A DNA stretch of 63,529 bases, the filler included, from Reclinomonas americana ATCC 50394 (lineage: Eukaryota): assembly GCA_048213135.1 (NCBI GenBank). It is 15 parts of 15 records of this genome, joined end to end, with 100 filler letters (N's around TTAATTAATTAA, not from the genome) between each part and the next. Parts side by side here need not be neighbours in the genome. Positions count along the whole stretch, not along the records: positions 1 to 24,744 come from AFZH01017329.1; 14 more parts are not named here. The stretch is one strand, 5' to 3'. Under the pieces are notes generated by a model, which saw nothing but the letters and a program-made list of their open reading frames with translations, was not told the origin of the DNA and did not search any database. Shown piece by piece: positions 1-63,529 of the stretch. The position numbers were made by a program, and so were the translations under genes. Every line of letters starts with the position of its first letter. Position 1 is the first letter of the stretch.

Positions 1-110
1 GTCGGCCGCCACGACGCGTCGCGTCGTACGTACGTCGGCGGCGACGACGTCGTTCGTGTAACGAACGAAGGACGTCGTCGCCGCCGACACGTCCTACTAC
101 GCGTACGAAC

Positions 111-172
<62 letters not shown>

Positions 173-222
173 TCGAGTGTCAGTGCGCGTGGCACGTAAA
201 ATGAGAAGGGCGCTTCCCCAGA

Positions 223-2601
223 TCACACACCTTGTGAGAACTTGTCGAGGGAATTGAGAGCGGTGGCACGGAGGGCCAGCGTGTCGGCATTGAGTGGATC
301 GACGGCCAGCATCTCGTTGCAGGCACGGATTCGCTCGCGTGGCGAGTCCACAGATCCCGGATGCTCTGCGCCAGTCCGCACCGGTGGCACCACTCGTGGA
401 GTGACAGCTGACAGAGCGGACGCGGCAGCAGTTGTCATGTCGTACTTTTTGCGCCTGGTCACGGCGGCCTTGGGCGGCGCCGTGTCCTCGCCAGTCGTGC
501 ACGTCAGCTGTGAGAATGACTCAGCCAGCTGACGCAGCCGCTGTCCGAGTTCGCGGACGTCGGGACGATTCGCGGGCTTTTGAGCCCAGCACTCCTGAAT
601 GAGATTCGACAAGGCGCTGTGCAGTGGGAGGATGAGTACGGAGGAAAGAGAAAACGGACAAGTCAACAGGAACGCAACATGGGACACGATGGGGGCACGT
701 GTGGACGAGAGCCGGAGAGAATGGCCTTGCGCAACCGCTGCATGTCAGACTCGTCCGCAAACGGTTCCTCCTTGCCACCCGTCACAATCTCCCACAGCAC
801 GAGTCCGAAAGAGTACACATCCGACGCCGGCGTGTACTCCTGCTTCGCCAGTGCCTCGGGTGCCGTCCACCGTACCGTGGCCGACCGGCGCTTCGTCCGG
901 CGCTCCGTCTCGTCACGCAAGTACTGCAGACCAAAGTCGCTCAACTTGGGCCTGTTCTGCTCGTCGACCAGAATGTTGCGGCTCTTCAGGTTGCAGTGCA
1001 CCATCTTCTGGTCATGCAGGTACGACAGGCCGGCGAGCGCGTCGGCCGCAAACAGCAGCAGGTGCTCGAGACGCCACACATTCGACTCGAGGAGGGTTTG
1101 TAGGCTGCCGTTCTGCGCCAGCTCCAGCACCATGCACGTGCTTCCGATATCGTCGCACACGCCAAAGCACGTGAGGATGTAGGGGTGCGCAAAGCGTCGC
1201 ATCTCGGCGCACTCGCGCAGCAACTCACTACGCACAGCAATAGAGTGAGCACATGAAAAAGACACTGACTGACACGAGAGACGCGTGCACGCAACTTCAT
1301 CGACTCGCCCGACAGATTCTGGCACGCCAGCAGCTTGACGGCGACCGGCACGCCGTCCCACTCGCTGGCAAACACCTTGCCGTAGTCGCCGTAGCCGAAG
1401 CAGCGGCCGCGCACCAGATTGCCGCTGCCAATCACCTCAAAGGTCGCCAGACGACTGTACTCGTCCAGCGACTGAATGAGGCCCAGCACGGTGCGCTCGA
1501 GCACACCGGCGTCTTCCTGCCGCAGCAGGCGGCGCTCGGCCGACGACAACCACCGCCGCACTTCCACTCGCTTGGCCGGCAGCAAATCATCCTGCCCGCT
1601 GGCCGCCGCCCGCTGCACAATCTCCAGCACACGATCCAACAGGCCGCAGAAATCCTCATCGCCACGGCGCACATGCCGCGCCAGCGCCTGCAGCCGAATG
1701 ATGCTCCACTCAATCTGCACCAGCTTGTCGGTCTGCGACCACTTGAACCGCTCCGCCGTCTTCAGCAACTCGCCGCGCAGCTGATCAATGCTCGCCAACT
1801 GTGTCTGCTCCAGCAACGCCTGCCGCACATCCCGCAGCACCGCCGTCTCCTCGGCGTCCAGCAAGCTGCCGGGACGCATCACCTCCTCCATGAGCGCGAC
1901 AAACGCCGCTCGATCCTCCAGCTCATCGCGCTCATCCTCCTCCGCATCGACAAAGCGCGCGCGATGGTCGTCCAACGGAGTCCCAAACAGCGCCGACGAT
2001 GCGTACCACAACAGCGCCGACAACGAGCCAAACTCGCGCACAAACGACGAGCGCGTCAACGAATTGGCAAACCATCGTGGTGCCGTCAATTCGCCCTCGT
2101 CTTCCTCTACTGCTGTTGTTGTTGTCGCTGTTTCATGCTTGTTTGGTGTGGTTGGTGGTGTGGTGGTTGTGACTGGCCGACCGGCGGCGTCGAATGCTTG
2201 TGACCCGCTCGTCACAAACCGCGTGTGCTCGTCCACCAAGTGGAACGCCACACGCGCAATGTCAAATAGTTGTGTCAATGCAAGCAGCTCGTCCATTGAC
2301 ATTGACGAGGCTCTTGCCTCCATGCCTGTTTACCGAGAGAGAGAGAGAGAGGAGAGGGGAGGAAAATGGTTAACTAACAAAATAACAACATACTAACAAC
2401 GATATTTCCTGTGTGCGTCTTTTGTTGCTGCCGCTCTCTCTCTCTTTGTGTGTATGTGTGTGTGTGCGTACCTTCCAGGCTGTGTGAGACATAGAGAAGG
2501 CGTTGTGCCAGGCGCGCACACTTGCGTTTGTTGGCCAATGCCTGAGGCGCGAGCAACACTGTTCGAGTTGCCAGTTCCGGGACAAGTCGGATCAACTCCA
2601 T
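223..2601 (-). CDS. MLKL-like protein: N-terminal four-helix-bundle-like region, TKL-type (pseudo)kinase, start of a C-terminal TPR; spliced, 3' end incomplete
   Basis: ATG 2601; GT-AG intron 2471-2326 joins MELIRLVPELATRTVLLAPQALANKRKCARLAQRLLYVSHSLEG to MEARASS... Kinase motifs GYGDYGKV, VAVKLL, HCNLKSRNIL, SDFG, WTAPE, SDVYSFG. TPR-like ACNEMLAVDPLNADTLALRATALNSL follows. Confidence 0.8.
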
Positions 2602-2746
2602 TATTTTCTGCTGATATAAAGACTACGCTGCGTGTGTGTGTGTATGTGTGTGTGTGTGTGTGCACGAAGCGAGTGTGTAGTGTGTGGTCTTAGCTCCTGA
2701 CTGCCACTGAAAAAACCGCGTATGCACCGAAAAACCGCATTATCGT

Positions 2747-9256
<6,510 letters not shown>

Positions 9257-10255
9257 TTGCTTTATCCATCGCCAGCTCTACCCAGAGACGACACGACCGT
9301 GGCAGTCAGTAATAAGCGACTGCTGGGGGAGTTCGGAAGTCGGCAACAATAAATCCCAATCAGTCTGCGTTGTGGTGACGAACAACCAAATAATGAAACT
9401 CACAACGAAGCAGCAGTCGCAGTGTACCAGCATCACAGTGAGGAAGACGAAGGCGAGACAGACTTTGATGTTCGGAGGAATTCATGCATGTGTTTTGGCG
9501 ACCAAGCATGCAAGTGGCGACATTTGACGTCCTCTTTGGCTTAATGCAAGGCTGCAGACGTTCCTCGCTCGCATCCTCTGCCACTTCGTCTCGTTCGCAA
9601 TGTCGCTGCGCGTTGCACGAATTGGTGCACTTGTACGCACTCTCAGGCTGCAGCATCGAGTGGCCTTGTATGCTGCCGCTGCTGTGGCTGAATCTCACGA
9701 TGCAGCGCTGAAGCGAAGCAGCAAGAAAAACATGTAATGTCTATGACCAATACGACCGTTACGACTGGATGACTTTTCTCCACTTTTTCCACAAAATTTC
9801 ACTGGGTGCCTGAGACGTCGGTGTGTGCCTCAGACAACTTCCCCACGCGCAGAACTCACACCCCCGTGAAGAAGCAACGAGGTGCGTCTCTCCCTCTGTG
9901 TGTGTTGTGTGACAGAGATGTGTGTGGAAAATGAGCAGGCACGAGAATTCGTTGTATTTTCCGGTTGTTGTTGTGGTTGTTGCGCGCGCAAGTGGTGTGT
10001 GTGCCTCTCGTACCCCTCGCTCTCTCACTCAGTCGCACGTGTGTAACTCACACACACTGTCTCGCTTGTGTGTCGCTCCCTCCTCTAACGCGTGTGCACG
10101 TGTTTTGTGTCTTGCCTCTTTGTGTGTGTGTTGTCGTTGTGTCCCGTGTTGCTCAATAAGAAGAGACATTCTCTCTCACACACACGCTTGACTGTGTCGC
10201 AGGCGCGCACGCACACGCACGCACACACACACAAACAGGGGCAGGCTGGTGAACC

Positions 10256-13200
10256 ATGCGGACACTGCAGGATCTCAAGACTGTGGAAGTCATCAGGTCG
10301 AGAATGTCACGATCTTGACGTGCACGCGCGTGCTCGTTATTCACTCTTCTCACACGCACACACTTTCTCTCTCTGTTGCACACACACGCACAGAAAATGT
10401 GGTGTCCCCGGCCGCATTGTGTTGCACAAGGCGCAGCGGTTACGCTTGAAGGCGCTGGTGCCTCATATTGAGGTGCAGTAGTAGCTGATGTGCTGTCTTT
10501 TGTGCGTCTGTGGCTCATTTGCGTGAGCGGTGCACAGGACCCCACCAAGGACAGCGTGGTGGTCGAGGGCTCCAACGGCGAGAGCTTCAAGATCCGCGCC
10601 AAGTTCATCTGTGTGCCCGATGATCCAGTCCACACGGTCGGTGACAGGCGTCATCGCACGTGACGCGCACACGCCACACTCACTGCTGCGTACTGCCCAC
10701 AGCCACTCAACGAGCATCCACTGTGGGAGGAAATGGTGTGTGCCATCTCGCCCATTCGTGCAAGCACGCACAAGAAGTACTCGGAGAGCGAGAACCTCAG
10801 GTCGCTGCGTGATCTCAAGCGTGTCGAGGTCATTCGCAAGTGTGGTGTTGCTGGTGAGTCGCTTTTTCTTCCCCACGCCCTGGGACCGCAGCAGCGTACT
10901 CACTTTGTCTTTCACACACCACCCAACAGGCAAGATGAACTTCGTGCTCCGCTGCGGCCAGACGCTGACGCTGAAAAAGATCAATGTGGGAGCAGCGTCG
11001 GGCAACCGACAAAAGGACACGGTGACGGTGGAGATTGATGGCGCCAAGCGAATCCGCATCCGCGCCGAGTACGTGTGTGTGCCTGGCGACTCGAGCAAGA
11101 CTCCACTCAACATGCACCCACTGTGGCGACACATGATGGCCGAGGAGGATGACTTGCGAGGTGGCAGTCCGGCCAGTGCACGCTACACACCAGGCGGCGA
11201 TGCAGTGACTGTCGGTGCCTCTACCATTGACTCGTACTACTCGTCGGAGGGTGAGCCGCACGCTGTACCTGAACCGCCGCCCAAGCCCGTGCCACCCGTC
11301 GACCTCTACTTGTGGTACCTCAATGTCACCAACAAGCAAGTCTCGTCGGTGTTGCAGCTCTGTTGCGTGGCCCATCTCTCTTGCTGTTGTTGTTGTTGGT
11401 GGTGGTGGTGTGTCTCGCTTCTTTGGCACTCACAGACACGCACACGCCGTATAGTCACTTTGCGTGAGCTCGACGAGCTGCGACGGCTGCGTGACGCCTG
11501 GCACCAGGTCAACGGACTGCAGAGCCCGCTTGACGCCGAAGCCATTTCGTACTCGGAACTGGAACGCACCCTGATCCAGTCGGGCGAGACGGAGATCTTT
11601 GAGGATACAGTGCAGGCCATTTTTGAGGTTGTCGGCGGCCACGGTTGTGAGACGGTGAATCGCTCGTCGTTTGACTTGGCTTTGGCGTTTTTGTGCGCCT
11701 CGTCGGCCACGGAGCGCTACCGCGCCGTCATGTCGCTGGTGGTCGGCGACGCCAATCACATGGATCAGGAGCAGTTTGGTCTGTTCTTGCGCATGATGCT
11801 GGTGGACGGACCGGTGAGTGCGGGGGGGTTGTTGCATCCAAAAAGAAAACATGTCATACTCACCTTCGCCCACTCCATTAGTACACGCTGGCTTCGGTGG
11901 CCCTGGCATTGAGTGACGCGTCGTCGCCGGCGTTTGCCGCGCTCGAGAAGGTGGTGCTGACGTTTGAGAGCAACATTGATTTGCTGGATGAGTATTCGCG
12001 GGATGCGGCCGACGAGTTGTTTGAGGAGATCGACATGGCCGGTGAAGGCATTATCTCCACCGAGGACTTTTGGATGGTCTTCCGCATTGCCGACGAGTAC
12101 TGGGAGCAGGTACTGGCGACGCACAAACTGGTCGATCCGATTGTGTCGTCTGTTTACGTTGCGTGCAACTCCTCGCTGCTAGATATCTCTGTTCGAGTGG
12201 TGGAATTGACTGGGTGATGGTGATGGTGGTGGTGCAGGACTCGTCGTGCCTCGCTCGCGCTCTGGCGTCGCGGACTCTGGACCCCGTGTTTGAGGCCACT
12301 GTGTTTGACGACACGGCGGCAGACGACCAGCTCCCTCCTGGCGCTCTGACGGAGACCGAGGCCGCGGCCAAGCGTGAGGAGCAAGCGGCGCGACGGGAAC
12401 ACGAGAACCGTATGCGTGTCGAGCGGCTAGCAGAGCTCAGGCGACGTCTGGGCGACCTGGTTCGCGACTACAACTTTGGCGCCCCCACAGCACTCACCGA
12501 CATTCTGTTTGATCTCGAGGAGCTCATTGAGGGTGCGTGCACCGCTCGTTCCGCACTTTGCCATCATGTGTTTGTGCGACTCATGCCCACCCCTCCCTGT
12601 TTCTCTCTTTTTTTCCCGTGTGCACAGCCCCGCGCTCTGACTTTGAGTACGAGTGGCTGCCGTCGCAGCGAGCGGCGTATGTGAGTTCAGTGGTCAACAT
12701 GTTGCTGTCGTGCGTGGAGCCGAGTACGGCTCGCGCACAGCTCAAGAAGAGTGGCGACGACAGCAGCACCGCCGCTGACGCCAGCACCGTTGACCCGCAG
12801 CAACTGTCGAACTGGCCAATGATGCTCACGCGTCTCATGGTGGACCAGCGCCTGTCACGACGCGATCGACCAGTGTTTTTGTGGACGCAGCGCTTTGTGA
12901 TGCAGCTGATGCAGAGCGTGCGCGAGCTGTGTGAACCCGCACTCTTGACACGGCTGCAGACGGCGCTGGCCGACGGTGGCGCTGTGCAGACCCTTGGACG
13001 ACACCTCTTCCTCGGCCAGTCGGCCGTGCAGTGCCTCGAGGGTCTCCTCACCAATCGTTGCGCCTCTCTTGTTGTCTCGCATGCGGGAGATGTATGTCAC
13101 TGACGCGGATGAAAAATAGATCTCGGCAACCAGGTGTTGTGGGCGTCGGGTGGTGGAGCCGAGGATCTGATGAAGCGACTGGAGCTGTCACCACGCGGCT

Positions 13201-14206
13201 CCGACGATGCCAACTTGCTGTTGCGAGTTGTGTCGGCGTGTCTCTCGGGTGGCCGACCGTCGTCGGTGGTGACGGCGGTGCTGGCCCGCAGCGGCTTGCT
13301 CGGCTATCTGTCACACGACCTGACACACTGGTCGCACTCGCGGCGGTATCGAGCGCTGGCGCTCCTCAGTTCGTGGGTGTGCGGCGGCGAGGCGGCGTGC
13401 TTGGATGTGGCGCAGTGCGGCTTCATTTTGCCGGCGCTGCTGGAGCTGCTGAAGCTGGACGAGCAGATACCGATTGAGCCACTGGTGCCTACGGAGCCGC
13501 CGGCAGAGTTCACACTGGCCGGCGGCTCGCATGTGTACGAGGATCCGTACGTCAGCGACCGTGAGCATGTGGCGCACTCGATGAAGACGTGCTTCCACCG
13601 ACTGGCCTCCACGTACGACTTTGCGGAGCACGCGGCTGTGCTGCGTGTGCTGGCGACAACGATGCGATGCGGACTCGGCGCCGCCCAAGAGCTGTCGCGT
13701 GATGCCGGAGTCGGACGAGCGCTGGTCGCCTTTGTGCCGCACCACATGGAGAAGCGCACCGTCGCCACGCTTACCGAGGCATTTGAGGCGTTGCATTACT
13801 TTGCCGTGGCCAGTTGCGTTTCTACTGCCACAGCCTCTCTCTCTCCTCACTGACACTGACGAACCACAAAAAAAAAACGCGTGCAGATCCAGCGAATCAG
13901 AACGACCTGCTCGACGCCGACGTGTGGCGAGCAGTACGCGAGGCTCTGCAGGCGATGAATCACGCGGAGAGTGGCGTGGCCACCCATCGACTACTGTACC
14001 TGACGTGTTTGGTGTGCTACGCACTGGTGCCTCTGCTGGAGAGCGACGACGCGGCTGCGCAGGCCCGGGCCAGACGAGAAGCCATCTCCAACCACTTGTC
14101 GTCGCACCTGTCGCTGGCCATGCACGCCACCGAATTCGGCTCCGTCCCCGACAAGTTGCAGAGCGCCACCACCATCTGCTCCATGGTGCTGGGCACAAGA
14201 ATCTAG
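10256..14206 (+). CDS. Uncharacterised protein: two tandem ~85-aa N-terminal domains, EF-hand region, ARM/HEAT-like helical C-terminus
   Basis: Exons splice to MRTLQDLKTVEVIRKCG...; EF-hand-like LFEEIDMAGEGIISTEDF; Leu-rich helical repeats at 12.6-14.2 kb; stop TAG 14204-14206. Confidence 0.7.
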
Positions 14207-14690
14207 AGCGCGTTGTGCCTTTGCAGCCACCGTCCGTCTTCCCATTTGCCTCCCGTATTTCTTTCCTTCCTCCCGTGTATTCTCTCTCTCTCTCTCTTGT
14301 GTCTTGCTTCCTTAAGTTGCCTTGTCTTCCCTCTCTTTTTTTCACTCCCCACCTTATAACAGCCGTACTCGACGGCGAATGTAAACCGCCGAGCATTTTG
14401 TTTGAAGTCGCGCGCATGCGGGATGGGCGCAGCGCCTTTGCCCTCGCAATGGAAGTCGCCGCGCTTTTTGATCAGTCTTTCCCTCCTGGTTTCCGGTGGT
14501 TAAGACAAGGTTGGCTGACAGCGCCGAGGTCTTTGAAGTTGTGAAAGGTCTTGGAAGTTAAGTTTGCGCTTGCAAAAGTCCTATCATTTTTTCTTGCATC
14601 GCCGGTGAGCCAACCTCTCCCCCTTTTTTCCTCTTTTCCCTCCTCCTCCTCCCTTTCTCTGTGTTTATGTATGTGCTTGGGGTGGCCCTT

Positions 14691-14763
14691 ATGATGGTAC
14701 ATGCATGGACTGAAGCGCACGTCACGTACGCTGCGCCTGGGATGTCATTTTTGTTTTTGCTGA
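14691..14763 (+). ncRNA. Box C/D snoRNA, guide to SSU rRNA ~49-58 (predicted U52, yeast numbering)
   Basis: C ATGATGG, guide ACATGCATGG (14699-14708), D' CTGA 14710-14713, D CTGA 14760-14763, terminal stem TGGCCCT/AGGGTCG. Confidence 0.7.
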
Positions 14764-15173
14764 AGGGTCGCAACCTCGCACCGTGCTGCGCCTTTGTCGA
14801 AAGAGAGAGTACTGCCCTCCCGTCTTCATTCGCCCTCGTCTCCTCTCCTCTCCTCTCCGCTCTGCTGCCTTGTTTTGTTGTTGTGGGTGTGGTGCTGATG
14901 CACATGCACATGCACATGACCTGCCACCACCAAACTTTGTGCACTCTTTTTTCTCTCCATGTGCGTCTGTGGGTCGGGGCGGGGCATGCCAACTGTGATG
15001 GTGCGTTGCCCGTGTGCTCACTCTGTTTTGCTCGACGCAGAATGCCGACTATGACGAAGACGTGATTATGCAACACGGACAACCACAACCGCACTTGCCA
15101 ATGTGTGCTGCGCGCCACGAGTGAACGCAATAAGGTGAGGCGCTGTGTGTGTGTGTGTGTTTTTCCTTTCCTT

Positions 15174-15264
15174 GTGCATGATGTACATGGCCGACCATGG
15201 CGTTTGCCACTCGCGTACATAACCAGCCCTCAGCGCTCTTGCTGTGTGCTGCTGGGTCAATTGA
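15174..15264 (+). ncRNA. Possible small structured RNA in host intron 2 (H/ACA-like or degenerate C/D)
   Basis: Hairpin, ANANNA (ACATAA 15217-15222), second hairpin CCAGC..GCTGG; no canonical ACA. Alternative reading ATGATGT...TTGA. Confidence 0.3.
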
Positions 15265-15493
15265 ACGCGTAGATCCCTCATTCTTCCTCCTTGTGTCTGT
15301 TTCTCTTGCTCTCTGTCATCGTGCATTTTCCCTCTGCCCAAGTACTGATGTCTGTTCGGTTTTTTCTGCTGACCAGAGACGAGCGTGGCGATGAGACCAG
15401 GCTGCAGCACCGGGGTCGTCGACAGTGGGGTGAGTGTGATGCGTGTGTGCAGGCAGAGAGCCACTTTGCCCCCTCGTGTGTGTGCACTTCTTA

Positions 15494-15559
15494 GTGATGC
15501 ATTTTTACAAGCATATGAGTGATTCCTACGGGAAGTTGAGCACCTACCAAGATCTCTGA
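15494..15559 (+). ncRNA. Box C/D snoRNA, dual guide: SSU Am28 (snR74/U27-type) and LSU Cm1437 (snR24/U24-type)
   Basis: C GTGATGC; ACAAGCATATGA (15507-15518) complementary to SSU UCAUAUGCUUGU before D' GTGA; TACCAAGATCT (15545-15555) complementary to LSU AGAUCUUGGUG before D CTGA. Confidence 0.88.
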
Positions 15560-15757
15560 AACAATGTGCACCACTTCGTTGCTGCTTGACGTGCACTGTG
15601 AGAGAGCGATGTGATGTCTAATGAGTTTGTGTGTGCTGATTGCAGGATATCCTCGTCAAGTGCCTCTGCACGGGCCACGACATGTATGACGAAGAGAGGT
15701 GAGTGTTGTGGGAAGAATGTGTGTGTGTGGACACACAAAGCGGGAGAGATTGCATCG

Positions 15758-15831
15758 GAGATGATTTCCATTTCTAAAGACACGACTCGAAAGAAGTATG
15801 AGTGATCTTTACTAGTTTCAGCCTTATCTGA
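15758..15831 (+). ncRNA. Box C/D snoRNA, guide for SSU Gm1126 (snR41-type)
   Basis: AGTTTCAGCCTT (15814-15825) complementary to SSU AAGGCUGAAACU; D CTGA 15828-15831; variant C box GAGATGA; stem ATTGC/GCAAT. Confidence 0.8.
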
Positions 15832-16052
15832 GAGCAATGCACCGTCCACAAGGCGTGTTTGTGGTGTGAAGTGACACACGTGCTGATTTGTGTTTTTTTC
15901 CGCTTGGCAGATTATATTCGTGCTCCTTCTGTTGTCGCAACGGCCACTGCTCGCTCTCCCTGTCGAGGTTTGTGGAGGGCAGTGTTTCCCACCCTTTTTG
16001 CCTCTTTTCTTTTCCTCTACTCTTTTCCCCTTCCTCCTGTATGTGTGTTCGA

Positions 16053-16121
16053 ATGATGATAACGTGCTGCCCCAGTCTTAGGGTTGATGCTGATACAGCT
16101 TGACATTGCACGTCAGTCTGA
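16053..16121 (+). ncRNA. Box C/D snoRNA, dual guide: LSU Gm2619 (snR67/U31-type) and LSU Am876 (snR72-type)
   Basis: C ATGATGA; GTGCTGCCCCAG (16064-16075) vs LSU CUGGGGCGGCAC before D' CTTA; TTGCACGTCAG (16106-16116) vs LSU CUGACGUGCAA before D CTGA; stem GTTC/GAAC. Confidence 0.9.
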
Positions 16122-16365
16122 TGGAACCTCCTTTGTTGCTTTCCTTGCCGTCACACTTTCTTGGCTCTCCCTCGCTCTCTCTTTTTGTGCCGAAAGTGTT
16201 TTGGGGACGCTTGGCACTTGTTTTGGTGTTGACGGTGTGGCTGACATTTTGTCTGCCACTAGGTGTGCGTGCCGGCCCTGTGATCAGCTGACGACATGCG
16301 AGGTGATGGTGAGTGTGTGGATAGGAGTGTGTGTTTCAGCGTTCTCTTTTTGCCTGTGAGCGAGC

Positions 16366-16433
16366 GTGATGATAGTATTATTGTACTCCGAGAGATTCGT
16401 CTTGATGATGTCTTACAATCCTACTCATTCTGA
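16366..16433 (+). ncRNA. Box C/D snoRNA, probable guide to LSU AUGAGUAGGA
   Basis: C GTGATGA, D' CCGA, C' TGATGA, guide TCCTACTCAT (16419-16428), D CTGA, stem GAGCGA/TCGCTT. Confidence 0.82.
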
Positions 16434-16623
16434 TCGCTTATCTCTTCTCCTCGTGTTTCGTGTTCCTCTCTCCTGCCTCGGGCGCTAACAAGCTGCGTAC
16501 GCAGAGAATGCCACGCGTTTTTGTCGCCACCATCAGTGTTGTCGCTGCCTGCCGTACACCAGTGGTGAGTGTGGTACTGCATGTGGGAAGGAGAGAGTTC
16601 CACCCGTTTTGTGTCCGTTGCCC

Positions 16624-16682
16624 GTGATGCAATTACAATTATCCCTGGCTTAGCGAAATCGTGCTGATTTAAGAGCCACTGA
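16624..16682 (+). ncRNA. Box C/D snoRNA, guide for LSU Gm2815 (snR38-type)
   Basis: C GTGATGC; TTATCCCTG (16639-16647) vs LSU CAGGGAUAA before D' CTTA; C' GTGCTGA; D CTGA; stem GTTGCC/GGCAGC. Confidence 0.82.
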
Positions 16683-16951
16683 GGCAGCTTTCATTTCCTC
16701 CTTGTTTGTTTCCTGTTTCTTTCATTGCTGCTTGTTTTGGCTGGTTGGCTGATGTTGTTGTTGCGGTGCGCAGATGGAGTGCCCTCCAAGGTCAATCATC
16801 TCGGCTTTGCTGGTGAGTGTGCATGTACACATTTGTCTGTTTGTGTGTGTTGGTGCCAGAGATGGGCGTGGGGAGATGGTATCGAGAGGCAGAGTGTGAG
16901 CATAATGGTGTAAACGCCAAGTGATTATCACTTTCTGTCATAGACAACGTG

Positions 16952-17003
16952 GTGCTGAAAAACCCTTTCGACATGAGATGTATGATGGCTTGTTGCACCC
17001 TGA
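16952..17003 (+). ncRNA. Box C/D snoRNA, targets unassigned
   Basis: C GTGCTGA, D' ATGA, C' ATGATGG, D CTGA 17000-17003, stem AGACAAC/GTCGTCT; candidate guides CCCTTTCGAC and TTGTTGCAC. Confidence 0.65.
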
Positions 17004-17191
17004 GAGTCGTCTGTGTGTGTGCGTGTCACATGCATGGTGTGAGCGACTGTGTGCTGACCTCTGTGCTCCGATGCAGGTTGATTCACCACATTTTGGCATG
17101 CTGCTCCACCCGCTCCCAGGCTCCTTTTCTTCTTGATCCCGTTTTAAGGTGTGTGTTTTTACCGTCATTCCTTTCTTTCTTGTGGCTTGGA

Positions 17192-17276
17192 ATGAGGAAT
17201 TTGTGAGGAAGTGCCGTCCGAGCTACATCCTAAATAATTTTTTTGTTTGCCGATGACGTAAAAACTCACTCACTGA
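17192..17276 (+). ncRNA. SNORD49: Box C/D snoRNA, U49-type (LSU Cm in GUCGGCUCUUCCU)
   Basis: C ATGAGGA; AGGAAGTGCCGT (17206-17217) matches the human U49 guide as recalled, including its internal U-U mismatch; D' CCGA; D CTGA; stem GTGG/CCAC. Confidence 0.85.
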
Positions 17277-17486
17277 CCACCGACACGCATACTGTTCCAC
17301 CTCTACCTTTTTGCGTGTGTTTCTGATCCGCATATTGTTGAATTGACTTGATTTTGTTGGCGACGCAGATCTTGTGCGAGGACTAAGAGTGGCGTGTACG
17401 CAATGCGTGATGAAGTGCAGATGCGCCCTGTCGTTGGTGAGTAGGGTGTGGGTGATGGGTGGGAATATGTGTATTGGTTTGAGTTA

Positions 17487-17600
17487 AGGATGAATTCTAG
17501 TCATGTGCGTCAAATGAGTTGTCTTTACTGGCGGCCCACGACGAGTTATTCGGCGTGGTGTCTATCCGGTCTAGACATTGATTATATCAATGACTACTGA
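17487..17600 (+). ncRNA. Long, structured orphan box C/D snoRNA
   Basis: C-like AGGATGA, D CTGA 17597-17600, flanking stem GAGTT/AACTC, internal helices TAGTCAT/ATGACTA, CCACG/CGTGG, GTCTA/TAGAC. Confidence 0.6.
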
Positions 17601-17841
17601 ACGAAAACTCGCCTCCTTTTGTGTGTCTCTTTTGTCTTTGGGTGTACATGGAACTCGTGTTGGTTGTGGGGGAGTTCCAGCTGCCACTCACCTCCATTCT
17701 TTGTTGCGCTTGTCATGTGCAGAAGGCGGGTGGTGGCGACGTGCTGAGGTTGCTGTTGCGAGGACGAGCGTGTTTGTGCAACGAGTTTGGTGAGTCGCCG
17801 CTGGCATTATATAGTATTTGTTGGGTTTCTACTGCCGGGGA

Positions 17842-17899
17842 ATGCTGAAAACCTTACGACATCGCGATCCATTCTGTGAGCACTGTCTCGTTCGTCTGA
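17842..17899 (+). ncRNA. Box C/D snoRNA, guide for SSU A1326 (human Am1383, U30-type)
   Basis: C ATGCTGA; GTCTCGTTCGT (17885-17895) vs SSU ACGAACGAGAC; D CTGA; stem GGG/CCC. Confidence 0.82.
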
Positions 17900-18090
17900 C
17901 CCTTGCACCCACTTTTGCTTGTCGAGTCGACCCCCAAAGTTGAGCTCTAACGTTTCCCCGTCACCTCTGTGTGTGTGCTGTGTTGCTGTGCAGATGGACA
18001 CGAGTGAGAAGAAGAGAGAGAGGTGTGTGTGATGTCGAGTGGTGGGAAAGGGGGGAGGGAGACGAAAGTATGTGTTTCTGCTCGATGTTT

Positions 18091-18162
18091 GTGATGAAAT
18101 TCTTGTCGAACACGCCAGTTCTGCTACTGAGCAACCATGACTGATTTGACAAAGATGTCTGA
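18091..18162 (+). ncRNA. SNORD38: Box C/D snoRNA, U38/snR61-type (LSU Am1133)
   Basis: C GTGATGA; CGCCAGTTCTGCT-A-CTGA (18113-18130) vs LSU AGCAGAACUGGCG; D CTGA; 10-bp stem TTCTGCTCGA/TTGAGCAGAA. Confidence 0.92.
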
Positions 18163-18360
18163 TTTGAGCAGAAGGGTTCTACAGTGTGCATGTTTCCTTT
18201 CTATCAACAAATCACGTAGCACTTTAAACTCACTCTACCCTCCTCTGCTTTGCTGCTACTGCAGGCATTCTGCTGACGCGTCCAAGCCACGGACAAGGAT
18301 GTGTTGGTGAGTCGCGTGTCTGTCTGCTGTTAGCGAGTTCTCTCGTGTGTCTTTATTCTT

Positions 18361-18421
18361 ATGATGACATCACTACACGACGGTCTTATGAGAACATCGT
18401 GATTCTATATGTGTATGCTGA
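18361..18421 (+). ncRNA. SNORD35: Box C/D snoRNA, U35/snR73-type (LSU Cm2959), copy 1
   Basis: C ATGATGA; CACGACGGTCT (18376-18386) vs LSU AGACCGUCGUG; D' ATGA; D CTGA 18418-18421. Confidence 0.88.
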
Positions 18422-18618
18422 TTCCGTACTCTACACTGTTGCTTGTATCTGTCGCCATGCTGGTGTACGTGTGATGCTCATGATGGTGTTTGTGACTCGC
18501 AGGCGACGCGAACCGACGTTGAAGACGCCCCGAAGTTAGTTGCAGGCATTACTGCTGAAAGAGGTTTGTTCACTTTCTCTCTTTTCTCCTTTCCTCTGTG
18601 GTTTGGTGGAGCACGTCG

Positions 18619-18678
18619 ATGAGGACACAACACGACGGTCTAATGATATCTCATGATTCATTCGTTCTGCAATTCTGA
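18619..18678 (+). ncRNA. Box C/D snoRNA, dual guide: LSU Cm2959 (U35-type, copy 2) and 5.8S Gm75 (U96-type)
   Basis: C ATGAGGA; CACGACGGTCTA (18631-18642) before D' ATGA; TTCTGCAATT (18665-18674) vs 5.8S AAUUGCAGAA before D CTGA; stem GGAGCA/TGCTCC. Confidence 0.88.
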
Positions 18679-18865
18679 GCACTGCTCCCTTACCTTGTTG
18701 GGTTGTGTGTGTGTGTTTCACTTGTCGTCGCACCAACTCATTTGTGGTCAATTCAATGCAGGGTCTCTCCCTGTTTCGCGAGTCGAATACCCTGCAAGGT
18801 TTGTTTCGTGTGCTGAGCCACGAAAAAGAGAGGGAAGAATATGTAGAGGCGTGAGCTTGCACGAA

Positions 18866-18932
18866 GTGATGAATACGATCACCATCTTTCACCTGAGTGA
18901 CTGTGATGTAAACCTATCGTCAGTCCTTCTGA
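18866..18932 (+). ncRNA. Box C/D snoRNA, guide for LSU Am807 (snR39/snR59/U51-type) plus a possible SSU guide
   Basis: C GTGATGA; TCACCATCTTTC (18879-18890) vs LSU GAAAGAUGGUGA; D' CTGA; C' GTGATGT; GTCAGTCCTT vs SSU AAGGAUUGAC; D CTGA; stem GCACG/CGTGC. Confidence 0.92.
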
Positions 18933-19103
18933 CGTGCTACCTATCTTGCTGCTTGTCGCTCTGTCCACTGCCGTCATCGACTCGTCGTCCCACTTATGTT
19001 GCTTTGCTGTGTATTGCAGGTGCACGGATTGTTGCGCGCTCGGCATTGACAGATGGTTAGTGGTGTCTTCTGTTGGTTGTAGAGCAGTGAGGTGTGGTTT
19101 TGA

Positions 19104-19163
19104 AGGATGAAAGTGCGAACGGGCGGTCTGAAATACAATTGGTGGAAACGCGTTCACGTCTGA
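19104..19163 (+). ncRNA. SNORD43: Box C/D snoRNA, U43/snR70-type (SSU Cm1639)
   Basis: C-like AGGATGA; ACGGGCGGT (19119-19127) vs SSU ACCGCCCGU; D' CTGA; D CTGA 19160-19163. Confidence 0.82.
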
Positions 19164-19330
19164 CATGTACGAGAGGGGGAGAGAGAAACATGAGTTGGTG
19201 GTTTTCTCTGAACGAGCTCTCATGTGTATGTTTTTGGTTGTTGTGCAGAGTGTCGTGCAAACTGCAGGAGTGCTTGTTGAGAACAATGAATCGACTTTTC
19301 AAATTGAAAACAGTCTATTCATTCTTTGTG

Positions 19331-21140
19331 TCATCTCCAATCGGGCTTTGATGACTGCTGTTCCTCCACGTCGGCGGCCTGTACCCCCTTGGCCAGCGCA
19401 TACGAGTGTGCAATACGCCGCACAAATGCGGGTGCCGATCCGACCTGCGGTGCAAAGGTGCACTCGGCCAGCTGTCGCTCCAACTGCGCCGCCTGCAGAC
19501 GCTGCCGTTTCAGTTCGGCCTCCTCGTGCTGGAGCTGCATACAACAACCAAAGAATGACGACTGAGTACGATAAAAGGAGAGCAACACAGGCGCGTACAA
19601 ACACACCCGTATGCGCTCCATGAGTGTGTCGGGGTCCGAGTGCACACGGAGGGCACTCTTGGCGCCGGCGCTGTGGATTTCCGGTCGGAAAGTTGCACTC
19701 TCCATCTCCTTGTTGCTGAGATGCTGGCGAAGCATATCTTGCTTCTTCATGCGCCGCCGATACTCCTCAGTACTGAGTTCCTCGACGGTGCGCGGCCGTC
19801 TCTTTTTCGACGTCTTGTTGATGCGCGGCTGAAATGTGCAGTCGGGGTTGTCGTCGCGCTGCTCCGTGCGCTGTGGTGCGATGAGTGCGCGAATGCGCTT
19901 GACACACACAACACACACAAACCATCCTGTCCATCGAATTCTTCCTCTGCAAATGATACTCCTGCCGCCGCAGAAATGTTGTACCACTGCACGTCTTGGC
20001 CGCCAATTGCTGCGAACCGGGGCACAGGAGGGTCGGTGGAGGCACACTCTGCACAGCCCACGTGCGTGTGTGAGAGAGAGTGACACACAGAGGCAACAAG
20101 AGAGGTGCGGTGGCGACGGCACACCTGCTGCTCCTGCTGTAACCGAACGGAATGGACGTGCGCCTGGCGGGTGGACTCGAGTCGCTGCTGCCGGGCCAGG
20201 AACTGCGAAAATGACTCGACAGTCGACGCAGACGAAGCAGGTCGACCCGACAGCGACGAGGCACCGTCGGCGGCGGCCGACTCTGGCGACGAGCCGTGGC
20301 GCGCATAAATTGGTGTGTTCCTCGTCGGCTGACTCCGCAAACGCGCCTTCTGCTCCCCCTCGGCCACCAGCATCTTCATCATGCTGCTCATGAGATCACG
20401 CGAGGCCGTGACATTTGCCGCCTGCTCTCGGATCTGCTCAGCAGAGAGAGAGGCGTTGAGCGACTGATCAACCAGCGGCGAGCTGGCAGCCGTGACGGGC
20501 GGCGCCGAATATGTAGTCGACGCCACTGCAACAGGAGCGGCGAATGGGCGTCGATAGAAGGAGGAGAAGAAGAAGAAGGCCAGCGTGGCGCATACCTGCA
20601 CCGCTGACGTTGGTCAGCCGGTGAAACGTGGGCTGGTACAAGTACGTCGTGGCACTGGCGAGCGTCGGTGGCGGCGCCGGCTCCTCCTCCGCCGCCGTGC
20701 TGCGCCACGTCACAGACGGAGATGGCGCCCTCCAACGCGACGATACAGACGACGAGAGCGAGGACGGCGGTGGTGGTGTGGGATGATACTGGTTGATCTT
20801 GGGTGTGAAGGTGAACTCGGACTCGGCGGCCGACGCAGCAGACCGGCGTTCTCGTCGCGGTGTTGTGCTACTCCCACCCCACACTCCAATGAGTCACTGC
20901 CAGCACAAGAACAACAGGCAGGAAGCGCGGGTCGACTGCACTGCACCTCTGGCGCGCCTTGGCCAGCGCGGCCCACTGACGGGAACTCTCGCTGATTTCC
21001 GGCTGAAACGTGCACACGGCACTCAGTCGCGCCGCCTGCTCCTGAGCCAGTTCTTCGAGTCGCTGCTGGTTCTTGGCGCTGGCCGAGTTCAGATACAGCC
21101 GTTCGCTGGCACGAATCCCGCGATCTGGGCTTTTCGCTCC

Positions 21141-21176
<36 letters not shown>

Positions 21177-21967
21177 TGCCGGCGTGGCCACCGCAGGAGA
21201 CGCTGCTCCGTGCGTGATCAGCGTGCCGTTCGCATCGAGGGGCGCATCGACCCAGGTGTTGACACGCGGCTCAAACGTGCAATCGGCCAGCTCCTGGTCC
21301 CCGCGCGACGCTCGCTTCTCCTCCAGCTCCTGCTGCCGAATGCGCTGCGCACAACCCATCCGAGTTAACTCCTTTGCCGCAGCAATCCCACCCACCCACC
21401 AAGCACACATCGTCGCCCACCTCTCGCTCAATTTGCCGCTCATAGAACGAGGCTCGTCGACGTTGACTGCCGCCACCACCATTCGACGCAGAGGCACTCA
21501 ACGCAGCAGCCGAGTCCGCCACTTGCGAAGGCCGCTGTTGCAGACACAAACATATGAGAGAGAGAGAGAGAGAAGCAAAGACATTCACCACACAGCACGT
21601 ACCAGCAGCGCATCATCGCTCGTGTACTCTCTCGGCTCACTGTGCACCGCTCTGCATGCAGAACAAAAACATGCACGTGAATGAATGAGTGTTGTGTGAA
21701 ATATCAGAACTCGGATTCTTCAGTCAGTCACACGCAACTTGCCCGCAGATGGAGCTGTGCACGTCGTGCAAACTGTGAGTGAGAACTCGCAAGTCATAAC
21801 ACACACAAGAGCACACACGAAACGAGTCGGATCAAAAGCGACAGTCGGCGGCTTGGTGAAGCGCTCGAATTGATCCCACACAACTCTGTGTGAGCAAGCT
21901 GTTAGGCAGTTGTAGGTCGACCGACCACACAGAGAGAAAGCAAACGCAGCTCGTACGCCTCCTCCAT
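19331..21967 (-). CDS. Coiled-coil protein with repeated (C/F/A)TFxPxI motifs, probably cytoskeleton-associated
   Basis: Motifs CTFEPRVN, CTFQPEIS, FTFTPKIN, CTFQPRIN, ATFRPEI, CTFAPQV across exons; probable start MEEA at 21967; stop 19331. Confidence 0.7.
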
Positions 21968-22105
21968 CGCTGGTGCTGACTTTCCAACCCGACCAACGGA
22001 AAGCAACGTTCGCGCCCTGCTTTTTTTGCGAGATCGTGCGAGAGAAGGTCACCTTCACGCGAAGAGAGAGACACACGCGCCCGACGAGGATTGAGATTGT
22101 CAGAG

Positions 22106-24583
22106 ATGAAGGTGATCATCGACAAGGTGACTACGCAGCGCGGCACGCAGCCGCCCAATCCAACATTTCCGCACGCGTGCGTGTTTGCCACGAGCGGAGC
22201 CTCGGGCGATCCCGTCATGTGGATGTTTGGCGGTGCGGAGGAGCGACTGGCCGGCCGCGTGGTATTCTCCAACGCTGTCTACGCCTTCCACTTTGGTGAG
22301 TGAAGAGGGAGAGAGAGTGCGCGCACAGTGTGTGTCGCTGATTGACGCGTGCCAACTGTCGGACTCAATCATCGCCATGGTGATCGCATTGCAGGCAATG
22401 CCAGCTGGGAAAAGATTGAGCCGGTTGGCGCCGAGTATGGGCCGGGTCCGCGCGCCCTCAGCGGCGTCGCCGCCTGCACTGCCAACAACAAGTTTTACGT
22501 ATTCGGCGGCTACGATGTGCTGGACGGCAAATACAGGGTGCGTGCAAATTCTCCTCTCCTTCTCTCTGTTCCTCGCATACTGCCTCCTCCTTGATCCTCT
22601 GCTACGATTCTCATTATATTTGTCTCTCTTGGGGGGGGGCACAGTGCTTCAATGGCCTCTACGCCTTCGACACGGTGACGCGCACATGGGAGACGGTCAC
22701 CATGAAGGGTACGCCCAGCGTGTTCTCTCTTTCTTTCTTTATTTTCTTGCTCAATGTGTACGTTGATGCCCGTCGACAGGTGATGTGCCAGAACCGCGTG
22801 CCGGTCCCGCCATGGTGTGCGTCGGCAAGTACATGTTCATCATGGGTGGCTCGCAGGGCTCGGATCGCTTTTTCAACGATCTCTACGCGTTTGACACGGG
22901 TACGCATTTCTGTGTGCTCATGCACACCCACATACACGCATACGCACATAAGCACTCACCCACTTCGGAACATTCCGCAGAGACAAACCTGTGCCGCATG
23001 ATCTCCAGCGTGGCTGCACCAGTGAGTCCACGTTGCGGTCATTCCATGTGCCTCGTGGGCAGCCGCCTCTACGTGTTTGGCGGGTGGACTCGACAGGGTA
23101 GCCGACAGCTGTCGCTGAACGATCTGCACATCTACGACCTCGGTGAGCGCTGTGTGGAGAGTGTCGTTCTGCAGCAAAGAAGCACACAACAGCTGCTAAC
23201 AATCGCTGCGCGTGGTCAGACCTCGAGGACTGGCTACCGGAGAGAATGTGCCGCACTCGAGGCGCCCTGCCGACGGCTCGCACCGGACACGCCAGCGTCG
23301 TCGTTGGCTCCAGCATGTTTGTCATCTGCGGCGGTCTCACCAACAACCACCCGCGCAAGTCGGTGCACTGGCTGGACACGAGTTGCGTTCAGAGAAGGGG
23401 CGCACGAAGCTGCCACGCACGCAAGCCATAGAAGGGGGTGCTCACTTGCGTGCCTTGGTGACATGCAGCCAAGATGAAATGGCACCGTGCGGACGAGCTG
23501 CCGCACTGCATCGGCTGTGCTGCCGTCGCCCATCCGACGCTGCCGCAAATCTACTGCTTTGGTGGTGTCGGATTCCGCACCACTCGCAAAGAGGGCGGAT
23601 CAACATTCATCGAGAGCAACGACATGTACGTGCTCTCTGTCGGTGAGTTTTCTCTTTTTGCAAACGTGTACCGTACTTTCCATGCGACACTGCCCTCAAC
23701 ACCACCATCATTCATTGCCTCGTAGCCGACGGCCGCAGCCGCGGTCGCTCCTCACCCGTAAAGTGGGGCGGCTTCAAGTCGGTGCGCGACGAGGCCCACG
23801 TGAGTCACGCGGACGCAGAAGACACGGCAGAAGGCGTGTTCGAGTCCTCATCACGCCACGAGACCATGGCCGCCGCCGCCGCCACGACTGCCGTGGCCCC
23901 GCCGCCACCTCCACCCCCGCCATCACCACAGCAGGTTGTCGCGGTAATTGTCACGCCGTCGGCAGTCTCGACGGCAGTGTCAACCCCCGCAACGACTGCA
24001 TTGTCGACTCCCTTCGACGACATGGTCGACACAACCCTCGACATCACCACCGTCGTGAAGGCCCCGTACCAATCACCACTGCATGGTGGAAGCGGTCGAC
24101 AGTTGCCGGATGACACCCTGATCTTCCCCGTCACTCCGGAGCGCGAAAAGAAGGCACCGGCAAAGGACGCTGTGGCAGCGCCGGCAGAGGACGATTTGTT
24201 CGCGTTCTCCGCAATGGAGCACTCGGTATGTGGTACTACACCCGTGTAAAACTTTTTTGATTTCCTCGCCGCTCACAACCTGCATCCCTTCGCCGGCTCC
24301 CCAGGTTCCTGCGTACGACGAGAATGCGATCGCCATTGGTCACCAGCTCTCCAGTGGCAAGGGCATGGCCGTCGGCAGCAAGATTGCGTTTGAGTCGGTG
24401 TTCTCCGACAGCAGCTCAAGTGCCACTGGCGCCTCTGACATGCCGTTGGCGGTCCCGTTGCGCGACACCACCAATGCGGTGCTCGCCAACAAGAAGAACA
24501 CGCCGAACACTGTCCGCCGCTTGCGAGTGCGCGACGAGTTCTTCCGGTCGGTGCTCGACGGTGAGAGCTCTCCGCCCTTTGTC

Positions 24584-24586
<3 letters not shown>
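22106..24586 (+). CDS. Kelch-repeat protein with low-complexity C-terminal tail
   Basis: Repeats MWMFGG, KFYVFGGYD, PEPRAG..MFIMGG..FFNDLYAFD, SPRCGHS..LYVFGGW, PTARTGHASVVVGSSMFVICGG, IYCFGG. Confidence 0.9.
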
Positions 24587-24645
<59 letters not shown>

Positions 24646-24744
24646 GGACGACGTCGTCGTCGTCGTTGTTGGTTCGGTCGGTCGGGTCGGGTCGGTCGGT
24701 GTGTTGTTGTTGTTCGTTTCGTTTCGTTTCGTTCGTACGTAGTA

Positions 24745-24844
24745 NNNNNNNNNNNNNNNNNNNNNNNNNNNNNNNNNNNNNNNNNNNNTTAATTAATTAA
24801 NNNNNNNNNNNNNNNNNNNNNNNNNNNNNNNNNNNNNNNNNNNN
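24745..24844. other. Artificial scaffold linker N44-TTAATTAATTAA-N44 (also at 32701, 34117, 36349, 39599, 41047, 42158, 43662, 47930, 49236, 52625, 54421, 57619, 61796)
   Basis: Identical 100-bp blocks with a six-frame stop motif. Confidence 0.99.
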
Positions 24845-24891
<47 letters not shown>

Positions 24892-27008
24892 CTTACGCAC
24901 CGGGCCATCCTTGCCATCCTTGCCAGGCAATCCTCGAGGCCCCTGCAGTCCACGCTGCACGACCAGACCAGCGACTATGAATGAGTACCACTGCGTCCCC
25001 ATGTACGCAGACAACAGGCAGGGGAAGGTGCACCTTGCCGGGAGCGCCGTCCTTGCCGTCCTTGCCCGACTGCAAAGAAAGGCAACGGTCAGCACAAGTG
25101 TTGTCACCAAGCGCAGGCACACCAACACATACCAATCCATTTTCACCATCCTTGCCATCGGGACCGGGAGGTCCACGCTGAGGAGCACGCATGAACACCA
25201 CAGAGTGTAGAATGGCATGTTTCTGACACACTCACCTTGCCGCGCTTGCCACGGTGGCCGGGAGGGCCACGAGGACCAGCAGGTCCGGGCTACAAGTGCG
25301 CACAGTGAGTACAAGCAGTCGTGGCATGTTCACGAGGAAGGACAAACCAGTCCAGCCTTGCCGTCTTTGCCATTCTTGCCGGGCTGAGAACAGTGAAGTG
25401 TGAGAGAACGAACAACAACTAGCAGACACACAAGATCGCCGGCCTCACCTTCCCGTTGTCGCCCGGTGGTCCCTGCGGACCAGCAGCTCCGCGCTGTACG
25501 CGCAAGGTGCATGAGTGAGTGGGGGCAAACGAGCCAAGCAAGACAAGCGCCAGGCAACACAAACCGGTCCATCCTTGCCGTTTTTTCCAGGCGGCCCGCG
25601 AGGACCAGCGGGTCCACTCTACGACACGATGCATTCAAGTCAGCATACCACCTCCCTCAGCCGTGCGTAAACAACACCACCACCACACCTTGCCTGGTTT
25701 GCCGCGCGCGCCAGATTTGCCGCGCTGACCATCCTTGCCAGGCTGTGTGTGGAGAGTACGTTTCAGCAGCAGCGGTAGCAATCGAGTTGCACTGTGCACG
25801 GAGCTGAACGACTGCGTACCTTGCCATCTTTGCCTGGCTTTCCTGGGGAACCGGCGGGACCACGAGGACCAGCCTGCGACGCAGTTATCATTGAGTGACG
25901 GTCAAATGCAATGTGTGTGCGTGTGTGCGTGCGTCTCGAAACCTTGCCGTCCTTGCCGTCTTTGCCGTTTTCACCGTCTTTGCCGTCGGCACCCTTTGGT
26001 CCACGCTGCCGGTGACAGGCGGGTTATTCACGACAATACAAAGCAGATAAATGGAAGTGCTCTCGTGTTAACTCACCGTATTGTTGTCCTTGCCGGGTGC
26101 TCCCTGCGGTCCGCGAGGGCCGGCAGGGCCACGCTACACAAAACAGTGTTCAGCAACTGGACACGATCCTACTGCCTCATCGCTCTCCGTCCTCACCTTG
26201 CCGTCTTTGCCAGGCTTGCCGTCATGGCCAGGGGGACCACGCTGCAAATTGCACGTAAGAGATCACGTTGATAAACAAACAGACGAGGAGCAGAATTCAG
26301 TCTCACCGGACACTTTGCATCTCGGATGCAGTTACCGGCCGCAGCACAGCTTTCAGCCAGCGTCATCTCCTCGTCCTCCTCGTTCTCTTGCTCCTCTTCC
26401 TGCTCGTCCACCACTTCATCGTCGAATTCGTCAGCCTCTGTGACCTCCTGTTCCTCCACATCCTCGTCATCCTCCTCGTCTTCTTCTTCGACAGACTCTT
26501 CGTCGTCATATTCATCAGCCTCGGCAAGATCCGTTTCCGCAGCATCCTCCTCCTCTGCCTCGTCGACTTCAGCAAACAGATCATCCTCCTGCTCGCCAAA
26601 GTCCTCCGCTGCTTCGGTCACTGTTACGTGCCAGAGAGTCAGAGAAGAGCAGTGAGTAGGCACCATAGTGTGCGTGCGTGTGCATAGGCGAATCATTTCC
26701 CGCGCAGAAGTGAACAAAACGAGACCAGGAAGTCATGCACACACTACAGCCACCAACTTTGTGTGCGTGTCTCTCACCGTCCACCTCCACATCCGTGTCT
26801 GAGAGATCACAACAGAAACACAAGAGAATCACACAGGGGTGAGCATGAGAACAGGATCGCACGCGCCACAGTGGTGCGCGCGAAAAAGTGACAGGCAACA
26901 AAACACCACATCAGCGTGAGGCGACTCACCAGCATTCGTCAACGTGAAGGTGACGAGCAAAACCGTCAACAACAGCGTCGCTGCAACCAGCAACTGTGTC
27001 AATCGCAT
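24845..27008 (-). CDS. Secreted collagen-like protein 1 (signal peptide, Glu/Asp block, Cys motif, Gly-X-Y exons); 3' end lost at gap
   Basis: MRLTQLLVAATLLLTVLLVTFTLTNA; acidic exon 26.33-26.62 kb ending ESCAAAGNCIRDAKCP; many micro-exons such as RGPKGADGKDGENGKDGKDGK and RGLQGPRGLPGKDGKDGP. Confidence 0.85.
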
Positions 27009-27241
27009 TACACACTTGCACTCCCTCGCGCCGAGAAAAAAAAAGGACAGAAAGCCGTTACGAGGAAGAAATGCGCGCGAAAGATCACCGTACATAAAAA
27101 ACTTCTGTAATGGCGATCTGTTGCCTCTCTGGCGAGCCCATTCGTGGGAGAGGCCACGCATCTCGGCACACCCATGCAGTGCGAGTTCTGGGCGTACGCA
27201 GGGGGGAGACAGCGATCGCGAGCTCATTATCTACGAATTCG

Positions 27242-27803
27242 TCATCGCGATCGGATCTGCTCTCCAAACTCGCCAAACTGCGGCAGGCGACGAATGGAGT
27301 AGCCTCGCCGTCCTCGCCACCACATCACCAGCACAAACACACCATAGAATCCCGGCAAAACACAAACTGCGGGCGGACTCGAATCAACGCAACACCAGAA
27401 AACAGATGACACCGACGCTGCTACGCAACTGCTGCCGCCCACAATCATCGGCAACGCGCGATAGTACTGATCCTCCCAGCTGGCATCCTCACGCGTCCAC
27501 CACACTACACCCAGCACCAACATGACGGCGCCGCAGACAGCCAAGAAGAGACACACAGCAGTGGTGCACCACGGCAGTCGACGATGCATGCGCCGAGCCG
27601 CACGCTCGTGCTGCTTCTTGTGCAGCACACGATAAAAGTCTCTGTGCGGCCACGCGTGTGTGTACTAGAGAGTGAGAGAGAGAGAGAGAGATCGGAACAA
27701 CGAGCGCAACGCACATCAGCTCTGCATCGTCGTGAATGACGCCATCATCTGCCTCGCGGCGTGTGAGCAGTGGAACGGCATCGCGTGCATCTCCTCTGCT
27801 CAT
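27242..27803 (-). CDS. TMEM230/TMEM134-family small membrane protein
   Basis: Two TM helices; PW..AVCLFLAVCGAVMLVLG and LPGFYGVFVLVMWWRGRRGYSIRRLPQF match the family C-terminal signature. Confidence 0.8.
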
Positions 27804-27870
27804 GGTGGCGCGTGGAGGAGACAAGTGACGGACGCGAGCGGACAGCGAGATTCTGTGTGTGCGTCGTGCA

Positions 27871-28255
27871 ATGGCAAGCCGAGTGGCAGTGCCTGCATCA
27901 CTGCTGAGTGAAGTGCGTTCACTGTACCGCTACGCACTGCGTGCAGCAAACACGAAAGTACCGACATCGGCGCGAGGGTACTACACGCGATATCTGAAGG
28001 GTGTGTGCGGCCGCGCGCGCGTATGTGTGCGTGCGTCACATCTGCACACTCATGTGTGCGTGTGCTGTGCAGAGAACTTTCGAGCACACGCCGAGGAGAC
28101 CGACCCGGAGCGCATTCAGCAAATCCTCAAGCGAGCGAGACACGATGTTGAATGGTTGAGTGCGACGTGAGTGGTTCGTGTAGTGCTTCTGTTGCCTTTC
28201 GTTGATCATTTCTCTCTGTTTGTTGAGCAGGGTCATCCGCAAGTATGCCGAGTAA
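27871..28255 (+). CDS. LYRM9: LYR-motif protein 9-like
   Basis: SLYRYALR...NFRAHAEETDPERIQQILKRARHDVEW-VIRKYAE after removing two introns. Confidence 0.85.
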
Positions 28256-28381
28256 AGTTCGTGTGGGGAAAATGAGTGAAAACGTGAACGCTTCATTCTT
28301 TGCTCTTGCACCGTGGGTGTCTCGCACGCAGGCGCTCCGGTACATTCGACGGGGCGTCATGCGGCGATGAAAGTGGCATCC

Positions 28382-31300
28382 TTAGTGCTTGCCGTGGCCC
28401 TTGGACGCCTTGTTGCCGCCCTTGTTGCCACCATGGCCCTTGGACGCCTTGTTGCCGCCCTTGTTGCCACCATGGCCCTTGGACGCCTTGTTGCCGCCGT
28501 GGCCCTTGGACTCGTTGTGCCCGTTGTGACCACCGTGGCCCTTGGACTCGTTGTGTCCGTTGTGACCGCCGTGGCCCTTGGACTCGTTGTGTCCGTTGTG
28601 ACCGCCGTGGCCCTTGGACTCGTTGTGTCCGTTGTGACCGCCGTGGCCCTTGGACTCGTTGTGTCCGTTGTGACCGCCGTGGCCCTTGGACTCGTTGTGT
28701 CCGTTGTGACCGCCGTGGCCCTTGGACTCGTTGTGACCGCCGTGGCCCTTCGAGTCACCGTGACCGGCATGGCCGTGACCCTTCGAGTCGCCGTGGCCGT
28801 GGCTACCGTGCGACTTCTTGTGCTCAATCTCGTGGCAAGTGCCCGGAGCCGGCTGGACAGTGTAGCTGTCGCCGTCGCCAGTCTTGTAGTTGTGGCTCTT
28901 GGTGTCCAGAGTGATACCCTACAGGAGCATTCCGATGAGCATGCAGCAAGCAATTGGCTGTCGCCACTGAACGGGATAAATGCGCACCGAGCAGCACTTG
29001 ATCTTGTTGTTCTGCGACTTGAAGCCGAACTCGCTCGCCTACATCACACATGCGTGAGAACATCGACACACTCATGTACGCGAACAACCGCACTCTACCT
29101 TGCAGCCGAAAACACCCAGACGGTGCACGAAGAAGCGGCTTGGGCGCACAATCACGATCTGTTGCACACAAGTCAATCAACTGGACACACGATTCATCGT
29201 AACATACAAACGCAGCCACCAACCTTGCCGTTGCGTCCAGCCGGTCCACGCGATCCGCGCTGTGCCAAGACAAAGCAAAATGAGACCCAGTTGCGAAAGG
29301 CAGACGCGCAACACGACAACTCAATCAGCGCTCACCGGTCCACACGGGCCAGCCGGTCCGCGAGGTCCAGGCTTGCCAGCCGGTCCGCGAGATCCAGGCT
29401 GCACATGCGATGCGGGTGAGTGATGGTAAAAAACACACAAACGCATCAACAAATGTGGGCGCACCTTTCCAGCCGGTCCACGCTTTCCGTCCTTGCCAGG
29501 CTTGCCAGCTGGACCGCGAGATCCGGGCTGCGCATTGCATAGCATTTCTCGTGAGAGATGGCACACGGGGGGAAGAGTAATGCTTGCTGCCTGACCTTGC
29601 CGGGCTTGCCAGCGGGGCCAGCAGGTCCCTGCTTGCCAGGCTTTCCGTCCTTGCCAGGCTTGCCAGCCGGTCCCTTAGGTCCGGGCTGCAGTGCAGGTGC
29701 ACAAAAGAGTGAGAATCAATGTGCGCGAAAGCGCACAAGGGTGGCAGATAGTCGCAATATACCTTGCCAGCGGGACCAGCCGGTCCCTGCTTGCCAGGCT
29801 TTCCGTCCTTGCCAGGCTTGCCAGCCGGTCCGCTAGGTCCAGGCTGCACAATTACATCGCATCGCATCAGCATCACTTCCTTGATACAGCTTGTTTAAAA
29901 CAACAGATGCACCTTGCCTGGCTTGCCATCCTTGCCGTCGTGACCCTTCGGGCCCTGCGGTCCAGGCTGTACAACAGTGCGTGTAAGTGATGAGAGTCTT
30001 GCACCGGATAGCAGCACAATGCCAGACATCGTACCTTGCCGGGCTTGCCGTCCTTTCCAGGCTTGCCAGGCTTTCCGTCGTGACCATCATGTCCAGGCTA
30101 CACCACGAGACAGTCAACAAACTGCAGTGCCCCCTGAAGAAATGAGTGTCGTATGCATCAAACCTTGCCATCCTTGCCCGGCTTGCCGTCATGTCCACGA
30201 GAACCAGGCTGCCACAGATCGTCATCAATGTGGGCACACACGTAGACTGGTGAGTAGGAGACAGGCAATGAAGAAAAACCTTGCCAGGCTTGCCATCCTT
30301 GCCAGGCTTGCCCTGAGGTCCACGAGAACCAGGCTGCCACAAATCGCCAATTTGAGCATACAGGTGCGCTGGTGAGCAATAGACAGGCACTGAAGGAAAA
30401 CCTTGCCAGGCTTGCCGTCCTTGCCAGCCGGTCCAGCCGGGCCACGCTGCACGTACAACCACGTCACTCACACGAGCACTGCTTCACAGTTTTTCAACTA
30501 CTGTGCGCACAAACCTCGCCGTTCTTTCCGGGCTTGCCGTCCTTTCCAGGCTTGCCATCCTTGCCAGGTGCGCCAGGCTACGAACCCATAGAACGGTCAG
30601 TACATTAAGCGACATCAGTTACCAGCAATCGGCTATTGCACCTTGCCGTCCTTGCCCGGCTTGCCATCCTTACCAGGCTTGCCGTCCTTGCCCGGCTGCA
30701 AATTTTTGAATGTTAGCAATTTGAGAAGAGACGCAAACCGACCACACGTAAATAACATAAACACACCTTGCCATTCTTGCCTGGCTTACCGTCCTTGCCA
30801 CGCGGGCCAGGCTACGAGCCAATGCAGCAGTGAGTACAATACAATACTGCAAAATGAATGATCACTAATCATACCTTGCCGTCCTTGCCTGGCTTACCAT
30901 CCTTTCCAGGCTTGCCGTTCTTGCCGGGCTGCACGTAGATCACTGTAAGAAACTCACACAAGAGACCGTGCGAAACTATCGAGCGTACAACACACCTTGC
31001 CATCTTTGCCAGGCTTGCCGTCCTTGCCAGGCGGGCCACGCTGCACAAAAGGGTAAACACCAATCCAATGAGCGACAGAAACACGCATTCAAAGGAGGGA
31101 CAGCTCGCTGACCTCGCCAGGCTTGCCGTCCTCGCCAGGTTTGCACTTCTGTTCGCAGCGCTCGTGGCTCTCGTTGTGGCCGTGGCTGTCGTTGTGACCG
31201 TGGCTCTCGTTGTGACCGTGGCTGTTGTTGTGGCCGTGGCTGTTGTTGTGGCCGTGGCTGTCGTTGTGACCGTGGCTGTCGTTGTGACCGTGGCTCTCGT

Positions 31301-32555
31301 TGTGGCCGTGGCTGTTGTTGTGGCCGTGGCTCTCGTTGTGGCCGTGGCTCTCCTTGCCGCCCTTGTGACCGTGGCTCTTCTTGCCTCCCTTGTGGCCGTG
31401 GCTCTCCTTCTTGCCACCCTTGTGGTCGTGGCTCTCCTTCTTGCCACCCTTGTGGTCGTGGCTCTCCTTGCCGCCCTTGTGGCCGTGGCTCTCCTTCTTG
31501 CCGCCCTTGTGCTCCCGGCTCTCCTTCTTGCCACCCTTGTGGTCGTGGCTCTCCTTCTTGCCGCCCTTGTGGTCCCGGCTCTCCTTCTTGCCGCCCTTGT
31601 GGTCCCGGCTCTCCTTCTTGCCGCCCTTGTGGTCGTGGCTCTCCTTCTTGCCACCCTTCGACGGCTTCTTGGCACCCTTGGAAGGCTTCTTGCCACCCTT
31701 GGAGGGCTTCTTGCCACCCTTGGAGGGCTTCTTGCCACCCTTGGAGGCCTTCTTCGGCTCCTTGCCGTTGGCTGCAGCAAGCGCTCATCAGGAACTCGTC
31801 TCCGTGAAGCAGAGAAAACAATAATGCACAAACCAGCGAAGGCGAGATCCTCGTCTTCATCGTCCTCCTCCTCCTCCTCTGCACATGGCACCAATCAGTC
31901 AAAATCGGTCTCAAAGTCTGAGAGGGCCAAGCAAGCAAGACATACCAATGTCGGCCTCTTCCTCCGAGAAGACCTCATCCTCCTCGTCGGCGACAAGAGT
32001 CTCCTCATCCTCCTCCTCAGAGACATCGGATTCCTCCTCCTCATCCTCCTCGTCGGCGGCGAATGTCTCCTCCTCGTCCTCCTCGTCCTCCTCGGTGGCG
32101 GTGGATTCCTCCTCCTCCTCATCGGCGGGGGTCTCTTCCTCCTCTTCCTCCTCGTCGGCGGCAAAGGTCTCCTCGTCGTCCTCCTGCTGCTCTTCTTCAA
32201 CGTCTTCATCCTCCACAAAGGATTCTGCTTCGTCTACGTCAGCACTGACTTCCTCCTCCTCAGCTGCATCGTGCACAACCAGTGATGAGCGAGGCGATGT
32301 CACGCACACACAAGATAAAAAGCAAATTCACGCAACTCGAATCAAAATCGTCCATCGCTGCAGAAATGGAAAAAAGTAACGGTCAGGTCATGTTGGCGCG
32401 AACTCAACATTTTTTCGAAGAACACTCACCAAACTTCTCGCTGGGCATCTCTGCAGGCAGAGACAAGCAGCACGCAAACACACACACACACACACACGCG
32501 ACAGTCGTTGAGATCCCAGCAGAGCAACAAAAAGGAGAAAAAGTTTTCTCAAAAC

Positions 32556-32560
<5 letters not shown>
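28382..32560 (-). CDS. Collagen-like protein 2: acidic block, Lys/Gly and His/Gly/NxS repeats, Cys pair, Gly-X-Y domain, Cys-containing linker, His/Gly-rich tail; start uncertain
   Basis: Spliced frame (not given intact in the ORF track): EEDEEDEEETFAADEE.., KGGKKESHDH repeats, HGHNES/HGHNDS repeats, CEQKCKPGEDGK, PGPSGPAGKPGKDGK exons, HNESKGHGGHNG repeats, ending KGHGKH-TAA at 28382. Confidence 0.85.
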
Positions 32561-32593
<33 letters not shown>

Positions 32594-32800
32594 TGTGTGT
32601 GGTGGCGGCGGTACGGAACGGAAACCTAACCGACCGACCGACTACTACTACGTACGTACGGTACGGTACGGGACGGACGACGACGACTACGTCGTCGTCC
32701 NNNNNNNNNNNNNNNNNNNNNNNNNNNNNNNNNNNNNNNNNNNNTTAATTAATTAANNNNNNNNNNNNNNNNNNNNNNNNNNNNNNNNNNNNNNNNNNNN

Positions 32801-32834
<34 letters not shown>

Positions 32835-32959
32835 GGAGAAGGGGCCAAGGGAGAGGGGAGAGGAAGAGACAAAGAGGGGGAGGGGAGGGGAAGGGACAAA
32901 GCGAGAAGGGAAGGGAAGAAACAAAGAGAGGGAAGGCGAAGGGACAAATGGAGAGGGGA

Positions 32960-33636
32960 GCACTTCGCGCCAGGTTGGCAGACGAAACTTGAAACAACGG
33001 GCCGAGTTGCGCGGCTGGAGTCATATCACCGCCGTCGTTGTTCTCCGACGAGGTCGAATGAATGCCACCATGCCCGTGACCGTTGCCGCGGTTGGGTTCA
33101 GAAAAGTGTACGCGCTGGGAGTGCCGACCGCGTCCGCCCCCGCCACCCAGCTGTTGATACGGAAGCCACGTTAGAAGTGAAAGCACCGCACAAATGGAAC
33201 TTGCACGCAACATAATCATCATCGCTATCGCTCTCCGCGGCCGCATCCTGCGCGTGCTGCTGCTGATTGTGGCGACCCCAGCGCGGCGATTTCTTACCAG
33301 CGCCACTGCCACCAGCACCATTCTCCACATCCGGAATGAGCTTGGAGGTGGCGCGCTGCGTCGGTGCATGCGACGGCTGGCCCACCGTCGACGCCGTGCG
33401 CAGACCGAGCGTCGCCGGCGTTTCAATGCGCAGAATCGGCACGGCGCTGTCTCCAACAAACCCAATCGGTGACGATGGCAGTCGCGGGACCTCCACGTAC
33501 GACACGGGAGGTGATGATGGAGGTGGGAGAGAAGGAGGCGGAGGAGGGGGAGGAGGTGCAGGTGCTGCAGTGGCAGATGGTGCCTTGCGACTGCGAACGC
33601 CCAAGGTCGCCGGCTGCAGGATCGGTGATGTCACAC
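32960..33636 (-). CDS. Internal fragment of an unidentified Pro/Ser/Gly-rich protein
   Basis: Acceptor near 33637, open frame VTSPILQPATLG...SDSDDDY, second exon QLGGGGGRGRHSQRVHFSEP; no recognisable domain. Confidence 0.4.
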
Positions 33637-35006
33637 CTTGTGAAGGAAAAGTCAGTCGAAGCGAAGGATATGGCGATCGAAGAAGGAGAAGGCATTCAAA
33701 GCAAAGGCAGGCCGTTTGAAGAAACAACCAAAGCGAAGGATAAGGCAATCAAAGAAGGAGGCGGCACTCAAAAAGCAAAGAACAAGTCAGTCGAAGCGAA
33801 GGATATGGCGATCAAAGAAAGACAAGGCATTCAACGCAAAGGCAGGCCGTTCGAAGAGACAACCAAAGCGAAGGATAAGGCGCTGAACGTGAAGGATGAA
33901 GCATACAAATGCAAAGGTGGGGGGCGTTCGAGGTGAACAAAGAGACAACTAAAGCGAAGGAGAAGGCGATCGCAGAAGGAGAAGGCATTCAAAGCAACGG
34001 GTGGAGTGTTCGAGGAGAACAAAGAGACAACCAAAGCGAAGGATAAGGATACAAAGCAAGTGTTCAAAGCGAAGCAACTGAAATGTGCGACGATTCTCTC
34101 CCTCTCCCTCCCTCCCNNNNNNNNNNNNNNNNNNNNNNNNNNNNNNNNNNNNNNNNNNNNTTAATTAATTAANNNNNNNNNNNNNNNNNNNNNNNNNNNN
34201 NNNNNNNNNNNNNNNNGAGTACGGCGAAGACGACCCGTACGTATACGAGCTCGAGGATCCGGATCTGGACGGCGGTATCCCTGACACCGTTTCGGCTGGC
34301 TTTGACATGGACTTGGTCGTGACGTGCATCGACGATTTGAGAGCTTCTTCCTCGTACTACGGGCTCGAGTCATCGTCGACCGTCCTCACGATCGGCCACG
34401 GCAACGTCGAGTTCCAGGAAGGCTGTGCCTACGACACCGGCAACGAGGGCGTCAGTGTGGACCACTTCTACGAATTCGTTGTGCTGGTAATGCCGCTGCC
34501 GAAGGATGTGTTTGGCAAGCAGTCGACGCCTCCGCAGTGATGGCTCGCGCGCTTCGAATTCCGATTTTGGAACCTCTTCCGCTGCGTGCATATTTCATGT
34601 TGTTCTTTTGACTGTGAGTTTTTAATGGGACTCTCTGCAGTACTTGCCTGAGTGAAACCCTTTTCTCATCGTTCATCTCGAGTGAGATACGCATGCTCCG
34701 TCAGCCGTGTTCTTCCAAATGAAGGCTACGTTGTTCGAACCATTGGTTTTTCGTACACTTATGCGTGCCAGAGAGATAGATAACTTGCCACCATCAACTA
34801 AACTATGCAAGCGCACAAGGATACAAAACACCGAAACGAGCTGCCACGTGTGGCACAGGTGTAACCTTCTCTCCGACACACAAACAGAACAAGCATTCTT
34901 TGGACAGAATGCCTAATACAACCACGCTTATGCGGTGAAGATCGCATGCGCAGTTCTCGACGGAAAGATGTTGTTGCAAGCACTGCGCCTGCGCGGAAGC
35001 TGCAGC

Positions 35007-36095
35007 TCACGGGTGCAAATCAGGATCCGCGAGGCACCGATGCACCACGACCTCGGCCTCCTCCACCACGAAGCAGCGGAAGACAAGCTCCGGCAGGCAC
35101 CGCGAATCCGACTCTTCCTCGTGTTGCATCTCCTGCAGTGTGTGCATCGCCGACCGCGCAACGATGAGCTCCAGGCGAGCGAGACCGCTCGGCGTGGACC
35201 ACACCCGCACGGTGCTGTCGTGACTCCCACTGATAATGTGCTGACCGTCAGGAGAGACGGCCACAGCGTACACCATTTCTGTGTGACCCTGCAGTCGTCG
35301 CACCACTTGCCCACTTGCCAGCGACCACACCCGCACGATGCTGTCTTGACAGCCGCTCACCACGTACTGTGAGTCGTGAGTGACTGCGACAGAAAACACC
35401 ATTCCCGCGCGTTTCTCCGCCAGCTGTTGCGCCTCGTCTCCGCTCGCCAGCGACAGCAATCGCAATGTTTGGTCGCTCCCACTCACAACGTGCTGACCAT
35501 CGGGAGTGACTGCGACAGCGATAACCACTCCTGCACCTGTGTGTCCTCGCAACTGTCGCACTTGCTCCCCACTTGCCAGTGACCACACACGCACTGTTTG
35601 GTCACTGCTCCCACTCACAACGTGCTGACCATCGGGAGTGACGGCGACAGACCACACCGACCAAGTGTGACCCTCTAAGCGGCGCACTTCTTCCCCGTTC
35701 GCCAGTGACCACACCCGCACCGTCATGTCTGGACTCCCACTCACGGCATGGCGACCATCGGGAGTGACAACGACAGACATCACCCATCCATTGTGTCCCT
35801 CCATGCGTCGCACTTCTTTTCCACTCGCCAGCGACCACACTCGCATGGTCTTGTCATGACTACCACTCAGTATGTGTAGCCCATCGGGGGTAACGGCGAC
35901 ACACGTCACATCCCTGGTATGTCCCTCCAGCCGCCGCACTTCCTCTCCGCTCGCCAGTGACCACACTCGCACCGAGTGATCATCACCGCCACTCACAATG
36001 TGCTGACCATCGGGGGTGACCGCCACACACCACACCGTACCCGTGTGTCTCTCCAGCACACGGTGGGCGAGGAAGAGAGGAGAGGTGAGTGCCAT
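35007..36095 (-). CDS. Intronless WD40-repeat protein, tandem copy 1
   Basis: About 7 near-identical repeats VRRLEGHT..V..VAVTPDGQHVVSGS.D.TVRVWSLASGEE plus a shared ~55-aa C-terminal domain. Confidence 0.92.
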   Translation of the reverse strand: MALTSPLFLAHRVLERHTGTVWCVAVTPDGQHIVSGGDDHSVRVWSLASGEEVRRLEGHTRDVTCVAVTPDGLHILSGSHDKTMRVWSLASGKEVRRMEGHNGWVMSVVVTPDGRHAVSGSPDMTVRVWSLANGEEVRRLEGHTWSVWSVAVTPDGQHVVSGSSDQTVRVWSLASGEQVRQLRGHTGAGVVIAVAVTPDGQHVVSGSDQTLRLLSLASGDEAQQLAEKRAGMVFSVAVTHDSQYVVSGCQDSIVRVWSLASGQVVRRLQGHTEMVYAVAVSPDGQHIISGSHDSTVRVWSTPSGLARLELIVARSAMHTLQEMQHEEESDSRCLPELVFRCFVVEEAEVVVHRCLADPDLHP

Positions 36096-36202
36096 GGTGT
36101 GAGAGAGGAGCCAATTTGCGCAAATGGACGAGGTCCTGTGGCTCAGAAGACGACGTTCAACAGCACGAGTGCCTTCACTTCCTGGATGCATGCAAGGATC
36201 TA

Positions 36203-36242
36203 GGTTTTTGGTCAACCTTGACCTGCTAGTGTCCGGTTCGCC

Positions 36243-36326
<84 letters not shown>

Positions 36327-36570
36327 GAGGAGGAGAGAGAGACGACGANNNNNNNNNNNNNNNNNNNNNNNNNNNNNNNNNNNNNNNNNNNNTTAATTAA
36401 TTAANNNNNNNNNNNNNNNNNNNNNNNNNNNNNNNNNNNNNNNNNNNNAAGAAGCCGCAAAACGCCTAAGTCCTTCACTGACGCCGGGTTTGGCGCAACC
36501 CGCAGGCTGTCAGCCGCCGGGTTGTAACCCGGCGAACCGGACACTAGCAGGTCAAGGTTGACCAGAAACC
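36203..36570. mobile_element. TIR DNA transposon or MITE spanning an assembly gap
   Basis: 44-bp TIRs 36203-36246 and 36527-36570 (1 mismatch, GG...CC ends); 8-bp TSD AGGATCTA (36195-36202)/AGGATGTA (36571-36578); paralogous empty site at ~37860-37890. Confidence 0.85.
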
Positions 36571-36659
36571 AGGATGTAATCACCAATAGTACATTTCACG
36601 AAAAGGGGGAGACAGTGAAGGAGGAGACAAGATTACACGCCTCGCTTCGCGATCGCGAC

Positions 36660-37754
36660 TCACAGGTGCAACTCCGGATCCGCGAGGCACCGATGCACCA
36701 CGACCTCGGCCTCCTCCACCACAAAGCAGCGCAAGACAAGCTCGGGCAGGCACCGCGAATCCGACTCTTCCTCGTGTTGCATCTCCTGCACTGCCTGCAT
36801 CGCCGACCGTGCAGTGATGAGCTCCAGTCGAGCGAGACCGCTCGGCGTGGACCACACTCGCAGGGTGTTGTCTTGACTCCCACTGATAATGTGTTGACCG
36901 TCAGGAGAGACGGTGACAGAGTACACTGTGCCTGTGTATCCTTTCAACCGTCGCACCACTTGCCCACTCGCCAGTGACCACACTCGCTCGGTCGTGTCAG
37001 AACTCCCACTCACCACGCGTTGACCATCGGGAGTGATGGCGACAGACCGCACCCATCCAGTGTGTCCCGTTAACTGTAGCACTTCCCTGCCACTCTTGAG
37101 GGACCACACTCGCGCGGTCTTGTCCTCGCTCCCACTCACAACGTACTGAGAGTCGGGAGTGACGGCGACAGACATCACCGCCCAAGTGTGACCCTCCAAG
37201 CGGCGTACCTCATCGCCACTCTCCGCACGCCACACTCGGATGGTATTGTCAACACTGCCACTCACAACATGGTGACCATCGGGGGTGATGACTACAGATG
37301 TCACCCATCCAGAGTGACCCTCCAACCGGCGCACTTCCTCTCCGCTTGTCAATGACCACACTCGGATCGTCATGTCACTACCCCCGCTCACAACTTGCTG
37401 GCCATCGGGAGCGACAGCAACACACCACACGTCTCCGGTATGACCCTCCATTCGTCGCACCTCTTCGCCACTCGCCAGTGACCACACGCGCACTGTCTTA
37501 TCTCGACTCCCACTCACCACGCACTGTGAGTCGAGAGTGACGGCAACACAGTTCACCTTCCCAACGTGCCCCTCCATTCGCCGCACTTCTGCAACACTCG
37601 CCAGCGACCACACACGCACTGTCGCATCAGCACTGCCACTTACAATGCACTGGCCATCGGGAGTGGTAGCGACAGATTGCACTGCTTCTGTGTGACCCTC
37701 CAGGATACACTCGCGGAGGAAGAGAGGTGAGGCGAGTGCCACGCGGGCTGTCAT
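36660..37754 (-). CDS. Intronless WD40-repeat protein, tandem copy 2
   Basis: Same repeat consensus and C-terminal domain as copy 1. Confidence 0.92.
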   Translation of the reverse strand: MTARVALASPLFLRECILEGHTEAVQSVATTPDGQCIVSGSADATVRVWSLASVAEVRRMEGHVGKVNCVAVTLDSQCVVSGSRDKTVRVWSLASGEEVRRMEGHTGDVWCVAVAPDGQQVVSGGSDMTIRVWSLTSGEEVRRLEGHSGWVTSVVITPDGHHVVSGSVDNTIRVWRAESGDEVRRLEGHTWAVMSVAVTPDSQYVVSGSEDKTARVWSLKSGREVLQLTGHTGWVRSVAITPDGQRVVSGSSDTTERVWSLASGQVVRRLKGYTGTVYSVTVSPDGQHIISGSQDNTLRVWSTPSGLARLELITARSAMQAVQEMQHEEESDSRCLPELVLRCFVVEEAEVVVHRCLADPELHL

Positions 37755-37928
37755 TGCGCAAGAGGGGAGCTGAGGTGATCGCCATTTCGCGCGCAAAATG
37801 GACGCCCGTAACTCCGCAGCGACCCTGCAACAGCTCGAGTGCCTTCACTCCCTGGATGCATGCAAGGATCTAACCACTGATAGTACATTCCACGAACAGG
37901 GAGGGAAAAGCGAGAGTATACAAGTGAC

Positions 37929-39038
37929 TCACAAGTGCAACTCAGGATCCTCGAGGCACCGATGTACCGCGACCTCTGCGTCTTCGACTATGAAGCAGCG
38001 CAAGACGAGCTCGGGCAGGCACCGTGAATCCTCTTCCTCGCGTTGCATCTCTTGCACTGCGTGCATGGCCGACCGCGCAGCGTCGAGCTCCAGCCGAGCG
38101 AGACCGCACGGCGTGGACCACACCCGCACAGTCTCGTCATTGCTGCCACTGACAACGTGCTGGCCGTCCGGAGAAACGGCGACAGAGAACACCCATCCAG
38201 CGTGTCCCTCCAGTCGCCGCACCTCTTCTCCACTCGCCAGCGACCACACCCGTACTGTGCGGTCTGCGCTCCCGCTCACAACATGCAGACCATCGAACGT
38301 GATGGCGACCGAGGACACCTGCGCCTTGTGCCCCTCCAATCGCCGCGCTTCCCCGTTGCTACCCATTGGCCACACGCACACGGCCTTGTCTCGACTGCCG
38401 CTCACCACATGCAGCACGTCGCGAGTCACCGCCACACAAATCACCGCATCCGTGCGCCCTTCCAACCGTCGCACCTCCTCGCCACTCGCCAGCGACCACA
38501 CACGCACAGTAGAATCATGACTCCCACTCACAACGTGCAGCGAGTCAGGCGACGTCGTGCAGGCGACCGACGTAACCCACGTCGCATGGCCCTTTAACAG
38601 CCGCACCTCCTCTCCACTCGCCAGTGACCACACACGTACGGTATTATCCGCGCCTCCGCTCACCACATGCAGCCCATCGGGAGCAACTGCGACGGAGAAC
38701 ACCGGCGACTTGTGGCCCTCCATGCGTCGCACCTCCTCGCCACTCGCCAGTGACCACACGCGCACGGTCTTATCTTGACTCCCGCTCACCACGCACTGCG
38801 AGTCGGGCGTGCAGGCGACCGACATGACGTCGTCTGTGTGGCCGTCAAGTTGCTGCATGAGCGCGCCTGTTGCCAGTGACCACACGCGCACGGTCGTGTC
38901 TTCACTGCCGGATATAATGCGCTGGCCGTTGGGGGTGATGGTGACGCACCAGACGATGCTGGAGTGGCCTTTGAGCTCAAGGCGGTCGACGAAGCGCATT
39001 TTTCGTTCTTTGGGAAACGAAGGCGAAGGGTCCTGCAT
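37929..39038 (-). CDS. Intronless WD40-repeat protein, tandem copy 3
   Basis: Same repeat consensus and C-terminal GLARLELDAARSAM..RCLPELVLRCF domain; start 39038 or 38999. Confidence 0.92.
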   Translation of the reverse strand: MQDPSPSFPKERKMRFVDRLELKGHSSIVWCVTITPNGQRIISGSEDTTVRVWSLATGALMQQLDGHTDDVMSVACTPDSQCVVSGSQDKTVRVWSLASGEEVRRMEGHKSPVFSVAVAPDGLHVVSGGADNTVRVWSLASGEEVRLLKGHATWVTSVACTTSPDSLHVVSGSHDSTVRVWSLASGEEVRRLEGRTDAVICVAVTRDVLHVVSGSRDKAVCVWPMGSNGEARRLEGHKAQVSSVAITFDGLHVVSGSADRTVRVWSLASGEEVRRLEGHAGWVFSVAVSPDGQHVVSGSNDETVRVWSTPCGLARLELDAARSAMHAVQEMQREEEDSRCLPELVLRCFIVEDAEVAVHRCLEDPELHL

Positions 39039-39143
39039 GACACCTGACGTTTCCTTCTCACACGACGACGCAAGGAGAGCGTTGGCAACGTTGTTGTGTG
39101 TGTGCAAGTGTGTGCGTTTGTGTGAGAGAGCTAGACTGGCAAC

Positions 39144-39776
39144 ATGGACGACGATCATGCGGTGTGTGTGCTGTGTTGTGTGTGAGTGGCATGTCCATGT
39201 CAAACTTGCACTTGCTCACTCGTCTCTCTCTCCCTCCTCAGCGACTGTGGAGGATCAGGTACTGTCTACCTCTCTCTCTCTCTCTCACACACACACTCTC
39301 TCTCACGCACACACACACACACACTCTCTCTCTCTCTCTCACTCTCACTCTCTTGTGTCTCTGATTGTGTGTGATTTGTAGGAGGACTGTGCTGGCGATG
39401 CTCAAGGAGCGCGGCTATGTCATTCAGGATGAGGAGCATAACATGCCTGCAGAGCGGTTTACAGTGAGTAATCATGCATTCGTGCATGTGATTGATTTGC
39501 ATTCTCTTTCTCTTCTTTATCTCTTGTCTCTCTCTCTCTCTCTCTCCCCGCTGTGGAGCACAGTACTCTGCGCGTTGCTTTCGTTCTTCGTTCACTTCNN
39601 NNNNNNNNNNNNNNNNNNNNNNNNNNNNNNNNNNNNNNNNNNTTAATTAATTAANNNNNNNNNNNNNNNNNNNNNNNNNNNNNNNNNNNNNNNNNNNNAC
39701 GTACGTACGTACGTACGTACGTACGTACGTACGTACGTACGTACGTACGTACGTACGTACGTACGTACGTACGTAC

Positions 39777-39851
<75 letters not shown>

Positions 39852-40705
39852 GCACACGCACGCTCTGTCCTTCTCAGCCTCGCATGTTCCTTTGAGAAGA
39901 GAGGCAGCATCGCGTTCTTCTCGTTTCTGGATCGCTCTGCGTGCGAAGCGCTTTCGATGATGAGCAGTATTTGGTTTCAGATCGTTCTCTCTCTCTCTCG
40001 TGCACTGCTGCACACCTTAGACGCTAGCGTTTGTTGTTACCTTCTCTGTCTCTCGCTCACCCTCATTCCGCAGGCCTGGCTGGCACAACAAAACGGCGAC
40101 GACGAGTTCCGTCTCCAACCTCTCCGCCTCCCCCCCTTACCCTCCCACTCACGCATCACGCACAGGCGCGAGCGCATGACCGTGTACGCCACGCACAAGG
40201 ACGACGCCTCCGAGACCATCATGGTCTTCTTCAACAAGGAGCCGTCACTCGGCGTGCAGCACATCAAGAGCATCACGCAAGTGCGTCTGCTGCTGCTGTT
40301 CTCCTTGGCTTTCGCCGTGTTCTCACACTCGCGGCGCAGAAAATGAGCGGCGAAATCAAGTCGCAGCGCGCCATTTTGGTGTTGCACGGCAAGCTGACCA
40401 ACCCGGCCAAGTCGGCGATGGAGGCCAGCCGTGTCATGTCGGGTGTGATTATTGAGGAGTTCACGGAGGATGAGCTGCTGGTCAACATTACGGAGCACGA
40501 GCTGGTGCCGAAGCACGAGCCGCTGTCTTCGGCTGCCAAGCAGGAGCTGCTGACGCGCTACAAGTTGCGCGACACGCAGCTGCCGAAGATCCAAAAGGAC
40601 GACGCCATTGCGCGTTTCTACGGTCTGGAGAAGGGCCAGGTGGTGAAGATTACTCGTGACAGTGAGACTGCCGGTCGCTACGTGACGTACAGACTGGTGG
40701 TGTGA
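39144..40705 (+). CDS. POLR2E: RNA polymerases I/II/III common subunit RPB5 (RPABC1)
   Basis: [24 protein letters not shown]...[15 protein letters not shown]...[42 protein letters not shown]. Confidence 0.97.
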
Positions 40706-40779
40706 GTGCGAGTTGGGAGGCGGAGATGGTATAAAGAGAGAAAGCATTGTCGTAGAAAGCTGAGGCGAGGTTTGTTTCG

Positions 40780-41240
40780 GTGTCTCCCCGTGGTGCTGTA
40801 GCCCCTGCGTGTCTCCCCGTGGTGCTGTAGCCCCTGCGTGTCTCCCCTTGGTGCTGCGTGTCTCCCCTTGGTGCTGTAGCCCCTGCGTGTCTCCCCTTGG
40901 TGCTGTAGCCCCTGCGTGTCTCCCCTTGGTGCTGTAGCCCCTGCGTGTCTCCCCTTGGTGCTGTAGCCCCTGCGTGTCTCCCTTGGTGCTGTCGCCCTGC
41001 GTGTCTCCCTTGGTGCTGTCGCCCTGCGTGTCTCCCTTGGTGCTGTNNNNNNNNNNNNNNNNNNNNNNNNNNNNNNNNNNNNNNNNNNNNTTAATTAATT
41101 AANNNNNNNNNNNNNNNNNNNNNNNNNNNNNNNNNNNNNNNNNNNNTCCCTCGTTGCTGTCGCCCCTGCGTGTCTCCCTCGTTGCTGTAACCCCTGCGCG
41201 TCTCCCTCGTTGCTGTAGCGCCTTCGTGTCTCCCTTGGTT
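40780..41240. repeat. Minisatellite, 27-29-bp unit GTGTCTCCCCTTGGTGCTGTAGCCCCTGC, interrupted by gap
   Basis: About 10 head-to-tail copies before the gap and degenerate copies after it. Confidence 0.9.
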
Positions 41241-41395
41241 CAACTGCCCCCCTTTCCCCTCCCACATTGTCACCATAATCATTGTCGTTGTATTGTTTCG
41301 CTGCTTGTACAAACTCACACCTCGAAAGTATTTCACAAAGAGAGAAAGAAAACTCGCACATCCACACACCACCACACACACACACAATCAATCAA

Positions 41396-42028
41396 TCAAG
41401 AGGAAGTCTTGTCAGTCGGTTTCGCCGAAGCTCCAGCCTGGGAGGAGGCCGCGGCCGAGTTGGAGGCCGAAGAGGAGGGATACGAGGCAGCGAGATGCTC
41501 CCGCGGCACAAACTTGCCGCGCGCCGCATCAAACCCCTCAAAGAGCTTCTCCAACAACGGATGCCGCAACTCGCCGCCGGCGGCCGATCGCTCACGCTGC
41601 AGGCACTCCTCGGCCACATACGTAAACGACGGGCCCTTGTCGCGCACATCGACCAGCACGTGATAAAACGGCTGGTGACGACCGCGCGTCAACCCATCAA
41701 TGCCCTGTCGCTGAATCCACGCCTCACCCTGCTTGCACGTCGCGTCGTATCCATACACAACTCCACGATACCGCAGCGAAGGATGGAACACACAGTCGCC
41801 TGCACACAAAAGTCAGCAAAAAGAGAATATTCGTTTTCTTCAAAGCAGCAGAAAACACAACAGCGCCGAGTCACACAACGCACACAAACACTCGCTGATG
41901 CACACTCTTACGTACACACGCGCACAAAACAGCCAAAATCAAAGTTAAACTGAACTTGCATTCTCTTTCTCTCTCTCTCACACACACAAACGCGCGCACA
42001 TACGCTGAATTACACAGACGATCTCTCA

Positions 42029-42069
<41 letters not shown>

Positions 42070-42288
42070 AAAGCACACGAAGTCTGAATTACACAAAGAT
42101 TCACTTTTCACAATCAGAGTAACTGCACTCACACAGACGATCTCTCCCCTCTCTCACNNNNNNNNNNNNNNNNNNNNNNNNNNNNNNNNNNNNNNNNNNN
42201 NTTAATTAATTAANNNNNNNNNNNNNNNNNNNNNNNNNNNNNNNNNNNNNNNNNNNNACCTACCTACCTCCTCCTCCTCCTCCTCCTC

Positions 42289-42356
<68 letters not shown>

Positions 42357-42808
42357 CACCCTTTCCCTCTGCTCACACACTCACCCAACTCAAACTTGAC
42401 CATCACCGCCGCACGCTGCTTCACCTCGACCTCCGCCTTGTCCCACAATTGAGCGGGCGGCTGCGGCGGAGCCGACGAAGGCGCAGGCGGCGGAGGCGGC
42501 TTGGGCGCCAAGTCCACCTGTGACGACATCACCATCGCCGGCTTGACCACCGAGGCCGGCGCGTGCACGCCAGCCAACGTGGCAAGCTTAGGCTGTTGTT
42601 GCTGCTGTTGTTGGCGAGTGGTGGCAGTGGCAGAAGAAGAGGGCGAGATGACGCGAGAGATGGCCACGCGCGGCACCAGGACGGCGCCATTACGCGCGCC
42701 ACCAGTGCCAACGAACATGACGGAGCTCATGTGTTGCATCCATGCGTTGGACGAGGCTGAGGCAGAGAAGAATCGGCGACCGACTGACATTACTAACGCT
42801 TGTCTCAT
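41396..42808 (-). CDS. YccV/HspQ-like domain protein with predicted mitochondrial presequence
   Basis: KFELG-DCVFHPSLRYRGVVYGYD...RHQPFYHVLVDVRD...TYVAEECL...HPLLEKLFEGFD..KFVP..LAASYP; N-terminus MRQALVMSVGRRFFSAS. Confidence 0.85.
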
Positions 42809-43048
42809 GATTTGCGTGCGCTTACAGATCCACTAATGGTTTCAAGACTATTAATGGCCACACTGTTGTGGTGGAGAATGAGGAGGAGAAGAGGGAGGTG
42901 GGAGAAGAGGTCTCAAAAGACGACGCCAGTTTGCTGTCTAATCGTTGAACCACGGCTCACTGCGAGGGTCAAAGAGAAAAGATAACAAGGACAGTCCCGC
43001 GTCCCGCGCGCGTCCCGCGGCCGGAAATAGTCCGACCCTCGACTGACA

Positions 43049-44734
43049 ATGATCAGCGCGCTGCGACGATCGCTGTGCACTCAGGCGCTGAGTCAGCAGT
43101 CGCCTCTGAGAGGTTGGTGATGAGGTGCAAGAGAGACATGATGAGTGTGTGCGAGAGGGAGAGAATGAGGACAAATAAGAGAGTGAGACAATGAGAGAGA
43201 ATGTGAGAGAATGAGAGAGAATGTGCGAGAGAGTGAGTGAGAGAGAGAGAGTGCGTGTGTGTGTGTGAGAGAGAGTGAGAGAGTGCGTGCGCCTTGGAGA
43301 GCGCATCGTGTTCGGATCATTCAGCTTGTCTCTCATTTCACAGTGGGCATCATTGGCGGCGGTCTCGGCGGCCTCGCTCTCTCGCACCTCCTGCAGAACC
43401 AGACGCAACGACCAGTGCAAGTCACAGTCTATGAGCGCGATGCCTCCACGGAGGCACGCGGGCAAGGCTACATGATTGGCCTCAACGCCGACGGCATGCG
43501 CGTTCTGCGCTCACTCCCGCCGCACCTGACGCACCTGCACAGCATGCTGCGTGAAGTCGCGCTGGTCACCAGTGCCGTTGTGCTCAACGCCAAGTTGAAG
43601 CCGTTGGTGCGCGTTCCAATGGTCGGCGCCGGCGGCAATAACGATGATCCGCGCAGGTACCNNNNNNNNNNNNNNNNNNNNNNNNNNNNNNNNNNNNNNN
43701 NNNNNTTAATTAATTAANNNNNNNNNNNNNNNNNNNNNNNNNNNNNNNNNNNNNNNNNNNNGGCGCAGCACGTACAAACATTGTCCGCGCGCTCACTGAC
43801 TGTATCCGTCGCCCGTAGTGCCGGTGGACTTATCAGTCGCTGGGAGCTGCGCTCGGCACTGGCCGAGTCGGCGCCACTCGAGTTCAACAAGCGGCTGGCG
43901 CGCTACGAGGAGAGCAGCGAGGGGGTGACTGCGTACTTTGAGGACGGCAGCTCGGCGTGCATGGATGTGCTGGTGGGCGCGGATGGAGCGTGGTCGGTGG
44001 TGCGCAAGCAGCGGTGTCCGGCGGTGACGCCAGTGGATCTGGGGCTGGTCAATGTCGGAGGCACGGCGGACTTCACGCCGGCACTGCGACGCAATGTGGC
44101 CGAGGTGGCGCAGTATGTGGATGACAATCTGGTGCGCGTGCTCGGGCGTCGCGGTCACACGCTGCTGTCGTTTGCGTTCCGTCCGCGCGATCGGCCGCAG
44201 CAGTCGCAGGTGCTGTGGGCGCTCTCGTGGCCTCGCGATGCATGCACGCCTGAGCCGCTGGCCTCGTCAGCCGACGCGCAGCGCACCGATGCGCTGCGGC
44301 GGGCGCGTGAGTATTTTGATTCGCCGGCGGTGGCGCACCTGATGGAGAACACCTCGTCGTGGCTCAACATGCGCAGCATCGTGTCGGCGCCACTGCTGAA
44401 ACACAATCCGTATGCCGCCAGTGCATCGTTGGGACACGCGACGCTGCTCGGCGATGCCGCACACCCAATGACCACGCATCGCGGTCTCGGTGCCAACACG
44501 GCGTTTGTGGACGCCGAGCGCCTCGCCGCCGCCATTCTCGAGGGGCGCCCACTGCACGAGTACGAGGCCGACCTGTTCAAGCGTGGATTCGCGGCGGTGC
44601 GCGGGTCGCACCAGAGCACCGGCATGATTCACGCCAGTGGCACACTGCCGGAGGCGATTCGCGGGGTCGCCCTGCGCGTTGTCAATGTCGGCATTCGCGT
44701 GTGGATGGCCACGCAGCGAAAGAAGAAGATCTGA
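43049..44734 (+). CDS. FAD-dependent monooxygenase (group A aromatic-ring hydroxylase fold), possibly mitochondrial
   Basis: MISALRRSLCTQALSQQSPLR-VGIIGGGLGGL..VYERD; DVLVGADGAWSVVR; TLLGDAAHPMTTHRGLGANTAFVDA. Confidence 0.92.
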
Positions 44735-44807
44735 GGCAATCAACAAACTACTAAGAGAGAGAATGAGAACAAGGGCGTCGTAATAAACTTGATGCACTGA
44801 TTTGCGT

Positions 44808-47800
44808 TCACTGCGGAACACCACGAGCTCTGATCAACTCGTCGGCTCGTGCGCGGTCGGTCTGCGCCTGCGCCATGTTGCCGAGGCGCTCGGCGGCCGC
44901 CGCGCGGTTGTGGTAGGCCTGTGGGGAAAGAGGGAGGCGATGAGGAGAAGGGATGAGGGAGAGGAAGAGAGGGATTAAAGGGAAGGGAGGAGAGAGAGGA
45001 AGAGAGGGAGAGGGGAGGGGGAAGAGGAAGACGAGGGAGAGGATGGGGGGGGTTGGAGGGGGAAAAAGAACGAGGGAGGAAAAGGAAGACAGGGAACAGG
45101 AGGAGAAGAGGAAAACAAGAAAGAGGATGGGCAGAACTACAGAGGAGGAGGAGGAGGAGGAGGAGGAGGAGGAGGAGAAGAAGCACCTACATCGGCCGGA
45201 GAGAACAACAGGAGGGGAAAGAAGACAAGTAGAGAAGACAGAGGGGGAACGGGAAACGGAGAGGCAGAAGCAGAAGCAGCGCCTGCCTCGGCGAAATCGG
45301 GGGCGAGGAGAAAAGCGGAAAGGACAGAAGAAGAGGCGGAGTGTGGAAGAGGATGGGGAGGAATAGGAGAACAAGCAGAGGAGGAGGAGGAGGAGGAGCA
45401 GAAGCAGCAACCCACTCGGCGCAGTTCGATGCGAGGAGTAGAACAGAGAAGACAGAGGAAGGAGAACGAGAAATGGAGAGGCAGCAGCAGAAATAGCGAG
45501 CTACTTCGGCAGAATCGGAAGCGAGGAGATAGAAGGTGAAAACGAATGAAGTGAAGCAGCAATAGCGGGCGGGGCGCCCTTCCTTGACGTAATCGGGTGC
45601 GAGGAGAAGAATGAACAGGAAAGAATTGGAGGTGGAGGAGGGGCAGAAGAAACAGAGCAGGAGGAGAAGCAGCAGAAGCAGCGCAATAGGAGTAATCCTA
45701 TGCAACGAGAAAGAAAGAAGACGAGGAACGGGAGGAGGGGAAAGAGGAATGGAGAGGCAGCAGCAGCAGCAGCACTCTACCTCGGCGTAATCGGGTGCGA
45801 GTCGAATGGCCATGGAGAAGTCTTGCATGGCTTGATCGCTGACCAACACAAAACGAACACAATGAATGACAGGCACATGATACTTGGGATCATCAGAAGC
45901 AACGCAACAGCTGGCCGCGCTGCAAGTGAATAAAGCCGCGATTATTCCAGTATTGCGCTCCATTCGGTCTGCGCGACGCGTGGGTGAGACCTCTGGTCGC
46001 AGTGAGCATCAACAGCAAAAAAACGCAACTGGATTTGCAGCGCGCGGTTGTAGTCCTCGAGAGCCTTGTCCAGCTCGCCGAGTCGGAGGAACACCAGTGC
46101 TCTGCGTAACAAAATCGTACTGTCAACGCGATGCTCGACTTCTGCAAACAAATGACATGGCGCACCGATTGTTGTATGCCTCGGCCAAGCCGGGATTGAG
46201 CTCAATGGCCTTGTTGAGATCCTGTTGCGCTCGTTGAATCTGCTCACAAGGGAAAGGATGTCAGCTCGCAAGAAACACAAGAGGGGCGTGAAGCCAGCAT
46301 ACACAACATCGCCCAAACAGAAACACAGGAATCCGCGATTGTTGAAGCCTGCACACCCACGACATCAGTCATCGCCATAAAAAGCCTACAGTCAATGGGC
46401 ATCCGTACCTTGCGCCGTCACTCCATCGTTGAGGTCAATCGCTCGCGTGTACTCGCGCTGCATGAAAGCGATCAACAGCTGCTGGAGAAAGAGGTTGATT
46501 CGATGGGCCACTCACCATGGCCTTCTCCGCATCGTTGCGTTGCTGATACACGAAGCCGCGCTTCAAGTGCTGCTCGCCCGTCAACCTGCTCACGCGAGTC
46601 AGTTGATGCTCATTCAAAGTGGAGAGCATGAGGTCTCCGCGCAACTGCGCATCCTCGTCCATGGGCACGTCGGGGAAGGCGTTCGGGGGCACAGCCGGTG
46701 GTGCTGGCTGCTGCTGCTGCTGCTGCTGGACTCGAATAGCTGGCGGCTGTGGTGGTGGACCAGCAGCCACTTGCCGTTGTGGCTGCCCGGCCACCTGCTG
46801 TTCTGCTCCAGGCGTGACGTCACCCAGCTGGCCGCGAAGCTGCTCGAACTCGCCGCGCAACAGCGAGAGCTGGTCGCTGAGTTGCTCGATCTGGATAGCC
46901 GGAAGGGGAAGGTGAGGGGGAAGGCGAGGGGGAAGGAAGGGTGAGGGGAAAAGGAAGGAAGGGAGAAGGAGAGGGAGAGCACAGAAAGAGAGAGCCTTTT
47001 CCATACCTGCAACTGCATGCGCTCCCGTTGCTCGGCGTGCAAACGTGTCGCCTCGTGCGCCTCCTTTGCCAGCTGCTCAATCTGTCGCCGCTGATCCACA
47101 ATCAGTGGCTCCAGCGCAACGTACACGCATTGCGCCTCGTGCGCTGCCGCCTCGTCGTTGCGTCCACGCCACGAGCAGCCGAACTGCGTCAGTCGGCACG
47201 GGACGCGTCGGAACGGGCACTCGTTCTCTGAGCACAAAAAGGGGATGAGAACAGCGGACAAGGAGTCCCTCTCCTTGTCCAACTCACCCACGTGATTCAG
47301 CAGCTCCGCCAACGGCATCTCCTTGTCGCACTCGGGACACTTGCACTTGCACACCGACGCGTGCGCCTCGTAGTACTCCTGAATGGAGCACGTGGTCGGG
47401 CACCGCGGGCACCTCACGCGAATGCTGCTGTAGTCGCGATGCAGAAACGGTGGCGCCGCTTGCGCTGTCTCCAACGACGTGTCGCAACAGCCGCACACGT
47501 TGATGCGGCGCAGAGCAACGAGGTGCGCTCTGCGGTTGACTCGTGTGAGGAAGGAAAGGGGACATTGGGGTGGTCAATGAGCGCAACTTGCAGACCACAT
47601 GCTGGCCCTGTGAGTGGACAAGGCAACAAGGCGATGTGAGTGGCGAGCGATATGCACAGAACACAGGGCACGGACGCCGCAACATTGGCACACAGCGCAA
47701 AGCTCGTGGCCGCCACATCCTGCACGAGAACGATCAGCGCAAGAACGCAAATGGAGAAGGATGAAGGCAGAGGATCCCACCTTGCACACGGCACAAACGT

Positions 47801-47884
47801 ACCTGCGCGCACAAGAGGTCAGTCGCACGTTCCTTGAAGTTCTCACTGATTCGGCTCCCAGTCACACTGTGGATTCACAAGCTC

Positions 47885-47900
<16 letters not shown>
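44808..47900 (-). CDS. RING-like, TRAF-type zinc finger, coiled coil and TPR-repeat protein; 5' end near gap
   Basis: YVCAVCK..CGCC..IRVRCPRC..HASVCKCKCPECDKEM..NHV-ENECPFRRVPCRLTQFGCSWRG..HEAQC; coiled coil; TPRs QDLNKAIELNPGLAEAYNNR, ALEDYNRALQI, YWNNRGFIH, AYHNRA. Confidence 0.8.
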
Positions 47901-47929
<29 letters not shown>

Positions 47930-48032
47930 NNNNNNNNNNNNNNNNNNNNNNNNNNNNNNNNNNNNNNNNNNNNTTAATTAATTAANNNNNNNNNNNNNNN
48001 NNNNNNNNNNNNNNNNNNNNNNNNNNNNNCTA

Positions 48033-48112
<80 letters not shown>

Positions 48113-48361
48113 TCTCACTCACCGCTCGGCGAGTAATCGATATGCAGGCTCGCAATCATCCAACGTGATGCCCGCAACGCGCATCGACGCAGGCGCAGAA
48201 GAAGACGAAGAACCTGAGAGAAGAGAGAGAGTGAGTGAGTGAGTGAGTGAGTGAGAGAGAGTGAGAGAGCGAGTGAGAAGAAGAGGGCAAAACACCTTCG
48301 CTCATCCTCAAAACACACAGTCACTGGCGACAATGCTCGCTCTCTCCACTGTCTCTCTCTC

Positions 48362-49197
48362 ATGGCCGACACGGACGACGAGCACACTGCCTCTGCTGCT
48401 GCTGCTCCCACTGCTGCTCGTTGGGCACTCGTTCTGCACGGAGGCGCAGGAGTCATCAGTGAGTGAAGAGGGAGGGAAAAGAGCGCGCGAAAAATTTTCC
48501 GAACACCATTCGCACCTCCTCGCTCTCTGTCTCTCTCTCGCTTGCTCACTCACTCACTCCCTCTTTCACTCACTCACTCACTCACTCACTCACTCACTCA
48601 CTCACTCGCCTGTCTCTCTCTCTCTCTCTCTTTCTGTTATCAGGTGCAGACTCGTTTCTGCATGTTCAAGAGGAGCATCGCGACGCGTTGCGCGCTGCAC
48701 TGGACGCTGGCATTGCTGTCTTGTCTGCAGGCGGTCGAGCAGTGGATGCCGTCGAGGTGAGCTGCTTTGCAATTTGCTTGTTCACAGAGTGTGCTTTATC
48801 TTGTCGTGCAAGGCCACGGTGTGCTCGTTGGAAGACTGTCCGCTGTTCAATGCCGGTCGAGGCGCGGTCTACAACGAGGCGGGCTTTCATGAGCTGGACG
48901 CGTGCATGGCGGATGGTGGGTTGTGTTGTCGTGTTCGTGTAATTGCTTCTTGGGTTCTTGCTTCTCTGTTGAGCTAAGCTGTTCCCTTGTTCACTCTTCA
49001 CTTGAGCAGGGCCTCCTCTGTCTCCGCTCCTGGGTTGATCAGAGACAACCACTGCATCTTCACTTCCCGCTCTCTTTCCGCATGAGCAGAAGTCTCCTTC
49101 AGATTCCTCTGCTCTGTTGGCATGCGTTGAGCTGAGCAACCACTGCCCCTTCTCTTCGTGTTCACTCACCACATGCATGGCTTTGATCAGAGTTCTC

Positions 49198-49235
<38 letters not shown>

Positions 49236-51321
49236 NNNNNNNNNNNNNNNNNNNNNNNNNNNNNNNNNNNNNNNNNNNNTTAATTAATTAANNNNNNNNN
49301 NNNNNNNNNNNNNNNNNNNNNNNNNNNNNNNNNNNATCTCTCTCAATTCTCGGGTTGATTGGACCTGCCGCAGTCCTTTCTTCCCGCTCTCTTTCTGCAT
49401 GAACAGAGTTCTACATCAGTCTTTCACTTCTCCGTTGGTGTTTGTTGAACTGAGCAACCACTGCCTCCTCTCTTCGTGCTCACTCTCCACTTGGATTGCT
49501 TTGATCAGAGTTCTCCACAAGGCTTTCACTCTCAATCTCGAGTTGTCGCAGTGCCCTCTCTTCTTTCTCACATGAGCAGAGTACTTCCGGGCTTCCTCTC
49601 TCAATTCATGAGTTAAACTGAGCTGCCGCTTCATCTTCTCTCCAACTCGCTTCACACCCTTCATCCTTATCTCGCTCTCTAGTCTCTTCGCAAGTGTCGG
49701 CCAGTGTGCAATCCCACCTCCTCCTGTCTTCAGTTCCTCCCACTTGACTCGCTCCATCTTTCGCATCGTCTCAGCTGCATTTTTGACACTTTCTATCACT
49801 CTCCCCTTTCCCTCACTTTTCCCGCTTCGCCAGGCTCCCAACCGGCCATGGCCTCCGTCACCCTCTTGCAACGCGTGCGGCATCCCATTGTCGCCGCACG
49901 CCGCATCATGGACAAGTACGGCATTCTGACTCTCGGTGGACCGGTTCGTCTCTCGCCGCCCGCCAACCGACACTCACTCACCACCCGCACGCAGAATGCC
50001 GACGCTGTGGCCGAGGAACTGGGATGCGAGATGGTGGAGCAGTCGTTCTTCGACACGGAGCAAAGACTGCTACAACTGGAGAGTGCACGAGCGGCCGGTC
50101 GTGCATCACTCGACCACGGAGGCAGCATGACGGCGGTGACCAAGACCGGCAACGAATTTTGTGTGAATCGACCTGCCACGGCGGTGCCGCTGGATGGTGT
50201 GGGAGGAGGGGAGGGGTGGTGGAGAAGATGGGTTGCTCTGTCTCTTTCGGTTGACTTGCAGTAATTCTATCTGCTTTCTTTCAGCTTCCGAGCTTGTGCC
50301 CTGCCTGCCAGTTTTCTGTGCTGTCTCTCTCCCTCTCTTCCCTCTCTCTGCTGCCAGTTGTCAGCATCCGTGCATTTCTGTCCATCTCATACTAACTTGC
50401 TGTTTCTCATTCTTTCGCTCTCTTTTTTCTCCCCTTCTGTGCTTCTCTCTCCTCTCTGCTGTCATTCCTAGATCCTTCTGTGTCGTCTCGTGTCTGAGCC
50501 TCCCTCTCTCGCTGGCAAGGTTTTTTGTCGTCCCTGCTCTTGTCAGCAGTCCGTGTACTTCTCCCCTCCTGCACATCGCATTCTATCTCGCTGCTCCTCT
50601 TTCTCTCACCCTGCTGTTTTGTTCCTTTAACGTGTTCTCTCCTGTGCCGTCTTTAATCTCGCCTCTTTCTTATCCATCTCATGCTCTCTCTCTCTCTCTC
50701 TGTCTCTATCTCTCTCTCTCTCTCTCTGTTTATGTTATCCTCAGCTCCTCCTTTTCCTCTTCGCCTTCCCCTTTCACTCATTCTCCCCTCGCAGCCAAGT
50801 TCGGTACCGTCGGAGCCGTGGCACTCGATGTGCACGGCAACGTGTGCGCTGGCACCAGCACCGGCGGCCTCACCAACAAAAAGGTCTCGCCTTCACTCCT
50901 CCCTTCCACCAACTTCCCCTCCTCCTTACATCCACGCAGGTGGGTCGCATCGGCGGAGTGCCCACCTTCGGCCACGCCACGATTGCGCGCAATAGCTTGT
51001 GCGGTCTCTCCTTCACCGGCATTGGCGAGGTGATGATGTATCACTGCGTGGCGCACGACCTGCTGGCGCGCATGCAGTACAAGGACGTGTCGCTGCGGGA
51101 GGCGGCCGACACGCTGTTTGACGATGTGCTACCCGACGACGTTGGCGGCATGATTGGCATTGATTGTCGCACTGGCGAAGTTGCGTGCACGCCACGGATG
51201 AGAATATGCAGGCACAGTTGACTGAATCTACTTGCAGATTGTTATCAAGTACTCCAGTGAGGGCATGTTCCGCGGCTGGGCCACGCCGCATGAACGTGGT
51301 GTGGCCATTTGGGATTCTTGA
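48362..51321 (+). CDS. ASRGL1: Type-2 (Ntn-hydrolase) isoaspartyl peptidase/L-asparaginase-like protein
   Basis: [72 protein letters not shown]; stop 51319-51321. Confidence 0.9.
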
Positions 51322-51412
51322 GAGGAGGAGGAAATGAACGCCTTCCTCGTCAGCAACAACACACACTGTAATCCAACTTACACTTTTCTTTCTTTTTTCA
51401 CGCCCGCCCGCC

Positions 51413-53472
51413 TCACAGCACCGTGCAGCAGCACTTGTTCTGCCCAGCGCCTGCCCCGCCGGCACCACCAGGACCACCGCCCTCGGGATCCAAGTCCGCG
51501 GTGAATTCACCAATGCGACTCGGATTGATGCCGAGCCGCTGCTCCAGCTCGCGGCAGTACTCCTTCAGCGCGCGGTTCTCCGCAATGAGGGCGCGCATGC
51601 GTGCTGTTCGCGGATCCACGTTGACTTGTGGGTTGCTCTTGATCTGCTTGGCACGATCGGCGAAACGCAGCGTGCTGAGCGTCTCTTCGTAGTTGAGCAT
51701 GGCGGGAGAGATGTTGGCGATGATCAGAGTGAATGAGTTGCCGCCGAGAGAGTCTGCAGGTGTGGAGGGGCGAGTGAGAGAAGTGATAGAAGAGGGCAGG
51801 AGGAGAGGCGAGGGCAAGTAAAGAAGAGGGCAGTGCAAGGGAAGAGAGAGGATGGGGAGCAATGTGGTGAGAGCACGAGAAGCGAGAATGAGAGGGCAAG
51901 ATGAGAAATGAGGTTCGAGAGGAGCGACTGGACGACTGCGAGAGGATGCGAGCGGTAAGGGCGAGAGTGAAAGAGAGAAGGGGCCAGTGGAAGACGAGCG
52001 AGAGAGGGCGCAAGAGAAGAGCGCAGTCGATTTTTAGAGGACTGAAGCAAACACAGCGAGGAGGCGATTCCAGTGAGAGAGACAAGGCGAGAGCAAAGGA
52101 ATTATGGCTTGGGCGCAGGAGCGAGGAGGCGAGTGCAAAAGAGCGAGCGAGGATGCGCGAGCAACAGAGAGGAGTTGCAGGTGAAATCCTGGGGCGCACC
52201 TTGCAACAATCTTGTCAGCTTCGAATCGCGATACGGAACCTGAGAACGAGAATGAGAAAAACAATGACGCCATTCCCATCATCGCAGTAGGTGACTCACA
52301 TGACCGCGTTGTGACACAAGCGCGTTGATGACGTTGCCGAGAGCGCTCAGCGACTTGTTGATCTCCGCACCCTCCTTCAGCCGATCGCCGACAGCCAGTG
52401 TTTGACTCGCGCGCTCCGAGCCGGCGAGATCCACCAGATGCAACTTGGAGGATCTCTCCGAGTAGCGCTCAGCGTCGTCGGCGTCCCACATGGTCAGCTG
52501 TGGAAGGGGGGACATGAGGGAAAGGGGAAGGGGAAGGGGAAGGGGAAGGGGAAGGGAAGGGAAGGGAAGGAAGGGAAGGAAGGAAGGAAAGGGGAAGGGG
52601 AAGGGGAAGGAGAAGGGGAAGGGGNNNNNNNNNNNNNNNNNNNNNNNNNNNNNNNNNNNNNNNNNNNNTTAATTAATTAANNNNNNNNNNNNNNNNNNNN
52701 NNNNNNNNNNNNNNNNNNNNNNNNGGGAAAGGGAAAGGGAAAGGGAAAGGGAAAGGGAAAGGGAAAGGGAAAGGGGAAGGGGAAGGGGAAGGGGAAGGGG
52801 AAGGGGAAGGGGAAGGGGAAGGGGAAGAGAAGGAAAACGTCGGCAGAGAGAGATAGCCAGGAAATATGGAACTCGCGCAAGCTGCGCCTCACCCGTAAGC
52901 AACAAGAGAAGACGCAAAGTCTCAAAAGGAGAAGAAGACGCGGAGGAGAACAGCGTGAATGCAAAGTCGAATGCACAACGCACGTCAAAGCAGGAAAGGA
53001 AGAGAGAGAGAGAGCAAGGAAATGAAGGAACTCTCGCGCAAGCTGTGCATCATCCAAAAGCAAGAAGAGCAGACGCAGAGTCTGACAGGAGAAGGAAACA
53101 AGGAGAGGAAGACAAGAGCAGGAGAGGAATTCGGTTGACACACAACTAGAATTCCAGGCACAGTTTCACAGCCGCTGTGCAGCGCTCTCAAGAGCAACAG
53201 AAGGAAAAGAACACGAAGAAGGCAATGGCCAACAGACTCACAGACACTGGCTCGCAGAAATCAAGACACAAACAGGCAAAGAGAGAATGAGAGGAAGAGA
53301 GCTTGGAAGATGAGAGGTGAACAAGGGGCCAAGTGAGGGAAGAGTTGCGGACACGGACACGGGAATGGGGAGGAGAAAGAAGCCGATCATAAGTGGAAAG
53401 TGAGGCAAAGAAGAAATGAGCGAGACGTACGGAAGCACTCAAAGACAAGGTGAGAAGATGACCTCACAGACT

Positions 53473-53518
<46 letters not shown>

Positions 53519-54420
53519 ACAGCAAATAAGTCGCTTGCAGTTTCACTCTCCCTCACCCGCCCTCCCTCATTTCCCTTATCGCCCTCTCCCTCCCTTTCCC
53601 TGCCTTCACGCAACATAAACCGTAAACACTGAATGACTGCGTGACGAGCGATCGTTCATCGCCGTCTCGCCCGTGGTTCGCCGAGCTGTGCCCGCGGCAT
53701 ACGCCTCCATGATATCCGACATGCTCTGCACCTCGACCTCGGTCAAATCTGCGCAACACAGTGAGTGACACGCAAAGGGAAAAACGCAAAAAAGTCACGC
53801 AACTGTCGACATAGATGCCGCGACCACCTCGCGTGCCATCCTGCCTAATCTGCAACGGCCCATCGTCGGCATCATCCGGCGAGTCCGCCGGCGACGCAGC
53901 AGCCGATGCAGCCGCTCGCCCACCTCGCGGCTTGGACGGCGACGCATCACGCGGCTTGGACGGCGACGCATTGCGGCCCTGGTTGGCCGGCGACAGCAGA
54001 TCCTTCAGCTTCTCCATGTAGATCTCCAAGTAGCTCACTCGCAATCGGTACTGCATCCGCGACGAGCGCTCGTTCAACTGCGCAAGCAGTTGCTCGACCA
54101 GTCGCGGGGTGATGCCTGGGAGGGGGAATGGGTGGGAGATGAGAACACGGACAAGGCGTAGAAGAAGAAGGCGATTGGGATGCACAGAGAGAGACTAAGA
54201 GAGAGAGGATACGACGGTGGGAGCGCTGAGGCGCAAGAGAACACGGACAAGGCGTGGAACAAGAGAGCGATTTGGGCTGCAGAGACAGACAGACAGAGAG
54301 AGACGACAGTCACACGAGCCTCGTTGCGACGACTGGAACCCTCCGCCTTCCATGGTGTGCGTCTTGCCGGAGCCGGTCTGTCCGTACGCGAGAATCGTCG
54401 CGTTGTAGCCCTGCAGCACC
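51413..54420 (-). CDS. Kinesin motor protein (kinesin-3-like signatures) with short tail and C-terminal CaaX; 5' end lost at gap
   Basis: [68 protein letters not shown], ends [13 protein letters not shown]. Confidence 0.93.
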
Positions 54421-55504
54421 NNNNNNNNNNNNNNNNNNNNNNNNNNNNNNNNNNNNNNNNNNNNTTAATTAATTAANNNNNNNNNNNNNNNNNNNNNNNN
54501 NNNNNNNNNNNNNNNNNNNNGGGAGGATGGAGAGGGAGTGAGTGAGGGAGTGAGAGGGCAGGAGAGGTAGAGGGCGAATGAGTGATGGAGGGAGTGAGTG
54601 GGTGGGTGAGTGAGTGAGTGAGTGAGTGAGTGAGTGGGTGGGTGAGTGAGTCAGCCACGCACCAGTGCCACTTGAGCGCCCTCGGTTTGCACACAGACGC
54701 CACCATCCGCTGCATTCTCACGTGCTGTTTGACACAGACACACAGAGAGTGAGTGTCCACTGCGCGATCCACTCTCTGCTTCTGACACAGACGCAAACCG
54801 TTGGGCGGTCTGTTGGTGGTGGCAGGAGGCAGGCAGGAAGAGCGATGAGTTCAATTTCGTTTTCGCGCGCGCGTTGTTGTCACTGTCATCTCTCACCTGA
54901 CTCGCACGGCGACAATGACGCTGGCGGTGCCGGCAGAGGAGCGGCCGAGTGCGGCATTTGCTCCTCCTGTGCGAGCGGCGACGGGAGTGTCGGCACCGGC
55001 GGCGGCGGAGGCGTCGACGGCTCCGGGAATGTCTGCCATCGATTTGATTGATGATTGTTTTGCCTCTCAACCGTCAGGACCGAGCTGCAGTTGGTTGCGG
55101 GTTGTCTGTGTTTTTCCAGTCTCTTTGGTTGCGGGTGCTGCTGCTTGTTATGCTGTCTGGCGTCACGGTTGCTCTGCGTGGACCATGATCTTATGCATTC
55201 TTCAAGATCGATATCGACATCTCGACGCGACGTTGGTGCGCAACTGTGGATTCGGCCGAGGCGTGTCACCAGTCCAGCTATGCACTTGCAATGTATGTTC
55301 CTCTGCTGCGGGTTTAGGGCATACAGCAAGAGCACCGTTGGCAGCAACGTCGCAAAAACGGTTGCGCACGCAATATTGGTTCGTAATTCATTCGTGCCGC
55401 TGCTCCACTCCGCTCATCGTTCATGCGGCGATGAAAGAGCCGGCAGCGATCATAATCAGACGACTATTTTGATGGACTGACAACAACTTTTCATTCACAA
55501 ACAA

Positions 55505-55945
55505 TCACTCCTCGATCTTCGAGAAAGTGTTGGTGCCAATGTTGAACGCGTCCCACGTGGCGCCCGCCTCTTGTGAGAGGATCCAGAATGCGCGGACCTT
55601 CTTGTCGTCGATCTTGGAAAAATTCCACGTTGTCGTCGACGACCGCCAGCCGACAGTGAAACCACCGGTGACGCCGCTCTCGCAGAGGCGGCCAACCAGG
55701 GGAAACCAGTTGCCCACGATGTCATGGCCTTCCTTCTTCTGGACGGCAGTGAAGTAGCGACCCGTGAACTCGCCGTCCATAGAAACCGAGTCGATCGTCA
55801 TGCGAGACTCCAGCTCGTTACCCCACGTGCCGACGATCCAGCTGTGATCGTGGACCTTGGCGTCGTCGGCGTGGATGCCGGCGTCGGCCGCGGACGGCGC
55901 GGCGGCGGCGGAGATCGATCCGGAGGGGCCAGTATCGTCGCTCAT
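55505..55945 (-). CDS. Avidin/streptavidin-family biotin-binding protein, intronless, no signal peptide
   Basis: GTWGNELES, GEFTGRYFTAV, FPLVG, GFTVGW, SSTTTW, FWIL, TWDAFNIGTNTF. Confidence 0.92.
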   Translation of the reverse strand: MSDDTGPSGSISAAAAPSAADAGIHADDAKVHDHSWIVGTWGNELESRMTIDSVSMDGEFTGRYFTAVQKKEGHDIVGNWFPLVGRLCESGVTGGFTVGWRSSTTTWNFSKIDDKKVRAFWILSQEAGATWDAFNIGTNTFSKIEE

Positions 55946-57064
55946 TGCTTGCTCTCCGAGGTGAGTGGAAGAAAAAGTAAGATGCCGGGTTTCTCACTGC
56001 GATTGGACGCAGCGATGCCGGCGCAATGCCGGAAAGCAAGTTGTACATGTCCTCCAATTAAAATGAGATCCAGATCTTGACTCGAGCTCCCACACGTCCA
56101 ATAATAGCCTCCCTCCTGATGCTGTCGCCTACGAGCAATTACAAGCATTCCATCAGCTGCACGCCGACAGACGGCGTGCGCGTGAGTGTTGCCACCCACA
56201 AGCATAAAACCGAGTCGTCAATTGCAAAATCCGATCGCGACTTGCGACACTGTGCACATGTCGGCTGCGAGAATTCCGGCACGATCTGGCACTCGTTGTT
56301 GTTGTCTGAGAGTGTCCGTCGGGCCCGTAATAGTCCTTCACCAATGCCCCACGGCCAGCAGAGTCTGCCTCCGAAATTCACACTTTGAATAACGTCGAGG
56401 CTCCTGATCCTATGCATGATCCGGATCATCCAACCAGGGACAACTGTTGGTTCAAGCGACAAGTTTACACTCTTTCTGAACCCTTAACGCACGGGAAAGA
56501 GGACCGGCACATGCGAGGTCAAAGAATGAACCAGCGCTGCGAGAGGTGGTGTCGTTTCTTTCAGTGGAACGAGCAGTCACCAACAAACGGGCTTTTCATT
56601 ACTCAAATAAGCAAAATGAAAGAAGAACGAGTAGGAGACAATACTTATGTCGACTGCTCGTTCTTCACTTTCAGAAACCAGTATACCATAAGTAACTAAT
56701 TAAGATCCGAATTCGAACGTGCGATCTTTTTGCATTCTTTTCGATCTGGAATTCGGCGTCAAAGCCACGCTTGTCATGAGTCGTGGTTTTCTCTTGCAGA
56801 ACCGCCGTCTCGACTTTTCTCACCGTTTCCGTGATGTCGCACACTGCGTGCATGTCGCACACTGCGTGCATGCGCAGTTTCTGGTTCTCACTCAAGATGG
56901 TGATCGTCATGCAGCTGCTTTGCTCTTTGGATAAGTAACAAATCGCAGCTCTGTACTCTCGATTATGCAGCTCGACGATCCACAGATACAACCTCCTCCA
57001 GACACTCTCCCATTTGCAATTGTGTCCTGTGCATGTCCTATTCCGTCTCCTCTGCTTACGCGCA

Positions 57065-57395
57065 ATGGCAGACTCCTCGCCTCCCAGCAGCGCCGCCACC
57101 GCCACCACCACGCCCACTCCCACAGGCACCGACACTCCCACTCCCGATGGCACCACCCCCACTCCTCCTACTCCACCTCCACCAGCAGCAGAGAAGCAAC
57201 CAGAGGCACCCTCCTCCTCCGCAGCTGCAGGAGAAGCAGAGGAAGAGGTAGAGGCGGAGGTTGAGGAGGCACAAAGCCCACTGCTCACCTCGGCCAAGGC
57301 CAGTGAGCAGCTGCGCATGATTGCTGCAGTGTTGGAGGCACTGTTGACTGCGTGTGGGACCAGCAGCAGTGAGGCATCTCCGTTGCCAGCAGCAG

Positions 57396-57426
<31 letters not shown>

Positions 57427-57508
57427 GAGGGAGGGAGGGAGGGGAGAGAGAAGGAACAGTCATGCATGCAAGGTTTGTGAAGGTGAGTGAGTGTGTGTGA
57501 GTGAGTGA

Positions 57509-57560
<52 letters not shown>

Positions 57561-60500
57561 GTGCATGTGCAAGTGTGATTTAGGTGAAGGTTTAGGCGAC
57601 GGATAAGGTCACCTTTTGNNNNNNNNNNNNNNNNNNNNNNNNNNNNNNNNNNNNNNNNNNNNTTAATTAATTAANNNNNNNNNNNNNNNNNNNNNNNNNN
57701 NNNNNNNNNNNNNNNNNNCTTCCCCCATTCCTTCCCCCATTCCTTCCCCCATTCCTTCCCCCATTCCTTCCCCCATTCCTTCCCCCATTCCTTCCCCCAT
57801 TCCTTCCCCCATTCCTTCCCCCATTCCTTCCCCCCATTCCTTCCCCCACTCCTTCCCCTTCTTCTCCCCCTCACTCTCCCTCCTCACCCCCTTCCCCCGA
57901 AGCTCCTCCCTGGTGGACGACGTGCGCCACAACCTCGAGGAGGCCCGCCGCATCCTCGACCGCTTCATGGAGGGCCAGTTGACCAGCCCCGACCCCCCAG
58001 ATTCCGACTCCGCCGCCGCCGCCGCCGGCAACCCTGCCGCGGAGTTGAGCGCCTCTCTGCAACGCCACCAGTCGGTGGACCCTGATGGTGCAGTAATCTT
58101 CGCCCCTTCGCTCTTCCCCTTCCCCCTTCCCTCACCCACCCAATCGTGGTAGTCCTGGTGACGCGTCTCGGCAGCTGGGCTGCGGGCGAGATGCAGCACA
58201 CGCTGCATCAATTCCTGCGCGCCTTCGGCGACTCGTACGCGCAAATGTGCGAGGACATTGGCCACCAGCTCCTCCTCACTGGCGAGCTGCGCACGAACCT
58301 GAAAGTGTCGCTGCTGCGCACGGGCTCTGGCGAGGTGCTGTCGGGCATGGTGGTCAAGAACCTCCAGAGTCTGCTCTCGGCTGTTGCGCAACGTCCCATT
58401 ACTTTGCACCTCCATCGCGACGCTCTCTCATTCTGTCACCCCTGCTCAGCTTTCGTCACGCATCCCTGGTGTTGTCGACAACCTGCAGGCTGCGGGCGAA
58501 GCTTTTGCATCGCTTATGGCCTCCGACGGTCGCATGCTGGCCGCCCTTCGTCTGCGCGTGAAGAACCTGTCGGAGATTTGCGAAATGTACGACGAGGTGG
58601 CCGAGGTCACTCGTCGCAAGATCACCACGGTGACGCACTTGGTCGATCTGCGCAAGCGCATCTCCGATTCGAGTGTCACGGCGCTCGCGGCGGAGGAGGC
58701 GGTGCTCGACGCCGAGTACGAGCTCGACAAGATGATGCTGTGCGGTGCCGACGACACGGTGTGTGTGCCAATGCAGCAAAGGTGTACTTGTTAAATGAGT
58801 CCCTCACTTTGTCTCGCATCCACCAACAGGCACTGACGTCTGCCGTGAAGCGATACGACGATGCCGTTCGCGAGCAACGCAAGCAGCGTGAGCTGGCCGA
58901 AGAGATCTCCACCGTGTCGGTCGAATCATTCGAGGTCATCTCGTGGTAGCCTCCTCCCCCCCGCTTGCATTTTTTTCGACTCATTGCGTTGAGACACAGG
59001 AGTGGGCGCCGGAGGCTGCCGTGTATCTCAACTCGGAGTTCATGGAGGCGATCACGAAAATGTTCGCCGTGGACGAGGTCGACGCGTCGACCGTGGCCAG
59101 TCGAATTCCGCGCGGTATCCTCCAGGTCAGTCGCAACTGCGTATTTTCCCTCGTGTGTGTCGCAGTGGCTCAACTGTTTTCGCACAGGGTGGTTTGATGG
59201 TCAACCGCACTCTCAACGACTACGACTTGCACGAGGAGGTGGTGCCGCGCGTGTTCCGCGCCAAGTTGCGTGCGCACACAGACACTGGCATGTGCTCTCA
59301 CCCAATTTCCAACCCCATGCGCGCCCTGTTGCAGATACCGCAAGTGCATGTGCACGTTGCAGGCGTATGTGCTGGAGGAGAGCATGGAGCAATTTGTTAC
59401 CAGCGTGTGGTACGTGCCTCATGCTTTGCCTGGTTTGTGGCCGTGACTCATGCTCGCGGTGCACAGGATTTCCATGAATGTCGTCCACCACGGCATCATT
59501 CCCGTCACTGCATTCTTCTTTGAGGGTCACACGGCCTACGTGGAGCGTCCGTTCTACGGTGGCAACACTCTGCGCAACTGGTTGTGGCAGCAGGTATTTT
59601 TTAGGGGGTTTAAAGGCACGCGTACCAGCTGGACTTATGCGTGAGATTTGCGCAGTTGGAGCCTCACGAGGACGAGATTCGTACCATATTCCGGCAGGTG
59701 CTGGAGGCTCTTGAGTGCCTGCATATGCACGGAGTTGTTCATGGTGAGTCATGTGTTTCTGACAATGAGTTGAAGTGGTAATGCGTTCGGGTGTCCTCAC
59801 TGCCGCACACAGGCAATCTGACGCTCGACTCCATTCTCATCGATGAGGATTTTGCTGTGCGCGTCACGAATCTCGACTCGGTGAGTGGATCGAGTCGATC
59901 TGCACGGAAGCGCCAGTTCGTACTGATCGTTGTGGATGGTGGTGCAGGCGTACGTGCAGAACAGCGATATGTTGCAGCGCCCGCTGTTCGCCGGAACCAT
60001 GATGAATGCCGATTACGTGGCACCGGAGTTGCTGAACAGGGTGAGCGGATGTGGACGAATGGAGAAGAGTAATGGGATGACAGAGCTTCTGTGCTGCACA
60101 CTTTGCCTTCCTTTGCCCACGTGCTGCTCTCTCCCGTTGTTTCTTCTTCGAGTTGCAGTCTCTCTTTTTTTGTTTTTGTATACCGTGTCTGTATGACCTC
60201 CTTGTCTTCGTCCTCGTTTCTTATTCTCTCTTTCTCTCTTCTCTCTCAATTTGGCTTGCTTCTGTGCCACTTCCTGCCTCCAGCTTGTATTCTCTCTCCT
60301 TCTATGTCTCTGTTGCAGTCGTTCTGTTTGGTCTTTGTCCATCGGTCTTTCTTCTTTCTGTCACCTCATAAGTTTCACTCTTTCCCTCTTCTTCCTTCAC
60401 CGCTCTTTTTGCAACCTTCTTGTCTCTTCTCTCTGTGTGTGTGTGTCTCGCTCTTTCTCCATAGTTGACAACCTTTCTCGTTTTCCCGTCTTTCTCGCCC

Positions 60501-61430
60501 ACCTCTCCTCCTCCGTTAAATCACATACTTTCCCCTCTCCCTTCTCTCTCTCTCGTCTCTCATCCCCCCACCACCACTCAGGACGCAACGCTGCCGAGCG
60601 TGGCCACCGACATGTGGTTTGTCAGCTTGTATTCTCTTGCAGTCATGACTCTGGTGAACTAAAGCTTGTTGCACACCAGGTCGTTTGCCGTGTGCTTGTA
60701 TAAGTGTGCGTTCATCATCCCCCTGTTGCCACCGCCTACTTTGATTGCCTCATCTCCTGTGTCGCGTGTGAGCAGCGCTGGTGGACGAGCGCGCCGAAAT
60801 CGCGTTCGACGACCGCGAGAACGTTGTCATTGTCAAGGAGAAGGACATCCCCGTCAAGACGGTCAACCTGCTGCGCCATCTCCTCCGCTTGGACGCGTCC
60901 TCCCGACTCGATGCCTCCGGCACACTTGCACACGAGTACTTCTCGACCTCGGTGGTGCGCAGTCTGGAGGCGTCGGGTTTGCTGGTGCGTTTTTTGCCGC
61001 TTGCGAGATTGTATTCGGCCAGTGCTTACACCAAGATCCACCGCTGCAGGTTCGACCGGAGCTCAAGCGCCGTGCACTGCAGCAAGCCGTCGCTCTCGCA
61101 CGCACCAATGTTGGGTTCTTTATTACAAATCTGTTCATCACACCGCATCTAACTCGGACACAAACACAGGATCGCGCGCCGGGCACTCAGATTGTTCCCG
61201 AGAACGGAGAGAGCATTTATGTGCGTGTATCTTTCTGCAGCAGTCAGTTGGTGGTTGACCTGGAGCTCACATGTAGTGTCGCTGACAGACGGCCATTCTT
61301 CGCGAGTGTGCTTCGAAGCATTACAAGTCGGGCTTCTGGCGCTATCCGTGGTACGTGGCCAACGCGCCACGCATCAACCGCTCCTTCACCGAGTTCTTTA
61401 CCACCATGCGATACTCGGATGTGGTGCGTT
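57065..61430 (+). CDS. Large helical/coiled-coil protein with a degenerate kinase domain; 3' end lost at gap
   Basis: IFRQVLEALECLHMHGVVH-GNLTLDSILIDEDFAVRVTNLD..YVAPELL..ATDMW-SF..LLRHLLRLDASSRLDASGTLAHEYF. Confidence 0.75.
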
Positions 61431-61561
61431 GCTACCCACACACATTGTGTGCGTGTCTGTCTCTCTCTGCGTCTGCCTCCCGTTCCCTTTTCTTTATGTG
61501 GGTCTGTCTTTCTCTCTGTCTGTCTGTCCTCTCTCTCTCTCTCTCTCCCTGTCTGCCTGCC

Positions 61562-61672
<111 letters not shown>

Positions 61673-61895
61673 TTCTCTCTGCCTTCTCTCTCATGTACGG
61701 TGGGGGAGGTAGGGAGGCAGGGAGACAGGGAGGCAGGGAGACAGGGAGGCAAGGAGCAGGGAGAGACAGGGAGGGAGAGTCGGTGAGGGCAAAGANNNNN
61801 NNNNNNNNNNNNNNNNNNNNNNNNNNNNNNNNNNNNNNNTTAATTAATTAANNNNNNNNNNNNNNNNNNNNNNNNNNNNNNNNNNNNNNNNNNNN

Positions 61896-63529
61896 GACAG
61901 TACCGGGAAGTGTTCGCTCTAAGACGTGAGGTGCTTGGTGACAGACATCCAGATACACTGTGGTCCATGTATTGTCTCGCCATCTGCATTCAGGCCAGTG
62001 GCAACCTCGCCGAAGCCGAGCGACTGTATCGAGAGGTGCTGGTGCTGAGACGTGAGGTCCTTGGCGAAAGACATCCCGACACGCTGTGGTCCATGTACAG
62101 CCTAGCCGGCTGCGTACAAACAAGTGGGAATCTTGCCGAAGCTGAGCGATTGTATCGGGAGGTGTTGGCGTTGAGACGTGAAGTGCTCAGCGACAGGCAT
62201 CCAGACACGCTGTGGACCATGCATAGTCTCGCCGGCTGTCTCAAGGAGAGCGGCAATCTCGCCGAAGCCGAGCGATTGTATCGGGAGGTATTGGAGTTGA
62301 GGCGTGAGGTGCTTGGTGACAGACATCCAGATACGCTGAATTCGATGACGAATCTCGCTATCTACGCCGAGGAGTGCGGCAATCTCACCGAGGCTGAGCG
62401 ATTGTATCGCGAGGTGTTGGAGTTGAGACGTGAAGTTCTTGGTGACAGACATCAAGACACGCTGGCGTCCATGAACAGTCTCGCAAACTATCTGCAGGCG
62501 AACGGCAAAATCTGCGACGCCGAGCAACTGTTTCGTGAGTTGTTGACGTTAAGGCGTGAGGTCCTCGGCAACAAGCACCGAGATACGCTCATAGCCATGA
62601 ATATCGTCGCCGCATGCATCCCGCAGAGTGGAAAACTCGCTGAAGCTGAGCAACTGTATCGAGAAGCCTACGTGCTTATGCGTGATGAGCTTGGTGACAC
62701 GCACCAAGACACGCTGTGGTGTATGAGTAATTTTGCTCGCTCTTTACTGAAGAGTGGTTTCCTTTCGAGAGCCGAGCAATTGTTTCGGGAGGTTTTGGCG
62801 TTGAAGCGGGTGCTTGGTGACAGACATTCAGGGCTGCTGAGCTCGATGGATGATCTCGCCAACTGCCTCAATGCAAGCAGAAAGCAATCTGAAGCCGAAC
62901 GACTGTATCGAGAGGTGTTGGAATTGCGGCGTGAGGTGCTTGGTGACAGGCATCGGGACACACTGTGGTCTATGTGCAATATCGCCGTCTGCTTCTCTGA
63001 TCGTGGCCTTCACTTTACTGCAGCGGGACTGTATCGGGAGGTGCTGACATTGAGCCGCGAGGTGCTTGGTAATCGGCATCCTGACACACTGACGTCCATG
63101 AACAATCTCGCCTGCTGCATTAATACCAGCGGCAATCTCGCCGAAGCCGAGCGACTGCATCGAGAGACGTTGAAGTTGAGGCTTGAGGTTCTTGGAAACA
63201 GGCATTCATACACGCTGGTGTCTATGAACAATCTCGCCGACTGTACCAAGGCGAGAGGCAATGTTGCCGAAGCCGAGCGACTGTACCGGGAGGTGTTGGA
63301 GTTGAGGCAAGAGGTGCTTGGTGACAGACATCCAGACACGCTGATGTCCATGTACACTGTTGCCAGGTGCGTTCAAACAAGTGGAAACCTTGCCGAAGCC
63401 GAGCAACTGTATCAAGAGGTGTTGATGTTGAGGCGCGAGGTGCTTGGTTACAAGCATCCGGACACGCTGATATCCATGAGTAGTCTCGTCAGCTGTATTC
63501 ACGCAAGCGGCAATCTTGCCGAAGCCGAG
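61896..63529 (+). CDS. Intronless array of ~13 42-aa TPR repeats (kinesin-light-chain-like TPR_10/12 type); both ends missing
   Basis: 126-bp repeats translating as SGNLAEAERLYREVLELRREVLGDRHPDTLxSMxxLAxC; frame appears open to the window end, which is why the ORF track omits it. Confidence 0.92.

Follow-up and report, generated by a model that had tools for sequence, protein, structure and literature searches.

Predicted exon-intron structure and coding potential of the locus

Within the window (the whole stretch of DNA that was analyzed, 63,529 nucleotides from Reclinomonas americana ATCC 50394), positions 14470–19330 on the + strand, about 4.9 kb with both ends approximate, hold a predicted non-coding snoRNA host gene. 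The locus parses into 17 short exons (29–135 nt) separated by 16 GT-AG introns. All 16 donors read G|GTNNG, 11 of them with GTGAG, while the acceptors end in CAG in 15 cases and in TAG in one, with GCAG at 13 of the 16. Splice sites were picked by eye, leaving a 2-nt ambiguity at three acceptors. Three introns of the adjoining protein-coding genes end in CGCAG, i.e., in the same acceptor type as the introns described here. By simple count, GTGAGT is not enriched in the region, which holds 8 of its 70 + strand occurrences against approximately 5 expected. The GC content of the region is 0.48–0.55 compared to about 0.6 in the flanks, and its + strand is T-rich.

Exon 1 (14470–14604; 5′ start undefined) has 1, 3, and 1 stops in the three frames, and exon 2 (15041–15134), with 2, 1, and 1, is likewise closed in all three. 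Exons 3 to 9 lie at 15377–15429, 15646–15698, 15911–15967, 16263–16308, 16505–16564, 16774–16812, and 17077–17148, and exons 10 to 16 at 17369–17436, 17723–17789, 17994–18022, 18265–18306, 18503–18563, 18762–18798, and 19020–19055, all on the + strand. For the last exon, exon 17 (19249–19330), the 3′ end is undefined and no polyadenylation signal was identified; an ORF on the − strand, convergent with the host gene, starts at 19331. At the other end, a TCT/TOP-like pyrimidine initiator motif, YCTTTYY (14476–14482, +), may mark the transcription start. It occurs once in 14400–14620, and, because the + strand of the whole window carries 68 copies, it is weak evidence by itself.

Joined together, the exons amount to about 1031 nt, with 9–13 stops in each of the three frames. 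The longest ATG ORF of this spliced product is Cys-rich, comprises 117 aa, and spans exons 3–9; through such an ORF, the host could be a protein-coding or micropeptide gene that carries intronic snoRNAs, and a codon-usage test did not discriminate, a genuine Kelch exon scoring as low as the ORF. However, its length falls inside what shuffled sequences yield (longest stop-free stretch 96 ± 26 aa, n = 500), it begins 243 nt into the transcript, downstream of exons without any open frame, and stops recur in every frame, so that we consider a coding host very unlikely. No Pfam family was found for the 7 longest mechanical ORFs of the region, and the longest of these, a 220-aa ORF on the − strand, had no homologue at E ≤ 0.001. 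Sequence analysis thus supports reading the short exons as non-coding, with spliced ORFs not longer than chance. In line with this, the claims of an earlier note on this DNA, namely some 17 short exons with clean splice signals, an exon 2 closed in three frames, and the absence of a credible ORF, all held.

Box C/D units and their coupling to the predicted splice sites

A single box C/D unit was found in each of introns 1 and 3–16, i.e., in 15 of the 16 introns, as had been proposed. Intron 2 (15135–15376, +) is the sole exception: ATGATGT at 15178 resembles a C box, but neither a D box nor a guide or stem accompanies it, and the fold z-score of the intron is just −1.77. The D box is CTGA in all 15 units. 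As for the C box, 5 units have a perfect RTGATGA, 9 depart from it at one position, and 1 at two. In 11 of the 15 units, the ends pair into a terminal stem with a duplex ΔG ≤ −5.6 kcal/mol; the stem is weak or absent in the units of introns 5, 8, 13, and 16. The 10 C boxes that deviate from the consensus and the 4 units without a good stem count against the locus being a host gene.

The units are placed at regular distances from the splice sites. Between the 5′ splice site and the C box there are 43–108 nt, and 12 of 15 units have 71–102 nt between the end of the D box and the 3′ splice site. In 10 of 15 units, a GTRAG precedes the C box by 40–110 nt (2.2 expected, maximum 7 in 2000 trials), and in 12 of 15 a GCAG follows the D box at 65–110 nt (3.85 expected, maximum 10 in 2000 trials). 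These distances bear on the possibility that the snoRNAs are real and derive from a cluster, either polycistronic or with a promoter for each unit, that is processed by endonucleases, in which case the GT-AG introns would be incidental and no spliced host RNA would exist. Plants and trypanosomatids use polycistronic clusters, according to the available part of PMC2780460, GTGAGT is common across the genome, and the locus is seen only unspliced, in DNA-like contigs that cover 18603–19015 and come from the only sequencing run containing it. Against this, the splice motifs keep fixed distances to the units far beyond what random placement gives, each unit-bearing interval holds exactly one unit, and the uniform donors (16/16) and the GCAG acceptors (13/16) are as in the neighbouring coding genes. 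Moreover, the spacing of 71–102 nt to the acceptor equals the reported need of splicing-dependent processing (same part of PMC2780460). Given this coupling, we find a cluster of unspliced origin unlikely.

Guide elements and their predicted rRNA targets

For the comparison with rRNA, we used a panel of 7 LSU and 3 SSU references, all eukaryotic, from organisms other than the one studied, and retrieved using generic primers, without reference to the guides. Of these, L016, L033, and L148 were confirmed by Rfam as eukaryotic LSU/5.8S and SSU. SSU positions below are numbered on L148 and LSU and 5.8S positions on L016, yeast equivalents being approximate, and each predicted methylation site is the rRNA nucleotide opposite guide base 5, counted upstream from box D or D′. 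All units lie on the + strand.

Two units combine guides to different sites on the SSU or on both subunits. That of intron 1 (14679–14774; C ATGATGG at 14691, D′ CTGA at 14710, D CTGA at 14760; stem ΔG −14.5) would address A976 (~yeast Am974) with its D guide (10 Watson-Crick [WC] and 3 G-U pairs) and, with its D′ guide (10 WC, 2 G-U), U52 in the SSU 5′ region, which is not a yeast site. That of intron 3 (15482–15571; C GTGATGC at 15494, D′ GTGA at 15519, D CTGA at 15556; stem ΔG −9.1) pairs through its D′ guide (12 WC) at A28, equal to yeast Am28 (U27/snR74 type), and through its D guide (11 WC, 1 G-U, in 7/7 LSU references) at LSU C1460 (~yeast Cm1437, U24 type). Further SSU guides are found in intron 4 (15749–15838; C GAGATGA at 15758, D CTGA at 15828; stem ΔG −6.5), whose D guide (12 WC in 2/3 references) points to G1129 (~yeast Gm1126, snR41 type), in intron 11 (17833–17907; C ATGCTGA at 17842, D CTGA at 17896; stem ΔG −10.2), whose D guide (11 WC in 2/3 references) points to A1329, not a yeast site, and in intron 16 (19099–19168; C AGGATGA at 19104, D′ CTGA at 19128, D CTGA at 19160; weak stem, ΔG −1.9), whose D′ guide (9 WC in 3/3 references) points to C1644 (~yeast Cm1639, U43/snR70 type).

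The remaining assigned guides are mostly directed at the LSU. The unit of intron 5 (16047–16127; C ATGATGA at 16053, D′ CTTA at 16077, D CTGA at 16118) would target G2618 (~yeast Gm2619) through D′ (12 WC, 2 G-U) and A894 (~yeast Am876) through D (11 WC in 7/7 references); its best Rfam match, DdR13, falls short of the gathering score (39.3 bits, E 3.2e-05), and snoU31b matches too. Intron 7 (16617–16688; C GTGATGC at 16624, D′ CTTA at 16649, D CTGA at 16679; stem ΔG −10.0) matches snoR38 below threshold (33.2 bits, E 0.015) with a conserved guide, its D′ guide (9 WC in 6/7 references) being directed at G2813 (~yeast Gm2815). Similarly, intron 12 (18079–18170; C GTGATGA at 18091, D′ CTGA at 18127, D CTGA at 18159; stem ΔG −9.2) has a sub-threshold match to snoZ223 (34.9 bits, E 4.7e-4) and a D′ guide (13 WC in 6/7 references) to A1155 (~yeast Am1133, U38/snR61 type), and intron 15 (18859–18937; C GTGATGA at 18866, D′ CTGA at 18893, C′ GTGATGT at 18903, D CTGA at 18929; stem ΔG −8.3) a weak match to snoMe28S-Am982 and a D′ guide (12 WC in 7/7 references) to A825 (~yeast Am807). 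The units of intron 13 (18356–18426; C ATGATGA at 18361, D′ ATGA at 18388, D CTGA at 18418; terminal stem absent) and intron 14 (18605–18690; C TCGATGA at 18616, D′ ATGA at 18643, D CTGA at 18675; stem ΔG −10.7) share a predicted target, C2957 (~yeast Cm2959, U35/snR73 type), through D′ guides of 11 WC pairs in 6/7 references and of 12 WC pairs, respectively. The D guide of intron 14 additionally pairs with 5.8S rRNA (10 WC, 1 G-U) at G74. The 5′ half of the intron 13 unit is a paralogue of the intron 14 unit.

The unit of intron 9 (17182–17288; C ATGAGGA at 17192, D′ CCGA at 17218, D CTGA at 17273) is SNORD49-like: it shares 13 guide bases with the SNORD49 consensus of Rfam, one of them the base that does not pair with the rRNA, at a score of 19.3 bits (E 0.052 in 781 nt), and its target is LSU C2877 in 6/7 references. 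The long unit of intron 10 (17480–17611; C AGGATGA at 17487, D′ ATGA at 17514, D CTGA at 17597) pairs through its D′ guide with the LSU core over 11 bp (1 G-U) and, after a mismatch, over 5 more (4 WC, 1 G-U), at C2304 and with the full 17 bp in 4/7 references; its full-length alignment to the long family SNORD10 is weak (15 bits, E 1.2), and the SNORD10 guide has the same target with the G-U pair placed differently. In intron 6 (16356–16441; C GTGATGA at 16366, C′ ATGATGT at 16405, D CTGA at 16430; stem ΔG −10.2), the D box and the final 11 nt of its guide align without a difference to the Rfam snoZ105 consensus, and just 8 WC and G-U pairs link the guide to LSU A845, a position absent from the yeast set. 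The weakest candidate is that of intron 8 (16916–17008; D′ CTGA at 16955, C′ ATGATGG at 16982, D CTGA at 17000), with an uncertain C box (GTGATTA at 16921), no terminal stem (ΔG −1.7), and no convincing target in conserved rRNA (at best 9 bp, with a G-U at the fifth position). It is either an orphan or a degenerate unit.

To put these pairings against chance, we counted stretches of 10 nt or more that are perfectly antisense to conserved rRNA and lie 0–2 nt upstream of a CTGA. Such stretches precede 7 of the 40 CTGAs on the + strand of the region, and 0 of 329 elsewhere in the window on both strands. Likewise, the region covers 7.6% of the window and holds 9 of the 18 conserved 11-nt antisense matches on the + strand and 1 of the 11 on the − strand. 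The predicted sites agree in identity and approximate position with yeast 18S Am28, Am974, Gm1126, and Cm1639 and with yeast 25S Am807, Am876, Am1133, Cm1437, Gm2619, Gm2815, and Cm2959, as judged from the available parts of the yeast site table in PMC5699541 and of the cross-species equivalences in Table 1 of PMC8817022. Relative to yeast numbering, the offsets shift smoothly along each rRNA (SSU 0, +2, +3, +5; LSU +18, +18, +22, +23, −1, −2, −2). With the fifth-nucleotide rule we reproduced every guide assignment listed in the earlier note and found 4 further candidate sites. The A1326 of that note corresponds to SSU A1329 of L148. For several second guides, no conserved rRNA target was found.

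In an Rfam scan, no match reached the gathering score. Of the 21 sub-threshold matches in 14000–19800, 17 belong to C/D-box families and every one of these is on the + strand; 4 are non-C/D, including TCL6_3 (−), an HDV ribozyme (−), and an SMAD5-AS1_1 lncRNA region (+). Guides are conserved with respect to DdR13/U31, snoZ223, snoR38, snoZ105, and SNORD49. The missing gathering-level match, the 10 degenerate C boxes among the 15 units, and the target-less intron 8 unit would fit decayed pseudogenes or chance combinations of boxes in a non-functional locus. Such decay is hard to reconcile with guides intact over 9–13 nt, with D boxes intact in 15/15 units, with at least one guide in 14 of the 15 units pairing with conserved rRNA in the correct register, or with the anchored test above (7/40 versus 0/329), and we consider it extremely unlikely. 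The units, as far as their sequence tells, are supported as box C/D methylation guides.

A probable dedicated snoRNA host gene and its known counterparts

Because of the box architecture, the guide register, the coupling of units to splice sites, and the lack of an ORF, we read the locus as a dedicated non-protein-coding snoRNA host gene on the + strand, of the UHG/GAS5/Drosophila Uhg type, with a probability of roughly 0.8. The host gene of UHG/GAS5 style suggested earlier is thus supported by C/D guides, one per intron, amid apparently non-coding exons. The gene would be transcribed by Pol II into a single transcript of about 4.9 kb, splicing of which would give an exon product of about 1 kb without a function of its own. 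Exonucleases would trim the excised introns to yield box C/D snoRNPs, and these would direct 2′-O-methylation of rRNA opposite the fifth guide position upstream of D or D′.

The arrangement, a spliced host with one guide snoRNA per intron, has precedents in fruit flies, mammals, and fungi. Mammalian UHG (SNHG1) and GAS5 are multi-exon hosts with poorly coding exons and one box C/D snoRNA per intron. They carry about 8–10 snoRNAs, fewer than the 15 at this locus, and have a documented 5′TOP start, where this locus has just the motif at 14476. The available part of PMC2780460 cites gas5 as such a host, and describes box C/D clusters I–V of Neurospora crassa as UHG-like hosts with ORFs of only 159–267 bp. 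Like the present locus, these clusters have short ORFs and canonical splice sites on either side of every snoRNA, and their snoRNAs lie about as far from the 3′ splice site; they appear to be smaller.

In architecture and scale, the locus is the same as the Uhg genes of Drosophila melanogaster, Uhg1 in particular. According to PMC4430873, Uhg genes have no recognizable ORF and as many as 16 introns, each holding one snoRNA, Uhg1 encodes 16 snoRNAs, and a deletion from its first to its last exon removes about 4.2 kb. Since Uhg1 carries 16 snoRNAs in a comparable span, the size of our locus is not exceptional, and "very large for its class", as the earlier note put it, was an overstatement. The same source reports a Myc E-box in the Uhg1 promoter; none was seen upstream of 14470 when the sequence was read by eye.

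At the level of single snoRNAs, guide and target register are as in the families U27/snR74, U24, snR41, U31/snR67/DdR13, snR72, snoR38/snR38, SNORD49, SNORD10, U38/snR61/snoZ223, U35/snR73, snR39/59, U43/snR70, and snoZ105 (site equivalences from the available part of Table 1 in PMC8817022). Unlike in these known families, the guide pairings are recombined here, with G2619 and A876 addressed by one predicted RNA and A28 and C1437 by another.

Exon-intron structure of the predicted host gene

We read the region at 14470-19330 (+) as a non-coding snoRNA host gene of the UHG/GAS5/Drosophila Uhg type, with a probability of about 0.8. Hosts of this type are spliced multi-exon Pol II transcripts with one snoRNA per intron, exons without a meaningful ORF, and a 5'TOP/TCT start. 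Based on reading and splice motifs, the region is predicted to contain 17 exons, each 29-135 nt long, separated by 16 introns with lengths of 192-436 nt. Every one of the 16 donors has the form G/GTNNG (GTGAG in 11), and the acceptors end in CAG in 15 cases and in TAG in one (GCAG in 13 of the 16), with a 2-nt shift possible for three of them. These counts bear out the earlier note, which had described about 17 short exons with clean splice signals. For comparison of splice sites, we used two split protein-coding genes nearby, an Asparaginase_2 gene at 48255-51033 (+) and a Kelch gene at 22767-23477 (+); since three introns of these genes end in CGCAG, the acceptor type is the organism's own. 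The region has a GC content of 0.48-0.55, versus about 0.6 in its flanks, and its + strand is T-rich.

Exactly one box C/D snoRNA candidate (hereafter unit, named by its intron), ordered C, D', C', D, lies in 15 of the 16 predicted introns (introns 1 and 3-16), as had been described before. From the end of the D box to the acceptor, 12 of these units measure 71-102 nt and the remaining three 122, 141 and 277 nt, so that the locus displays the host-gene trait of a single snoRNA in each intron, placed a fixed distance upstream of the 3' splice site. In 10 of the 15 units, the interval 40-110 nt upstream of the C box contains GTRAG (random windows: mean 2.2, maximum 7 in 2000 trials), and in 12 the interval 65-110 nt downstream of the D box contains GCAG (random windows: mean 3.85, maximum 10); when the same intervals are read on the - strand, the counts are 0 and 6, respectively. 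Plain GTGAGT counts are not enriched in the region. The units are spaced 190-440 nt apart, with an acceptor-exon-donor arrangement in every interval, a layout that would not fit a polycistronic cluster as found in plants and trypanosomatids, in which snoRNAs lie close together with neither exons nor splice sites between them and are cut out by endonucleases. For the spliced host gene, transcription and splicing, like the accumulation of snoRNAs and the methylation, are all predictions from sequence; a DNA-like run yielded two contigs that match 18603-18763 and 18761-19015 exactly apart from a single 1-nt gap, unspliced genomic sequence that is silent on expression.

Box C/D units and Rfam families

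Box C/D snoRNAs that guide 2'-O-methylation are stable RNAs of 60-130 nt bound to fibrillarin, Nop56/58 and Snu13. Their class traits are a C box (RUGAUGA) towards the 5' end, a D box (CUGA) towards the 3' end, a terminal stem and an antisense element; this element, of about 10 nt or more, adjoins D or D' on the upstream side and sets its fifth position against the nucleotide to be methylated. All 15 units carry a CTGA D box, and their C boxes are exact in five cases, with one mismatch in nine and two mismatches in one; the C-to-D span is 59-114 nt, with both boxes near the ends, as in the class. The terminal stem of the class is found as well, with a duplex of dG <= -5.6 kcal/mol in 11 of the 15 units. 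The earlier note had given such a stem to nearly all units; the stem of the intron-5 unit is weak (4 bp, dG -3.8), and the units of introns 8, 13 and 16 have none. No convincing C/D or H/ACA unit was found in intron 2, which contains only a C-box-like heptamer. The intron-13 and intron-14 units have the C box, D' guide, D' box and C' box in common and differ in their D guides; to judge from their sequences, they are tandem paralogues.

A search of Rfam had been named in the earlier note as a check. No match in the window reached gathering level, the best being DdR13 with 39.3 bits, where the gathering score is 65. Of the 21 matches at E <= 10 within 14000-19800, 17 were to C/D-box families, all on the + strand. 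In the Rfam alignments, the guides are identical for DdR13, snoZ223, snoR38 and snoZ105, and the intron-9 guide equals the SNORD49 consensus over 13 nt, including a base that mismatches the rRNA. The intron-10 unit is like SNORD10, an unusually long family; the guides of both pair with the same LSU target, although the G-U pair is placed differently.

Coding potential and possible transcription start

The predicted spliced product is about 1031 nt long and has 9-13 stops per frame; stops occur in each frame of exon 2, which had been reported as closed in all three. The region was also said to hold no credible ORF. No ORF is longer than chance (the longest ATG ORF of the spliced product is 117 aa, versus a longest stop-free stretch of 96 +/- 26 aa in 500 shuffles), no Pfam families were found in the seven longest genomic ORFs of the region, and a search at E <= 0.001 with a 220-aa ORF of the - strand gave no homologue. 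WD40 and TPR ORFs served to train a codon-usage log-likelihood, which was tried as coding evidence and gave a genuine Kelch exon a score of 0.011; since the score was non-discriminating, it was not used. ORFs of these two kinds are found elsewhere in the window, with three long WD40-repeat ORFs in tandem at 35007-39215 (-) and a TPR_10/TPR_12 ORF at 61844-63529 (+) that runs past the window end. A Protein Atlas query with a neighbouring WD40 ORF yielded no useful clue to lineage.

The first donor is preceded, by about 130 nt, by a YCTTTYY motif at 14476, one of 68 such motifs on the + strand. A putative transcription start at this TCT/TOP-like motif is only a suggestion. A 368-aa ATG ORF without a Pfam family, at 13311-14417 (-), has its beginning some 60 nt away from where the host gene is proposed to start, and, if this ORF is real, the two would share a very short divergent promoter.

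Complementarity of the guides to rRNA

Reference rRNAs were gathered independently of the guides, from the rDNA of other eukaryotes rather than of this organism. LSU references were collected through a generic LSU primer site in metagenome contigs (at least 107 stretches), and SSU references through a generic SSU primer site in genome contigs (79 stretches, mostly bacterial; four with a eukaryote-type motif, three of them used). An Rfam check identified one reference as a complete eukaryotic LSU plus 5.8S (L016), one as LSU (L033) and one as a complete SSU (L148); the remaining seven were taken on landmark motifs only. When k-mers from the complete references, spacers included, were scanned, chance 11-mers dominated (321 on the + strand, 349 on the - strand). 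We therefore used conserved-core k-mers, present in at least five of seven LSU or at least two of three SSU references, and a box-anchored test. The region makes up 7.6% of the window and contains 9 of the 18 antisense matches to conserved 11-mers on the + strand, and 1 of 11 on the - strand; at 12 nt, the counts are 5 of 7 and 0 of 3. Perfect elements of at least 10 nt were found 0-2 nt upstream of CTGA in 7 of 40 cases in the region (+) versus 0 of 329 elsewhere, and more guide matches are given by units carrying variant D' boxes (GTGA, CCGA, CTTA twice and ATGA three times). Altogether, 14 of the 15 units have at least one element antisense to conserved rRNA, with the target opposite position 5.

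Two further stretches match rRNA. One, at 49170-49183 (+), is perfectly antisense over 14 nt to the conserved 5' region of SSU, with the same target as the intron-1 D' guide. It has no C/D boxes near it and adjoins an assembly join, and its core is palindromic, so that sense and antisense are indistinguishable; 10-11-mers resembling it occur at 17027 (+), 9483 (-) and 45824 (+). The window contains 14 identical constructs, each with a 12-nt all-frame stop linker between two blocks of 44 N (24745-24844, 32701-32800, 34117-34216, 36349-36448, 39599-39698, 41047-41146, 42158-42257, 43662-43761, 47930-48029, 49236-49335, 52625-52724, 54421-54520, 57619-57718 and 61796-61895), which look like contig joins of a stitched assembly and not like biology; the two that were viewed both adjoin CT/GA microsatellites. 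The second stretch, 18927-18937, consists of the intron-15 D box and its 3' flank, and its + strand is identical to the 11-nt LSU rRNA stretch targeted by the intron-5 D guide, probably by chance.

Predicted methylation targets

Targets are numbered on L148 for SSU and on L016 for LSU and 5.8S, minus the starts given by Rfam. For SSU, the predicted targets are A28 (intron 3, D' guide), U52 (intron 1, D' guide), A976 (intron 1, D guide, with three G-U pairs), G1129 (intron 4), A1329 (intron 11) and C1644 (intron 16). Those for LSU are A825 (intron 15), A845 (intron 6), A894 (intron 5, D guide), A1155 (intron 12), C1460 (intron 3, D guide), C2304 (intron 10), G2618 (intron 5, D' guide), G2813 (intron 7), C2877 (intron 9) and C2957 (introns 13 and 14), and 5.8S G74 is predicted for the D guide of intron 14. 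Eleven guides point to known yeast sites with the right base, at 10 distinct sites, Cm2959 being guided twice. The yeast table lists Am28, Am974, Gm1126 and Cm1639 for SSU, and Am807, Am876, Am1133, Cm1437, Gm2619, Gm2815 and Cm2959 for LSU (PMC5699541). Predicted and listed sites always have the same base, and the offset between them changes gradually over the length of each rRNA. Among the targets proposed earlier, SSU A28, G1126 and C1639 and LSU A807, A876, A1133, C1437, G2619, G2815 and, twice, C2959 match listed sites with the same base, with sequence contexts placed on the yeast numbering partly by presumed correspondence. Equivalent human families in Table 1 of PMC8817022 are U27, U43, U38, U24, U31, snR38 and U35.

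Four guides point to positions that are unmodified in yeast (SSU ~52, SSU ~1329, LSU ~845 and LSU ~2304, in reference coordinates). Other human equivalents are, we assume, 18S Am1383, 28S Cm4426 (U49), 28S Cm3787 (SNORD10) and 5.8S Gm75. The intron-8 unit and the D guides of the units of introns 7, 12, 13, 15 and 16 are orphans. Overall, the locus is predicted to supply about 15 guides for about 17 sites of rRNA methylation; many of these sites are functional positions with universal conservation.

Comparison with known snoRNA host genes

The predicted gene is overlooked by protein-centred annotation. For a poorly annotated eukaryote, the locus provides a list of testable junctions, small RNAs and methylation sites, as well as a data point on the spread of the strategy by which each intron of a non-coding host carries a single snoRNA; our understanding of how such host genes work is unchanged by it. 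Looking in the literature for hosts of this sort among algae, choanoflagellates and amoebae gave nothing relevant, and no mention of non-coding hosts was found in PMC3511168, neither of which implies their absence from print. Should the organism belong to neither animals nor fungi, the full Uhg architecture (a dedicated non-coding host, about 16 introns with a methylation guide in each, fixed acceptor spacing and possibly a TCT/TOP-type start coupling snoRNA supply to growth control) would be far older than the opisthokonts, or convergent, with the guides at yeast-unmodified sites in addition and with non-rRNA substrates possible for the intron-8 unit and several second guides; we consider this broader reading rather unlikely.

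Drosophila Uhg genes are described as ORF-free, with as many as 16 introns that hold a single snoRNA each, Uhg1 encoding 16 snoRNAs (PMC4430873), and UHG-like hosts of Neurospora as having short ORFs only (PMC2780460). Given the example of Uhg1, the earlier description of the locus as very large for its class had to be abandoned: its size is comparable to that of the largest single-copy hosts and not beyond it. Because of its likeness to the Drosophila and Neurospora hosts, we regard the locus as an addition to an already known type of host gene.
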